A stretch of DNA of 64,000 nucleotides, taken from Marsupella aquatica. Its lineage: Eukaryota; Plantae; Marchantiophyta. Positions 1 through 64,000 of this stretch are shown here, one piece after another. The stretch spans positions 19,851,869 through 19,915,868 of the forward strand of contig OZ316892.1 in the NCBI GenBank assembly GCA_973895155.1, written 5' to 3'. The stretch's first letter is position 1, and the number at the start of each line of letters is the position of its first letter. A program made the position numbers and the translations under genes. The notes beneath the pieces were generated by a model. It was not told the DNA's origin. It was given only the letters and a program-made list of their open reading frames with translations, and ran no database searches.

Positions 1-3000
1 GATCTGGGTGTATCCTTTTGCTACTAACCGCGCTCTGTATCTGATAACATCACCTTTTGCATTTCGCTTTTTAATGAACGTAAATCGGCTGTCTGTATAG
101 TCATTGTTAGGATCAACTTGTTTGACTGGTCCGAAGACTTGTCGACGGATTAGTGCATCCATTTCTGTGTCAATGGCCTCTTTCCAGTGTGGCCAATCTG
201 ACCTTGTTTGTGCTTCTTTGATTGTTAAAGGGTCCGAAGTATCATTGGTTATTTCTTGAGCTATATGGTAAGCAAATTGTTCGTCGACAGTAGTGTTTTG
301 TCTCGTGTAAATTTGTCCTGTATGCTTATACTGAATTGACATCTCCTCATTACCCGATATGTCTGGTGTCTCGGATTCATTATTAATGAAGTGAAAAGTA
401 GTTTCAGGAATTACCTGATGGGGGCGTCTTTGGCGGGGTCGGGTATCATGTGATCCTGGTGGCCTACCTCTTTTCGCCTTAGGGGCAGTTACTGTTGCTG
501 GAGGAGTATTCATTTGTACTCTGGCTGGTACATTGGTTGCCTCGTTGTGGGATTTTGTAACATTTGCTGCATCATTAAATGCATCTGGGATCTTATCTAG
601 CATCTCGTGGAGGTGGAGTAATCGTCTAACTTCTGCATCCGTTTGTTTCGTCCTCGGGTCCTGGTTGAGTAAGTTTCTGCTGTTCCAGTTGATCTGGTGT
701 GGGTGCAAGTCCCCTGTCATTTGTTTGTCTATGCTTAGGGTGGGAAAAGTGTCTTCGTAAAAATGACAATCTGTATGTCTGGCCTTAAACACATCGGCTG
801 TTGTCGGTTCCAGGTAGCGAATGATCGAGGATGAGTCATTTCCGATGTAGATTCCTTCTTGTCTTTGAGGTCCGATTTTTGTACGCTTGGGTCCCAGTAT
901 TGGGACCATGACTTTGCATCCAAATACCCACAGGTGTGACAGGTCTGGAGGTAGTCCGAACGCTAAGTGGTGTGGAGTCTTTGTGTTGAACGCCGATGGT
1001 CTGTATTGAAGCAGTGTGGCAGCATGGAGGACTGCGTGTCCCCATGTGGATAGGGGTAACTTTGAATTCATTAACAGGGGTCTGGTTATCATCTGTATAC
1101 GCTTGATAACGGATTCTGCCATTCCGTTTTGGAAATGGACATATGGGACTGAGTATTCAGTGTCAATGCCCGCTGCCCAGCAAAACTCATCGAATGCTTT
1201 TGAGGTGAATTCCCCTGCACCATCCACTCTCAGTTTCCGAATTGGATGTTCTGGGAATTGTGCTTTAAGCTTTAGAATGTTGGCCAGTATCCTAGCGAAG
1301 ACCAAGTTGCGTGTAGAGAGTAGAGATACTTGCAGCCATTTGGTCGAAGAGTTGATGATGGCCAGGAAATACTTAAACGGTCCACTTGGTGGGTGGATCG
1401 GGCCGCATACATCTGCGTTCAGGTGTTCCAGGAAGTTCGGGATGGCATAGATTGTCTTCTGTATTTGTGGGCGTGTAATCAGCTTCCCCTGAGAGCACGC
1501 CAGGCATTGCCTTTGTTTTGTTGATGGGTTGACTCCTTGGGGGATTCCACGGGAGTCATGAATAATTCTGCGGTACATATTTACTCCGGGGTGTCCCAGT
1601 CGACAGTGCCATAAGTATGTGATATCAGGTAAGTCTGCAGTGACATAGTGAGCTTGAATTTGAGTTGCGTAGAGGCCTGGTGGTATAAGGGGTAAGGTTT
1701 CTTTAATATGTATACCTTGTTCGGTAACCTCCACGATTTGGAGGGTATCTTCCTCGTCTGTTTTCACTGTGCGCAGTTGATATTTATTTGCGACTATATC
1801 TTGGAAGCTGATGAGGTTCCTTGTAGCTCGCGGGGCGAATATCGCTGCTTCGATGGCGAGTGCAGTGCCTCCTGGGAATATTACCGTGGCTGTGCCTTTA
1901 CCCTCCTCAATCTGGTTTGTGCCTGAAATGGTGGTCATATGCCGGGCTGATGGGGTAATTGAGTGGAAATATTTCTTGTCCTTTAGTATTGTATGAGACG
2001 TACCGCTGTCAATTATGCCCAGATTGGGGTCTTGTAGTGTGTAGGGTCCTCTTGCTGGAGTTACTATGTGGGTCTCCACTTCATGAGGTTGTTCGGGGTC
2101 TTTGTAGGTGGCTATTGCTTCTTCTAGCTCCATGTAGTTCCCTGCTGGGTTTTGTTTGAGTCTAGCTCTTGATTCTGTATGTTTCCTGGCTGTTTGGTCC
2201 GATGCCCAACAATTTTTCTTCAGGTGTCCTATTTTTCCGCATCGGTAGCACATCCTGTCATCTTTGGTGTTGTCCGATGCATTATCACTCATCCTGCCTC
2301 TGCCGCCTACTCCCCTGCCTCTTGTGTTGTATGATTGTCGATATCCTCGACCTCTGTAGGATTGGTTTCTACCTCTGCCTTGGTATCCGCCTCTGCCTCT
2401 TGGTCGGCCTCGTCCCATGTTATCTCGCTGATAGTAATTTATCTCTGGTTTGTGTGGTGGTGGTTCTGTTCCCGCAGGTCTTTTTCGAGCGTTTTGCATG
2501 GCGACCACCTGTTGCTTCTCTTCTACAAGTAAATGTGCGATAAGATCTGAATATGTGGTGAATTGCATATTTCGGTACTGTGTACCGAGTGCAATGTTTG
2601 ATTCGGGGAATGTACTCAGTGTCTTGTCGATCTTATCTGCGTCTGGGACTGGATGGCCGCAGAGTTCTAGTTGAGAGGTAATTTTAAATAGAGCGTTGTT
2701 GTAGTTAGCAATGGAAGTATGATCCATCACTCGTAGGTTGTACCAATCGCGGCGAGCCTCAGGAAGCCATATTTCGCGCATATGGTCGAATTGGGCCTTT
2801 AACTTGTCCCACAGGAGTCGTGGATTGACTTCGTTCATGTATTGGGATTTTAGTGAGGGAACCAAGTGCTGGCGCAAAAGGAACACGGCCTTGGCCTTCT
2901 GTTGTAGAGTCAGATTTTGGTCTGTGATTAATGTATCTTCAAGCTCCAACGATGCGAAGTATGTTTCCGCATCTACGGCCCATGTCAAGTAGTTGCTGCC

Positions 3001-3045
3001 GTCTACTAGTAGGGCTGGGAAATGTAACTTCTCCAATGTCGCCAT
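1..3045 (-). CDS. Copia gag-pol polyprotein (partial)
   Basis: Starts MATLEKLHFPALLVDGSNYLTWAVDAE (Bianca-type gag). Contains WHCRLGHPG (GAG-pre-integrase) and ends at the window edge with the RT motif IRYRARLVAKGYTQI in the same frame. Missing from the ORF track, consistent with no stop before the edge. Confidence 0.88.
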   Translation of the reverse strand, partial: MATLEKLHFPALLVDGSNYLTWAVDAETYFASLELEDTLITDQNLTLQQKAKAVFLLRQHLVPSLKSQYMNEVNPRLLWDKLKAQFDHMREIWLPEARRDWYNLRVMDHTSIANYNNALFKITSQLELCGHPVPDADKIDKTLSTFPESNIALGTQYRNMQFTTYSDLIAHLLVEEKQQVVAMQNARKRPAGTEPPPHKPEINYYQRDNMGRGRPRGRGGYQGRGRNQSYRGRGYRQSYNTRGRGVGGRGRMSDNASDNTKDDRMCYRCGKIGHLKKNCWASDQTARKHTESRARLKQNPAGNYMELEEAIATYKDPEQPHEVETHIVTPARGPYTLQDPNLGIIDSGTSHTILKDKKYFHSITPSARHMTTISGTNQIEEGKGTATVIFPGGTALAIEAAIFAPRATRNLISFQDIVANKYQLRTVKTDEEDTLQIVEVTEQGIHIKETLPLIPPGLYATQIQAHYVTADLPDITYLWHCRLGHPGVNMYRRIIHDSRGIPQGVNPSTKQRQCLACSQGKLITRPQIQKTIYAIPNFLEHLNADVCGPIHPPSGPFKYFLAIINSSTKWLQVSLLSTRNLVFARILANILKLKAQFPEHPIRKLRVDGAGEFTSKAFDEFCWAAGIDTEYSVPYVHFQNGMAESVIKRIQMITRPLLMNSKLPLSTWGHAVLHAATLLQYRPSAFNTKTPHHLAFGLPPDLSHLWVFGCKVMVPILGPKRTKIGPQRQEGIYIGNDSSSIIRYLEPTTADVFKARHTDCHFYEDTFPTLSIDKQMTGDLHPHQINWNSRNLLNQDPRTKQTDAEVRRLLHLHEMLDKIPDAFNDAANVTKSHNEATNVPARVQMNTPPATVTAPKAKRGRPPGSHDTRPRQRRPHQVIPETTFHFINNESETPDISGNEEMSIQYKHTGQIYTRQNTTVDEQFAYHIAQEITNDTSDPLTIKEAQTRSDWPHWKEAIDTEMDALIRRQVFGPVKQVDPNNDYTDSRFTFIKKRNAKGDVIRYRARLVAKGYTQI

Positions 3046-3591
3046 GTCTATTTCGCCTGATTTTGGGCCTTATAAATATATGGTGTTCCTTTGTATCAAA
3101 TGCCTATGACTTTCGCCTTGTCCCGCCCGATCGATCGGCTGTTGTGATGGATCAAGTTAACCAAAAGAAAGAGAAACGATAGCGATCCTTTTGCTCAAGG
3201 CACGGGACTCATCTGCCCCTTGAATCGCATCCAAATTGTCCCCGATGGAGTTCGTTCGTATGTCCTTGTGTGCGGTCCTCAAAGTTTTCAGTTTTCGCCA
3301 ATGTCTTTTATTTTGTTTTTCGCGTCTCGTCGCGTTGTCTCCTTCGTTCAAGGTTGAGAATCTTCGCTCGTGATTAGGCTCGACGCTCTATGGCCAGTTC
3401 TTTGTTCTTCGATCATAAGCTTGTTTTCTCTATTCTCGGGAGGTAGTTAGGCGGTTATTCTCGCCATTAGAGCAAAAAACACACAACATTGTGTTGTTTT
3501 CTTTGTGTGGACCTCGATCTATTGAGTTGTCAGATTTTGGGGAGGGAGCACATGTAAAAAAAATGTAATTGAGCAAGTCGCGCTGATAACG

Positions 3592-3738
3592 TGTTATGAA
3601 TACACAAGATGATAGTAGTCAATAATCCCCACTCACTTCCATTATGCCAAGGACTTATATAGTCCAGAAGGGTTAACATGGTTGGGTTAATGTTAACCTA
3701 TCCTATATTAGGGTTAAGTCATATTATGGGTTATAACA
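3592..3738 (-). repeat. 5' LTR of the Copia element (147 bp)
   Basis: TG...CA ends with a TGTTAT/ATAACA terminal inverted repeat, internal TATATAA, and the PBS at 3579-3591 directly adjacent. Confidence 0.85.
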
Positions 3739-3744
3739 TTTCAA

Positions 3745-4135
3745 GAATTGTAGTCCTTTGTAAAGGACTATAGTCCTTACTCAAGTGTTTACTCCTTTGT
3801 AAAGGACTATAGTACTTACTTAAGGACTTGACTCCTTTGTAAAGGACTATAGTCTTTATTCAAGGATTGTAGTCCTTATTGAAGTACTTTACTCCTTTGT
3901 CGAGGCCTGTCTTTAGTCCTCATCCGAGGACTATGTAGTCCTTCGATAAGGACTTTAATCCTTTGTAAAGGACTATAGTCATGGGTTGTGTTACGCGTAT
4001 AGACTAGTCCTTTGTCAGCGAGTGAAGCGCTTTGACCAAATGATTGTAGTACTCCTCCCCGATGGACTTTAGTCCTTAAGCTTTGCTGGTAGTCTTCCAA
4101 TGAGGATTCCAACCCTTGCTGAAGGACTTCAGTCT
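3745..4135. repeat. Array of AGGACT-N(1-3)-AGTCCT palindromic units in the transposase intron
   Basis: Repeated variants of aaaggactatagtcctt and aaggacttgactcctt. Confidence 0.8.
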
Positions 4136-4238
4136 AAAAGTAAGTAGTACCCAGATATCTAGGGATTTTTATGGCTGCACATTTGAGGGTGTCTATTTGC
4201 TATAGTATTTCTAATAAAACTCTCCTGTATGTTTACAG

Positions 4239-6375
4239 TATCAATTCTATTCAGCATTTCGTGACTGGTGCACAAGGGAGCAGAATGGGGTGTCTGTAGG
4301 GATGCGGTCATTCATACACTTCAAGCCATATTATGTTCGCAAGATGAAGGACCGAAATGTTTGTTGCTGCAAACAACATGTGGAGATGGACTTACTGAAA
4401 GAGGCAATTAACAAATTTAGGTGGCACCAGCACAATAAGGACTGTCCTTGTGAATGTGATATCTGTAGACCCTTAGGTGTTGTACCCATTTCTTCTTGTA
4501 TGGCATCTACAAAGTCCATAACCTCAGTTCGTGGCTGGATAGAGGAAGCTCTCTATCCTAGATTGCCTGAGAACGAGTGGCACCAAAAAGCCTGTATTAT
4601 AGGTGAATGTGACAAATGTGGAGTAGAGAAGTTGGATTGGTGCACTCAGGAGTTGGACCCTGCACAGAAACAAATGATCGATTGGCAGTCATTTGAATAT
4701 CATGACCTGGATGACACTGCCCAACAAAAGAGAGAGAAAAAGAAAGGGTCTGAAGAGAGCGCAACAAAGAAGGCTAGGCGGTTGAGGATGGTTTATAAGA
4801 AAACTCCCATGGTAGATTTTAAGAGGGCGGTGTTGGATACCATGAAAACATTTATTGTGCATAACTTTCAAGCACATTGGCAGTCGCAACAATTTAGACA
4901 ATGTCTCAAAACATTTCCAAGAGGGACAATTGTTTCTTCAATAGATTTTTCAGAAAATTACACTTTTTTGCCTCAAAATGAGATTCAGAGTCAACATTGG
5001 GACAATAAGCAAGTGACATTGTTAATCCATGTTACCTATAGACATAGGGAAGATGCCGATTCACTTGAAGCTGCAGTGGGTAGGCCTGTGCAAGCAGCAC
5101 AAAATGCTGATAGGACTCGTGATATTATAGCCGATTACCATTTCTACATTAGTGACGATAACTGTCATGACACTCTTTTTGTGCAACATTGCATGGATGC
5201 ACATTGGGAGTGGATGGCTGATCAGGGCATTCATGTTGATCAACATTGGGTTTGGTCTGATGGGGCTGCCTCTCAGTTCAAGGCCTGCAGACCGTTTTAT
5301 TACGTCAGTAGGTACTACTCGAGGTTTGGTGCACGGATGAAATGGTTCTTCCATGCCTCTGGCCATGGGAAGGGTGTTGCTGTGAGTATCTTTTGAACAC
5401 ACTTTGCAACCAATTCTGTGAATACCCGCCTTTCAACTGAAGTGTAGTAAGTTTCTAATGGAGTTAAATGTCCAGACTTGCACACCGAAGAGACTTCTAA
5501 TTTGTGTTTCTGGTATGCTGTAATAGGATGCTCTCGGAGGTCACATCAAGACCGGGCTTGCAACTGAGCAACTGAAAGGCATCAATGGTCATCGTCTGGA
5601 GGGTGCATCAGATGTGGTGAAGTTTTGCAAAGACAAGTTTGCCGTTGGTCAATTGCAAGAGTATGGTGATGTGCAACTCGTTCGACGTGTTTTTTGGGAA
5701 ATTCCAGTTGGCACTGTAAACAGAAGGAAGAAGTAAGATTGTGATCCAATCAAGGATTGTAGATCTTTGCACTGCTTTGATGGATTTAGTAAGAGTTTGT
5801 CAACATTGTTGCAAGTTCGAGAGCTCAGTTGTTTTTGTGTAGCTTGTGTTGATGATGATCCAATGAATTGTGAGAACAAGGAATGGGTGGGCAAGTATCG
5901 CCTAGAGATGGTCAAAGGGGTATTGCAGGCAGATGTCACACCTAATGTACAGAACATCGGAGAGGGTGAAGGACTGCTTCACAACATCTCTCTGCCAGAA
6001 TGTGTCCAATTGGGAGATTTCTATGCATGTCGTGCTTGTCAACCGAATCAAGATAATGTAGATTTCTACATTTATCAGTGCGAAGAGGTGCTCCACACAG
6101 TCACAAAGAGTTTTGCTGATGGGTACCAGGTACAATTCAAGGCAGGGGACATGGCCTTAAAGGGGAGGTGGTTCCAACCATATCCAGGATCTGAAAACAA
6201 GTTTGTCTTCAATTCTGCTTCTCCTTTCAGCTACTGCCACCCAGGGGAAGTCATTCACATTCGATTTGGTTTGACACCATGTGACGTGCCCAAGGGAGGC
6301 AAGGGATGAGGTGCTAGATTTTACACACTAGACTCAGACACTATAGAAGCCATTTATGACTCGCTGCAGGTGTAG
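4239..6375 (+). pseudogene. Sola2-type DDD transposase (3' exons, disrupted)
   Basis: CCCKQH and Cys-rich region, DFSENY, QSQHW, WSDGAASQFK, and HGKGVA|DALGG across a GT-AG intron at 5382-5526. Premature stops at 5734 (TAA) and 6307 (TGA); likely true stop at 6373-6375. The upstream exon is separated by the Copia insertion. Superfamily assigned from recalled motifs. Confidence 0.72.
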
Positions 6376-7606
6376 GTTCTGTAAGACTCGCTGCAGGTGT
6401 AGGTTCTGGATGTGTGTGATGAGGATATCCAAAGTTTCAGTCTCGTAGGTGAGGCTAGTTTTGTCTTACATGAAGATTTCCAAGAATTCTGTCTCGTAGG
6501 CGAGGCTGGTTTTTATGGAACTGTAAAATTGTTCAGAGATTTAATGTAAGGCGCGCATTGACTTATTTTTCACCTTCATTTCATTTTTGCATCAACAATG
6601 GTTGGTCACAACCCGTCAGGCAGAACCAGTAACATTGTGTAAGTACTGCTGTAATGGTAGTGTCCCTCAAAAGTGTCGGAATGACTAAGTGTCATTATAC
6701 TTTTTTGACAAAACATACAAATCTATCATCTTTGACTATTTTTCACTTCTAATCCTAAACTCCAAAAGTGGTGAATCTTAAGCCGTGGCTTCTACTATCT
6801 ACAATCTCTATGCTAACAATTTTTAAGACTTTTTCTGAGTAGCTAAAGTGCCTCAATAAAATTGCAGAAAAGTGCTTACATAGCACAAACCCTAAATCCA
6901 TCCATATCCATGAACAGATTCCTTGTCGCCTAAATACTTGATGTCTTCGGGTTCTTTCCATGGTTTCCCATTCTACTCGTCCGACCCTGAAGGGGCTTTA
7001 CTAGGACAATATTGAATATCTATCCCAGTGGGAGTTTTATTGGTTTTGAGGCACTTTGTCTCTCAATTGAGAGAGTTAAATTATCATTTTTGCATGTACT
7101 CAATATTACATATTCAATATTTCACCGGCGGGGCAATAATTTTGATCACGTTGGGGACACCCGCATGGTTCTGTTGCTCGCCATGACCAAAGAACAATAG
7201 AAAAAATCACATAAACCATAATAATGCACTTTGCCAATACTTCAAAGTAAAGCGGGTCTGGAGAAGTGTCCCATGTTGAAGCCAGACATTATCCCGCAAG
7301 GAATTTGCAGCACCCACACGTAGACAAGATCCAGTGGAAACAAAAGTCGAAATGTATGGAGCTTTTGTGACCAAACCACTCAATTAAAATAGACATGAAT
7401 GTGGGCATGAATAACATGTGCGGTTTTCTTCAAACTCTGTAAATTGTAACCAGGCACCAAATTCTGAGATGAATACATAGTTGGTAAGAAAAAGTCTTAC
7501 AATGAAAACGAGGCTCACAAGGCCTCAATCCCTAACAAAGTATCATCCAAAACCAGATGATTTAACCCAACCATCCGAAACCCTTCCTCTTGTATAGTTT
7601 GACTGC

Positions 7607-8188
7607 CTACTTTTTGATGCTAAAAGACCTGAATGTCTCCAGTATGTCTGACCCTAGGTCAGCAACAATATTCTTAAGCTTGCTAAGGCCAACTTTGGCC
7701 ACAGACGACTCGTCTGCTGGAGCCTCGACTTTGATTTCTTCAAAGTACAATGCTCGAGGCAGATCTCCTCCCTTGTCACCCTTGACATACCTGATGATCC
7801 AAGTCCTTGCCAAAACCTGATCCCTGATCTCATCTCTCCTCTCATCATCAGAATCCCTATAGTCCTGGCCCGAGATCCCCATCAACTGCAGACCATTAGC
7901 TTCATTCACTTGAAGCACCACATCGCCAACCTGCACAGCAAAACAATACATATATGTTCCTTCCCCATCCCTAGAACAAGAGTGCTGGAGTCTATTGCGT
8001 GATCGAGGACCTAAAGGTGACTCAGGATTCTGCATTCTCAACCTCCGTTTGTGCTTTCCCAAGGTGCAGGGACGGCCGTCACTCAAAACTCCCCCACAGC
8101 CTTCATAAGTAAAGGCTCCAGCACATAGACCCCATATCTGATCAATCCTGACCTCATGGAGAGTATCATATAGGCTAAGCTTCTCCAT
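7607..8188 (-). CDS. RPA70 C-terminal-like OB-fold/Zn-ribbon exon
   Basis: YEGC...C...YMYCFAVQVGDVVLQVNEANGLQLMGISGQDY resembles Rep_fac-A_C; preceded by a tttgcag splice acceptor. Confidence 0.5.
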   Translation of the reverse strand: MEKLSLYDTLHEVRIDQIWGLCAGAFTYEGCGGVLSDGRPCTLGKHKRRLRMQNPESPLGPRSRNRLQHSCSRDGEGTYMYCFAVQVGDVVLQVNEANGLQLMGISGQDYRDSDDERRDEIRDQVLARTWIIRYVKGDKGGDLPRALYFEEIKVEAPADESSVAKVGLSKLKNIVADLGSDILETFRSFSIKK

Positions 8189-8289
8189 CTGCAAAACTGA
8201 AGCACCTCATTCTCAAAATCAAGAATTCAACAATTTGAATCAAACAAACTAACCAAAGACTCTTGCACTTTCTCACTCGACAGACTTTT

Positions 8290-8790
8290 GCAAGGATTTC
8301 CCAAGGACTTCAAGTCCTTCCTCACTCCAAGTCCTTGGTAAATCCTTAGAGTCCTTACCGAAGGACTTAGCCAAGGACTCAGTGTTCTTGTCGATGGACT
8401 AAGTGTCCTTTCCCAAGGACTCCTGTCCTTTCCCAAGGACTCAGGGTCCTTCCCCAAGGACTCCGGGTCCTTCCCCAAGGACTCCAAAGGACTCCCTCTC
8501 CTTGCCCAAGGACTCCGTGTCCTTGCCCAAGGACTCCGTGTCCTTTCCCAAAGGACTCCATGTCCTTTCCCAAGGACTCTTCCCAAGGACTCCGTGTCCT
8601 TTCCCAATGACTACTAGTCCTTTCCCAAGGACTCTACCCAAGGACTCCAAGTCCTAGTCATGGCCGAAAGACTCCCAGTCCTTGCCCCACGACTCCAATA
8701 AGGACTTCAAGTGCTTATGAAGGACTTTAAGTGCTCAAGCGAGAACTGAAAGTCCTTAAGAAGGACTTGAACTCCTTGGCCCTTGTTCTC
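8290..8790. repeat. Tandem CCCAAGGACTCC(G)TGTCCTT array of about 21-bp units inside an intron
   Basis: Many near-identical ccaaggactc/gtcctt units within the predicted GT-AG intron 8189-8882 (minus). Confidence 0.85.
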
Positions 8791-9497
8791 CGAGTCCTGC
8801 TAGTGTGACAAACCATAATGACAACCAAAGGCAAACAAATAAAGGACAAAAGAACATCACAAGGTAGGAAACCCATAGTTACCTGCTTGATCTCTACAAC
8901 TAGTTCACAGTAGTGGCTCTTGTTTTCCGCCCTGATTTAGTTTGCTGCACATAAAACGATTTTCTATATTATTCAGTTTACAGCACCCAGAGAAAAACCT
9001 TCTTCCTTTTGCTATGGGTCTCTCACAAGAAGTTGCAATCTTTTCCTGGAGTTTGATGACTTGCGAGGAACAACTTGGGATTGGATTGCACTCCTGGACT
9101 GTGGAGGAGATGTTTCTCCTGCTTCAGTTTGAACAAGGCTCAACAGTTGCTTGAATGAAACATGAGAGCGAGACTCAGGAGTGAAGGGCAAGGTGCCAAG
9201 CTCAAGAGATGTCAATGGGGTACTGGTCACCTTGCTAGCTACTTCACTCTCCTGCTTCTGTTTCTTCCTCACATGCAGTCCGATGGCTGCTGTGGAATTG
9301 AACACTGGCATTTCAGGAGACTCATCCACAGGGGCACCCTGTTCATGCGCCACACTAGTGTGGTCCACATTGTTCAACAACACAGTTGCTTGGACCTCGG
9401 CTTGTTCCTGCACACACAATGACGACATTCACTTAATGGCCCAACTAAAAACTCAAACTGTCCAACTACCTAAACATGACCTGCAGGCCTAGTCTGG

Positions 9498-9845
9498 TTA
9501 TACACATACCACTGCTTGCGTGGACTGCATCTGTTGCAAAAGGTGACGACGTGTGCCCAATTGGGCACTGTTAGCCCCATATGTTGCCTTCAAATCCTGA
9601 ATATAGGAGCCTTCACCTGACGGCAGCTTGTCTACCGCTCTCTTTGGAAGACCCCAACTTCGAATCCAATCTTCACAAAAGGGTTCCCCACAAGCAAAGC
9701 AACAACTTGTCCTTGTTTTATCCCCCAACAAGGTAAATAAACAATGCGGATGATAGGCGTGGCCACAACTTGCTGGAACCCAATTGAAACAATGATACCC
9801 GTGGCAACAAACTGGACAATTACTCACGAACACTTCAGTTCCCAC
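9498..9845 (-). CDS. RING-finger exon of the transposon cargo gene
   Basis: CPVC-x13-CGHAYHPHC-x12-CFAC, a RING-H2-like spacing. Confidence 0.65.
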   Translation of the reverse strand: MGTEVFVSNCPVCCHGYHCFNWVPASCGHAYHPHCLFTLLGDKTRTSCCFACGEPFCEDWIRSWGLPKRAVDKLPSGEGSYIQDLKATYGANSAQLGTRRHLLQQMQSTQAVVCV

Positions 9846-10262
9846 TATCGCAGTTGATGTGGGAACAAATCAAGGCTGCAATGCTGGACATGGATTGGAC
9901 AACACAGGCTCCAAAATGGACAATTCAGCCTTTTGAGCTGCTGCAGCCAACTCCAAACGCTTCACATGTCCTTCCAACTGTGATTCCACAACTTTCAAAC
10001 GAGCCACCTTGTGTGGTAACTGTTCAAAGCGCTTCTTCCTGGTCTCAATGAGCTTCTCAAATGTAGCCATCCCCTTTAGGATAAATGACTCAGATTCCTT
10101 CAAAGCCTCCATGGCCTTGTTACCCTCCTCCAACTTCTGTTGCAGGATAACAACATAGCTTTCCTGCCCACCCCAAAAAATATATGCACACGACAACATT
10201 ATTTGCAGCTCGTCGTCAATGCATCAATGCCTCGTCCTGCTAAATTGAATCCAACATCTCAA

Positions 10263-11507
10263 CTAAACATATATATCCAGCCTACAGATAGTTTGATGGA
10301 CACAGGGACAGGTCTGACATTGTACCTCCTCATCTTGCTCTCCCTTGAGCTCCTCAAGCTCTATTTCCGTTGACATGTCATCATACAAGGTGTCTACGGC
10401 CTTCACTTTGATTCTCACATCTTGCAATTCTTGCTGTAGTTTCTGAAGTTGGTCCACTAGACCAGAGCTGAGTTTTGGATGATCCTTGTTTGCTGCCTCC
10501 AAGTCTTGCAGAGTCTTCTGAACCTTACTGATGCTCTCATGGGTGTCTCTAAGACTGCATTTGATCGTGACTATTTGCCCATCCAGAATAGCAAGCAAAA
10601 GACTTCTTGGCACTATAGGGACAACAGGAGAAATAGGCTTGGCAAAGAGAAGCGTTGTTGCGGGGGCAGAAAGGGCAGCCTCCAATGGTTTGGGATGTGC
10701 GCTCTCGTGTGCGCTTCCCTTGCTACCAAAATCCGCTCCTGAATCGGCTGTCCCCGGATGAGCTTTGTCCCCTGGCGCTTGATGCTTGATACAAATCTTT
10801 TTCCTAACCCGATTCTGAGTATCTTCACTAAATTCCTGAGGCACTGGTGGCAAATACAGAGGCAACCTCCTAACGCAAGGAGGCCCATCTGGCTTACCCT
10901 TGCCATCTCGCTCCCATTGGGCAATTTGCCCCTTCAGCTTCGACACCGCATACACACACCAGTCCACCTTTCGCCTTTGGATCCTTTCTGCATATGCCCC
11001 TTTGATGAAAGTGAAAGACAAGAATCCATTCACTGGTGCATCGTAACCATCCACGACTTGGGATAGCTGCAAAACCTCCTCAATTGGGAGGCCCACACAG
11101 AGACTCAACTTATACCCATTCCTGTCTTTCTCTCCAAACACTTCGGCCAATTGCTCCTTGGAAATGTCTTTGATCTTATGAGGATTAACACCTTCATTTG
11201 GAAGACCAAATGTGACATGGAAATACTCTGCGTCCTTCACATAATCTTTAGGATCCCATGGCTCTAGAGGCGGCTCCACCTTAGTCTTTGGTTTTGAAGT
11301 TTTGATACTCTCTACAAGAGCTGGAGAGTCGGGAGAAGCACGATCTGTAGCTTGGGAGACATACGTGGTTGGTTTGCTAGTGGACCAGACTCTGCTACGA
11401 GGGAGAACAGGGTCTGGGACTGTAACTATCTCCATTTCTCCTAGCTCAAGAGTAGAAGTTCTAGGAGCTTCTGGATTATCAGTTGAGGCATCCATGACGG
11501 CATTCAA
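10263..11507 (-). CDS. Transposon accessory protein with a plant-mobile-domain-like region and coiled coil
   Basis: 414-aa ORF with FGLPNEG...NGY...C...AER...VDW motifs, then a heptad-rich segment; resembles the ORF at 51965. Confidence 0.55.
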   Translation of the reverse strand: MNAVMDASTDNPEAPRTSTLELGEMEIVTVPDPVLPRSRVWSTSKPTTYVSQATDRASPDSPALVESIKTSKPKTKVEPPLEPWDPKDYVKDAEYFHVTFGLPNEGVNPHKIKDISKEQLAEVFGEKDRNGYKLSLCVGLPIEEVLQLSQVVDGYDAPVNGFLSFTFIKGAYAERIQRRKVDWCVYAVSKLKGQIAQWERDGKGKPDGPPCVRRLPLYLPPVPQEFSEDTQNRVRKKICIKHQAPGDKAHPGTADSGADFGSKGSAHESAHPKPLEAALSAPATTLLFAKPISPVVPIVPRSLLLAILDGQIVTIKCSLRDTHESISKVQKTLQDLEAANKDHPKLSSGLVDQLQKLQQELQDVRIKVKAVDTLYDDMSTEIELEELKGEQDEEVQCQTCPCVHQTICRLDIYV

Positions 11508-13383
11508 AAATACGCTAGTACAGAGGAAAGTTGTGGTGAAAACTCAAAGTATAAGCAAGCGTATCGGGCCAACACCTACATTATTACCTCAGGACTGCTG
11601 CGGATTGAAAATGGATGTTGGTTGGATTCAATCACCAACGAATCGGGTGAAATTTCCTCCGCTGGCTTCAAACAAACCGCCCGCTCGGGCTACATGCATT
11701 ACACAATGGAATTAGAAGGTTGCATAATTACTCCAACCAATGCAGCTGACGGATAATCCCGTGTTAATAGCACGCGAACAGATAGGGTTACATACGACGG
11801 TCTATCGAAAAGTCAGCTAAGGAATCAAAAGAATGCTAGCCATCATTTTTGAGAGTTTGATCATCATGTGCAAACCAAACCTATGTCACCGACCCGTTGA
11901 AGTGCTCAGATGTGAAAAAAAAATGAAATCGCTTCCGGAAGTAAGTTGGCCGTCCTCCACTAGCTTCCCTTTGTTGCCAATAAACTCTGCTGCGATGAGA
12001 GCTCTTGGGCTGTAATTATCTCAATGGTTTGAATGGGCCGGGCCAACATGGACAATCTTGCAATGCGCAACAAAATACCTACTCGTTTGCAATTTCTCGT
12101 CGCTCTCTCTTCCTGCCCCAACACTCGAACACTACTGATTTTGGCTATGGACCTCAAGCTGCTTGGTGTCCACCATGAAACACTTCGTAAAATTTGATAG
12201 GCTCAGGCATAAAACTCTCAATAATACTCCTTTGTCCTCGAGTCCTTACTACTGTTGAGACTATCGCGCCAAAGTTGGAAGGACTTGGAGTCCTTGTTTT
12301 CAAAATGTCCTGGCCGGCGGGGATTGCGAGGACATTTATTGTAGGTTTCCAAGACTTCCGAGTCCTTTTTTTGAAAAGTAAACGACGGCTACTCGCCTCG
12401 AGGACATTAAACACATCATAAGTACTCTATATGAGGATACGAGTGCAAGCTTTACTAGGGTCCTACTAAATCCAAAAAAGTTCATTTAATGGAATCAGTT
12501 CACCAGTTCAAATCTAGCCTTTGATATACGTATCCTCAATCTTGGCCATTGAGGGATATGTTGCACATTTAATGCAAAATGGCAAGGACTCGAGTCCTTT
12601 TTGTGGAGAAAAAAGGAGAAAAATGGTAGTCCTCAATCATGCAATGGACCTTAGTTATATAGCTACAAGTACTACAGGGGAATTTACAAACGACAGCAAA
12701 TAGATAACAGTAACAGGAAACAGATTCTGGTACCAGTTAAAAGGAGCTGTTACCAGTGAACAGTGTTTGGATGGTCGTGAACAGTTATCTTAAAAAAAGG
12801 TCTCAAAATCTCCATTTGAAAGTACAAGAATAGAAAACAAAACCACCAAACCCTCGTGATAAATAAAAGAACAACAAGGAAACAATTTTTTGAAACATAA
12901 AAGACGGCTGCCAATTGAGATACACAAAATCCAAGACAAATACAAGTAGAAAAGAAAGGCTGGAAAAAACATTCGCATATATTATCGCAAAATAGAAAAC
13001 GCGGTCGGCTTAAGTGATACAAAATGCAGTTATCAACATCAACAATCTGGCCTAAAAATCCCATCCATGAAGTCACGGTCAACACCGTCGGAGGTTTTCA
13101 ACTAATACATGAACAGCGCTCGGCGCTAGCCAAAAATTAACTAGAAAACTAGTCGTTTCTTGGAGACAAGATGCGTCCAAACCCAGACAACATAGTCAAG
13201 ATCCATTCCCTCCCACAAAATCCGTTGTCATTTCAATAGCGCCCGGCGCTAGCCAACCTAAATAGTAGACAATCGGGAAAACTCTAACGCCAGAGCTGAG
13301 GTCGACTTCAATGCCACAAAATCCGGAAAACTTTAGCAGCGCCCGGCGCTAGCTTAAAGCGATCAGCAAAACAAAATTTCCAT

Positions 13384-13845
13384 CTAGCTTTCCGAGTTGC
13401 AATCATCATCCACTCCTGCTGCTTCTCTCCGCCGATCTTTCTTGAAGCCGAGACCATGCAAACGAACGTATCCCTCTGAAGGTCCTCGACGAACAGCCCT
13501 CGTAAAATGTTCATTAGGAATATTACTGTCCTTAAAATCAACTCGCCCAAACATTTCTTGTACTCTTCGATCGATTGGGAGTACCCCATCAACAAGAACT
13601 CCCGGGTGAGACAAAAACCGACTAGAGAACGGAGGCGCAGGGGAATCGACAATCCAAGGGATGTTCTTCTCTCCAGGACTAATAGCCTCATCATACGGGA
13701 GAGCATGACGATTCCGAAAAGTGGAAGTTGCAGTTTCTTCAGTCTCCATCCGCAATTCAAAAGAGCTGAAATGGCTCTCTTCCGGACGCACACGAGAAGG
13801 ACGAAAAGCTGCCTCCCAATCCATTGGCTCATACTGACTCGCCAT
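13384..13845 (-). CDS. Small hypothetical MULE accessory protein (153 aa)
   Basis: ATG-initiated open frame inside the MULE, with element palindromes just downstream and a tandem array upstream; no recognised domain. Confidence 0.4.
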   Translation of the reverse strand: MASQYEPMDWEAAFRPSRVRPEESHFSSFELRMETEETATSTFRNRHALPYDEAISPGEKNIPWIVDSPAPPFSSRFLSHPGVLVDGVLPIDRRVQEMFGRVDFKDSNIPNEHFTRAVRRGPSEGYVRLHGLGFKKDRRREAAGVDDDCNSES

Positions 13846-13989
13846 GTTTCAAAGACCCCGATCTAATATGTAACCTCTCCTCCCGTAAGAATGTCATCCG
13901 CGAGTGCTATAGCCGACAAAGGTCAAAGAAAGGTCTGCAAAGACTAAGACGCCAGATAAAGGTCCGCGTACACTACCATTCTGAAACGA

Positions 13990-14320
13990 CCATCAAACTA
14001 TCATCATCCTGTTCTATTGCCTCCCGAAACTATCTTCACCTTGGTAACAAGTATCGTCCCGTTCTATCGTCTTCCCGAAACAAAGTCTTCCCAAACGAAC
14101 TATCATCCCGTTCTATCATCACGTTCTATCGTCCTCCTGAAACAAAGTCTCCCCTCCCGTTCTATCGTCCCGTTCTATCGTCCTCCCGAAACTATCATCG
14201 TCCTCAACTATCGACGTCCCCAACTCTCGTCGTCCCGAACAAACCTAAACTGAAACTATAGTCGTCCCTTCCGCCCGGTCCCTAAACTATGGAATCATCG
14301 TCCCGAAACTATGGTCCCCA
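13990..14320. repeat. Degenerate tandem repeat (ctatcgtcccgtt / cccgaaactat units)
   Basis: Directly visible short repeats upstream of the 153-aa ORF. Confidence 0.7.
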
Positions 14321-14591
14321 ACGGCTTTCCGACGACTGACTAAAGAACACAATCCAAATGGCAGTTGGTATCCAATGACGATGACCGTTGACAGGAAACG
14401 ACAAAGACTAAACGGCCATTTAGAGATTCCATTTGGCGAGCGCCAGGCGCTTGTAAAGAACAGAAGTCAAAAGTAATCAACAAGTAGAGAGAAATCAACA
14501 ATTTAAAAGGACCCTCAACAGAGGGAAATAATACAGATGTTACAAGCGCCGGGTGCTGCTAAAAGATTTAGCGTCAACTACCCACTACTTC

Positions 14592-17500
14592 TCACGGTTC
14601 CGAAGATTCTGAGTTGGAACCAGAATCTGTACTCTGGGATCTGTCCGTGGACACAACCTCATCATCTACGTACTGGCTGCGGGAGAAGTCATCAACATAA
14701 GGATGTTTAATGAACTTTCGGTCAACACCCCTTCGTAACCGAAGACCTTTGTTTTCCCAACAAAGTGTCCTTGCACTTTCTGCTTTCCTTGCGGCTTTCT
14801 CTGCATAGGAGGGAAGAACAAACGGTTTTTCCGGTGTTTCTACGTTGTGTCTTGCGATCTTCCTCCGCAGTTTGAATTGTCTCCTTGCATTCCACTCTGA
14901 GCTGATATAACAAAGTCCATTTTGTAAGGCGCCTTTTCCCAAAACAACAAAAGAAATGTTATGAATTGACGGGAATGGAGAAAGAAGCTTACAAGTTTAT
15001 GAATATAACTCGGAAGAGTCATCACTATCGGTTTCATCTGCAGTTGCACGACGCTCTCCCTTTTCCTCCTTGGAGTTTCTTGTACCTTGTTCCTCTCCAC
15101 CTTCACTCGATTCATCATCAGAATCAAAATTGAGAACCGACCGAAGCTTATCTCTTTTTTTTCTGTCGGCAGTAGGAACAGGTGGAGGTAACACTGCAAT
15201 CTCTTTGGGAGACAACAAATCCATGAAAACCTTTGAAGCGGTTTCAATAAATTCTTTTCGGTGTTCTATCCCGAGTACAAATCGTCCAGAGAAGTCGCTA
15301 GCAATGTAAGAGCTTCCAACCCCAGCAGTCCAATCCATAAAAATATCACGAGGCCGTGTGATAAGCTCTATAACAGATTGCATAAAACCCACAGACAGAT
15401 GAGCATTTCCAGCAAACTCCATTTGCGGGAATGGATCTGATTTGAGCGAAGAGAGTCCGATCAAATTGGTAACCAAAGGGTCCTCACTGATGGACAGCGG
15501 CCAAAATTTGGGGTCTTTGGGAATTTTACATTTCCCATTAATTCGGCCAAATATGTCAAGCCTGAGGGTAAACATCTCTCGGTCTGTCTTTGCCGCATAC
15601 ATCGGGTCAGACATCACAATATTATGCGAGCATATACACTGAAATTTCCTTGACTCCTGACAGGCAGCAATGACTTGCGACATGGGATCGTACTCCCCAT
15701 TGTGTAGAATTACAAGGAACCCATCATCTGATAAAAATGGATCCATGGATTTGAAAAAAGATCTAGCCATTGAGTGATCTGGAATGTTCCATTTAGGAAC
15801 CTTCTTATCAATGATAGATGGTTTGAACCCGGTCAGTAGGTAAATGAAGCCGGCATCCATCCAAACGATCTTACTTTTCCCCCCCGAACAACTCCCTTCT
15901 CTTTAAATCCCAACTTAACGAGGTCTTTTCCCCATTTCTCCACATCACTAACCCACTCGGCTTCTCCTCCTTGTTGAACGTCGAGTCAAAAAATTCAGAA
16001 AGGCTTGTCTCAACCATGCAATGGCGAGACACAGTTGTTTTGAAGTTTCCAACTTCACGTTGGAAACCAGAAGCTATAACACTCTCCCTTAAAGATTGTC
16101 CACCTTTGACAGCTCTCTTTCGTTTCTTCCTGGTACTCGTGGCGTCGATAGGAACTATAACCTTCCCTTTGTCGACTGGAGTAATGGGGTCCGATCGAGC
16201 TCCCGTGTTTGCCTCGGAAACTTCAGGTGTAGCATCCTTTTTCGTATCTCCCGTTCCCACCGTATTAGACTTCCTCCCTCCTAAAATATAACCAGGTCGT
16301 AGTTAGGATAAGTACTTTTAAAGTATTGAAAGAAGCTAGCGCCTGGTGCTAACCAAATGCAATTCACTTAAGTCGCAACCGAAGCCTAATAACCAAGAAA
16401 GAGAATACCCTCAACAGAATATTTTTTGCCAGCGCCTGGCGCTGGCAAAATCATGGATAGCAATACTTACTCTTCTTTCCAGATTTAGTAGACTCGCTCG
16501 GTGCTGCTAGCTCCGCTTTGGCTTTCGCGCGAGGTTTGCGACTCCGGTCCACATGCACAACAGTTGTTTCACAGATAGTTTGCAAGTTTATGGCAGACTT
16601 GTCTACATCGTCAAGTAGACCCTACTTCATGTCGGACACAAGTTTTGCTGGCATCTGAGACTTTGAAAGCTTATGGAAGGCATCTTTTTCCCTTTGATCA
16701 AAAGAAGAATCCCATCTATCTGTATCTAGATACCAGGGGCAGTGAGTTCTCTCCCATTCTGTCATTGGTCTCGGAGGAAATATGCCCTCCATGGGGTACA
16801 TAGAGTACAAATCAGCCAAGGCATCATCTTCACTTATTGAAATCCACTTCATAAAAGCTGCAGGATATGCCCAGAAGTAATCAGGTTTGGTTACCTCCAT
16901 GTGCATGTAGAACCTATACACAAACCTCTTCGCTTGCTTTTGGTTTCTCTGGGTGTAATCTTCTTTGTCAGGGTACTTTGAAGGCCACATAGTGTGAAAG
17001 AACTTATTCTTCACGGAATCACCAAATCTCTTGAATTCATTTGTAACAAACTGAACTAGATCATCAAACGAACTACAATTCCACTCTTCCAATCTATTCG
17101 CGGGCATGGTTTGCTCAACTTCACGTAGACATGAATGTAACATGCCAGCAGCAATTCCCTCCACACTATTCCAAGTGATCCAAGTGTGGCACCACTGTTT
17201 GACTGGATCATCGTTAACACTTGCTGGGTGAAAAAACTGTCTCCGCAGCTCAGGATTGCAATGTGCCACAAGTAAAGTGCTTCGTAACTTTGGGTCTAGA
17301 GCATAAACAGCGGTGAACAATCGTGCGCGGTCCATCGTACATACAACGGTGTCAGGCTTCTTCTCTCTCTTGTTTCTCTCTGTGATAGCATACATTTCTG
17401 CACATGTACTGAGGAAATCTTCAAATTCAGGACTTAATAAGGGCGTAATTTTTGAAGACTTCACTGCCCAATCTTTGGTTGCGTCTTTCATCATGGCCGC

Positions 17501-18685
17501 ATGCCGTTTTGAAATCTCGTCCGCCGACCATGGACTCCCTTGAGCCTCCGCTGCCTCCATGTTGAGTTTGAATTGATGCGAGTACGACTTTATCTTATTC
17601 TCACAAAGAATGTAAACAAGTGCTTCTTGTGGCATCTTCTTCGTATACCATGACCCCTTCCAAGTTTTCAGCCGGGAATGCTTTCAAACTTCTTGAAATT
17701 ACCCGGGTCAATCAGTTTACTGTAATACAAAAGGTCATGCGCCAGAATTCGTTTGATTCTGTCCGCATCCAGGATCCAGGAAGGCTCTACAACTGCTTGG
17801 CCAAGCCTACACGAACAAACGTTGAGAGTAAGAGTCAATGAAAAACAATTCATGTATAAGCAGCGCCGAGCGCTAGTAAATACAGCACTCGCAAGATTTA
17901 AGGAAAGAACTGGAAATCATGAGAACTTACTGATTCACGGTGTGCATAGCTGCCTCAATTTCAATGAGAGATCCCTTGTCTCCTTTAAATATTGTACAGA
18001 GCACACGAGGATGATATTTTGGATTTTCCGGGTTCTCCTCTGTTACAAGCGTCCAGGAGTACAGCCTGTGATTTCCATCGAATACAGAGAACATCTTATC
18101 CTTCAAGACGAGAAAATCCGGGTCAGCCTCGCATTCAGCATCAAACTTCTCGTTCTCCAATTGCCATATTGGATCCCATGAATCACGAATGTCTTGGGTA
18201 CAGGTCAGAACAATTCCGTTCTCATCCGTTGGCTGCACATAGAAACGCATCCCTATCGAAGAGTTGTAACCCATACTACGAAAAGAGTCTTTCAGCTTCT
18301 CGATGGAAGAGCTGTCTTTCTGCAGAGTACGAACCACCTCCATGTGAACCAATCGACATAGAGGGATTCAAGGCGGTTCCTTGTCAAATCCACGAGAATC
18401 CCTTCCAAAAGACATGACATGTTTCGAAATGAGATCAGTCTCAGCAAGCGCAAAATCCGCAACATCCTGGATCGCAATTGTGTCTACGTTGTCCATCTTT
18501 CTTCGCAAAGGATTTGGACCCAAAACACCACTGACAGAAGTGAACGGCAACAACTTTGAGGAATGAGTTACACGACGTGTATAGACTGAACCAGTAAACG
18601 AAGACTGCAAAGATTCAAAATAAGCTCGCTCCTGGTCAGGAACCGCACTATACCCTCTGGAAGAAGAGGGGAATACCTCCATCAT
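14592..18685 (-). pseudogene. Multi-exon ParB-like plus beta-class N4/N6 DNA methyltransferase-like gene
   Basis: IPLCRL..MEVVR and VFDGNHR (ParB/Srx-like). KIVWMDAGF occupies the DPPY position, followed by FLSDDGFLVI and IELITRPRDIFMDWTAGVGSSYIASDFSGRFVLGIE (SAM-binding motif I). GT-AG introns near 17808-17929 and 16282-16469. Lesions: TGA at 18368, frameshift near 17690, TAG at 16622, extra base in the run at 15879-15885. Confidence 0.75.
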
Positions 18686-18940
18686 CTTCCTTCTAGAAGC
18701 GTACGAACTATCGTACAATGAAATTATGGAACTATAATCATCTCTGAACGTGTAATATATTCTAGCGGGAGGATGACATAACCTAGAGGAAAGCCATTAG
18801 CTCTGATGTTTGGCGGTTTCCAAGGTCTGTATACGGAAGGTTTAATTACCAAAATCAAATGGTAGAAGATGCGTAACACACACGGAAGTCATAAGTTACC
18901 GTTGAATGTTACCGTTAAAGACATTTCCTAACATCATATC

Positions 18941-19370
18941 AATACTAGCGCCGGGCGCTAGCATTAATGATGACCATCAAGGTGAACAATTTAGAGTATG
19001 CTTATAATAGCGCCCGACGCTAGTATAAATTGGAAGAAATTTAGAGGTCTTTTTTGAAGGAGCTATGACATAAATTTTGGCCTTTCCACTCCCATATTTT
19101 ATTAAAGTATCCTTCAGTACATCGTTTACGGAGAAATATTTCTTAAATGTAATACTAGCGCCCGGCGCTAGTATAAATGTTCATTTATCATCCATAATCC
19201 ATCAAAACCATCCTTTGAAGGCACCATTTATTCCCAATTACCACCTGGTATGTGATCATAATGTTCATTTTCAGGGAATTTATTCTATACTAGCGTCGGG
19301 CGCTAGTTTGGAATGTCGAGATTTCAGACACATTTTTAGTGGCGTATTTTAGTTAGCGCCAGGCGCTACT
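18941..19370. promoter_or_regulatory. Cluster of five AGCGCCNGGCGCT palindromes in the divergent intergenic region
   Basis: Copies at 18947, 19009, 19157, 19292 and 19355, several with extended arms (atactagcgcccggcgctagtat); a regulatory role is inferred. Confidence 0.6.
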
Positions 19371-19581
19371 AAAATTTGACAATACCTTGTCATATCTTAT
19401 GGTCTGTTTGAGTAAGGTTGGTGATCTTTTTAGCAATATGTTTGTGTCTGACATCCAGACTTCTCGGGGAAAAAACGACAAAAATCATTTATGGTGCCAA
19501 CGGATCCTCCATCGTCAATGTTTTATGTCGTATACAAACGGATCGGTTAACATCAAATTCCCAGGTTCGACAGATATAAGC

Positions 19582-21926
19582 TGTCACGCGATTGACATGG
19601 GTCTTAACACCAAAAACGTCACTATGGGTGCCAAAACCATCTCCTTGTACCTGAGGATCACGAAGGGATGTTGTGAATGCCGGTAAACACCAGTTTATGC
19701 CCTTAACACCAGACTATCATAGCAAGACTCTATCACACATCACCCAAGCTCAATCCCAAGGAACCAAGGTTGGGGATCAGATCTGCGCTCATGATAGTTC
19801 TGGTGAGAAGGGGTCTTCATATCGGGCCGGTACACACAGGGCCTAGCGCTACGGTGCGCATAGGTCTATACATATGCTTACTGTCATAGGTATGTTTCTA
19901 TTCCGCCGCCGGAATGTACCCATAAACCAGTGACTCCTGACTGATTCCCGGCTTAGGGACTTCTAAGCCATTGCCCCACCACTCTGCCATTCCACTCTCA
20001 ACAATCAGAGCTATGACAGTCCTCACCCAGCCCGCTTCAATGCACCCGGTACACCTCTCAGTGGCGCTGCTAGTTCCATCATACACTCAGATTGCCTCAC
20101 ACACACACACATCCATGAGAGAAATGAGGCCTGAGAGGAAAACTCAATTAGATTCAAAGATGTGCACAATAGTTCACTGAGAACACTTGATCCGAACACT
20201 AGGGCCGAAGGCTGTCTCCTCCAGATTGTGACGTGCTTGCCCTGCAAGCCCCGTGCTTGCCATGCAAGCTCAATCCTGAACTCAACCTCCTTCACTGCAC
20301 TTCATTCTTGGGGGCACATACAGATCTCACACCTCCAATTCAGAACATCAAGTTATGCATGCATAGTTGACTCGACTTCAAAGCTGGTACCAGGCCTAAC
20401 GGCGATCTATCCCAGACAGCAATGAGGCCCGGCCTCACGCTTGCCCTGCAAGCTCAGCTCTGGCCATAGATCCCTTAGTGCTCTCCACCAGACAAAGGCC
20501 GGGACTCCCCATGGGTCACGTAGCCTTGCCAGACTGAACTGTAAATGCTCCTCCTGCTGCCCCTTAATCAGTACCTCAGCCTCCCTAATGTGCCCACCGC
20601 AAATCGAATTGAAATCCTCCCCACAGTTTACAATCACCAATACATCACCTATCACCAAGGCTCTGTATCGGGGGAAAAGAACCCAGTTGTGCTGCCCACT
20701 AGAAAGAGCCACAATCCAGCTCGCAAACCTAGCAACCCATTGCTGTGAAGCTTGGCTGATTACTCCCTGAGTAATAGCACAACCAAGCTCTCCCCAACAC
20801 GCAGCGTCCAAGTCCAGCCTTGCTTGCACAGAGCTCCTCCCCGCTACTCAGTCTAAGTGAGATCACACAACTGAAGTCCCCCCCTCTCTACCGGGGGGCT
20901 GCTCTATATACTCTCTCATTGAGCCCAAATGGGTGGATGCTACGCTGCTGGAGCCCCATCCCAGCCCTAACAGAGCCGCCACTATCTCTAACTACTGAAC
21001 CCTAACTCGCAACTTTATTTCTATCTCGAATTGGCTATGTACTTCGGATTCGGCCCTCCTCCATGGTTTTCGCGAGCTTACGCCTTCTCTCCTGATTTCT
21101 GTATTCAACCATTTGCTGCGTGGATAACAGCGTTGGAAGCGACTTGAGCTCCTCTTTCCAACGAGGTCAATTATAGCCGATTTGGTCAAATACACAGAGA
21201 GTTATGCCCCCGTAACCGAGAGGGGGTACTCACTGTTGCGCTAACCCGAGTTACATAGCTAACCCGAGTTCGGCTAACCTAGCTATCCTATCTAACCCGA
21301 GTAGAGCTAACCCGTGGTCTCGGGTTAGGCCGTTACCCGCTATCCGCTATCCTAGCCTAAGCTGAGCCCGAACCCGAGCTTACCTATGCTAACCTGACCC
21401 CGAGTTAAGTCTAACCCGGGATCAATCTAATCCGAACCCGGGTTAAGCCTAAGCTGAAGCCGTGCTTACCTGAGCTAAGCTGAAGCCGTGCTGACCTAAG
21501 CTAAGCTGAAGCCGTGCTGACCTGAGCTAAGCTGAAGCCGTGCTCACATAAGCTAAGCCGTGGTCGAGCTTGGGTTAACCCGAAACTGAAGCCGAATCCG
21601 CTAATTCCGGTCACAAGTTAACCCGTCACACTAATCAGGCCGTATCTTTCTTAATACACCTCCGTTTCCTGAGTGTTTTATATCGATTTTACTCGCCTTG
21701 ACCAGATCTTTCCAATGCTCTTTACAGATCCGGATTTGGTGACATATTGAAAGAGATATGGTCGTCGACCACCTGCGACATAGCTTTTATTTCCCTACTC
21801 TTAACGCCATGATTGCCCTTATTCTTGCCATCTTGCTAATTGTTATGCAATATCAATAGCTACTCCTTGCATACAGCAACCTACTTAATCAGATTACAAA
21901 ATAAGGACCATGTCATTGGCGTCACA
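19582..21926. mobile_element. Solo LTR (2345 bp) nested in the MULE
   Basis: TGTCACGC...GCGTCACA termini with a perfect 5-bp TSD TAAGC (19577-19581 / 21927-21931); no retroelement coding domains. Confidence 0.85.
21240..21600. repeat. Tandem repeats within the solo LTR (taacccga units; 26-bp gctaagctgaagccgtgctgacctra)
   Basis: Directly visible. Confidence 0.8.
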
Positions 21927-21995
21927 TAAGCTGAACAATACCATGAACTTTTCTTCTTTCAAACGCTATAGCCCTCGGTTTTGTTTTTGTTCACC

Positions 21996-24900
21996 ATGTC
22001 TCGGTCTATCGTTCTTTCTCGATTCGGTTCTGAAGATATTGTGACTATCCCCGTCCCCATGGAAGATACGTACAAGCAAGTCCAGGAGAGGTATCTCTAC
22101 GGGAGATTTGATTTGAAGATGAATGACATTGAGGCCATTGTTCGAGAGCTCGAATCCATTGATGATATCGAGGATGCTGCAACGTTCAATGTCGATGACA
22201 GTGAACGGTTTTGGCATCTCTACGCAGGGATCTCGTACTCGGTTCGTTTAAGACAGCATGCAGGACTGTCCAGTTTCCCGCCGGTACCATGTGATGTGGT
22301 TGAGATTTCTTCAAGTGAGGATGGAGATCATACTCTAAGTCCACCGTCGAAGAAGAAAAGCCCGCTCCCTGTTATCGTGAAAGTTGAGACTCCGGGAAGC
22401 TCTAAGCAGTTGGAGGTCGTGTACCGGCGCAGTGCAATGGATACGTTACTCAAATCAACTGGTCATAGTGAGTTGTCACGGTTCATATCAGCGGGTGATT
22501 TCAAGCATGAACAAGTGTCTTGTCTGCCAACTAAGTACAATGGTAACGTCGTGTTTGAGTTGCCGCCCATTGATAAGATGCTCTCTAAAGGCTCTAGGCT
22601 TAGGGACATGGATCGTGCCAAAGATTGTTACATTTGGACACGCATATTTCCAACAACTGCAACTGTTCATCCTAAAAACCTTTGGCAGTTTGGGAAGGTT
22701 ACCTGTACGGGATTCATTGAATGCAGGAACAAGTCCTGCGACTATTTCCAAAGGAAGAAGAAGGCAAATGCTAAGGCATGGCAGGGTACTCCAAAGCTCA
22801 GTGGTCAGTATGCTGTGGGATCTTTCATCGAAGAGGGAGGTGTTGTTTGTCATTACTGCGAACAGATTCCTTTTTGTGTGAAGTACTGCCCTGCCCGTTT
22901 GTTTTACATGTACCCCAAAGTATTACTTGATGCGGAAACATGTAGTCATATGTCCCGCCTGGCAATTCATATAGGTGAGCACAACCATCCAGGTAGAAAA
23001 ACCTTCTGTAGGAGTGCGGAGAAGATAGCTGAGGATCTAATTAAAAAAAACATGAAGCCAATCCTCTGTCAAAACCGGCAGGGATCTTGAATTCTGCTAC
23101 AGGGTCCTTAGTGAAATCTCTCTGCGAACATGTTGACGACATGGTCGATATCGAAGAAACTGAAATATGGAAGTCTCTGATGGTCCTTTCCACTCCGCAG
23201 AAGTTTGCATCTCTTTGTCGGAGCGTTAGGATAGACCAAAAAGGTTGGGGTGAATTAGATTTTCTCTCGCAAATGCAGAGGAGGATTCATGTGTCGTTTC
23301 TCCAGAGGTATTTGCTTCCAGGTCAGGGATGTCAGAACGATAGGCCTCACATCTTTAAAATGACCGTGAAAGGTCATGGTTCCGGTGTGGATCTTTTGAG
23401 GCAGATGCAACCAGGTGGAAGACTCGAAGGAGCCTGGGTAAGTTTCGATGTGATGCAGCGTGTCACCACGGATTGGTTTACTTTCAGCGCACACGTCTAC
23501 GACCACAATTTCCGTGCACTGTGTACAATTTTCACATGCGAGTTGAAAGGTGAAGACACTGAGTCTTTTGAAAAGGCATGGAGAGTGATGATTGAGGTTT
23601 GCAAAGAAAATGAACTTCAGGAGGTTGTCATCCAAGGATTTATGGCCGACAATGCACAAGCTGGATGGAATGCAGTGCGAAATGTTTTTTTTGGTGGACA
23701 CCCGGACCCGGAGAGGGAGCGCTTTGATGCATTTCACTTTTATCAATCTTTTCATCGTCATTCCAAGGAAGGAGTACTGGAAGAATGTCAATCGGAGCAT
23801 CGGAGACTTTGGGAGAAACTGAGAAATGCTCCATCATTTGTGGCAGCATACCGGGTGTCCTGAGAGATTGTTGTGTGGTGGCAATCAGGAAATCGTGTCC
23901 CCAGAAAGCTGAAGATGCTGCAAAGCTGGATATCTTGGTGGGTTGTTCGCTGGCGCCAGTGGGGCAATTTTATTCGAGTGGTAAGGCATCCATCTATCTA
24001 GACTGTAATGTTCATCAACTTCATATTAGCGCCAGGCGCTGGTTATTTTCTCCATACGCGTCAAAACAAGTAGTACAAGAAATTGAAGCCAATATGTAGT
24101 TAGAATTCAGTATTAAACATTGAAATTGTATTTCAGGCTTGTTCTACATATTTATGTTGCCAGCGCCGGGCGCTGGTAATAGAATACTACTTATGGTTGA
24201 CATTTTCGTATGGCAGAGCAAAAGTGCTGAGGAAGGTGCCTTGATCCCCAACTGTACAGAGTCAGAATCAAGGCATGCGTCCATGAAAGCCTCGGCTACA
24301 AAGAAAAAGGTCGGTCTTTATGAAGCTTGCGAAGTTGACCAAAACCGTGCTCTGTCTCAAGTTGCAGGATATAGTGCATACCGTAAAGGCTTGAACCGGG
24401 GGAAGGGGCCAACTATATGGGAATTGGCGTTCCGTTCCGCCGATCAAGCAGGTTCGCCAAGATTGTTTGAAGAAGCGACTAATATGCTTCTATCTAACGC
24501 AGCAGAATTCGATTTGGAAAGAAGTACTCCCCTGAATGGAGATATAATGACGAAGTCAATGAAGAGGAAGGGACATGCAACTGGGACTGTCTCTCCACAA
24601 GATTCCCATTGGCATGACACCGTTCTAACAACCACACCAAATACTCGTGGTTTGAAAAGGAAGAACCTGAACATAACTGACTTTTCTTCTATTCCCTCAA
24701 GTTCTGATCATCCTGTCACAAAGGCGGTGAATCTCTCAGGTATGGTCACATCAGAGAGTGATACTGATTCACTGGACTATACTCCTCAAACAACCCGAGC
24801 AACAAGATCCTCAAAACCTCCGCTCAGTGCCCAGCAGCACTTCAGATCAACTTCCACGCACGATTGTGCTAGAGAAGGATGTCCCTCCGGGGCAGTGGCA

Positions 24901-25748
24901 GTTGCGACGGACATCGAAGTATGGAGCAGGTCCGCAATGCAATGGTACACTGAATGGGAGTTTGGATCGCGATGAGTGTCGAAATCGTATCAAGAAGGTT
25001 GGCTTCCATTCGTCTGAAGGTGTTGTCGGAATTGTCGTGAAGGGCCATCGTCTCTTTAGGGGCGAACCCATCTCCGAAATGATTTGGTTTTGCCCGAACC
25101 AAGCATGTTACAAGAGTCATCCGCGTTGTGGTGTTCAGAAGCTTCCTCCTTTTCCTGACATTTTGCCTGTTCTGAAGGGTACGAGCCTGTCTCCTTCTGA
25201 AATTACATTCCTGGAAGAGCAAGGACTTGTCTTAGCGCGAACAACAGGATTGAGTCGATCTGCGCCATCTGCTTTTGACCTCAGGATAAATATTAACGTG
25301 TTCCCAGAAACAATAAGGTTTTTGGAGCCGAATCTCCGACTTGGTAGTCGGAATGGGAGGAACTCAAGGCCTCGGTCTAATCTCACTATGGGTCACACGA
25401 AGCGAATGGAGTCTGCACGACAAGAAGTGATGAGTTTGGATGGGGAATGGAATGTTCAGACCGGAAATGCTTTTGGAAAGCAATTTCGAATTCGAACCCA
25501 TGAGAACCATCGATCACCAAGCACATACTTCGGCCAAAGTCTGGAGCCGAATCCCCGCTTGCTCTTGTGAAGACTTCTTCCTCCGACATTCGCGTGGCAA
25601 GTCGTACATGCCTTGCAAACATCTATACTAGGTGTACATAAATGTTTTCAAACTTGAGATTGAGGAGTCGACTCTTTGTAGCCAACCTATTTTGACTTTA
25701 GGCGAAGTCAGGCTTGTGCTGGAGAGGCAGAACTTGAATGGCTTATGA
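21996..25748 (+). pseudogene. Mutator-type transposase with a GCM/WRKY-like Zn domain, DDE core and C-terminal SWIM finger
   Basis: CTGFIECRNKSC...CHYC...C...HIGEHNHP; FDVMQRV; FMADNAQAGWNAVRNVF; DAFHFYQS; PNCTESESRH; CSCEDF...PCKHLY. Intron at 23981-24216. Frameshifts near 23045, 24770 and 25530; stops at 23861 and 25629. Confidence 0.8.
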
Positions 25749-27300
25749 GAGAGATCGAAACTGCCCAATAGGTCGTCGTTCAATATAACGGTTATTCCCT
25801 ATTTTGTCTTTTTCCAACGGATATTTTAGTTGTTTTATTGAGACTTTGTTGGTTAGCGCCGGGCGCTGGTTCTAGGAAACCGGATATTCATTGCTTCATT
25901 ATGTACGTGCATTGTGGAAGAATGACCTCTTGTTTTATTTAAAATGTGTAAGTTGATTAAATTGTCTACTGTCTTCAAAGCCTCGAGGATGTGATTTGTC
26001 ATTTGTTTGTGACGTTACAAGGTCCATTTAATCAACTCCTTTAGATTGGGTTGATTTGGACTCCACGATTGACATGTGCTATGGTGGGTCCCACTCTAAG
26101 GGTCACTATTTGGCGATGAAAATAGATTGATTTGCATGAATGTTTCTTTAGGCACACTCCTAATACCATGTTTTTTATCTTCTACAATAAATTGTTGTGT
26201 CAATGGAGGATTGATAGTACACTTCATCCATCGGATGGCACAAAATAATTGTTTGTTTTAAACTTTATTGCCCCCCGAAAAATTATGCCATTAGAGTGGT
26301 GGATATGCACCTTAGAGTGGTGGATATGCACGTTATGGTTTAGGCAAAACTGGTAACAGGGACAAGCTTACTAGTAACAGGTACAATTTCCCTGTTAACA
26401 GAAAATAAACCCCTGGTAACAGGTTTTCTGTTTTCTGTTTTCTGTCATGGCTATCATACCCGTACTATATGTGTCTAATATGTCATGTTATCACTTTAAA
26501 TTTAGTGACACTACAAGTTGTAAATGTAATTTGGTTATGATTTCAATTCTAGTCATATAACTAGTATTAAAAATTGACACAGTATCTTTAAGACTCAAAA
26601 TCTAGTCATATAGTGGCAAGGGCTATATAGTTTCTACATCAGGATTTAGGATCCATCCCTTTCAACAGTGTGTCATGATGATTTCATTGCAATGTTTAAA
26701 CACCATTGTTTTCTGCACTGTCTGTTTCATCATTGGTTCATTGTTGAATGGACTGACGTTGATTGGTCTAAAATTGTGATGACTTGTATTAGTGTTGTAT
26801 GCGTGTTGAAACATTGATGGTTTACTAATTGCAGTTTAGACGATGAAAAGCATTATAGAAGCATTGCTGAAAATATGGACAATGATTTAGTAATTTTTCA
26901 GTATCACATATTCAATGAATTCCCTCAGTTTTTCATTGTCTATTCATTGCATATTACCCTTAGATATGTTGTGCAATGTTTTCACATTGATACATTATGA
27001 GCATTTCAGTATTGAACAATTCCATTTTCATTATAACATATCCATGGGTGCATTGTAAGAATAATATAGATTCATTGATGACACTTCATGGTTGCGCTGT
27101 TAATTAATTGAGGTTTAGTTGTTGGGGTTAGACTTGTATATTTGTTGTTGTCTTTTTAACTTTTCATTGTGTTTTCATTGCATATTACCCTCTCATATGT
27201 GACACAATGTTTATATACTGATACAGTATTTAGTTTTTAGTGTGGAATGGTCCACTCTTTCCAAGGTTGAATTGCAAATGCATTGTTTAAAGGTCATCTT

Positions 27301-27477
27301 TTCATCAGTGAAATGTCAAGGTTTCATTGTTGGTTAGTGGATGATAGGTTGCTAGGTACTTTATTAGTGAAATTTCAAGGTTTCATTGTTGGTAAGTGGA
27401 TGATAGGTTGCTAGGTACTTCATTAGTAAAATTTCAAGGTTTCATTGTTGGTTAGTGGATGATAGGTTGCTAGGTAC
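27301..27477. repeat. Three copies of a ~59-bp tandem repeat
   Basis: ttcatyagtgaaatktcaaggtttcattgttggtwagtggatgataggttgctaggtac repeated three times. Confidence 0.9.
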
Positions 27478-27706
27478 AGCCACATCCTTGGAAAGTGGTA
27501 TTGATTGAAATAGATCTAGGACGTGCCTCAACACTTTTGGCTGAGATGTTTTGAGGGATTTAGTTGTTGTAAACTTGAAAGACTTAGATACTCTCGAGAT
27601 AAAACTAAACAATTCAAATTTGAGACATACTTACAATGACATATTTTTAATGGCTTCAAAGTTCGTAGACAATTTTATTCCAACTTTATCTTGCTCATCA
27701 ATTGCT

Positions 27707-29489
27707 TCAGAACTTAAACCTATTCAAGAGGAATTCTCCTGCCTCGTGCTCATCCACTCCATAATGAGGCACAAGATGAACTACACTTAGAATGTTGGCT
27801 ACTTCTAACACATCATATGCTGCTAGTCTCCTCCTGCTAGAGGTCCCTGAGTGGCCTCCTATCTCAGTCCTATCCACCACTAGCTTTAGGATCAAGCACC
27901 CAGTAGTCCTCTCTGGTCTTGTTTGACTATTATACCACCTCACTAAAGCCATGTCCCGGGTGGTTTTATCTCCACTGCTAGTGGTCACTGGACAAGTGAA
28001 CAGGAGTCGTAGTTGGGCATACCATGTCAAGGGCTCATCCCCAACTTTCTCCATCTGTATGGCAACATCACTGAAGTAAGGGGCACCATGAAAACTCGGG
28101 GTGGCCCTGCCTGTCATGGGCCAATCCGCAAATCTATCACCCACTCCTGCTGCAATGGCCACCCCTGTCTTTACTTCGAGAGTCTGATGCAATCAATTGA
28201 AACCCTCATCAGATATGGAGGTGTCTAGTAAAGATGACCATGCAGCTAAGCAAGTTCTTAAACCTTATTCACAACTACTTACAAGTCACAAGTTGCTCAC
28301 CTCAATGGTCTGCAAATCATTAATGACACAATAACCTTGCAAAGATGTCTTCAAATGCAACGATATCTCTGGTTGTGTAGTCAAGACCTCTTTACCGCTA
28401 AGAGGGATATCAGTTATCTCCCTCTGCAACCAGTCCATATGGAAACGTAGTCTTGTGCCCATGAGAACATTAGACCCTGTTGCCACAGCCTGCCATTCAC
28501 ATTACATCAGTTATAAGTCGACGAATAGAATGCATTGCATTACAGATATCAAACCAATTATATTTTCAATGGATAATTCACCCCCTAAGCACCTTACCTT
28601 GTCTAACGCAGTGAATCGATCATCTGCCTTATCAACCTCTGAAATGGAGGTAGCATTTTTTTGGCTAAGAGCTAGTAGCCTTCGGTGGTGGTTAGTCATT
28701 TGCTTGGCGAATTCCTTTTTGTTGCTGGCTCTATATGGCACTTTCATCAACAAAATGTGCAAATGTTCATACAGATTAGTCGAATACTCCACTGGAATCC
28801 CTGACCGCCGAATAGAATCAGAGAGGTGAGCCATTGCGTGGACCTTTACAGTATCAAATTCTGACTTTTGATACTTTCCTAACACCACTATCAACTTTCT
28901 CACCATCCTGCACAACATCATGTGCAAATTATTAATAATTCTGTCTTATTTCATAACAACTTGGCAGCCTAATATAATTAGTGAGCAATAATAGAATGAA
29001 CTATCCAGTAAAAAGCAAGAAGTACTTACACTACCATCAGCCGATCCATTTCTGCCAGAGTCTCCTCAGTGTGCACAGCTTTCCGGAAAGCCAAAGTATA
29101 CCAATCCCACATAGAGATCACAACTTGCAACACAGGGGTCGGGTAAACTCCAAGCATCACTGGAATTAGAACCTGAAACACACACCTATGTTCAAATGCC
29201 TGGAAAGTGGCGTTAGAAGTAAAATATCCAGTCCTTCCCTTGCACGAGGGAAGTCTGAACTCTGGATACCGGTGATGCTCTGACACCCAAGCCAACCTCC
29301 GGTCCAATACCTGTAATGCTTTTCGTTTGAATGTGACAGCCGGCACTTCAACTGCCATGACTTTCAAGATCCCAATTAGGGTTTTAAACAAACCTAAATC
29401 AAATTGGTGCATCTTGTCAGGATGCACACATCTATACGGGTTTCCTAGAATCGTATCCCCACCAAGGAAACCCCAAAGTGCACACTGCC

Positions 29490-29527
<38 letters not shown>

Positions 29528-31108
29528 TAAGTATTTACGTTCACTTTGATAATTCAAAAGAATAAATGATAAATTTGCAAAATAGAACTAGTGATGATGC
29601 AAATTCAGATATCATAAACTTTGTACCTGAATGGGATGGACAGAGTTACTCCTGGACAATTCATCCATCACAGCCACAGTTCCTGATACTTCATTCATCT
29701 CCTCATATAGAGCACTCATGTTTTCTTGAGTTCGATATTCAAGCCTTGCTGTAACTGTGCTCAATTGACCTCGAGGACAGTGGCATGTGCTACATGGAAA
29801 ACTGCATCTATTGGAGTCAAAAGTGCACGTTACTTTGCAGCTCTCTGGATGGTCACCGATGTAGCCATATAGGAGTGGGAATACCCATTTCTGTGAACCT
29901 GATGGATCCTCCAACGGCAAGCCCCTGTTGCATCACATGCCAATGAACAATCAATGTCTTGGCACAAATGTAATATAAAATGGATCTAAAAAATATATCA
30001 GCAACCACATAGATAGTAATTTTGGTTATAGGAAATAACAGAGAAATTAGGTTAAAGAAATAATGACTTACGTAAAACTCAATGCCTTGAGTGGTGCCAA
30101 CAAGATGCTCAAACACTTGTGCAAAAATGAGCACTTGAGCCTAGTTGGATTTCTAGAGTTCAACAATTCCTGATCACATGGTCCATAAGTGGGCAAAATG
30201 GCTAACAAGGCATGGCCAAGCTCCTCCCGCCATCCAGCACATTCAATGTTGGCTAAGGACATCATCAATGGATATCCAGAGACTCTCTGGTTATTAGACA
30301 GGGAAGTTTGATCTGAATACAAGATGATTGCAGCAATGGCTCCACCTGGACACCTCTGTTGTACGAGAGTCTGCAGCAAACACCAACAAACTAAGTGTCC
30401 AACCTCATCCAGGAACAAAAAGAAAAGCTCAATTGAATAGATAAGTACAGTATGTTTCCTTACATGCATCTATCTCCACCAGTGCCCTGTTTCCGGAGTA
30501 CTGTAGTGGTCTGTTGCCTCAGCTTCAGCGGGAAGCAGTTTGAAGTCTTTCTTGTTGTTGGAATTTGAAAACAAAGTAGACAACACTTCCACTGGATCTT
30601 GAAAATGCAGCACCAACTCGTGCACATGCTGGTCTTTCTCTCTAACCACCGCTTGCTTCCATTCAATACCATGATCACTTGCCATCTTTTCTTCATATGC
30701 GAGAAGGTCACTTACATTTTTCACATAAACATCTTCTCTATTAAAATTTGGGTGAAAAAGCATACCCAAAAACCTTCTGGTGTCCTTGATAGACATCCCT
30801 AGAGTATTTCTACATTGCCTTAAAAAGGCCACTAGGTGAAATGTTGAATCAAACCTGTCCTTTGGATCACTGGCTCTACAGAAATTGCTTACTTGATCTT
30901 GAGGAGCATCAATCATGTGGATCAATTCGTCAGCAGTTTGTTGCACTTCTAGTGGAGAAGAAGATTCCCCAACATAGAATGGGGGAAATGGCTCAACCTC
31001 CTTCTGGGCTAATGCTAATTTGCATGATCTATTGGTACTCTTGTGAGAAGCGAGCCCACCATTGGTTTTAAATCCTTTGCAGCCACAGATGTCACAGTCG
31101 TATGTCAT
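27707..31108 (-). pseudogene. Plavaka-type transposase, multi-exon, with an N-terminal C2H2-like finger
   Basis: CDIC...LASH, FQDPVEVLSTLF, YSTPETGHWW, IILYSDQT, YPLMMSLANI, YIGDHPE, HPDKMHQFDLGLF, KVHAMAHLSDSIRRSG..YSTNLYEHLH; premature TAG at 30470. Confidence 0.82.
29489..29522. repeat. (CA)n microsatellite in a Plavaka intron
   Basis: Directly visible. Confidence 0.95.
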
Positions 31109-32724
31109 TTTTAGGACTCAAGTTTGGCAGCATTGAGATTTACCTACTTTAGACTGAGTGGCTGCGGTAGTAAGGTCCAAGAATCTACGATTGATTACAC
31201 ACATATTCTGGACTCGCAAACGACATTGATGACCGGTAGTTCAAGATTACCAGCAGTAGATCAAAGGCAAGTCTTCAAGCCATCCATACAGCTCAATATA
31301 GAAGACTTTGAAGCTTAGTTGATGAAATCCACATCGTTGTGTCTCAGTCTGTGTTGCGCCCCATCAATAATCTGTGTGCCTACAGTGCCATTCATTACCA
31401 CCGTCAGACAACAACAAAACGACATCACATCTTCTCACCTAAACTGCGTCCCCCCCGAGGACTGCATTTCTCCGCTAAGGTACAGCATACCAAAGACAAC
31501 TAATGCAACCATAGATTTTGCCGAGCCAAAACCTCTCCACAAGCTGGCATTGATAGACTAAGCCAAATGTAGGGCTCTAAACTATGCTTCACGCAATCAG
31601 CAGAGAGAACAATTGACACAAGCAGTCCACAATTGAGTGAAAAGAGGAGTCCTCAAACGCTAATGAGTCATCAGTCTCCAAGCTTGTGACAGGCTAGCTG
31701 CCGGGCCTCTTCCTCACTTGAAGTATAGGTAATCCTAAATCTGAAAAGTCAAGCGTATGAGACCGAAAGAAAAGACCAGAAAGAACATCCGGCACTTACT
31801 TGTATGAATATTAACACCCAACACAGTCAAGCCACCCTATGGGGAGCAGATACCATAGATTGGAACTCAGGAGGCAAGTGGATACTAATCAGAATCAAAC
31901 TCCGATTAGACACTTATTCTTGGTGTGCTTCTACTACCTACAAATGTGTCATCTCATCCCTGTGGTACTCGTGCATCTGCTGGGGTCTAATTGGATAAGT
32001 TATCAAGAGCCCCTCATAGAGCAGAATGAGATAGTTAACGTGTCTTTAAGACAACCATGAATACCGCTGTCGCATGTGCAGCTCCCAGATAATTGTAGTC
32101 CTACTACTAAACACGTGAACAGATAGTTACACCAGTCACACTAGTAAAAGTTCTCTTCATATGAAGTGCATCACGAATCGATCTGTTGCTAAAAATATCC
32201 TGGAGATGCAGTTCCCAGTTAAGCCCAAGAACAAAATTATCGATACGAAAACTATCTGGATGTGACAGCTCCTTATTCAACCGTGCAAGAAGAGATGTAC
32301 AAACTTTAATCCTGGAGGATGTCCAGACTTGGCGATCGACTTTGACTCCGAGCACTTTGAATGCAAGAATCACTGAGCTCTAATAAACTTCAAATGTACG
32401 AATCACTGAGCTCTAATAACATCTCGGACCATCATTGAGTTCACCATCATCGTTTCCTTGTATTTCTGCAGAGCAAGTCACCAACTTGCCTAAATTGCTC
32501 AAACCATTTTCCCAATTTACGATCGACCGCGATCTATTTGTTATTGTTAATATCAACCACAGAGGTTGCAGGAACTTCATCTGGGATAAGTCTTTCCGAA
32601 GCTTCCACGTTTCTCAATTGAAATGTTCAATTAGTTCCTTGATATGTTGATACTGTAAATTCACAAATTTGATGGGGCAAGCTTCGGGGATCAATACTTG
32701 ATCTGGACTTTGCTGTTTAGATGG

Positions 32725-34153
32725 TGTGGTATACCCGTTAGCGATAATCTTCTAAATAGGAGACATTTTTAATTTTTTTGGATGGAAGTTAGAAACTTTG
32801 AGGTTGTAAGCAGGATAATTAGCCATAAAGAGCATTAAGTGAGTAGGGAAGAGGAACGGCCTTTACCAAGAAATGAGCGCTTCAACCTGGTGACCGGTAG
32901 CAGTAAGAGCGCGAGAAAGAATGAGTATTGGCGGAGGAGCTATGCAGGTCGAGGAAGAAAACCGAAAGCTTAGGACAATTGTTGAAGCTGTAATGTGACA
33001 CCACTGATTGAAGACAGGGCGCTGCGAGTAAAACAGGGATAATTTTTGGGCAGAAGTGTCAACTCATAAGAGGCGCCCTCTGTTAGTAGTTCTTAAGATA
33101 GCACTATTTACTTACTCAGAGCACCTTTAGTAAGTTTACTAAGTAGATGTTCACTATTGTTTTACCGACAGCGCTACTAGTTGATTTTCCACCATAGTAA
33201 GAAGTCTCTTTTCTAGTTAGCAGCACTCAGTACTCTACTACTTTTCATACTAGTTAAAACTACAGTATGTAGTTTAGTTTAGATCAGCCTTTCTAGATCT
33301 CATTTTAGTTACTTTTCTTTCTAGATTCTAGGGAACACTTTCTCTGCCCTGACTTTGATGATACTTAAGCCCTTGTTTTTCCTCATTTCGGGTGAGAAGG
33401 ACTAAATTGGAAGCCTGGCTGTAGATGCAAGACTCCCGGTCGCTCCCTTTGTTTGTGATCTATTCAGTTGTAGAGATTGCAAATGAAGTAAATGTTTGTG
33501 TTGAGGAATTTGTTTTGAAAGATTCCTCGATAAACAAGTGTATGTTCAACTTCTGGAAATCAAGATGAATTTTATGATTGATTGCTTACAGTGATGAGAA
33601 TCATTCAAAATTCAAAGATGAATGTTTATAGGAAAGTGTCAAATCTATCATTGAGGGACAAGAGTACCATTATTATGCCCTGGACTTTTGCATTAGTGTT
33701 TTGTCTATGCCATACCTGATGCCTAGCCAAACCGTGTTGCCATCATTTTAATGCAAAGCTCGGCAATTATAATCTGAAATTTACCTTGAAAACGGTAGAG
33801 ATTATATCTTTCCTGTGATCTTCTCATGACAAGAGCGAGATTTTGAAGGAGAAGAATATAGGAGAATGGGTTGAGTAAGACCCTAATCTTTGTTGAAGGA
33901 AGGGCAATGCCATTCATATTCCTTGAATTCTTCCTTATGTAAATCCACCTTCAATCATGATTCCAGAATTAGTTGTTACTGGTTGATTTTATTCTGTGTT
34001 TGATCGGTTGAAGATAGAGAAATTTGAGAGGTCAGCTTATATCTCTTCATTAACACTATTTCCTTCAATAGCTTCCACTTTGTTCTTTACGGGATCGACT
34101 TTGGGTTATCTTTGGCTTTAAACCTTGTGTTTTATTTATAGACCTATACCACA
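32725..34153 (+). repeat. 5' LTR
   Basis: TGTGGTATA...TATACCACA. Confidence 0.97.
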
Positions 34154-34265
34154 TAGATTTTTGGCGCTGCTGCCGGGGAACGAATTGGAAGTAATTGAAA
34201 CTCAGACAGTGAATGCCACTTGTAGTGAAGGATTTTAAGAGCTTAGAAGGGAGAATTTTGGCCTC

Positions 34266-35083
34266 ATGGAGCCATCTGTGGAATGGCCGGTGATGACATT
34301 TGAGACCTATTCTTTCACCATTGACAATGCACCACCTTCTTTTGAAGAATTGTGGCGAAGGAGAGCGCTCCGTGCAACTGAAAGGAGAAAAGAACGCACC
34401 ATTAAGAAAGAAAAGCGAAATGGTGCATAATTCTCTGGCAGGGGCGGATTCTTGGTCCAGACGGAGGGAAGTGTTACTTTTTTGTACAGTATCAGGAGAG
34501 GAGCGCTGATTTACTATGAAGAGCGCCGCGGGTTGAGGATGTATTGGTTCTGTTGAAGGGGGAGGCCCTGGGTTCAGGGAGATTTTAGGGAGATTCGAGG
34601 GAGATCCAAACCATTACGCTCAAGAGGAAGTTCTGGAGGAGAGCGCTATTAGATAGCAAAGGACGACTCCAGCCGGAAGCGGAAAATTCGGAGATTGGAC
34701 TTGTGCGGCAGTTACAGACGGAGCGCTACGGGATAGCAAGGGGCGCCCTCAGATTTGAAGCTGGCCCGGACGCTATCATGCCCTAGGTTCAGGGAAGTAC
34801 CTTTGAGTTTCAAGTAAGGGTGGACGGCTTCTTGATTAGAACGGTAAGGCTGGACAGAGGTTCGAGAGTGAATTTGCTTTCTTCTTGGTTGGTAGAACAA
34901 TTAAATTTGGGACCACTTTTTGCCACCACAGTTAGGATTTGGTATGACGGGCATATCCTTCGACCTGTAGGGGAACTTAGGTCACTTGCTATTCAAGTGG
35001 GGGATGAATACTATGTTATGGATTTTGTTATAATCGATCCCCCAGTCATGGAATTTCCTGAAATGGTGTTGCGATCCTTTTAA
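34266..35083 (+). pseudogene. Degenerate extra ORF upstream of gag ending in an aspartic-protease-like domain
   Basis: VRLDRGSRVNLLS...LRPVGELRSLAIQVG...MDFVII...MVL parallels the element's own VDGGSSVNLM...VVPVGRL...LEYIVI...ILL. Confidence 0.5.
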
Positions 35084-35635
35084 GCTGGTAAAGGAGGAGG
35101 CAGGCAGTATCAAGAGGGGTAGAGAAATGAGGAATGACTGAGAAAAATCAGCAACCAGGCAAGGAGGAAACCCGAGTCTCGACGTCCCAAGTCCCATCCT
35201 TCGAATCACCGGTTCAACCGAGGGGGTTAATTGCAGAATTTCAGTCACCAGACTTTCCGCCACCTGGAAGTGTAAACGCGAGATTATCCCTCATTCAGCA
35301 GAATGATTCGAGGGGAACTCTGGAAGCGCCAACTTCTAGTAGACCAGGATTTGTGAACTTACGTTCTGGACCGAAGTTGATTGTCCCACAAAAGCCTCGA
35401 AAGAAGCCTGGAATTTCGGGGAGTTTAAGACGAGCCAGTAGTTTGGATGATCACATAACTCCATCGAGTTTTAAAACTTTCGGAACATCTCTGGTGTGGC
35501 AAGAACGAGAGAACCCCGCAGGAGGAGCAGAATCAAGGTAGCCTTGAGCAACCCGCAGAAGTCACAACTACGACGCCAGGCACCGCTTTACCAGAGATTG
35601 CCCAAGACCCTTATGACACTCCTGAGAGTGTTTTT

Positions 35636-38350
35636 GTGGTACCATTGGGAGGCGTTGAGGACTTAGATAACCTGTATACATCTCAGACATCCCACTCGGG
35701 AGTATCTTCGTTGGGAAGTGGTACATCAAATTCCAGTTTACCTTCCAGCACAACCCGCACGCCACGAGGCGGGACCTCTACCCCCGGAAGTACTAAGAGC
35801 GCCTCTCCTTCTTCAGCAGCGCCCGTAGTTACAATGGCCCGGAACCATGTGCGGTATGATAGATTTTTTGGGACCTCAAAGGAGGATGCAGAGGTTTACC
35901 TGAAGGAGTTTGAGGCCTCAGCAACTTCTAATGGGCAGAGCCTGGATGCAGAGAAAGCCAATTTATTCGGGGGGCTAATGAAGAAAAGAGCACAGAAATG
36001 GTACGATCGGTTCCCAACCAAACAGGATTGGCCCAGTGTGAAGGCTGCGTTCTTGGCTAAATTCCAAGAAGATGGAGCAGCAGCCCGAGCATTTACTCGG
36101 ATATCTCACTTACGTATGAAGAAGCATGGCTCGGTAAGAAAATACGCTGATAAACTGTTGGATTTGGTTGACCAGTATAACCCTGCCACTTCTAAATTAA
36201 CTGTGAGAGATTGGTTTGTCAACGGGCTACCTTCCCGTATTGCCCGATATGTGAGGAGAGAGGGAGGCACGACTTTTGATGAAGCACAAGAAGCCGCACA
36301 GAAGTATGTCGATTCTGAGATTTCAGGGAAGAAACGGGTGAGGAAGGACTTGAAACGAGATAGGCATAAGAAGAAAAAAAAATCCAAGGACAGCTCAAAA
36401 TCGGAGGCAGAAACCACTAGCAGTTCCAGTGACGACGAGTACAGCTCCACGACCACTACCAGTGAGAGTTCGACCTCTTCTTCAGATTCGGAGAAATCTA
36501 CTCCAAAGAAGAAATCTTCCAGCAAGGGGGCCTCCAAGACCACTCACCCGAAGAACCTGGATCGGTTGATGTCAGATCTTAGTGGCAAGTTGTCTAAATT
36601 AAGTGTCAACATTGCTGCTCTTAAACCTGTGAGACGACAACCGCCTGCTATGAGAGTAAACGTTTGGTGTGCTCGTTGCAATCAGCAAGGCCATTATCCA
36701 AGTGAATGCCCGAATTCCAATCTGAAGGTAAATTACATGCAGATGCAGGAGGAGGCGGAGGGTTATGACTATGATAATTCCTATGCTGTGATAGCACCTG
36801 GGGGAAGTCAGTATTTCCCATCGACACCTCAACCAGCTCCTGGACCAGCATGGGCATCTTCAAAGCCGAATTATGGTCGAGCAGTGCCGAGGCCACCTAT
36901 GGGACCTCCTGGAGGATATCCACCTCGTGGTGCACCTCGAGCAAAGGGCTCTTGTTGGAACTGTGGTCAACCAGACCACTATTCTCCTCAATGCCCCTAC
37001 CCTAGGCAGGAGGAAGGCTACACGCCAGTCTGTGGGAATTGTCATAAAGAGGGCCACCTGCCAGTTGAATGCCCCAATCCTCCCAAACCCAAAATGATGG
37101 TGCGCTTTGCCCAGGAACCAATTAAGGAGACTACCAGGCCGGAAGCAAAGGTTCGCATGGTATACTCCGAAGAAGTTGAGCATTGTGGATTGATTCATCA
37201 TACACAGGTAAATCGTGTCGAAGGGAAGGCCGATTCACTCTTTGCTCAATCTTTATCCGGAGTAGTACCCGATGTCATGGTGGAGCACTTAGTGAAACCG
37301 GAAGTGGTGGGACTACCTAATGCGAGAGTGCAGGACAGGGACAAGGTCTTGAAAAATATTTATGCCACCACTCGCTCCAAGCGAAAGGAGGAGAAGGAAT
37401 TGGCTGTTGTAAAGAAGAAAAACACGGAGAGTAAACCTCGTGCACCAACAGAGGAAGGACTTCCCAAGGACCAGGATCCAGCTTATGATCGGTACGATCC
37501 GAAATACTTTCTACCCGATATTTCTTCAGAGGTCAAAGCTCAATTGAAGGAGCTAGTAAAGGAGACTCCTCTCGACCCCACCCTGAAGGAGGTAAAGGCA
37601 CCAAAGCACAATTCTCCCATTGGTCCTTCTCAAGGATATGACATTTTGGCAGATGTGAAGAACTCCCCAGCTCAGATTACTATAGGGGAACTGTTGCAAG
37701 ATAACCCAGTGTACAGACGGCAGCTTCGAGGTCTCCTCACTGGTCGAAGACGAAGACGGAAGTTACCGGAGGTGGAGGTGCTACGAGTGATCAGTCAGGA
37801 TTTAGGCCCACCCGAGATCGAGGTACAGGTTCAGGGATGTGTGGTGAAGGGAGTCCCAGTTGATGGAGGCTCTAGTGTTAATCTTATGACTCAGCAGACA
37901 GCATTCGGTCTTGGCTTCACAAAGTTGGAGAGCACACCAAAGATTTTGCGGATGGCGGACCAATCACGAGTTGTCCCTGTGGGGAGACTAAGTGGAGTGG
38001 AAACTCTCATTGCTGGGGTTCCTTTTTCCTTGGAGTATATTGTCATTAGTCCTGATACTCCTTCGAGTTTCCCCATTTTGTTGGGTCGACCTTGGCTGTA
38101 CAAGGCTCATGTACAGGTGAATTGGAGGACTCGAGAATTAACCTTTGGACAACCCAAGGTGGTGGTGAGCTGGGCACCAGACAGACATCAAGGTGAGACT
38201 GTGACCGATGATGGATACACTTCGGACTTTTCGGATTCTACTTTAATTTTGGACCCTCTAGAGTTTGAGTTGGAAGAGGTTCGATATTTGGAGTTGTACT
38301 ATGCGGACGTATCTGCTAGGGGATCTGCTCAAGTACCCAAGGAGTCGTGA
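35636..38350 (+). CDS. Gag-protease
   Basis: Retrotransposon gag core, three CX2CX4HX4C knuckles, protease VDGGSSVN...ILLGRPWL; a degenerate N-terminal extension may begin at 35134. Confidence 0.92.
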   Translation: MVPLGGVEDLDNLYTSQTSHSGVSSLGSGTSNSSLPSSTTRTPRGGTSTPGSTKSASPSSAAPVVTMARNHVRYDRFFGTSKEDAEVYLKEFEASATSNGQSLDAEKANLFGGLMKKRAQKWYDRFPTKQDWPSVKAAFLAKFQEDGAAARAFTRISHLRMKKHGSVRKYADKLLDLVDQYNPATSKLTVRDWFVNGLPSRIARYVRREGGTTFDEAQEAAQKYVDSEISGKKRVRKDLKRDRHKKKKKSKDSSKSEAETTSSSSDDEYSSTTTTSESSTSSSDSEKSTPKKKSSSKGASKTTHPKNLDRLMSDLSGKLSKLSVNIAALKPVRRQPPAMRVNVWCARCNQQGHYPSECPNSNLKVNYMQMQEEAEGYDYDNSYAVIAPGGSQYFPSTPQPAPGPAWASSKPNYGRAVPRPPMGPPGGYPPRGAPRAKGSCWNCGQPDHYSPQCPYPRQEEGYTPVCGNCHKEGHLPVECPNPPKPKMMVRFAQEPIKETTRPEAKVRMVYSEEVEHCGLIHHTQVNRVEGKADSLFAQSLSGVVPDVMVEHLVKPEVVGLPNARVQDRDKVLKNIYATTRSKRKEEKELAVVKKKNTESKPRAPTEEGLPKDQDPAYDRYDPKYFLPDISSEVKAQLKELVKETPLDPTLKEVKAPKHNSPIGPSQGYDILADVKNSPAQITIGELLQDNPVYRRQLRGLLTGRRRRRKLPEVEVLRVISQDLGPPEIEVQVQGCVVKGVPVDGGSSVNLMTQQTAFGLGFTKLESTPKILRMADQSRVVPVGRLSGVETLIAGVPFSLEYIVISPDTPSSFPILLGRPWLYKAHVQVNWRTRELTFGQPKVVVSWAPDRHQGETVTDDGYTSDFSDSTLILDPLEFELEEVRYLELYYADVSARGSAQVPKES

Positions 38351-41308
38351 CAATCACAGAATGACCAGGAGGCCCCGCAACTAGAAGCGCCCTGTGTTGA
38401 GGAAGAGCGCTCACCCCATTTGGAGGAGGCGGATATGGAGCTTCCAAAGTTTAGAGAATTTGAACTCAGACCAGCGGGTCTTACTGAAGGGATAGTAGAC
38501 ACTGCTGCGTGCCAGAAAATTGAGATCGAACCTGGTAAGTTCCTCAACATCGGTCAGCACATCCAGGGCGAGCTGAGAGAACGGTATATTTTGCTGCTAA
38601 CCCAATACAAGGACGTGTTTGCCTGGAGTCATGCAGATTTGAAGGGGATACACCCACACCTTGGAGAACATAGGATTGACCTGATGGAAGGGGCAGTTCC
38701 AGTTCGCCAGAGGCAATACCGTCTCAACCCCAAGTACTCAGTTCTTGTTAAAGATGAGTTAGATAAGCTTACCTCTGCTGGGTTTATTTACCCTGTACTG
38801 AGCAGCGAGTGGGTATCCCCTATTGTCATCGTTCCCAAAAAGCCTGGTCCGGACGGAAAGATGAAGATCCGTGTTTGTCAGGATTTCCGGAGACTGAATG
38901 CTGCCACTCGTAAGGACCATTACCCTCTCCCGTTCATTGACTCCGTCCTGGATTTAGTCGCACGTCATGAATGGTATAGTTTTTTGGATGGGTATTCCGG
39001 ATACAACCAAGTCTCAATTCGTTAGGAGGACCGCGATAAGACTACTTTTACCACCGATTGGGGCACATATGCTTTCACCATGATGCCTTTCGGCCTATGT
39101 AATGCCCCTGGAACTTTCCAGCGCATAATGATGATTATTTTTCAGGAGTATTTGAGGCGCTTCATGGAAATTTTTATTGACGACTTCTGTGTGTTTTCTA
39201 ATTCTGTGGCTGACCACTTGATACACCTTGAGAAGACCTTTCAGAAGTGCCGGGACGCTCAGCTGTGCCTACACCCAGAAAAGTGCTACATTGGAATGCA
39301 GGAAGGCATTTTGTTGGGCCATGTCATTTCTCAGCGAGGTATTGAGGTGGATAAAGAAAAAATTCGAGTGATCTTAGAGCTGCAACCTTCGGCTGATTTG
39401 AAGCAGTTGAGGGGGTTCCTGGGACACGTGGGTTACTATCGACGATTTATACATAAGTACTCGGATAGGGCTCTACCCCTCACTCAGTTGCTGAAGCAAG
39501 AGGTTCCTTACACTTGGACCCCTGAGCGACAGGCTGCTTTTCAAGCCTTGAAGGAATGTTTGGTGACCGCTCCAGTCTTGTCCCCTCCTAATTGGAGTAA
39601 GAAGTTTCATGTTTTCATTGATGCTTCTGCTTTCTGTGTAGGGGCTAATCTCAGCCAACGCGATGAAGCAAATAGGGACCATCCGATTTACTATGCAAGC
39701 AGGCAGATGAGTGCAGCGGAAAAACATTACACTGTTACTGAGAGGGAAGCTTTGGCAATTGTGTTCGCATGTAAGAAATTCCGCCACTACTTGCTCGGCT
39801 ATCAGGTTGTTTTCCATACGGACCATAATTCCTCGAAGTATTTAGTCAATCAAGTGGACCTTTCGGGACGAGTGGCTCGCTGGGTTCTTCTGTTGCAGGA
39901 GTTCGATTACGAGGTTCAGGTGCGGCCAGGGCAGCATCATGAGAATGCGGATTTTTTATCCCGACTTCCTGGTCCTGTGAATGAGCATAGTCTCTCTGAT
40001 GACTTTCCTGATGAGCAACTTTGGCATATCGAAGGTGAGTCATCCAAATATTTTGATATTGTGCAAATGTTGTTACATGGGATATTTCCTCCGGATCTGA
40101 ATGCAGAAGAGAGGGCGGTGTTTATGCATAAGGTTGGACCCTACTCCATTATCAAGGATGTACTCTTTAGACAAGGTCCTGATCAGAAGTTCCGAAGGTG
40201 TCTGGAAGAGAGAGAAATACCGACAATGTTACAAGCTCTTCACCAGGGGGATACTGGTGGCCACTATGCCGTCAACACCACAGTTCGAAAGGTCCAGGAT
40301 GCCGGATACTGGTGGCCCACAATGCATAGGGATACTTACCTGTTCATTAAGAGTTGGGACCCCTGTCAGCGAGTGGGAAAACCGACTGCTTCCTCCAAGT
40401 GGCCCTTGACATCCATTTTGCCATTGGCTCCTTTCGAGAAATGGGGAATCGACTTCATTGGACCCATTTCTCCAGCAGCACGGCGAACCCGTAGTAAGTA
40501 TATTATCCTTGCTACCGACTACGCCACCAAGTGGGTGGAAGCAGCTGCCACGAGGAAGAACGATGCTAACACTGCTGCTGCCTTTTTGTTTGAGCACATT
40601 ATAACTCGTTTTGGTTGCCCACTGGAGTTGGTAAGTGATCGCGGCCTTCATTTTCTGAATGCAACTATTGAGCTGATCACAGATCTTTACCTCATTAAGC
40701 ACCGGAAAACTACCCCATACAACCCTCGGGAAAATGGGCTTACAGAGAGGGCTAATGGTATCATGGGAAAAATCCTCAATAAGATGGTAGCAGCCCACAA
40801 AACTGATTGGGACATTAAGTTATTCTCTGCATTATGGGCTTATAGAACTACAGAGAAAATAACAACCTTACGCACCCCTTTTTACCTGACTTACGGATTT
40901 GATAGTATTGTCCCTATTGAGTTTTCCATTCCCACCGACAGAATTTTGGTGCCCGACCGGCTGTCAGTTGAGGAGAGTTTACCGCATAGACTAGTTGACC
41001 TTAATTTATTAGAGGAAGACAGACTCGCTGCTTTGCATCACACTCATGTCGTCCAGAGTAAGCGTAAGAAGGTCTATGATGCTAAACTGAAAAAAGTGGA
41101 GTTAGACGTGGGTGATTTAGCCTTAATTTATGATTCTCATTTTATGTTGTTCCCTGGAAAGATGCATACTCATTGGCTAGGACCATATCGTGTTACCAAC
41201 ATATGGAGTAATGGATCTATAGCGTTGACTACCCTTGATGGTCATCCTTTAGATACTCGAATAAATGGCTTCCATCTTAAACGCTATCATTCACCTGCCC
41301 CAGACTAG
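38351..41308 (+). pseudogene. Pol (RT-RNaseH-integrase), in frame with gag-PR, with a premature TAG at 39023
   Basis: MPFGLCNAPGTFQR, FIDD, DAS, GHY...C..C-like zinc region, WGIDFIGP, SDRG, NGLTERAN. Confidence 0.93.
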
Positions 41309-41345
41309 GCTTGTGAGGGCACTGCGCCGTTTGAAGGGGGGATTA

Positions 41346-42774
41346 TGTGGTATACCCGTTAGCGATAATCTTCTAAATAGGAGACATTTTTAATTTTTTT
41401 GGATGGAAGTTAGAAACTTTGAGGTTGTAAGCAGGATAATTAGCCATAAAGAGCATTAAGTGAGTAGGGAAGAGGAACGGCCTTTACCAAGAAATGAGCG
41501 CTTCAACCTGGTGACCGGTAGTAGTAAGAGCGCGAGAAAGAATGAGTACTGGCGGAGGAGCTATGCAGGTCGAGGAAGAAAACCGAAGGCTTAGGACAAT
41601 TGTTGAAGCTGTAATGTGACACCACTGATTGAAGACAGGGCGCTGCGAGTAAAACAGGGATAATTTTTGGGCAGAAGTGTCAACTCATAAGAGGCGCCCT
41701 CTGTTAGTAGTTCTTAAGACAACACTATTTACTTACTCAGAGCACCTTTAGTAAGTTTACTAAGTAGATGTTCACTATTGTTTTACCGACAGCGCTACTA
41801 GTTGATTTTCCACCATAGTAAGAAGTCTCTTTTCTAGTTAGCAGCACTCAGTACTCTACTACTTTTCATACTAGTTAAAACTACAGTATGTAGTTTAGTT
41901 TAGATCAGCCTTTCTAGATCTCATTTTAGTTACTTTTCTTTCTAGATTCTAGGGAACACTTTCTCTGCCCTGACTTTGATGATACTTAAGCCCTTGTTTT
42001 TCCTCATTTCGGGTGAGAAGGACTAAATTGGAAGCCTGGCTGTAGATGCAAGACTCCCGGTCGCTCCCTTTGTTTGTGATCTATTCAGTTGTAGAGATTG
42101 CAAATGAAGTAAATGTTTGTGTTGAGGAATTTGTTTTGAAAGATTCCTCAATAAACAAGTGTATGTTCAACTTCTGGAAATCAAGATGAATTTTATGATT
42201 GATTGCTTACAGTGATGAGAATCATTCAAAATTCAAAGATGAATGTTTATAGGAAAGTGTCAAATCTATCATTGAGGGACAAGAGTACCATTATTATGCC
42301 CTGGACTTTTGCATTAGTGTTTTGTCTATGCCATACCTGATGCCTAGCCAAACCGTGTTGCCATCATTTTAATGCAAAGCTCGGCAATTATAATCTGAAA
42401 TTTACCTTGAAAACGGTAGAGATTATATCTTTCCTGTGATCTTCTCATGACAAGAGCGAGATTTTGAAGGAGAAGAATATAGGAGAATGGGTTGAGTAAG
42501 ACCCTAATCTTTGTTGAAGGAAGGGCAATGCCATTCATATTCCTTGAATTCTTCCTTATGTAAATCCACCTTCAATCATGATTCCAGAATTAGTTGTTAC
42601 TGGTTGATTTTATTCTGTGTTTGATCGGTTGAAGATAGAGAAATTTGAGAGGTCAGCTTATATCTCTTCATTAACACTATTTCCTTCAATAGCTTCCACT
42701 TTGTTCTTTTCGGGATCGACTTTGGGTTATCTTTGGCTTTAAACCTTGTGTTTTATTTATAGACCTATACCACA
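41346..42774 (+). repeat. 3' LTR
   Basis: Near-identical direct repeat of 32725-34153. Confidence 0.97.
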
Positions 42775-45043
42775 GATGGCACACAAGAATTGTTACAATT
42801 GCTCTGTATAACGTTAGGGTCTCAATATCGTCAGTAAGTGTATGACAAACAAATCTGCGTCTGTTCTGTCTAAAATATTGAACAGGGAATTGTTGCACTG
42901 GATGAAAATGCAACGTTGACCATTGCCTTCAAAGAAATAAAACTAAGAAGAACTTAAACCTCGGCTGAAAAGTGATCTGGTTACTGAAAACCAGGCCCGA
43001 GCTCACCTCCTTCCCCTTTCACCACTTCGCAGCTCCTCCAAGAGACATTCACTCAAGGGCACATCACGCAGTTGCTTGCCCTCCTCAGAAGCTCAACACC
43101 ACAGCCACCAAAGTTGTCAGCTCCCACTACAACTGAACAGGTCACTACCAAAAGCCCGCTCCCACCGCAGCTGAACAAGTGAGCGACACAAGAGTGTAGG
43201 ACCTCCGCCAAGCCCAGGGCAGCAGCTCAATGAAACTCAATTTGCAACTCGTCTCACTCTCGCTCTTGCTGCAAAGAAAAAAAAGCGCAGGTCAAACTCC
43301 TTTGTGGCCTCAGTCCCCACCGCTTTCCCCAAGCTATGGACAACTACTAGCAGCTTGCGCTCACAGCATGACATCCAGGTCTTTAGCCAACTGCACACTG
43401 GAAACCGAGAGAAGTGAGCGCAGTCGCGCAAGGCCAAAAAAGACCAAAGTTGAGCCAAAGCAAAACTTTACTAATGTATTTACAGTCAAGCATGAGGGCA
43501 ATCAGGTAAGCAGAAGACCACGCATTCCCGCAAAGAGTTGTAGGTTCTCGTCACTTCCTCGCCTCTGTATAGAAGGTCGACCGTTGTATCTCGAGTACCC
43601 AATGATAGTGGAGATGAATGCAAATAGGCCTCACCAATCGCTAGTCATCCGCGATAAACCTCCCGACAACCTTGCTCCTATACACCTTAGCACCCGCGTT
43701 GTCACCACAGGAAAGACGAATGTAAGATTTAGGGCCCACCTAAACCCTATAGTGAGATTACAGTCGACAATGGGTCATATAGCAAAGGTCGAAGCTCCAA
43801 GCCCTACACAATGACATGAAATCCCACCTCCAAAAGCGCTAAATGTATTGACTGAGTGCGATCAGGTGCAAGAGTCGAGAGCAACTGAGGAAAAGTGCAT
43901 TATCGGGCGCAAAGTGTTTGGCCTTGGATTCCCTTGCAAAAACGTGAAGGAAAACCCTGGTGGTAGCCGTCGACACTTTGTGCAATTTTCCTTTACAAAA
44001 TCCGTTTACCCTAAACATTGAGTCGACTGGAAGGACTCGTTCATAGGCATTCTGCAAGCACCTAACACATTTAGATGTAAGTTCACAGTTAGGATTAAAC
44101 GGTAACTAAGACCAAGGGTGCATGCATTTTTTTTGGGGGGGGGGGGCTTTTAGTTGGGTATTTTGGGTATAGTCATTGGGTTAGATAAATATCCTAAGTC
44201 ACCCAGATGGCAAAAAACAACACCTACCCTTAAACTCACCCTCCTCAAGCATAAACCCTCTGAAAACCCATTGGACATTTGGAGTCATTGGCAAAAGAGG
44301 GTTAAATGGATGAAGAATGCACCGGGGGGGATGGATGCCGACGATCCAATGGTCCCTAAACCCCCATCCCCTTAACATGCAACCCCCGACCCTTGACATC
44401 AAACCGAGTGTTCTTCGGCTGGACAACCCCCTAACCCTAAACCCACACCCCCTTGAGACCGGTACAAATCTACCTTTGTGCATCTCGGCCTTTTATAGAT
44501 GGAGTTAGTAATCGATCCCTCCGTAGTCCACCCTCCATGAACCTCACTCCAAAACCTTTTTGGTCACAAATAAGGCCATTTATTGAGTTATGCCCCTTGC
44601 TATCACCCTCTTTATAGAATTACCCCTCCTCAACATAAGTGAACATTACCCATGATGTGCTAGACTATTCACCGTTCACAAAGTAGCAAGGTTACTTCTC
44701 ATAGTCTTTTAGTGAACTATAAAACACTAATAGTCTTTTGTAGTCTTCAACAAAACCGGTGCAATGGGTGCGAGTCGTTTCAAGTATGGAAAAAGGACTT
44801 AGTGGGCTTAGTCCTATAAGGTATGGTCTAAATTGCCCCGGTTTCTACTAGTGGCAACACTTGCTAAGTTGAGCGAAGGAGAAACAAAAGAATCAATATA
44901 AGAATTCATGTCAGCGCACCAGATGCGATCATTCACCAACTCGCAAAGGCCAGTATGTGCTGATACCATTTTGCTTTGAAAAAAAGACAGGGAAAGGAGG
45001 AGGATGGATACATTCTCCAGAAAAGGATTGAATCCTTACACAC

Positions 45044-45279
45044 CTTATGCCACGCCCAGAAGAAAATTGCACCGCCGGATGAGGAAGAGGAGGGCTTGAG
45101 AGACTGGGAAGCTGCAAGGTAATGAGGGCCGACGGGACAGAGCGCAAATGTTGCGAGGCGCCGCACAAGATCGAAGGTGGGACAGAAGCGCTCCGGAGGA
45201 AGCATCCCATAGTGTGACTCCTGTGTCAACGTTGGAGCACACCACCACTGCTTCCCTCACGGTCGCCACCTTGCCCCAT
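45044..45279 (-). pseudogene. RID3: First-exon fragment of a RID3/WDR18-like WD40 gene
   Basis: AVVVCSNVDTGVTLWDASSG...SCAAP and YLAASQ...SGGAIFFWAWHK followed by a GT donor; frameshifted, and no downstream exons found. Confidence 0.75.
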
Positions 45280-45415
45280 CCACCCGCGGGTGGACCCTGC
45301 CTCCCGGTTTCTCCTCCTACTCGCCTTCAAAACCTTCAAAAAATTCTCGTCATGCTCATCATTATTGCCCTATCCGAGGTCCTTCCCTCCACATTCTTTC
45401 CTTCAAGCATAATCA

Positions 45416-45485
45416 TCCTCTCCTCTCCTCTCCTCTCCTCTCCTCTCCTCTCCTCTCCTCTCCTCTCCTCTCCTCTCCTCTCCTC
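45416..45485. repeat. (TCCTC)n microsatellite
   Basis: Directly visible. Confidence 0.95.
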
Positions 45486-46471
45486 GAGGAAGCGCAAATC
45501 ATACAATGAAATGTGAATCTCAACTGCACACAGCGTCCATTTAATCCGCCCGTTCCACTGCTGAATGGGCTGGGCAGGGCTGCCTGCTTTCTGCTCGAGC
45601 CTCCTTTTGCTCCGATTTCTGCAGCGCCGCCAATCCGCAGAATGATGAGAATCAAAGAAAGCAGAGCCGCAATCCACGAGCGCGACACCATCGTGGAATG
45701 GCGAACAGGGTATTCTCCATTGCTCCACTACATCACTACGTTGCAGCAGCAGCAGCTCGCTCCCTCTACAGTCGAGGTATTCTATGTCTACAATGGGCCT
45801 CATCATTCTGTGGCGATCGCTCTTCCTTCCTTCCTTCCTTCTTCTTCACTTTCTTGTCTTTCCTTTTGCGATTTTGCCTCGCGCTCTTTTTGTCGTGCAT
45901 TGGTTTTGGAGTGGCAGACATCCTACACTCGCCCCTCTTTAAGAGCACACGACAGAAGTGCGAAGCCTGGCTAATTGCAAAGGGCCCCTTTCTTCCCCTG
46001 TTTGTTTCTTCCCCTGTTTGTTTTGAGTCAATGTCACGGATTTGAAATAAAGTTGCTTCCCTTTTTGAAAAAAAGAAAAAAGAAAAAGAAAAAGTGGTTT
46101 GCTTCAAAGTTAAAAAAAATAAAAAATAAAAAATTGCTAAGGGAAGTTACTTCTTAAGGCCTATGGTCTAGAGTGAGGCCTCTAGATTTTAACTCCCCAT
46201 ACACTCAAAAGTGATAAGGAGTCTTTCATAAGGGCAAAACTTAAAATGAGGGTGGACAAAAAACAAGGATAAGGGAAGGTATCAAAAGTGACATTGACTC
46301 AAAATAAAGACAAAATTGAAAAGAGGGTGGACATAAGGATGTGGGCAAAGATATATGGAAATAACTTAAAATTATTTCTGTCCAATATATATTTTCTTCA
46401 CATCTATTTACTTTCAAGGAACTGGTAATCTGGCTACAGTAGTCTTTCTAAAAAGGTGATCCAAATTTTGA

Positions 46472-46680
46472 CTGGGCATTTGAATGCACCAAAGGAAAAT
46501 ATCACGAAGGGTTTTACAAAGGGAAAAATCACCAAGGGCATTTTGAATGCACCAATGGAAAATGGCACGAAGGGCTTCACAAATGGAAAAATCACAAAGG
46601 GCATTTTGACTAGACATTTTGAATGCACCAAAGGAAAATATCAGGTAGGGTTTTAGAAAGTGAAAAATCACAAAGGGTGG
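46472..46680. repeat. About three copies of a ~62-bp tandem repeat
   Basis: gggcattttgaatgcaccaa...cacgaaggg...aaaatcac units. Confidence 0.8.
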
Positions 46681-47167
46681 TGAGTGCAAAACCTGTTACG
46701 GACAAGTGCTCCACAAAAGGTGCTGATTGTTCCACCTTTTATGGTGAGTAGTGAGACATTGGAATGTGGCTTTTATAATGTCAGGTGTGGTTTAAGTTTT
46801 GAACAACAACGTTCTTCCAATTGGCTTTGGTAGTTTGGTGGACACAAGTCAGAAATATCCTCGACTTCTTGTTCCTGTCTGTATGGGTTTTCTCGTACGT
46901 CGTCGGATGGACAGGCTCATCAAGTGCGGAAGAACCAGACCTCTCGCAGCTGCCGGGGGAGGAATTTGGGTGTCTGCCGTGTAAGGAAGCTAGGTAGCAA
47001 GCAAGCAAGCAAGGAAGGACGAAAGGATTGAAGGAAGGATTGAAGGACGAGACGGAGGAGGTGAGAGGTTCGTGGAAAAGGATTGATGCAGTTTCGAGTT
47101 GGGATGGAGACCGAGTGAGCTTTCTTAGGGTTTAGGGTTTTTGTCCCTTGCTTCGGCTATTGCAAAC

Positions 47168-48061
47168 ATGTCAAAGCGGAAGGACTCCACGCCGAGAAGC
47201 GAGGGCGACAAGATGGCCATCACCCCCCTCGGAGCTGGCAATGAGGTCGGCCGTTCATGCGTCGTCATGACTTATTAGGACAAAACCGTTCTTGTGAGTT
47301 GCCCTCTCTGTCTCTCACACACAGCTTTGTCAATGAGATTTTTTTTCCTGATGAATTGTTGCAGAACGATGAGTCGTGGCCCAGTGGAGCACACTGGTGT
47401 TTTCGTAACGAAGTTTTGACCTATTTGCGTGCTTGATTCTGTGAGCATACGATTGTGTGCGCCTCTGGTCCCTCTCTCACTTGCTAAACCCGGACTTGGG
47501 ACTCTAACTTTGGTCTGCTTTCTTTCAGTCTTAGTAAAGACTCTTGTATGGATCAGTGTACTGCCGACCCTTACTTCGGAATATATTTTTTTTCAAGACC
47601 CGCCAAATTTGTTTCCTTTGTGTATGGTGTAACACTTACTGTCGGGCAATAGGATATAGACGTTCTTTGGACTGTTTCCCTGAATCGTTGCAAGCATTTC
47701 AACCTGAGTGGAAATTTGAATGAGTGAGAGCAGCTTGATTGAGTGGGATAGAGGTTTCAAGGTTTAGGGTTAAGGTCATAAATTTTCATGAAGCGATCAT
47801 CGCTCCTTAGTTCTCTGTCGTTCAGAAGGAGAGGTATTGTAGCTTGAGATGGACTAGACTGGTAGTAATGCGTAGGCTTGAGCGATGGAACCGCCAGAGA
47901 GTCCAGGGGTTGTCACGTTTCTCTAAAGGGTTGCTAATGCGGCGTGTTTTGCTATGTGAATAGTTCGACTGCGGGATTCATCCTGCTTACACGGGAATGG
48001 CCGCACTTCCGTATTTCGACGAAATTGACCCGTCTACCATCGATGTCCTCCTCGTAACGCA
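47168..48061 (+). pseudogene. CPSF73: CPSF73 (CPSF3) 5' fragment, exons 47168-47293 and 47964-48061
   Basis: ITPLGAGNEVGRSCVVMTY*DKTVL|[32 protein letters not shown]; stop at 47276; rest of the gene absent. Confidence 0.9.
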
Positions 48062-48459
48062 GTACGTCCTCCTTCCTCGTACCTGTGTTCAGCAGTAAGG
48101 AGAGAAAAATGTAACTTATCTTGTGCACTAAGTTTCAGCTACTAGTAATCTCGGCGAGGAATTAACCGGAGAGAAAAGAGCAATGAAGTGCCATCTGACT
48201 GTAATCTTGGAGAGGAATTGACCGGAAAACATCCCGGGAACACTCGCTAAGGGACCACAATTTTATCATCTATTGCTCCAACCCTAGTTGGGCGTAAATC
48301 TCTCTATGCACTGAACTTCATAGCATACAGTAATTTGCCAGACTTTTGTGCTCGATTTCCTGGTGATAGTTGTTTTGTACCTCGGATTGGCAAAGACCTT
48401 GGATTGGCAATGGTTTCAAGGATCGCATCAAATGTTTATCGTTTTGTTCTCCATTGTAG

Positions 48460-50267
<1,808 letters not shown>

Positions 50268-51849
50268 GTACATTCTCATCTCTGTTTCAAGTAGTCTCAT
50301 TATCGCCATGTCATTTTTGTTTTGCAGTGTGAGACTGGACCTTGGAGGTATCTTGGCTTTTGACACTATATGCAGGTGTGCTATGTTTTCAATGTGAATT
50401 TCGAGAGTGGCTCCAGCTGAGAAATTTAAATAGTATAGTTTACTCCTGCATCCTGCAGTCGCTACGTATTTATCTTTGTATGGTTTGCAATGGAGATAAC
50501 TTACGTGACGGAGTGATTAGACCCCTCTTCTTTCCCTCTGCCTGCAGTCGCAAAATCTGGAATTGTTGATAGTCTCTTGTAAATTTCAAGATTCACTATG
50601 GTTAATAATTTTATCCATGGTTATATTTTTTGAATTGGCATAAGGCGGGGCTACGTAAATATGTTGATGAACTTGAGACTTGTATTATTTTTTGTCTGAT
50701 TAAGTTTTTTTTAATTAAAGGTTTACTTGGAGGATCGAGGTTGGACACAATCATGCTGCTCCATCATTCCTTTGATGATCCTGCTGTTGTTTCTTTTTGT
50801 GGGGGAGAAAGGGAAGAAACTCCGAGAAAGGGGAGGAACTCCGCGAGGGGGAGATGAACTAGGGGGAGGGAGAGGTAGGGAAGAGCAAGATTGGTAGATG
50901 AGATAGAGGATTGCGCTGATGCTCTCAATTCCCGTATTCCTTGAGGTCCGTTCTCTTCTCAGCGTCCATCGCGATTCATCTTGCATGAAGACCACGACTC
51001 AGGTACTAGGTACGTATTTTCTCTACCCGTTGTCTAAAGTTGTAATCAACGGGAGGTTTTGCTCCCGACATTTTTGCATCGATATTGTACTAGCATTGTA
51101 ATATAATTATGTGCAGTACATCAGTCACATGTTCGGATCTGCTCTGGCCAACATCAAGGTAGTTGAAGGTACTAGTGCTTGTCCTTTCAAGTTTATTGGC
51201 GAACATTTGCTTGAGAACAACAGAAAATAGAGACGACCGGCCAGAGCAGAGGCCAGGGCGTGGGCCAAACGATCGGTGGTGAATATCGTGGGATACATGC
51301 TCTGTATCTGAGCTCCAGATTTTTGTGAAGTTGTCACCTACAACTCACTTTCAGGTTTGATTTCTGAGCCTTTGATTTGATTTAAGTAGCTTTATTCACG
51401 CCTCACTCCTGCCACACCTTCAGAGCACGTTTCGATGTCGAAGCCATTGTGATTCAATTGGCTTTACTCGGGCCTCTTGCAACCTTTGGTCACCTTCAGA
51501 GGTTCAAGTTCTTTGCCATTTTTTGTTTATTACCTTTATTCGTGCCTCGTGTGGCCTTTCCAGATCGCCGAGGAAGGATTGACGTCTTGAGCAAAGGACA
51601 GAACGCGTTTGTGCAGGAGCGGCAACTCTCGTTGTGCTGTCCCTTCTCTCACTCAGTCTTTGGGAGCGCATTCATAGAGCGTAGTAGCAGAGCGGAGGCG
51701 TAGGCGTCGTCTGCTGCGTCTGGTCATCTATTGTCACCAAATTTTTAGGTGTTTGTAAAGAAGACTGAGAGCTCTCCCCGCTTCTCTGGGAGGGCCTGCT
51801 GATGCTCCACCGTACTGTGCAGACTTTGAAGTAGGGAGTCTACAGTCAG

Positions 51850-54800
51850 TGTGATGCCTAGACAGGAATCACTCGGCCGGTTAAGTGGGTAAAGCAGGAA
51901 GGCACCCTAGGAACACCTTAGTATAGTGACAAAACAAGGAAAATATAAACAATTAGGGGCAACCATGGAACCCGGGCAGAGGCCGGAGGTAAGGCTGAGG
52001 GTGAAAACTCGATTAGGGTTAGGGCGCGTTAAGCGTCGGCGGCTAGGAAGGATCAACGGGAAGAAGGACCGGCAGAGGAGAGGGGTAAGGAGCGCCTGCA
52101 GGAGATGGTGGCTCATTTGCGAGCACGAACTAGGCAGACGACTACGGGAGGCCAACTACTGTCAGCTGCTTAGGCAAGCACTCGGGGAGAGAGTAGATAC
52201 CGACGATCGACCTAAGGAGGGTATGAGCAACGTCAATCAAGCGGCACATTTCTGGGGATGCCTGTTCGAACGGGCAACTGAGTACATCAAGACTTACGAG
52301 GACGAGGAGTCAGAAAGGGCAGCTCGAGAACGGCAGGAGCTCGCTCGATTGTGGGAGCTGCAGAAGACGGCTTTCTTAGGAGGCGAACTCATCAAGGACG
52401 AGTTCCTGTGGACGCCTACTTCCAATCAACTCGACGATCTTCTGTTTTGCAAAGACAGCGTCGTCGGCATCCGAGAGGCCATCAAGAACTGCAATGACAT
52501 ACACTGGGAATTAAAGGGTAGCACGGAAAGGTGGACCCAGGCAACGGTGCTAGGAGAAACCTCCACGGCAGCAGAGATGAAGAGGAAGGGAGCCGTCAAT
52601 GATGAAGCCACCCCGGAAAAAAGAACGAGGTCGGCGGCACCAAATAAACCAGCCGAGCAGCAGAGCAGGAGGCAGGGAGAAGCCGAAGAGGAGGAGGTCA
52701 ATCCCATCAAGGCCATTCCAACCAGGGATGACACCTGGAAGGGCTGGGCGGCAACCCTACCGGTGGAGGTGCAACTACATTTTGCACGGGAGGAGGATGC
52801 ATGCTTTACGGCCATGCAGACCAAGAAGTACCAAGGCTTCATGGCCGGATCCGGCTTGGAGGCCTTTGTAAGATTACCATGGCTGAAGCCGGAGGTACCG
52901 GAGTCAGACCTATTAGAATTCGTGGGGTCATGGGAACCCGAGACCAATTGCACGAGGATATATGGGAAGGATTTCTATCTTACTCCCAAGGTGATTGCCG
53001 AAGTGTTTGGCTTGCCGATGGGCAATAAGACCAAAGTTGATACCAGGAAGACCTTGCCTGACAAGGAGTTCCGGTCGTTCCCCGGGCCATCAAGGAAGAA
53101 TGGCTTCTTCCGGAACACCTGCACCAACCCGCACATGGGAGAGATGATCGACTTCTTGCGGGTGACCATGCATTGTAACTTGCCGAGGGCAGAGATCGGC
53201 AAGGCACAGGTCTATCTGGCAGAAAGGCCAGACCCAAGCCGGGACTACAACGGGTACCTCCTCAACCAATTGAAGAAGATCTTAAAGGAGGAGCAGCAGG
53301 TAATCGGCATGGGGAGCGTGTCGCGGCTTGGCTATCACATGCCGCTGTTGTGCCGGTATGCCAGAGGTCAGACTTTTGCCTCGGTACTTCCCCTGCAGGT
53401 AAGGGCACCCGAGGAAGCTCCAACGCCGAGGCCGTTGGCTGAGAAGCCTCAACCACCTGTTAGTCCTACGATCGAGCAGGTGTTTAGGCCCAGGAAGGAA
53501 GACTTGCCGATGCAGCAACCAGGCATGCAGAGTCTGCTGAAACTACTGGAGAAAGAAAAGAAATCGGCATCGGCAACAACAACGGCAACGACAACAATGC
53601 AGGACACTACTACAGAGGTAGGCCTACACCGGCTCACAAGAGAAAACCCCTTTGCTGGAGACAAGGAGAGAATCAGGCCGGAATCCAAGCCAGGTGTTCG
53701 AATGTACGTGGGAACCTCAAGCTCCGAATCTGAGGCAGAATTGCCTGAAGCTCCTACCGAGGAAGAGGAGAGGGAGAAGCCGGAAATCCAAGAGGTAGAG
53801 GAGGCAGTGGAGGACTGCAGCCATGATAATTCCGGCTATGGGTCGGACCATCACGTTCCAGGAGTAAGGACCTGTGGCCGGTTTGTCCCCACACTTCCAA
53901 GGGTAGTGCGAGGGGACCCCAACCAGCAGAGTAGCCCTGAGTCTCCCCCACCAGATGTTGCTCCCCCGAGCTTCGATGGCATAAAACAGACGGTGCAGGA
54001 ATTTCAGGAGCGAATCAAGCAGGAGGAAGAGGCCGCCCTGGCTAAGGAAAAGGATTTACCAGGAGGAGATTGGCCGGAGGACATCAGGCGGCTAGCCGAA
54101 AAAGGAAGCAAACCTCTAGCCACGATTGAAGAGATCCGCAGGACGGCTTGGGAGCAGAGGCCACGATGGGCGATGCCGATCACTTCTACTTACTCCACCT
54201 ACGCTAAGAATAGAGCCATGGAGTATGGTGAGATGTGTGGGGAACTTGCGCTCGGCATCTTTGGAGAGGAGTTGGAGGTAGGACCCTTTTTCCATAGGGA
54301 GCAGTTGGAGAAGCACCAATTAGAAGAAGCGGTGGCTTTAGAGAGAAGCAAGAAGGACGAGGTCATTCGGCGGCTTAGGAGGATGGGAGCCGAGATTGAA
54401 GATCTAAGGGCGGCCAAGAAAGCCCAAGATGAACTGCGGATTAAACGATATGAGCTGAACATCATGCAGGGGCAGTTGGACGCCGCGCAGGCTGATAATC
54501 AGAATATCAAGGATAAACTGACTCAGACGCAGGAAGAGTTGGCCGACACGATCAAAGAAAGGGAAAAGTGGAAGCAAGAGCTGAAGAATACAGAGGAGGC
54601 CCACATAACAGCCAACAGCCGGGCCATGGCGAAGACCCAAAGAAAGGAATGGGCGTTGAAAGGGGAGCTCGAGAAAATCCGCGGAGCCCTTGAGCAGAAG
54701 GAGGTCGAGTTAGGGAAATCCTATCAAGGGATTATGGCGCTGCAGCAGGAGCTTGCGTCCCTGACGGCCGGCTTCAAGGCCGACCTAAGGGAGAAGGACG

Positions 54801-56557
54801 AGATGCTCGAACAGACTTACGCCAAGATGAACCAGATGGAGACTGTCATCATTGCAGAGCTCGACAAGGAGCTAAGAGCAACCCAGGAGGAGAAGGCTAC
54901 CTTGAAGAAGGAATTGGAGGAAGCCCACAGGGAGTAGGAGGAGGCCAAAAACGAGCTGGAGGGGGCACGTAAGGACCTGGATGAAACCCAAGAGGAGTTG
55001 GAGGAAATCACGAGGAAGATGGAGAACCTACAGCGGCGGGCCGACAACCAAACAGAGCGGTTGAAGAAACAAGCCGCAGTATTTAAATGCTTAGCTGCAG
55101 CAGGTCCATCTCCTGTTGGGACAAACCAGTTACCAGGGGTGGTAATTGCCGAAGGACAAGCCGCGCCACCTACACCAGTGCCGGAGGTAAGTGGGAAGGG
55201 GAAGGGACCAGCTGCCGAGCCACCAACGAAGAAGAAGCGGAAACCTTCAGGGTCAAGGAGTAATACGACTTCACAGGCCGTGGTGATCAAGGAGGTAGAC
55301 CCAGCACCGACCCCAGACAGGGTCACGGCTAAGGATCCAACTACCCTAGGGGAAGGGGAGGCCGAAGCCGTGGGGTTGGCTGAAGCCGAAGCCGTGGGGT
55401 TGGCTGAAGCCGAAGCCGTGGGGTTGGCTGAAGCCGAAGCCGTGGGAGTGGCTGAGGCCGAAGCCGTGGGTATTGCCGAGGCCGGTGTCGAGGCTGAAGC
55501 CGAAGGTGGACCCAGTCAGGCCGATGGAGAGTTGACTCGGTCAAGGGCAGGTAATCTGTCAGTAGGCGGGCCAACGGCAGTGGCTGAGGAGGAAGTGTTG
55601 GGGGCGTCCATTGAGGATCCACCACCGGTGTCGTGACGGTGCAAGGGCGCCGTTCCTTTTAGGGAGGGCGGACGTGGAGGGAGGAGGCGTGAGTGGGCAG
55701 GGCGAGCACGGATCTCCACGTTTAGGATTAGGATCAGAACCAGGAGCGGCCCTGACACTTAGCTTAGTGGGATTGCGGTCCCACTGGTAGGAGCAACACT
55801 TGTGCTCCTGCCTTGCTGTACATAGGTAGATTCGGGCAAGTAGATTACTGTTAAGTAGATTAGGCTTACGATGCAAAGAATGGCGGATCCACTACCAGGA
55901 TAAGTACCTGGGCAGCGGGGAGCTCAGGGCCTCTTCTTTAGCAAGTTTTTAGTTTGCACCAGCCGGGCTGGGATCAAGTAGTACGAGAAGCTCTCGGTTA
56001 GTCATACAGTGACCCTTGTGTATATTCATGTTTCCTCATGCCTAAGAGCTGAATAGAGTTGGCCTCACGGCTTAGTTCGCAGAACTTGTGTATGAGATGT
56101 ACTGTTTGTATGGCAAGTGCATGGTATGACTCAGTCAGAATGAGTCATTTTGCTATTTGTGTGTCGCATTAACTTGTGTGAAGAGTGCCCACATCAACAG
56201 AAGGAAGGAAAGTAAGCAGGGGAGTGAGAGTTGGATGTGTCGAGCTGAGAGAGGTCTTAGCGGCTTAACCAAGCCTATTGGGGATCATTCCGGCGGCGGA
56301 ATCCAAACATACCTAACAAGACGGAGGGGAAGACAGGGGAAGACAGGGGAAGGCCTATATTAGGCCGGCTACGTATCTCATGACCCGATGAAGGATCTGT
56401 CCAGTATATGTGTGTAAAATGTTAATAGTAGTAGTAGAAGGTTAGCAGCGTCCCATGCCGCTAAGCCGCGGAAACGGCCTCGCCAAGCACGAAACCTGCG
56501 GGAATCGGCTTGAGCTGGGGGGTTTCTTGGGTTTAGGGAGCCATGGGACGCACCACA
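51850..56557 (+). mobile_element. 4.7-kb solo-LTR-like element containing a long ORF
   Basis: TGTGATGC...GCACCACA termini with 5-bp TSD GTCAG (51845-51849 / 56558-56562). The right end is confirmed because similarity to the second copy stops exactly there. Confidence 0.85.
51965..55636 (+). CDS. ~1220-aa protein with a PMD-like domain, acidic linker, long coiled coil and AEAEAVGL repeats; one internal TAG at 54935
   Basis: The 1003-aa and 212-aa ORFs are in the same frame; the second copy has TTG where this copy has TAG. Confidence 0.75.
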
Positions 56558-57970
56558 GTCAGGCAGTTCATTTTGATACGGAAGGCCAACCAGAGTTGCA
56601 GTGCAGATATCTGTTGCTGCGTCTGATCATCTTTTGTTGCAGAATTATCAGGTGCATGTTATAATACGTCGTGCATTCATTTGTTCGTTCATCTCATGTC
56701 ATCACGCCGAATGTCGTCTCCATGTCATCAATGGGGAAAGAGAAGTAGGAAGTGCAAGACTGAATCCGATGATTTCTTGAATATTTTTGAAATTTTTTGC
56801 TGTGTCAAAGAGTCTTTTATGTCTTACTGTTTGGGTACGATTGATGGATGTGTAAGTGTGGGAGTGGAATCGTTGGGTTGTCGTCATTGATGTGAGAATT
56901 TGGCTGATGCCGAAAATGTGGCGCTCGATGAACTTGATCGCCAGGGAGAGAGGCGGGTGGGCTGGCAGGAAGTTCTCAGGTCGACGCATTTTTTTAAGCC
57001 CCCGCAACAAAATCTAAACTCTGTCTCTACTTTCGTTCGCGACTACGATTGGTTACTCATTTTGTCAAAGCTCAGCACAGATATCTTACCATTACAACTC
57101 TGTGTCTGTATGCGGGATGTTTGAGCATTCAGTGACGAGACGAGATGAGATGAGACGAGAACAGAACATAACATAACATAACATAACAAAACATAACAGA
57201 ATAGAAGAAGACGAGACCAGACTACACGAGGCGAGGCGAAGGGAGACAAAGGAAAGGAAAAGGAAAGCAGCGTGTATTAGAATTATGCGTTTGGCGAGGT
57301 ATGTTGCGATCTTTTATTCTACTTCGTGCGGGTGGAGGAGGATCAGTTGTTGTTGTTTGCCTTGCGTCCGTCAAAGAGAAGAGTGAGTGGAAGAAAGGCG
57401 GAGGAGAGAAGAGAAGAGAAGAGAAGAGTTTCAAACTAGTACTATGGTTGTCGTCCTCGAGCTTCTCTATTCCTCCGGAGAATCTGCTTCCTTGCTTGCT
57501 GGCTGGCCTGCAACTTTCTTCCACCAACTGCTGCTGTGCTGCATCTGCGTCCAACCTCTACCGTGCTGCATCCAGCTCCAGCTCCAGCTCCAGGCCCTGG
57601 TCCCAGAGACCCAGACCCAGTCCCTGCCATTGCGCAGAAGCTTGCAGATTTCTGTACCGACCAACCAATGGCCGATTTGCATCGAGCGAGACTCTGCAGG
57701 TCTGCTGAGCGGGAGTTGGAATTGGGAGTGTCGATTGTGGAAGTGGAGAGGAGTGGCGGCTGACCACGAAGGAGCAGGCAATGAGGCAAGGCAAGAGGAG
57801 ACAAGGGAGCTGCGAGCTACAGTCGGTGGAGGAAGAGAAGAGAATAGTTTTGGACAAGTGTTTAGACCTTTCTGTGATTGTGTGGTTGTTTTATCCTATG
57901 TTAGTGTGACTGTAGTTTGTAGCCAACTTTTGGACGAATATTAATCTACCTGCATTTTTTACTTCTACAG

Positions 57971-60328
57971 ATGACTTGTAGAAGACGGTTGACAGCCAAT
58001 GGGCCCGCTGCAGCTTATGACATTGTGATGTCATCATAGAGAAAACCAACTCAGGGTAAAGGGAGAGCTAACACAGCATCCGCTGAAGGAATTTTTTCAT
58101 CTCAAGACAATGACTGGTCCCTTTGCACTAGGCATGGTGCCGCCAGGAAAAAATTGAACATGGGTACATCGGAATCCCCCATCAGAAATGAAACAACTCC
58201 AGAAGAAGATGGAGGCAGTGGAAGGCACTCACCTTACATGAGGTACAAGGTGCTTTTATAAAATGTATTGCTATTGAGATGATCTAGATTTATATGATTA
58301 TATAACCTTCTCTTTCTTGGGATTGTGTAGATTTCAAACACAGAGGGCACCCAGGCCCAGGTCTACCACTGGTAATGAAACAGATGTTACAACAACCAGG
58401 AGAATGAAGTATGTTGATCTGGCTGATGACGAAAATATCAGGTACATTGTACTCTTGATTTAATTTATTAATTTTTGCTTTAGGTTTGTGAACTGTATTG
58501 GAATTGACGATTCAATAATTTGCCATTTGCATTTTGTTAAAATGCAGAGAGGAAGAGGAAACTCCTAGACCAGGAAGGCCGGAAGTGCAGAGAAGAGACT
58601 CTGTGAACAATGAAGGACCTATGAGGTAACCATGTAAGTTATACAAGTCTCTTTTATGTATAAGGTTATGTAATATTTAGTATTGAAAACTAATGGTTTT
58701 TTTTTAATCTTTTGCAGAGAGGAAACTCCTAGACCAGGAAGGTCAGAAGTACACAGAAGAGACTCTGTGAACAGTGAAAGACCTATCAGGTACATATGAA
58801 AGTTATACAATTCTATTTTAACTAATAGATCATGTAAAGTTTAGTATTGTGAACTAATGGTTTTTTTCCTCTTTTGCAGAGAGGAAATTCCTAGACCAGG
58901 AAGGTCAGAAGTACACAAAAGAGACTCTATGAAGAGTGAAGGACCTATCAGGTAAATATGAAAGTGATACAAGTTTCTTTTACCTAACAGATTATGTCAA
59001 GTTTACTATTATAAACTAATGTGTTTGTTTAATCTTTGTAGAGACCAGACAGTGGCTTGGGATAGGAGCAGAAATCCAAGTAGAGTTCCTGATAGCGATC
59101 CAAGCAGACAACAGCCTGATGATATGGCTAATCAGAGCCCTTGCAGGTAAAGATCATTATGTGAACATCTATTTTTATTTCACAAGGCTTGGTTTTCAGA
59201 CTTGATGCTTTTGGTAAAACAATGAAGATACTAATAGTTGTTTTCATGGGGTGCAGACAGAGAACACATACTCCAGATGCCTTTGAGAGATTGCACTACA
59301 AGGCAATGATAGAACAAGTAAAAGAATATAAGAGCACTGTGGCCAACCTACAGAGGATCCAAACCGGAGTTTTGCATAAGATTGTGGAGCTGCCTCGACA
59401 CTGTAGATGGGAATGTGTCAGTAAAGTATTGACTGATGTGGTTTCGTCATTCTACTTGGCTCTGATGCAGAGTGTACACTGTATCCGTCTGAACATCAAT
59501 TGATTCCCAGAATTTTGCAAGCTTTTGGTGTTGGCATGAATGACAGAGATCAAGTGGAACAATTTTTTACACAATGGGGGAAAGGAGGTCAAGAAAGTAT
59601 CATGGGGAAAGTTTTTGACAATATTCGGGATAGGCGAGGGGCTATCTTGAGAGTAAGTTCTCTTTCCTTCATCATCCAGTCCTTTTCAGTCATTGGATTG
59701 ATGAAGTGTTATCTGCAGGGTTTGTTTTATAATAACTTGTATTGTTTATTGATTATTAACTATGGCTGTTATGTTTTCAATGTTTTTGCAGGTACTTAGG
59801 GAAGAGTTCTATGCTCAGCTTGGAACACCTAAGCCCAGAGATGGATCAGACATAGCTGTAACAGACTGGAAAGACAGATTAGCATCATTGAGAAGGAATA
59901 GAGAGTGGAGGAGTGACAGTGAAGGAGATAGATATGATCCATGGGGTACCTTGACCATTCATCATTCTATTTCCCGTGTGCTGAAGGGAATTAGATATGA
60001 CAAAGAATGTCCTATATCAATCAGTGTTCATTAGGCTGGATTCTTTTTTCATAATGTGAGTATCATTATTTACTCCTTTACAAGTTTGGTGTTCAGTTTG
60101 TTTATTACAGATTTAAGGTTTAGTACATCTCTAATTAAGGTTTTTCTTGCACATATAATGGATTCTAATCATTCTGAACATTTGCAATTGCAGCTTGAGT
60201 TGGCTATGGAGGGCAGAGTGATGGAGGCATCACGAATGCATCTCCATCACAAGTGCATGAGTGAGATGGAGGAAAAAGTTAAAGGATACAGAAAGGACAT
60301 GAATAGGATTCGTATTGTGATGGAATGA
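57971..60328 (+). pseudogene. Unknown multi-exon gene, probably transposon accessory
   Basis: A series of short GT-AG introns, a triplicated exon at 58548-58951, a helical C-terminal region (VLREEFYAQLG...), and stops or frameshifts near 59501 and 60032. Confidence 0.5.
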
Positions 60329-61429
60329 GATTTAGGATAGTGAGTCTTGTCCTAATTGATGATAGGAAGATATGTGAGTATTGAATAATTGCAGACTATT
60401 ATAGTGGCTATATGAAGAGACGGAATGTAGGTAGAGGGATGAGTTGACCCTCTTGTATCATGTACTCTTTATTGTCTTTGTCTTTAAAATGAAATGTTTT
60501 GAAGTTTTTTCATAGTTGCAAATACTTGACATATTTCTCTTTGTAAAGGTCTTTCGAAAGTGATTCCTATGTCAATTTTAGTACCCCTATCCTAAATGTG
60601 ATGTGGAATGTATACGCAACAACATTGAAATAATGTTGTATCTTAGACTCGGAAACTATATTGAAATGACAAATTAATTCCATTAGATATTCTATTAGTC
60701 AACATGGAATATAAGAATATGTATTGGTGTAAAGATAAATGAAAGATGTTGAAACATTGATATAAAATGTAAAGTTGTACCCTCAAATAAATTATCCATA
60801 AACCTTAGAGATTATGCAAAGAAGATAAGGAAAAACATTGATATATGCTTGTCCAAAATATAATGTAGATAGTAAGTACCAATGATCCATGACATATTAA
60901 TGAAAATAAAGGTATCTATCATTGTCTTATCAACATTAGATACCTATCATTATATAGAAGAAGAAGAGATGTTGGTTTACTAATATATTATCAATTATGA
61001 AATTTAATCTGATCCTTGATGATTGGACGTTGAAACTACATTGTTATAATATTGAGACAACATTGACCAAATATTGATCTATCAATGAAAGTCTATTAAT
61101 TGAAGAATGGTTTTTATTACCAAATGTATTGAAAATACATTGTTACATTGTCCATACAATATTGACCAAACATTGATCTAACAATGAAAATGTAATGATC
61201 AAACAATGTATTTCATTGTAGAATCATGCAAGAATAAACGTGGAATAAGTTGACAATGAATCATCACGATGAGCCCAATGATTTGTTAATGTAATATTTT
61301 GTGAAAATTACAAAGCAATGAATCATTGTGGCACCCACAAATATCCAGTAATGCTAGGTCAACATGATAACATTTATGATTTTACAGTGTATTTTTATCG
61401 CACCCTTCGTGGGTTTATAAATCATTGTT

Positions 61430-62182
61430 TAATTGCAAAATAATAGGAACCCTAATTTCCTGATGCCGTCAACAAATTGAGGGAACAAAACTTTTCCCAA
61501 GCCAGCTTCAATAGCTAGACTCAAAATATTCACACCAACATGATCTTCCCCAACTCGCTCGTTGTTAATGGACGCAAGAGGATGTGGGTTTGGTCAATTG
61601 CAAGATTGAGGGGGGCAAAAGGACGCAAAAAGGATTAGCTCAAAAAGGAGAGAAAAAGGACTCAAAGATCATAAAGATTTGGTTGAACACCACTTCCAAA
61701 AATGTTGGACACACTTCCAAAATTGTTGTGCACACTTCCAAGAAGATTGAGACTTCCTAAAAGCCTGGACACATTTCCAAAGACTTGGCATGCAAGATCT
61801 CACCTTCCAATCTCAACTAACTAATCCTAGCCATTTGGTGTACGTAACACCTTTCCACCCCTTGTAAATTGGGAAGGACTAGAATCCTTTTGGTGGAGAA
61901 ATTGGAGATCCTTTTTGCCCCCCTCAAGCTTGCAATTGACCGTTTATGATGCAACCTCTTGCGAGCAAGGTTTCTCCGTCGTCTGCATAGAGAAGGGCAA
62001 ACTTCTTGAACCATGTGCTACGATCTTTCAGATCCTCCGCAAAAACCTTTGTCCCCTCCAGTCCGGTGGCTGATTTAGAATTACCTTGAATATTGTCAAC
62101 TGGGTCATCAATGACATAAGCTTACTCTGTTTGACCTCCAAGATTCATGTCATTTGCATGGCGGACATATTGCCGATCCCAT
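61430..62182 (-). pseudogene. Tnp1/En-Spm (CACTA accessory)-like C-terminal remnant interrupted by the MITE
   Basis: Removing the MITE and one TSD copy restores LLARGCIINPHPLASINNERVGEDHVGVNIL. Confidence 0.45.
61592..61941. mobile_element. MITE (350 bp) with ~29-bp TIRs and a 4-bp TSD
   Basis: TIR GGTCAATTGCAAG(A/C)TTGAGGGGGGCAAAA; TSD GTTT at 61588-61591 / 61942-61945. Confidence 0.85.
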
Positions 62183-64000
62183 TGTGGTGCGTCCCATGGC
62201 TCCCTAAACCCAAGGAACCCCCCAGCTCAAGCCGATTCCCGCAGGTTTCGCGCTTGGCGAGGCCGTTTCCGCGGCTTAGCGGCATGGGACGCTGCTAACC
62301 TTCTTCTACTACTACTATTAACATTTTACACACATATACTGGACAGATCCTTCATCGGGTCATGAGATACGTAGCCGGCCTAATCTAGGCCTTCCCTTGT
62401 CTTCCCCTCCGTCTTGTTAGGTATGTTTGGATTCCACCGCCGGAATGATCCCCTATAGGCTTGGTTAAGCCGCTAAGACCTCTCTCAGCTCGACACATCC
62501 AACTCTCACTCCCCTGCTTACTTTCCTTCCTCTATTAGTTGATGTGGGCACTCTTCACACAAGTTAATGCGACACACAAATAGCAAAATGACTCCTTCTG
62601 ACTGAGTCATACCATGCACTTGCCATACAAACAGTACATCTCATACACAAGCTCTACGAACTAAGCCGTGAGGCCAACTCTATTCAGCTCTTAGGCATGA
62701 GGAAACATGAATATACACAAGGGTCACTGTATGACTAACCGAGAGCTTCTCTTACTACTTGATCCCAGCCCAGCTGGTGCAAACTAAAAACTTGCTAAAG
62801 AAGAGGCCCTGAGCTCCCCGCTGCCCAGGTACTTATCCTGGTAGTGGATCCGCCTAATTCTTTGCAGTGTAAGCCTAATCTACCTAACAGTAATCTACCT
62901 GCCTGGATCTACCTATGTACAGCAAGGCAGGAGCACAAGTGTTGCTCCTACCAGTGGAACCGCAATCCCACTAAGCTAAGTGTCAGGGCCGCTCCTGGTC
63001 CTGATCCTAATCTTAAACTTGGAGATCAGCGCCCGCCCTGCCCACTCACGCCTCTTACCTCCACGTCCGCCCTTCCTAAAAGGAACGATGCCCTTGCACC
63101 GTCACGACACCGGTGGTGGATCCTCAATGGACGCCCCCAACGCTTCCTCCTCAGCCACTGCCATAGGTCCGTCCTCTGACAGATTACCTACCTCTGACCG
63201 AGTCAACTTTTCATCGGCCTGACTGGGCCCACCCTCGGCTTCGGCATCGGCTCGGGAATCATTCTCGGCTACGGCCTCAGCCTCGGCTATGGTCTCCCCG
63301 GCCTGCTCAAGAGGCGGATCTGGGATACCGGCCTCATTACTAAGTAGTTCGGCTTGGGCCGCGCCATCCCCACCTTTGGTGATAGCGGGATCTATTGCCG
63401 TGTTCATGCCGGAGGTTGGTGCCGGGTTGAGTACGGCTTGAGGGGTCGAATAACCTCCGGACCCCGAAGGTTTCCGCTTCTTCTTCTTCACTATCTCCAC
63501 AGTCGGTTCCTTCCCTTTGCCGCCAACGTCCGGCACCGGGCTGTGTGTCACGGCTGGTCCTTCGGCAATTACCACCCCTGGTAACTGGTTTGCCCCAACG
63601 GGAGATGGACCTGATGCAGCTAAGCATTTAAATACTGCGGCTTGTTTCTTCAGCCGCTCAGTTTGGTTGTCGGCCCATCGCTATAGGTTCTCCATCTTCC
63701 TCGTGTTTTCCTCCAACTCCTCCTGGGTCTCATCCAGGTCCTTACGTGCCTCCTCCAGCTCATTTTTGGCTTCCTCCAATTCCCTGTGGGCTTCCTCCAA
63801 TTCCTTCTTGGTGGTAGCCCTCTCCTCCTGGGTTGCTCTTAGCTCCTTGTCGAGCTCCGCTATGACCTCAGACTCCATGTTATTCATCTTGGCATAAGTC
63901 TGGTCGAGCTGGGCGTCCTTCTCCCGCAGGTCGGCCTTGAAGCTGGCCGTCAGGGACGCAAGCTCCTGCTGTAGCGCAATAATCCCTTGATAGGATTTCC
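62183..64000 (-). mobile_element. Second, inverted copy of the 51850-56557 element (partial)
   Basis: Reverse complement of about 54715-56557, including the coiled-coil ORF ending ...GASIEDPPPVS; terminus TGTGGTGC at 62183. Confidence 0.9.

Follow-up and report, generated by a model that had tools for sequence, protein, structure and literature searches.

A decayed Mutator-like transposon of a liverwort with a ParB and methyltransferase-fold gene and dispersed palindromes

Structure, copies and decay of the element

The window, by which we mean the whole 64-kb stretch of Marsupella aquatica DNA analysed, holds a transposon with a transposase gene on the plus strand and an accessory gene of four predicted exons on the minus strand (Table 1). 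Its target-site duplication is 8 bp long, the left and right copies agreeing at 7/8 bases; Mutator (MULE) DNA transposons make duplications of about 8–11 bp. The terminal inverted repeats are degenerate (25/37 outermost bases agree) and nevertheless real: their 120-nt alignment scores 66 against 26.5 ± 7.6 for shuffled sequences, with 0/1000 shuffles as high. Contigs of other copies start at 12680 (run X2) and end at 26438 (run X1). A 2.3-kb solo LTR nested inside the transposon is skipped by element contigs in runs X1, X2 and X5, and its depth is 15–20 times that of the flanking element (run X1). The earlier note had rightly described an element bounded by a target-site duplication, to which the imperfect inverted ends can be added, and had wrongly counted the LTR within it; once this insertion is subtracted, the element measures about 11.4 kb.

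Table 1. Features of the transposon in window coordinates
Feature	Position	Strand	Remarks
Left target-site duplication	12669-12676	+	GTACTACA
Transposon	12677-26461		basis: target-site duplication and imperfect terminal inverted repeats
Left imperfect terminal inverted repeat	12677-12796	+	contains short internal repeats
Palindromes, left subterminal region, 3' of accessory gene	13115-14557	.	13115, 13238, 13338, 14439, 14545
154-codon open frame	13384-13848	-	between palindromes; no Pfam match; candidate frame only
Accessory exon 4 (predicted)	14592-14901	-	short conserved LPxYAE motif, acidic tail, stop; splice sites
Accessory exon 3 (predicted)	15010-16280	-	basic linker and beta-class methyltransferase-fold domain ~15180-15960; frameshifts near 15859, 15958
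Accessory intron 2	16281-16470	-	two palindromes (16338, 16431)
Accessory exon 2 (predicted)	16471-17806	-	middle region; frameshift near 17674, stop 16622-16624
Accessory intron 1	17807-17930	-	one palindrome (17862)
Accessory exon 1 (predicted)	17931-18685	-	ParB/Srx-fold domain 17931-18367; stop 18368-18370
Divergent promoter region	18686-19581		five palindromes (18947, 19009, 19157, 19292, 19355)
Nested solo LTR	19582-21926	.	TG...CA, 5-bp duplication TAAGC
Transposase exon 1 (predicted)	21996-23980	+	Cys/His-rich N-terminal domain; candidate catalytic D 23447, 23648; frameshift near 23042, stop 23861
Transposase intron	23981-24216	+	two palindromes (24028, 24162)
Transposase exon 2 (predicted)	24217-25748	+	candidate catalytic E near 24265; SWIM-like CxC..CxH ~25560-25622; several frameshifts and a stop
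Palindrome, right subterminal region	25855-25867	.	
Right imperfect terminal inverted repeat	26342-26461	-	paired with left end
Right target-site duplication	26462-26469	+	GTACTATA

The element belongs to a multi-copy family that moves as a unit. Near-identical contigs cover the element ends and the accessory gene at depths of 562–621 (run X1) and 366–429 (run X2) and the transposase at 621 and 284, and contigs from four runs cover both genes at matching depths, in support of the earlier proposal that the family carries a ParB and methylase-type gene together with its transposase. Depth was read along the element in run contigs, which combine near-identical copies. In other copies, seen through these merged contigs, frames are open; a single intact copy was not seen among them. 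Long contig joints between palindromes (for example 13256–19282) were rejected as deletions because a common motif can join unrelated contigs.

MULE-type DDE transposases are laid out with WRKY-GCM1 N-terminal and SWIM C-terminal domains (PMC1702500). The D, D, H, E and CxC..CxH motifs of the predicted transposase were spotted by eye, which makes the GCM-MULE-SWIM assignment made previously a tentative one; profile searches leave it without a match, with nothing found in Pfam, NCBIfam, PHROGs or plasmid tblastn and no MULE or IS256 hit.

The accessory gene comprises about 1,220 predicted codons (3669 coding nt) and three GT-AG introns of 124, 190 and 108 nt, the position of intron 1 appearing, from the sequences, to be conserved across homologues. 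Exon 4 weakly matches the C-terminus of Riccia homologue P0070 (E 0.005). Two stops and three frameshifts break the gene, all five private to this copy, so that both the divergent, intron-containing gene and the pseudogenised copy of the earlier note are borne out. Decay of this copy is CG-biased: among 27 private substitutions, C>T and G>A changes account for 23, and 15 of the 23 fall at CG, a signature indicating that the host methylates such element copies. CpG observed/expected is 0.75 and 0.78 in the element genes versus 0.53–0.64 in their neighbours, and was set aside as evidence because age and coding constraint explain the higher ratio equally.

A search for longer homologues of the methylase exon yielded none from 2246 candidates; we call this search insensitive because a 568-aa homologue surfaced afterwards. 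From 336 candidate stretches a metagenome scan gave one locus, which at 1203 bases is too short to assess linkage; a prokaryote genome scan gave none. An inverted match between 3016–3044 and 15509–15537 was put down to chance, tblastn giving no second methylase gene in the 64-kb window.

Palindromes in the non-coding parts

The palindrome AGCGCCNGGCGCT, missed in the earlier description of the element, occurs 16 times in the window against 0.03 expected. Every occurrence lies inside the element, and the other 50 kb of the window hold none with up to 1 mismatch. All 16/16 are non-coding, falling in introns, the divergent promoter and the subtermini (P about 1e-7 if sites are taken to be placed uniformly, which is a crude model), and they flank both genes on both sides. 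The six palindromes with one mismatch all deviate by C>T or G>A (6/6), and the one at 16338 is perfect in other copies. In some contigs, read as a diverged subfamily, the transposase intron and accessory intron 1 still carry the palindrome while their remaining intron letters are unalignable. The candidate site is a CG-rich palindrome of 13–19 bp containing CCNGG; it may be able to fold into a short hairpin closed by a 3-nt loop. In viral contigs the palindrome was met in 85 stretches, nearly all of them single sites, and these were treated as chance.

A putative DNA-binding or anti-silencing role for the accessory protein gains support from the palindromes. Its candidate DNA-recognition part is the middle region encoded by exon 2 (16471–17806), which had no match among Pfam profiles or PDB sequences; these searches revealed neither a helix-turn-helix nor any other type of DNA-binding domain there. 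The transposase may bind the palindromes instead, alone or in a complex with the accessory protein, which would then aid transposition, for example in end pairing or integration like MURB. We regard this alternative as unlikely. It draws on AtMu1, whose transposase alone activates cognate copies sequence-specifically in the accessible account of that system, on the binding of accessory MURB by MURA (PMC12973397), on the transposase's Cys/His-rich N-terminal domain and on the presence of palindromes in both subtermini. Against it, 10/16 sites are remote from the element ends, being located in introns or in the divergent promoter, the termini carry short repeats of their own that differ from the palindrome, and the inverted-repeat arrays of red algae, in the accessible part of that work, go with ParB-type genes on unrelated transposases.

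Domains and proposed role of the accessory protein

A DGNHR motif at 18065–18079 in exon 1, invariant in 25/25 homologue rows, is the GxxR (Box II) nucleotide motif of the ParB/Srx fold. In a wide structure search, the model of this piece (pLDDT 89.9) best matched KorB (Z 7.1, rmsd 2.7, 87 aligned), followed by PadC (6.4) and Srx (6.1). With Foldseek, 31/32 among the matches listed were titled ParB, Noc, KorB, PadC, sulfiredoxin, SbnI or serine kinase, with no match at E <= 0.001 (best E 0.053). The scores are middling (Z < 8) yet all of one family, and the model points to a ParB/Srx fold. The Pfam ParB family matched 0/25 accessory-family members, and a ParB profile found nothing meaningful among PDB sequences; a TRAPP match of the ParB profile in the Pfam search (E 0.0037) was taken as chance.

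The second domain matches PF01555 with E 4.4e-5 in the window exon, at 24 bits under the curated cut-off of 26.7, and homologue P0044 covers PF01555 positions 2–212. The fold was modelled on homologue P0001 (41% identical) in place of the window protein itself; this model matches CcrM with a Foldseek E of 3.7e-12 and Z 18.6 (rmsd 3.6, 215 aligned), arguing for a beta-class amino-methyltransferase fold in the accessory protein. On the minus strand, the motif IV position (15831–15842) precedes motif I (15315–15335), the order of a permuted fold. Much of what the earlier note had said of this protein stands: the DGNHR ParB-like motif, the permuted amino-methyltransferase fold (on the homologue model and motif order) and, from the structural matches of both folds, the prokaryote type of both domains. 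Its suggested PF01555 search gave a match with a low E value that falls short of the cut-off, and its catalytic-position motif is indeed placed before motif I and is itself degenerate.

The SAM-binding motifs I and II are kept. Motif I has D in 26/30 rows, G in 23/28 and the last G in 26/27, its FxGxG reading W-x-x-G-x-G; motif II has E/D in 25/31 rows, and a family-specific PxWNxW is conserved (N 32/34, first W 29/34). The catalytic motif IV, (D/N/S)PP(Y/F/W), is by contrast lost. It reads YLPT in the element family (other copies; P0003). The second proline is kept in 31/34 rows, the first position is D/N/S in 7/34, and the fourth is Y/F/W in 0/34 aligned and 0/29 pattern-matched homologue rows. 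Riccia homologues retain the position-1 aspartate (DLPS, DMPT, DPPT), which is missing from the clade containing the window element (support 99/99; 26 tree rows, including P0008, whose pattern match is spurious, and excluding P0039 and P0065, which were too short). The residue at position 1 can be F, Y, A, C, S, R or T, a variability that looks unlike a catalytic residue. Matching P0044 to PF01555 and to a phage DPPF enzyme set the register; when the bacterial P0053 domain was added with MAFFT the motif IV region came out misaligned, and hhalign paired only motif I. A D-A-G-F-like motif in the window open frame, beside a frameshift, is not motif IV.

Since no aligned homologue has the motif IV aromatic, writing of 4mC or 6mA by the accessory protein is unlikely, and the self-marking by these modifications proposed earlier is weakened, the first polar residue also being lost in the clade. 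The position 1 and position 4 residues of motif IV both touch the target base in N4CMT and CcrM, and replacing the motif IV tyrosine of HP0593 abolished activity (PMC3036652). These losses count against an active, non-canonical amino-methyltransferase that would mark its own element by writing 4mC or 6mA on or near the palindromes, which we hold to be rather improbable. The whole beta-class fold of the homologue model, the Riccia aspartates, the CCNGG within the CG-rich palindrome and the self-modification proposed in the accessible text of the Ectocarpus paper (PMC12477816) speak for it, and the conserved motif I and II residues, second proline and PxWNxW also fit an unusual active enzyme. 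Least probable is a conserved passenger gene with another activity (an NTP-using enzyme like Srx or SerK, or RNA binding), the palindromes being host transcription-factor sites or RNA hairpins: Srx, SerK and SbnI, ParB folds without a helix-turn-helix that are ATP-using enzymes and not clamps (PMC12704722, accessible text), are among the structural matches, profile searches found no DNA-binding domain and the motif could fold as a hairpin with a 3-nt loop, yet the remaining 50 kb of the window lack it, each of the two genes has it on either side, and it is retained while intron sequence turns over.

The reading we prefer, with a probability of about 0.5, is that the window holds one degraded member of a multi-copy family of Mutator-like transposons, each about 11.4 kb long, in which the predicted ParB and methylase-fold protein likely binds the element's own palindromes and likely counters silencing, probably without methylation. 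By analogy, the protein is best read as VANC-like, recognising its own element. It would bind a nucleotide triphosphate via GxxR (DGNHR), load at the palindromes via its middle region and spread over or occupy the element, in the manner of VANC on VANDAL or of VirB at virS; the methylase fold would serve as a SAM-binding, DNA-binding or dimerisation module, and the family would be kept transcribed against host silencing. The window copy was methylated and is dead despite its palindromes, a counterpoint to anti-silencing.

A more specific version, which we consider doubtful, is that in liverwort-type transposons a ParB-methylase fusion of phages has become a DNA clamp switched by nucleotides, which loads at the family's parS-like palindromes, spreads and, its methylase fold being catalytically dead, protects CG-rich DNA against methylation by the host. 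Such a clamp would give eukaryotes a counterpart of bacterial VirB, and sequence-specific anti-silencing by transposons would have arisen a second time, independently, in land plants. The algal papers proposed ParB/methylase cargo for transposon self-recognition or modification, their accessible parts giving no tested target. The present family supplies a candidate site (16 copies), open frames in other copies and the prediction of a non-catalytic methylase, and the self-recognition idea is therefore directly testable in a liverwort system. Should that idea hold, VANC would lose its place as the sole protein known to counter silencing of plant transposons sequence-specifically, and nucleotide switches of the ParB type would prove to operate on eukaryotic chromatin.

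Comparison with known systems

The accessible text on Sola1-1_Ec32 of Ectocarpus (PMC12477816) describes a ParB and methylase fusion opposite the transposase, proposed to bind or modify its own element. ParB-like and N4C/N6A methyltransferase domains share one protein (1104 aa versus about 1,220 here), and in that cut-and-paste element its gene and the transposase are transcribed from different strands, as in the window. That element is a Sola-1 of a brown alga, 21.5 kb long with a 4-bp duplication, whereas ours is Mutator-like, from a land plant, 11.4 kb long with an 8-bp duplication. Target palindromes and loss of motif IV go unmentioned in that text, and the proteins are likened by description. 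In red algae (Bostrychia and others), the accessible part of a preprint (bioRxiv 10.1101/2025.02.11.637652) places PF01555-type and ParB-type domains on DNA transposons, among them Plavaka elements (accessory genes PAG2 and PAG3) and Chondrus Mutators, with inverted-repeat arrays beside the ParB gene and self-binding proposed. In PAG2/PAG3, as far as described there, each domain has a gene of its own (the methylase is joined to SET, the ParB domain to a 2OG oxygenase) and the repeats form tandem arrays, whereas here there is a single fusion and the palindromes are dispersed.

VANDALs are Mutator-like elements. Arabidopsis VANC lifts silencing and binds a motif specific to its family that lies in introns and in non-coding intergenic and terminal DNA (PMC5735166, accessible text), and the concentration of such a motif in non-coding parts of the element is shared here (16/16). 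VANC appears to be a different protein, its motifs of 8–9 bp are non-palindromic and arrayed in one orientation, and Pfam scans of the accessory and transposase exons named no VANC-type family; anti-silencing is demonstrated for VANC and only presumed for the accessory protein. Phage ParB-N6N4 methyltransferase fusions share the pairing of ParB fold and PF01555 and the GxxR nucleotide motif (PMC12704722, accessible text), and VirB, in the accessible account, is a ParB-type anti-silencer loaded at specific sites as a CTP-dependent clamp (PMC10770331). Both are prokaryotic and without introns, and the clamp is shown for VirB and conjectural here.

Beta-class amino-methyltransferases (CcrM, M.BceJIV, M1.HpyAVI, M.MboIIA, M.PvuII and bdelloid N4CMT) have the same permuted fold and the acidic and glycine residues of motifs I/II. 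Those with motifs read carry (D/S)PPY, whereas the accessory family, at 12–18% identity, has an xLPT-type motif with no aromatic. Marchantia DN4MT1 is, in the accessible part of its preprint, a host gene with TSPPY; TSPPY and SPPY are absent from all tallied homologue rows, the tie to DN4MT1 drawn in the earlier note is not supported, and as the evidence stands the element leaves the emergence of plant 4mC unexplained. That note had also overstated novelty, a ParB-methylase fusion opposite a transposase being already known from Ectocarpus.

The element, its copies and its neighbours

The interval 12677–26461 is a real transposon. Its target-site duplication (GTACTACA left, GTACTATA right) is 7/8 identical, and its ends are imperfect inverted repeats, with 25 of the first 37 bases matching and a 120-nt end alignment score reached by 0 of 1000 shuffles; the TSD-bounded element of the earlier note is thus confirmed. 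We assessed copies by comparing contigs of public sequencing runs with the element. Contigs of other copies start at 12680 and stop at 26438. Depth of near-identical contigs, which yields no copy number, was in run X1 567 at the left end, 604 at the methylase exon, 562 in the exon 2/3 region, 621 in the transposase intron region and 604 at the right end, and in run X2 366–429 for ends and accessory gene and 284 for a transposase piece. This fits a single family moving as a unit, and the matching X1 depths (562–621) link the gene to the transposase across the family. Part of the accessory gene was present in 6 of 7 listed runs, with half its words or more in four (two studies, two coded organisms); the best-matching run may come from the organism that yielded the window. 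Because a solo LTR (19582–21926; TG...CA, TAAGC on both sides) is nested in the element and skipped by contigs of X1, X2 and X5, about 11.4 kb belongs to the transposon itself. The LTR has a 35-nt stretch (89%) in common with a repeat at 56.3 kb (56281–56315) and a very high depth, about 30,000 in X1.

The transposase, read by eye, has an N-terminal region rich in Cys and His, candidates for the residues D, D, H and E, and a SWIM-like motif at its end, an architecture described for MULE transposases (PMC1702500). The GCM-MULE-SWIM assignment made earlier draws on such motifs, and no profile search of the transposase confirmed a MULE; the putative "Mutator-like" label follows from them and from the 8-bp target duplication.

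The divergent accessory gene is predicted to have three GT-AG introns (124, 190 and 108 nt) and a total of 3669 nt, about 1,220 codons, in agreement with the intron-containing gene first noticed. Predicted intron 1 is supported by homologue ends: 19 of 24 homologues stop at its site after an MHxxN-type motif, and the remaining five continue into unalignable sequence. Many homologues break at 15577–15580, and contigs from three runs (X1, X2, X3) also show loose ends with donor-like sequence at this point; a related subfamily appears to retain a methylase-domain intron there, missing from the window's subfamily.

Coordinates and placement of features in the element
Feature	Position	Strand	Basis
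Accessory exon 1 (predicted)	18685–17931	-	splice-site prediction
Accessory exon 2 (predicted)	17806–16471	-	splice-site prediction
Accessory exon 3 (predicted)	16280–15010	-	splice-site prediction
Accessory exon 4 (predicted)	14901–14595	-	splice-site prediction
Accessory stops, window copy	18368–18370, 16622–16624	-	
Accessory frameshifts, window copy	near 17674, 15958, 15859	-	
Transposase	21996 to about 25748	+	one intron; motifs read by eye
Palindromes, five	3' of accessory gene		
Palindromes, three	accessory-gene introns		
Palindromes, five	divergent promoter		
Palindromes, two	transposase intron		
Palindrome, one	element right end		

The copy is pseudogenised, as the earlier note held, by two stops and three frameshifts, all private relative to X1 and X2 contigs; at each, other copies differ from the window at 90–100% of depth. 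Since they differ at all five breaks, the window copy is dead while open frames persist in the family, read from contigs merging near-identical copies and not from one intact copy. Between 15150 and 18720, 23 of the 27 private substitutions are C>T or G>A (CG 15 at 260 sites, CHG 4 at 280, CHH 4 at 1041); we infer that this copy bore host 5mC.

To the left, about 3700–12676 has the appearance of a second cut-and-paste element, equipped with non-coding motifs of its own. It holds transposase-like frames at 4218–6309 with DFSENY and SDG motifs (Sola-like; no Pfam match), minus-strand frames at 7607–8206 and 10263–11543, and AAGGACT/AGTCCTT clusters at 3.7–4.1, 8.3–8.6 and 12.2–12.6 kb, with 47 of 59 window matches within 3–13 kb. 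To the right lie decayed Plavaka-like transposase pieces (27707–31117, minus strand; PF18759, E 0.0014), a Ty3/Gypsy-type retrotransposon (32720–41640; 300-nt repeats 98% alike; in-frame stops interrupt its gag, RT, RNase H and integrase domains), a 1008-codon frame (in 51911–64000) that Pfam does not match and a long inverted duplication (54714–56557 versus 62183–64000, 87–98% alike).

The ParB-like and methylase parts

The ParB part was modelled from the window's own 145 residues with a 25-row alignment (pLDDT 89.9). Foldseek returned nothing at E ≤ 0.001 (best E 0.053), 31 of the 32 rows shown being titled ParB, Noc, KorB, PadC, sulfiredoxin, SbnI or serine kinase. A wide structure search (48,161 chains) ranked KorB first (Z 7.1, rmsd 2.7, 87 aligned), then PadC (Z 6.4) and sulfiredoxin (Z 6.1), all middling at Z under 8. 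The ParB-like motif reported earlier holds, DGNHR being invariant in 25/25 rows and corresponding to the GxxR nucleotide motif (PMC12704722). In none of the 25 members did Pfam name a ParB family, and the gene's middle region matched nothing in Pfam or PDB sequences, these searches yielding no DNA-binding domain. Distant homologues of the ParB part (P0096) and methylase part (P0075) both come from 7196-base ENA contigs, possibly the same one, a weak hint that distant relatives retain the fusion. Metagenome contig L001:490–1143 has a ParB exon with a stop, DGNHQ replacing DGNHR, then the same GT donor, and is by its sequence another dead copy.

The window's methylase exon scored E 4.4e-5 against PF01555, which falls short of the curated cut-off. 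A representative protein library gave 78 methylase-part homologues at E ≤ 0.001. Among 20 looked up, those with an organism were from the liverworts Calypogeia fissa (2) and Riccia sorocarpa (5); most others are exon-sized pieces, and P0053 has canonical DPPF domains. From the named species we take the host to be a land plant, probably a liverwort. Homologue P0001 (41% identical), folded as a stand-in (pLDDT 84.7), matched CcrM (Foldseek E 3.7e-12; Z 18.6, rmsd 3.6, 215 aligned), followed by BceJIV, HpyAVI, MboIIA, bdelloid N4CMT and PvuII, bearing out on this model the permuted amino-methyltransferase fold.

As judged from the alignments, catalytic motif IV, (D/N/S)PP(Y/F/W), is not intact in the accessory family: the motif lies at the permuted position claimed for it but is degenerate. 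Its register is fixed by the Riccia homologue P0044, whose DPPT lines up with a phage enzyme's DPPF and which covers PF01555 positions 2–212. The element's family reads YLPT here (other copies; homologue P0003 too). Across 50 of the 78 homologues plus the window piece, 34 rows have a residue at position 4 and none of these is Y, F or W (20 have T, 5 have N and 3 have S; the others include a single H), whereas at position 1 D, N or S occurs in 7/34; a pattern tally over 81 proteins matched 29, with 0 aromatic at position 4. SAM-side residues are retained (D 26/30, G 26/27, E/D 25/31), together with PxWNxW, a motif specific to the family. A 36-row tree with two prokaryotic outgroups on a long branch (two rows dropped as short) has a 99/99 clade of 26 rows, one of them spurious, that includes the window, and eight aspartate-bearing rows, all Riccia, fall outside; we read this as stepwise loss, the aromatic probably first and the aspartate afterwards. 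Both residues contact the target base, by bonding and stacking (PMC10406627; PMC4738411), and a tyrosine-to-glycine change in motif IV inactivated HP0593 (PMC3036652). Because both are lost, canonical 4mC/6mA writing by the accessory protein is unlikely.

Palindromes and a proposed role

The earlier account overlooked a palindrome, AGCGCCNGGCGCT, that occurs 16 times at ≤1 mismatch in the 64-kb window, always within the element (expected 0.03; largest count in 100 shuffles, 1). The predicted exons and the solo LTR contain none of the 16, and non-coding confinement has P about 1e-7 under uniform placement, a model that takes no account of codon constraint. Extended outward, the consensus reads approximately RCTAGCGCCNGGCGCTAGY and is flanked by A/T-rich sequence. 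In all six imperfect palindromes the mismatch is C>T or G>A, and the one at 16338 is perfect in other copies. Apparent contig joints at 23973–25846 (three runs) and 17808–18946 (X1, plus a loose end in X2 that agrees with it), each resting on one contig per run, have splice signals in the intervening sequence; we read them as a diverged subfamily that would retain the palindrome in both corresponding introns, whose other sequence does not align. A 154-codon open frame (13384–13848, minus strand; ATG at 13845), with no Pfam match and possibly a third gene, is flanked by palindromes and has short tandem repeats (14052–14224) upstream of it.

We propose, at a probability of about one half, that the accessory protein would recognise the family's palindromes and keep the element active against host 5mC, with the ParB fold switched by a nucleotide and the methylase fold playing a non-catalytic part. 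The palindrome placement matches that described for VANC targets, which lie in introns, intergenic and terminal DNA (PMC5735166), and VirB demonstrates that a ParB fold is capable of an anti-silencer role (PMC10770331). It is rather doubtful that the transposase instead binds the palindromes, with the accessory protein assisting transposition, an arrangement for which bioRxiv 10.64898/2026.08.24.746577 and PMC12973397 offer support. Somewhat more doubtful is an unusual active methylase, which the conserved SAM side and PxWNxW would favour but which the missing motif IV aromatic, and in the window's clade the missing aspartate too, argue against. Least probable is that the gene is an unrelated passenger.

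Comparison with known systems

None of the papers listed by the literature searches dealt with a land-plant element of this kind, with the lost motif or with these palindromes, and further literature may bear on novelty. A suggested relation to domesticated plant 4mC enzymes gained no support: Marchantia DN4MT1 has TSPPY, versus YLPT here, and this analysis found no tie between the two. Retrotransposon DAMs retain the catalytic motif (bioRxiv 10.64898/2026.05.21.726589). In the brown alga Ectocarpus, the element Sola1-1_Ec32 carries a gene joining a ParB-like domain to an N4C/N6A methyltransferase domain, on the opposite strand to its transposase (PMC12477816). ParB-PF01555 fusions are common in phages (PMC12704722), and Bostrychia Plavaka elements and Chondrus Mutators bear PF01555 and ParB-type genes with inverted-repeat arrays (bioRxiv 10.1101/2025.02.11.637652). 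The system is real and well defined, and algae have already furnished reports of this kind of element; what it contributes is a specific candidate binding site, along with the prediction that the methylase is catalytically dead.

Follow-up and report, generated by a model that had tools for sequence, protein, structure and literature searches.

The stretch of DNA analysed here, a 64-kb window likely from a liverwort, contains at 12677..26461 a Mutator-like DNA transposon of 13.8 kb (11.4 kb without a nested LTR insertion), which belongs to a multi-copy family and is represented in the window by a broken copy. It is framed by an 8-bp target-site duplication (TSD), GTACTACA on the left (12669..12676) and GTACTATA on the right (26462..26469), identical save for one C>T, and by degenerate terminal inverted repeats of about 110 bp that begin with GGG, occupy 12677..12786 (plus strand) and 26350..26461 (minus strand) and are identical in 67 of 121 aligned columns. 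Two features of the MULE superfamily, a TSD of 8-11 bp (PMC6446971) and terminal inverted repeats, are present, the TSD with its one mismatch. The terminal repeats share a decamer, CTGKTAMCAG, found at 12727 and 12747 on the left and at 26350, 26392 and 26413 on the right, so that five of its six matches in the window fall within the two ends (0.25 expected by chance). The nested insertion (19582..21926) resembles a solo LTR, with TG...CA ends and a TAAGC TSD, and sequencing contigs bridge it, omitting 2350 bases. High-depth, collapsed contigs match the transposon, a family contig begins at 12680, near its left end, and the family includes near-identical copies. CG-biased decay is visible in the copy in the window, and the CpG observed/expected ratio of its exons, 0.64-0.88 compared with 0.28-0.71 in five ORF regions elsewhere in the window, amounts to a modest element-wide surplus that overlaps the range of those ORFs and may be due to age.

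Two broken genes diverge from a shared promoter region (18791..19581). The transposase gene (21996..25770, plus strand) has one intron (23981..24216); a Pfam search with its fragments returned no match, MULE and SWIM domains included, while inspection by eye reveals an acidic core, FDVM...MADN, and a C-terminal CxC...CxH finger, which we take to be those of a Mutator-like enzyme. On the minus strand, the accessory gene (14592..18790), interrupted by stops and frameshifts and with an uncertain start codon, encodes a ParB-like N-terminal part (17931-18367), a middle region (16471-17806) with a 353-aa ORF and a beta-class amino-methyltransferase fold (~15200-15880) followed by an acidic tail. Its intron 1 (17807..17930) has GT-AG borders, and the similarity of homologous ORFs ends at its donor in 10 of 10 cases; intron 2 spans 16281..16470, and a tentative GT-AG intron 3 spans 14902..14992, after which comes an exon with weak resemblance to P0072 (E 0.005). 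Further along the same strand, ORF3 (13384..13848, 154 aa) is either a separate gene or the last exon of the accessory gene; it matched nothing in Pfam and PHROG searches, and is preceded by a decayed Arg/Asp-rich repeat (~13990-14340).

Dispersed through this element are 16 copies of the palindrome AGCGCCNGGCGCT, 10 exact and 6 with one mismatch, all at the coordinates given in an earlier note on this DNA. Three lie towards the left terminus: palindrome 1 (13115..13127, one C>T in a CCG), in the non-coding end 438 bp from the terminus, and the exact palindromes 2 (13238..13250) and 3 (13338..13350), the latter directly beyond the ORF3 stop. Palindromes 4 (14439..14451, exact) and 5 (14545..14557, one CG>TG) follow, with palindrome 4 in a 3′ region or in a possible GT-AG intron 4 (14340-14595). 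Intron 2 of the accessory gene contains palindrome 6 (16338), whose single CG>TG is absent from family contigs, where the site is perfect, and palindrome 7 (16431), a perfect palindrome of 27 bp; palindrome 8 (17862) sits at the centre of intron 1, and tentative intron 3 has none. Palindromes 9-13 (18947, 19009, 19157, 19292 and 19355) concentrate 5 of the 16 sites in the divergent promoter region, palindromes 14 and 15 (24028 and 24162) occupy the transposase intron, and palindrome 16 (25855..25867, exact) lies 3′ of the transposase gene, 594 bp from the right terminus, the intervals of 438 and 594 bp next to the two termini being palindrome-free. The extended arms attributed in that note to several sites hold for two of the 16, 19157 and 16431, which are perfect over 23-27 bp.

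Exact matches to AGCGCCNGGCGCT number 10 against 0.00 expected by chance, and matches with at most two mismatches 18 against 0.69 in the 64-kb window, the two additional ones being at 19838, inside the nested LTR, and at 57586, outside the transposon. The full motif is a 19-bp dyad, RCYAGCGCCNGGCGCTRGY, of 28 bits, and with a matrix derived from the 16 sites their scores are 22.4-32.1 bits, the next best position in the 64 kb reaching 12.1; there are no true sites in the nested LTR and none in the 50 kb outside the transposon, which holds other mobile elements. The confinement to non-coding DNA that had been proposed for the sites is borne out: all 16 lie within the TSDs and outside the modelled exons, in 7 of the 9 non-coding intervals of the transposon. 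Non-coding start positions make up 31% of the LTR-free element, which gives P ~7e-9 if the 16 sites are independent and 3e-4 if they are counted as 7 clusters. Confinement to this transposon family holds for the 64-kb window only, for in X5, a related sequencing run, the palindrome occurs within a repeat with a summed depth of 24,900, compared with 0-62 in most other transposon bins. A host MYB-type motif is not enriched (2 matches, 1.97 expected).

The central base of the palindrome is free (A3, C5, G6, T2). The two arms of a site pair with each other no better than do arms of different sites (permutation p 0.19-0.44), and beyond 10 bp from the centre the flanks are similar only at the level of shuffled sequences (the top score was attained in 9 of 100 shuffles). 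Since the arms thus follow a shared consensus without pairing within their own site, and the flanks are unrelated, it is the sequence that is conserved, rather than a hairpin or the trace of a recent duplication. All six mismatches are C>T on one or the other strand, two in CG and four in CCG, and four of the six strike the CCNGG core, with one such core variant common to the main family contig. In the promoter, CG decay private to the window stands at 0 of 28 within sites and 5 of 46 outside them, a difference that is not significant (Fisher p 0.15) and hence lends no support to the suggestion that the sites are shielded from CpG loss.

The palindrome also recurs in relatives of the element. 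In a divergent relative, one contig leaves the exon-2 boundary, crosses 22 nt of unrelated intron sequence and then enters the palindrome (17808 joined to 18946). Run X7, which has 1% of the words of the transposon family, covers the promoter where the palindromes lie, as well as a small number of conserved blocks, and its depth falls to zero across 19032-19143 and 19200-19255; a contig of 667 nt with ~84% identity takes in two sites. A metagenome scan gave two loci from 47 candidates, a bacterial methylase and a distant intron-bearing relative of 1.3 kb; in the latter, a single relative, no repeated palindrome was found. Three viral contigs with one match each to a 17-mer pattern were set aside as chance.

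The N-terminal part of the accessory protein carries an invariant DGNHRL (11 of 11 aligned rows), which contains the GxxR of the ParB P motif (Box II), and gives weak profile matches to DGQHR (E 0.033, 3 of 11 rows) and DUF1015 (E 0.019, 1 of 11). Searches of Pfam for ParB families, of PDB sequences, and of phage and plasmid proteins returned no match to it, and its alignment hit 0 of 40 viral contigs and 2 of 84 prokaryote genomes, both through 49-column matches to unclassified proteins; a bacterial protein aligned to it (94% in hhalign over 49 columns) itself lacks a ParB match. The predicted model, with a pLDDT of 49.5, is too poor to judge the fold, and gave no fold match below E 0.001. 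Motif and weak profile matches make a ParB-type identity probable for this part. A ParA-like partner was not found among the element ORFs scanned. In the middle region, Pfam and PHROG profile searches found no family and no DNA-binding domain, such as the central HTH with which ParB proteins read their sites, and a word-based homologue search with the 353-aa ORF gave 0 of 698, which is weak evidence.

The methyltransferase part is the sole source of a Pfam domain in the element ORFs (PF01555, E 4e-5), and its predicted structure (pLDDT 91) matches CcrM (E 1.4e-12, Z 18.8, rmsd 3.2 over 205 residues) and N4CMT (Z 16.7), with the permuted beta-class layout in which motif IV comes ahead of motif I. 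The SAM-binding motif I reads DWTAGVG, aligned to DPFMGSG, and the D, W, G and G of D-W-x-x-G-x-G are conserved at 90% or more (23 rows). Motif IV, in contrast to the catalytic consensus (D/N/S)PP(Y/F/W), reads YLLT, and YLPT in the closest homologue, where beta-class enzymes carry DPPY, SPPY or TSPPY; the same column holds DAMY in a bacterial PF01555 enzyme. Among 19 homologues covering this motif, Asp occurs in only four distant ones (20-24% identity) and an aromatic fourth residue in none, that residue being non-aromatic in all 20 covering rows. A word-based search for homologues of this part among longer proteins gave 0 of 564, likewise weak evidence. Judged from these alignments, the fold is likely catalytically inactive. 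The link to N4-methylcytosine drawn in the earlier note is left unsupported because of the altered motif IV and the four of six mismatches that fall in the CCNGG core; the free central base is no more in its favour.

Element confinement, non-coding placement, unrelated flanks and retention in relatives are together, at the level of sequence, what one expects of a protein-binding site under selection. We tentatively favour, at somewhat below an even chance, the reading that the 16 palindromes are selected, element-confined docking sites of a dimer of the accessory protein, which would serve family self-recognition and keep copies active; self-recognition of the VANC or KorB kind, by a ParB-like pseudo-methyltransferase, is our best model, held with corresponding reserve. 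The proposal that they are cognate sites of a protein encoded by the element thus fits the confined, dyad-shaped, exon-avoiding sites with unrelated flanks that persist in divergent relatives; its other half, the transposase as binder, fits less well (see below). The accessory protein would bind the 19-bp dyads as a dimer, its middle region acting as the reader of the dyad sequence; the ParB-like domain would bind nucleotide and might allow KorB-like spreading of the protein away from the sites; the methyltransferase fold would not write methyl marks but act in dimerisation, SAM binding or the reading of bases; and family recognition would lead to anti-silencing in the manner of VANC. A more elaborate version, which we consider unlikely, is that of a bacterial parS-type system domesticated by a land-plant transposon, in which a nucleotide-gated ParB clamp would load at intron and promoter palindromes and slide along the whole element while the disarmed methyltransferase reads or shields cytosines, an escape from silencing specific to the family and of separate origin from VANC.

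Parts of this arrangement have precedents. The accessory gene type with ParB, and the idea that its product binds its own element, are already published for algal transposons (PMC12477816; 10.1101/2025.02.11.637652). Sola1-1_Ec32 of Ectocarpus is described as carrying, opposite to its transposase, a ParB-like and N4/N6 methyltransferase fusion of ~1100 aa suggested to bind, and to modify, the element that encodes it (PMC12477816), a description that resembles the divergent fusion gene here, whereas that element is a Sola transposon of a brown alga with an assumed active enzyme and ours is Mutator-like with an altered catalytic motif; the main text of that report makes no mention of palindromes. 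PAG3 of Plavaka elements in Bostrychia is, by its description, similar in combining a ParB-like accessory protein with inverted repeats proposed as its sites, but is fused to a 2OG oxygenase, with the methylase in a separate gene, and its repeats are arranged in tandem next to the gene rather than as single sites across introns and both ends (10.1101/2025.02.11.637652). Arabidopsis VANDAL elements, as reported, are likewise Mutator-like and pair an accessory gene with short motifs in intron, intergenic and terminal non-coding DNA, VANC21 binding those in introns and intergenic DNA; however, VANC motifs are asymmetric words of 8-9 bp in tandem repeats, unlike the 19-bp dyads here, which have unrelated flanks and form no tandem array, the architecture of our accessory protein is of bacterial type, and anti-silencing is proven for VANC while here it is drawn by analogy (PMC5735166). 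KorB of plasmid RK2, a ParB-family protein, is described as acting on its own mobile element from 12 dispersed odd-length OB palindromes (TTTAGC-S-GCTAAA) that serve gene control at a distance; it is a bacterial HTH protein and CTP-dependent clamp with proven partners, a different site sequence and no methyltransferase fold, whereas the pair here is putative (PMC13768133). The possession of several palindromic sites on its own element, 16 inside and none outside in the window, is shared with parS/ParB systems. Bacterial-origin beta-class amino-methyltransferase folds are also described in eukaryotes as MpDN4MT1 (10.1101/2021.02.12.428880) and N4CMT (PMC8885841; PMC10406627), host genes that keep TSPPY or SPPY, unlike the transposon-borne YLLT.

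For the ParB-methyltransferase cargo of eukaryotic transposons, own-element binding has hitherto only been proposed, and the locus offers a sharply defined candidate pair: a dyad of 28 bits and the single gene that probably reads it. This pair raises the questions of whether a ParB-type protein functions on eukaryotic chromatin, whether VANC-like anti-silencing arose independently in plants beyond Arabidopsis, and what role a catalytically altered amino-methyltransferase fold can have; if our reading is true, it could provide a compact sequence-specific tool for keeping transgenes active.

Instead of an anti-silencer, the accessory protein might be a KorB-like repressor, might hold copy number down through the shared promoter, or might compact the element, as would suit the five promoter sites, repression by KorB from dispersed palindromes as described (PMC13768133) and the reported role of DndB, of the ParB superfamily, as a negative regulator (PMC10853773); we regard this as improbable, given that sites are also found, like VANC motifs, in introns and 3′ regions, as far as 6 kb away from the promoter, and that the exons are relatively CpG-rich. 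Binding by the transposase, or by ORF3 with its lack of Pfam and PHROG matches, would make the palindromes internal transposition enhancers or activation sites, and the AtMu1 transposase does bind sequence-specifically and activate cognate copies (10.64898/2026.08.24.746577). Its peaks are, however, at the terminal inverted repeats it binds (10.64898/2026.08.24.746577), and the transposase here is the weaker candidate because the termini carry a different decamer and no palindrome, that decamer being likely, from its placement, the better candidate for the transposase site; we therefore find this alternative doubtful as well.

That the palindromes attract a transcription or chromatin factor of the host, independently of any element protein, would agree with the recurrence of the 19-mer in divergent contexts and in the very-high-depth repeat of run X5, but is quite unlikely: no site occurs in the 50 kb outside the transposon, other mobile elements included, and the literature searched held no published description of the 19-mer motif. 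Moreover, a 28-bit dyad exceeds the information of typical plant factor sites. That the accessory protein has amino-methyltransferase activity and marks the element as self with 4mC in the CCNGG core, or with 6mA, has in its favour the clear beta-class fold, the conserved SAM motif and the 4mC writers described in Marchantia (10.1101/2021.02.12.428880) and bdelloids (PMC8885841; PMC10406627), and is nonetheless very improbable in view of motif IV and of the C>T changes in the core, one of them shared with the main family contig. Equally hard to credit is the view that the palindromes are neutral, having arisen as micro-repeats that form hairpins, as footprints of insertions or through local duplication. 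One might cite for it sites that are often paired 62-148 bp apart (with no clear helical phase), frequent TA flanks and RNA folding of some sites at -10 to -20 kcal/mol, but an Rfam search gave 0 matches, and the hairpin model fails on the missing own-arm excess, the TA-duplication or footprint model on TA at both sides in just 7 of 16 and on two sites flanked by CA...TG, which is not a duplication, and tandem duplication on the absence of an array over any site and on unrelated flanks, the motif persisting where the flanks diverge.

The 13-mer AGCGCCNGGCGCT occurs in the window as ten exact copies (chance expectation 0.00) and six one-mismatch copies (64-kb window), a total of 16 sites that reproduces exactly the 16 positions of the earlier note, where these palindromes were proposed as self-recognition sites of a ParB-methyltransferase or of the transposase. 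A second mismatch adds two matches only, at 19838 and 57586 (chance level 0.69). Symmetrised, the sites form a dyad of 19 bp (RCYAGCGCC-N-GGCGCTRGY) that carries 28 bits and has A/T-rich bases after it, with the weakest site scoring 22.4 bits on the matrix versus 12.1 for the next-best place in 64 kb. The window yielded no extra decayed sites with two to three deamination-type changes and no rival palindrome family with 6-bp arms above four copies, and the palindrome set is a real feature. Arms of 23-27 bp, previously ascribed to several sites, are present as perfect palindromes in two of the 16, so that "several" was an overstatement. Pairing between the two arms of one site is no stronger than in shuffled arm pairs (p 0.19-0.44 across five ranges); hairpin selection is therefore rejected as the cause of the long arms, which stem from the shared consensus plus A/T flanks. 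Similarity among the flanks is within shuffle range (9 of 100 shuffles reach the top score), and no tandem array in the window overlaps any site, a difference from VANC targets as the available text of PMC5735166 describes them.

The Mutator-like element carrying the sites extends from 12677 to 26461, flanked by GTACTACA and GTACTATA; an 8-bp duplication is consistent with Mutator-like elements (PMC6446971, in excerpt), and the inverted repeats at its ends are degenerate, about 110 bp, with 67 of 121 columns identical. A nested TG...CA insertion resembling a solo LTR (19582-21926, 2345 bp, TAAGC duplication) is bridged by contigs of three sequencing runs and contains short tandem repeats with periods of 26 and 33 bp (21240-21560); the LTR and intron limits used in counting differed by a few bases from those stated here, and all counts are unaffected. 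The transposase gene starts at 21996 on the plus strand and has one GT-AG intron (23981-24216); motifs spotted by eye are Mutator-like, and a Pfam search of transposase fragments gave no MULE or SWIM match. The accessory gene, on the minus strand from about 18790, contains GT-AG introns (17807-17930, 16281-16470), of which a third is tentative and a fourth possible; its intron-1 donor is the point where similarity ends in all ten exon-1 homologues. Two liverworts, Calypogeia fissa and Riccia sorocarpa, account for the named homologues (six of ten looked up), which makes a liverwort the likely host. Both genes are broken in the window copy. Region 13384-14340 holds ORF3, a minus-strand frame of 154 aa without a family match, with a decayed Arg/Asp-rich 62-bp repeat upstream, and a GT-AG intron at 14340-14595 could connect it to the accessory gene. 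In sequencing run X1, depth outside the LTR is 420-1650 across the element versus about 54 on its right flank, and contigs 573-695 nt long show 0-11 differences from the window; depth itself is no copy number, but this points to a family of many near-identical copies.

As the earlier note had held, all 16 sites lie in non-coding DNA (P 7e-9 for independent sites, 3e-4 for seven clusters): three at the left end, two after exon 4, two in intron 2, one in intron 1, five in the shared promoter, two in the transposase intron and one at the right end. Seven of nine non-coding intervals are thereby occupied; intron 3 (91 nt) and a short promoter stub beyond the LTR are empty. The terminal 438 bp (left) and 594 bp (right) of the element hold no palindrome; a second motif, the decamer CTGKTAMCAG, has five of its six window matches in the terminal stretches (chance 0.25). 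Intron 3, without the motif, contains an even palindrome (14921-14936), AAGGCGCCTT, resembling a collapsed site. Upstream of the accessory gene, a non-coding block common to divergent relatives (18852-18917) carries AACGGTAAC twice on the minus strand and is a possible promoter element.

The ParB-like N-terminal part of the accessory protein has ten homologues (43-73%) with an invariant DGNHRL. Its profile matches are weak (DGQHR, E 0.033, 3 of 11 members; DUF1015, E 0.019, 1 of 11), its predicted model is of poor quality, and the DGQHR family is presumably tied to DndB and ParB. DndB is placed in the ParB superfamily in an excerpt of PMC10853773, and the invariant DGNHRL fits GxxR, the P motif of ParB folds (10.1101/2025.10.10.680097, in excerpt). 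Family and homologue searches of the middle region found no DNA-binding domain. A DGNHR motif also occurs in two bacterial proteins, each about 485 aa long (locus L003, 9362-10822; locus L004, 2964-4418), which adjoin genes read by eye as C5-methylase-like; Pfam gave no convincing match for the two proteins.

To the selected dyad, its placement, the second, terminal motif and a conserved accessory gene whose methyltransferase is altered, all of which the data establish, we add a mechanism that is plausible overall. An accessory-protein dimer is the candidate reader of the dyad; it would load every 0.1-2.3 kb along the element, keep it open against host silencing and act in trans on all copies carrying the motif, a model to which, taken whole, we give slightly less than an even chance. 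The closest geometry is that of KorB, with 12 dispersed odd-length palindromes (PMC13768133, in excerpt). That the accessory protein binds but acts as a repressor is unlikely. Binding by the transposase or ORF3 is likewise improbable: the AtMu1 transposase is able to activate its own family, but its binding is at TIRs (available text of 10.64898/2026.08.24.746577). Rather less credible is a host factor as binder of the sites.

An active methylase is very unlikely. The C-terminal domain of the accessory protein matches PF01555 (E 4e-5), has 77 relatives with E-values of at most 0.001, conserves the SAM motif and yields a predicted model (pLDDT 91) that matches CcrM, M1.HpyAVI, PvuII and N4CMT. 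Its catalytic column reads YLLT, opposite DAMY in a bacterial PF01555 enzyme and DPPT in a Riccia protein; excerpts give DPPY or SPPY for beta-class enzymes (PMC10406627) and TSPPY for MpDN4MT1 (10.1101/2021.02.12.428880). In an alignment of 32 rows, 12 of them fragments short of the column, the Asp is kept in four of 19 covering homologues (20-24% identity) and the aromatic fourth residue in none, so the motif change is, on this alignment, clade-wide and not decay of the window copy. The proposed link to N4-methylcytosine (m4C) finds no support in this motif or in the site mismatches, all six of which are C>T on either strand, two lying in CG and four hitting the outer C of a core CCG.

Two of the C>T changes (16347, 19296) are private to the window copy, that at 19017 is common to the main X1 contig, and a contig of run X2 has a change of the same type at 19165. 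Ten of the 13 private promoter differences are C>T or G>A, and the window copy was therefore probably once 5mC-methylated. The suggested CpG protection of sites was not borne out, private promoter CG changes numbering 0/28 inside versus 5/46 outside sites (Fisher p 0.15); CHH changes outside are 3/180. CpG observed/expected is 0.64-0.88 in element exons and 0.77 in masked non-coding DNA versus 0.28-0.71 in five other ORF regions, which lends weak support to a less methylated history of the element.

An X2 contig runs from the exon-2 boundary through 22 differing intron letters into the palindrome; this motif kept beside a diverged intron is only suggestive, because short joints can arise from other repeats. 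Run X7 shares 1% of the element family's words, and its promoter coverage consists of palindromes and a few conserved blocks, falling to zero at 19032-19143 and 19200-19255. One X7 contig covers two sites and differs at 16 of 103 bases; of the 11 differences listed, ten are outside the cores and one is toward the consensus. Judged from such contigs, the X7 pattern shows divergent relatives keeping the motif, that is, conservation, not co-variation with a protein, and a neutral origin of the palindromes is highly improbable. In run X5 (organism C), the depths of the 44-65-nt contigs with the palindrome add up to 24,900, one joint puts two sites 11 letters apart, and matches fall on 18937-18975 and 19150-19187, with ATACT/AGTAT-type arms. 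This repeat, which may be a non-autonomous derivative or unrelated, cuts against the motif being exclusive to the element family.

The gene type and the self-binding idea are already known from algal transposons: excerpts describe a fusion gene opposite the transposase, with self-binding proposed, in Ectocarpus Sola1-1 (PMC12477816), and ParB with adjoining inverted-repeat arrays in Bostrychia Plavaka elements (10.1101/2025.02.11.637652). Methylases fused to ParB-HTH are mentioned for chlorophytes and chytrids in PMC4738411, as are DIRS1 elements with inactive methylases. Among the matches listed from the openly licensed literature we met neither a land-plant case nor a dispersed intronic dyad, and no copy of the motif.

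Elsewhere in the window, a young LTR retrotransposon (32725-42774; 1429-bp LTRs, 99.5% identical) has the Ty3/gypsy domain order gag, RT, RNase H, integrase and no palindrome. Two inverted copies of a sequence of about 1.85 kb (54714-56557 and 62183-64000; 87% identical) adjoin a 1008-aa open frame (51911-54937) with no Pfam match. Arrays of 20-21-bp palindromic units, AAGGACT...AGTCCTT (3741-3976, 8304-8768 and 12240-12610), surround open frames 4218-5396 and 10263-11543, both without a Pfam match, and together these are possibly an older element that hosts the transposon's insertion.
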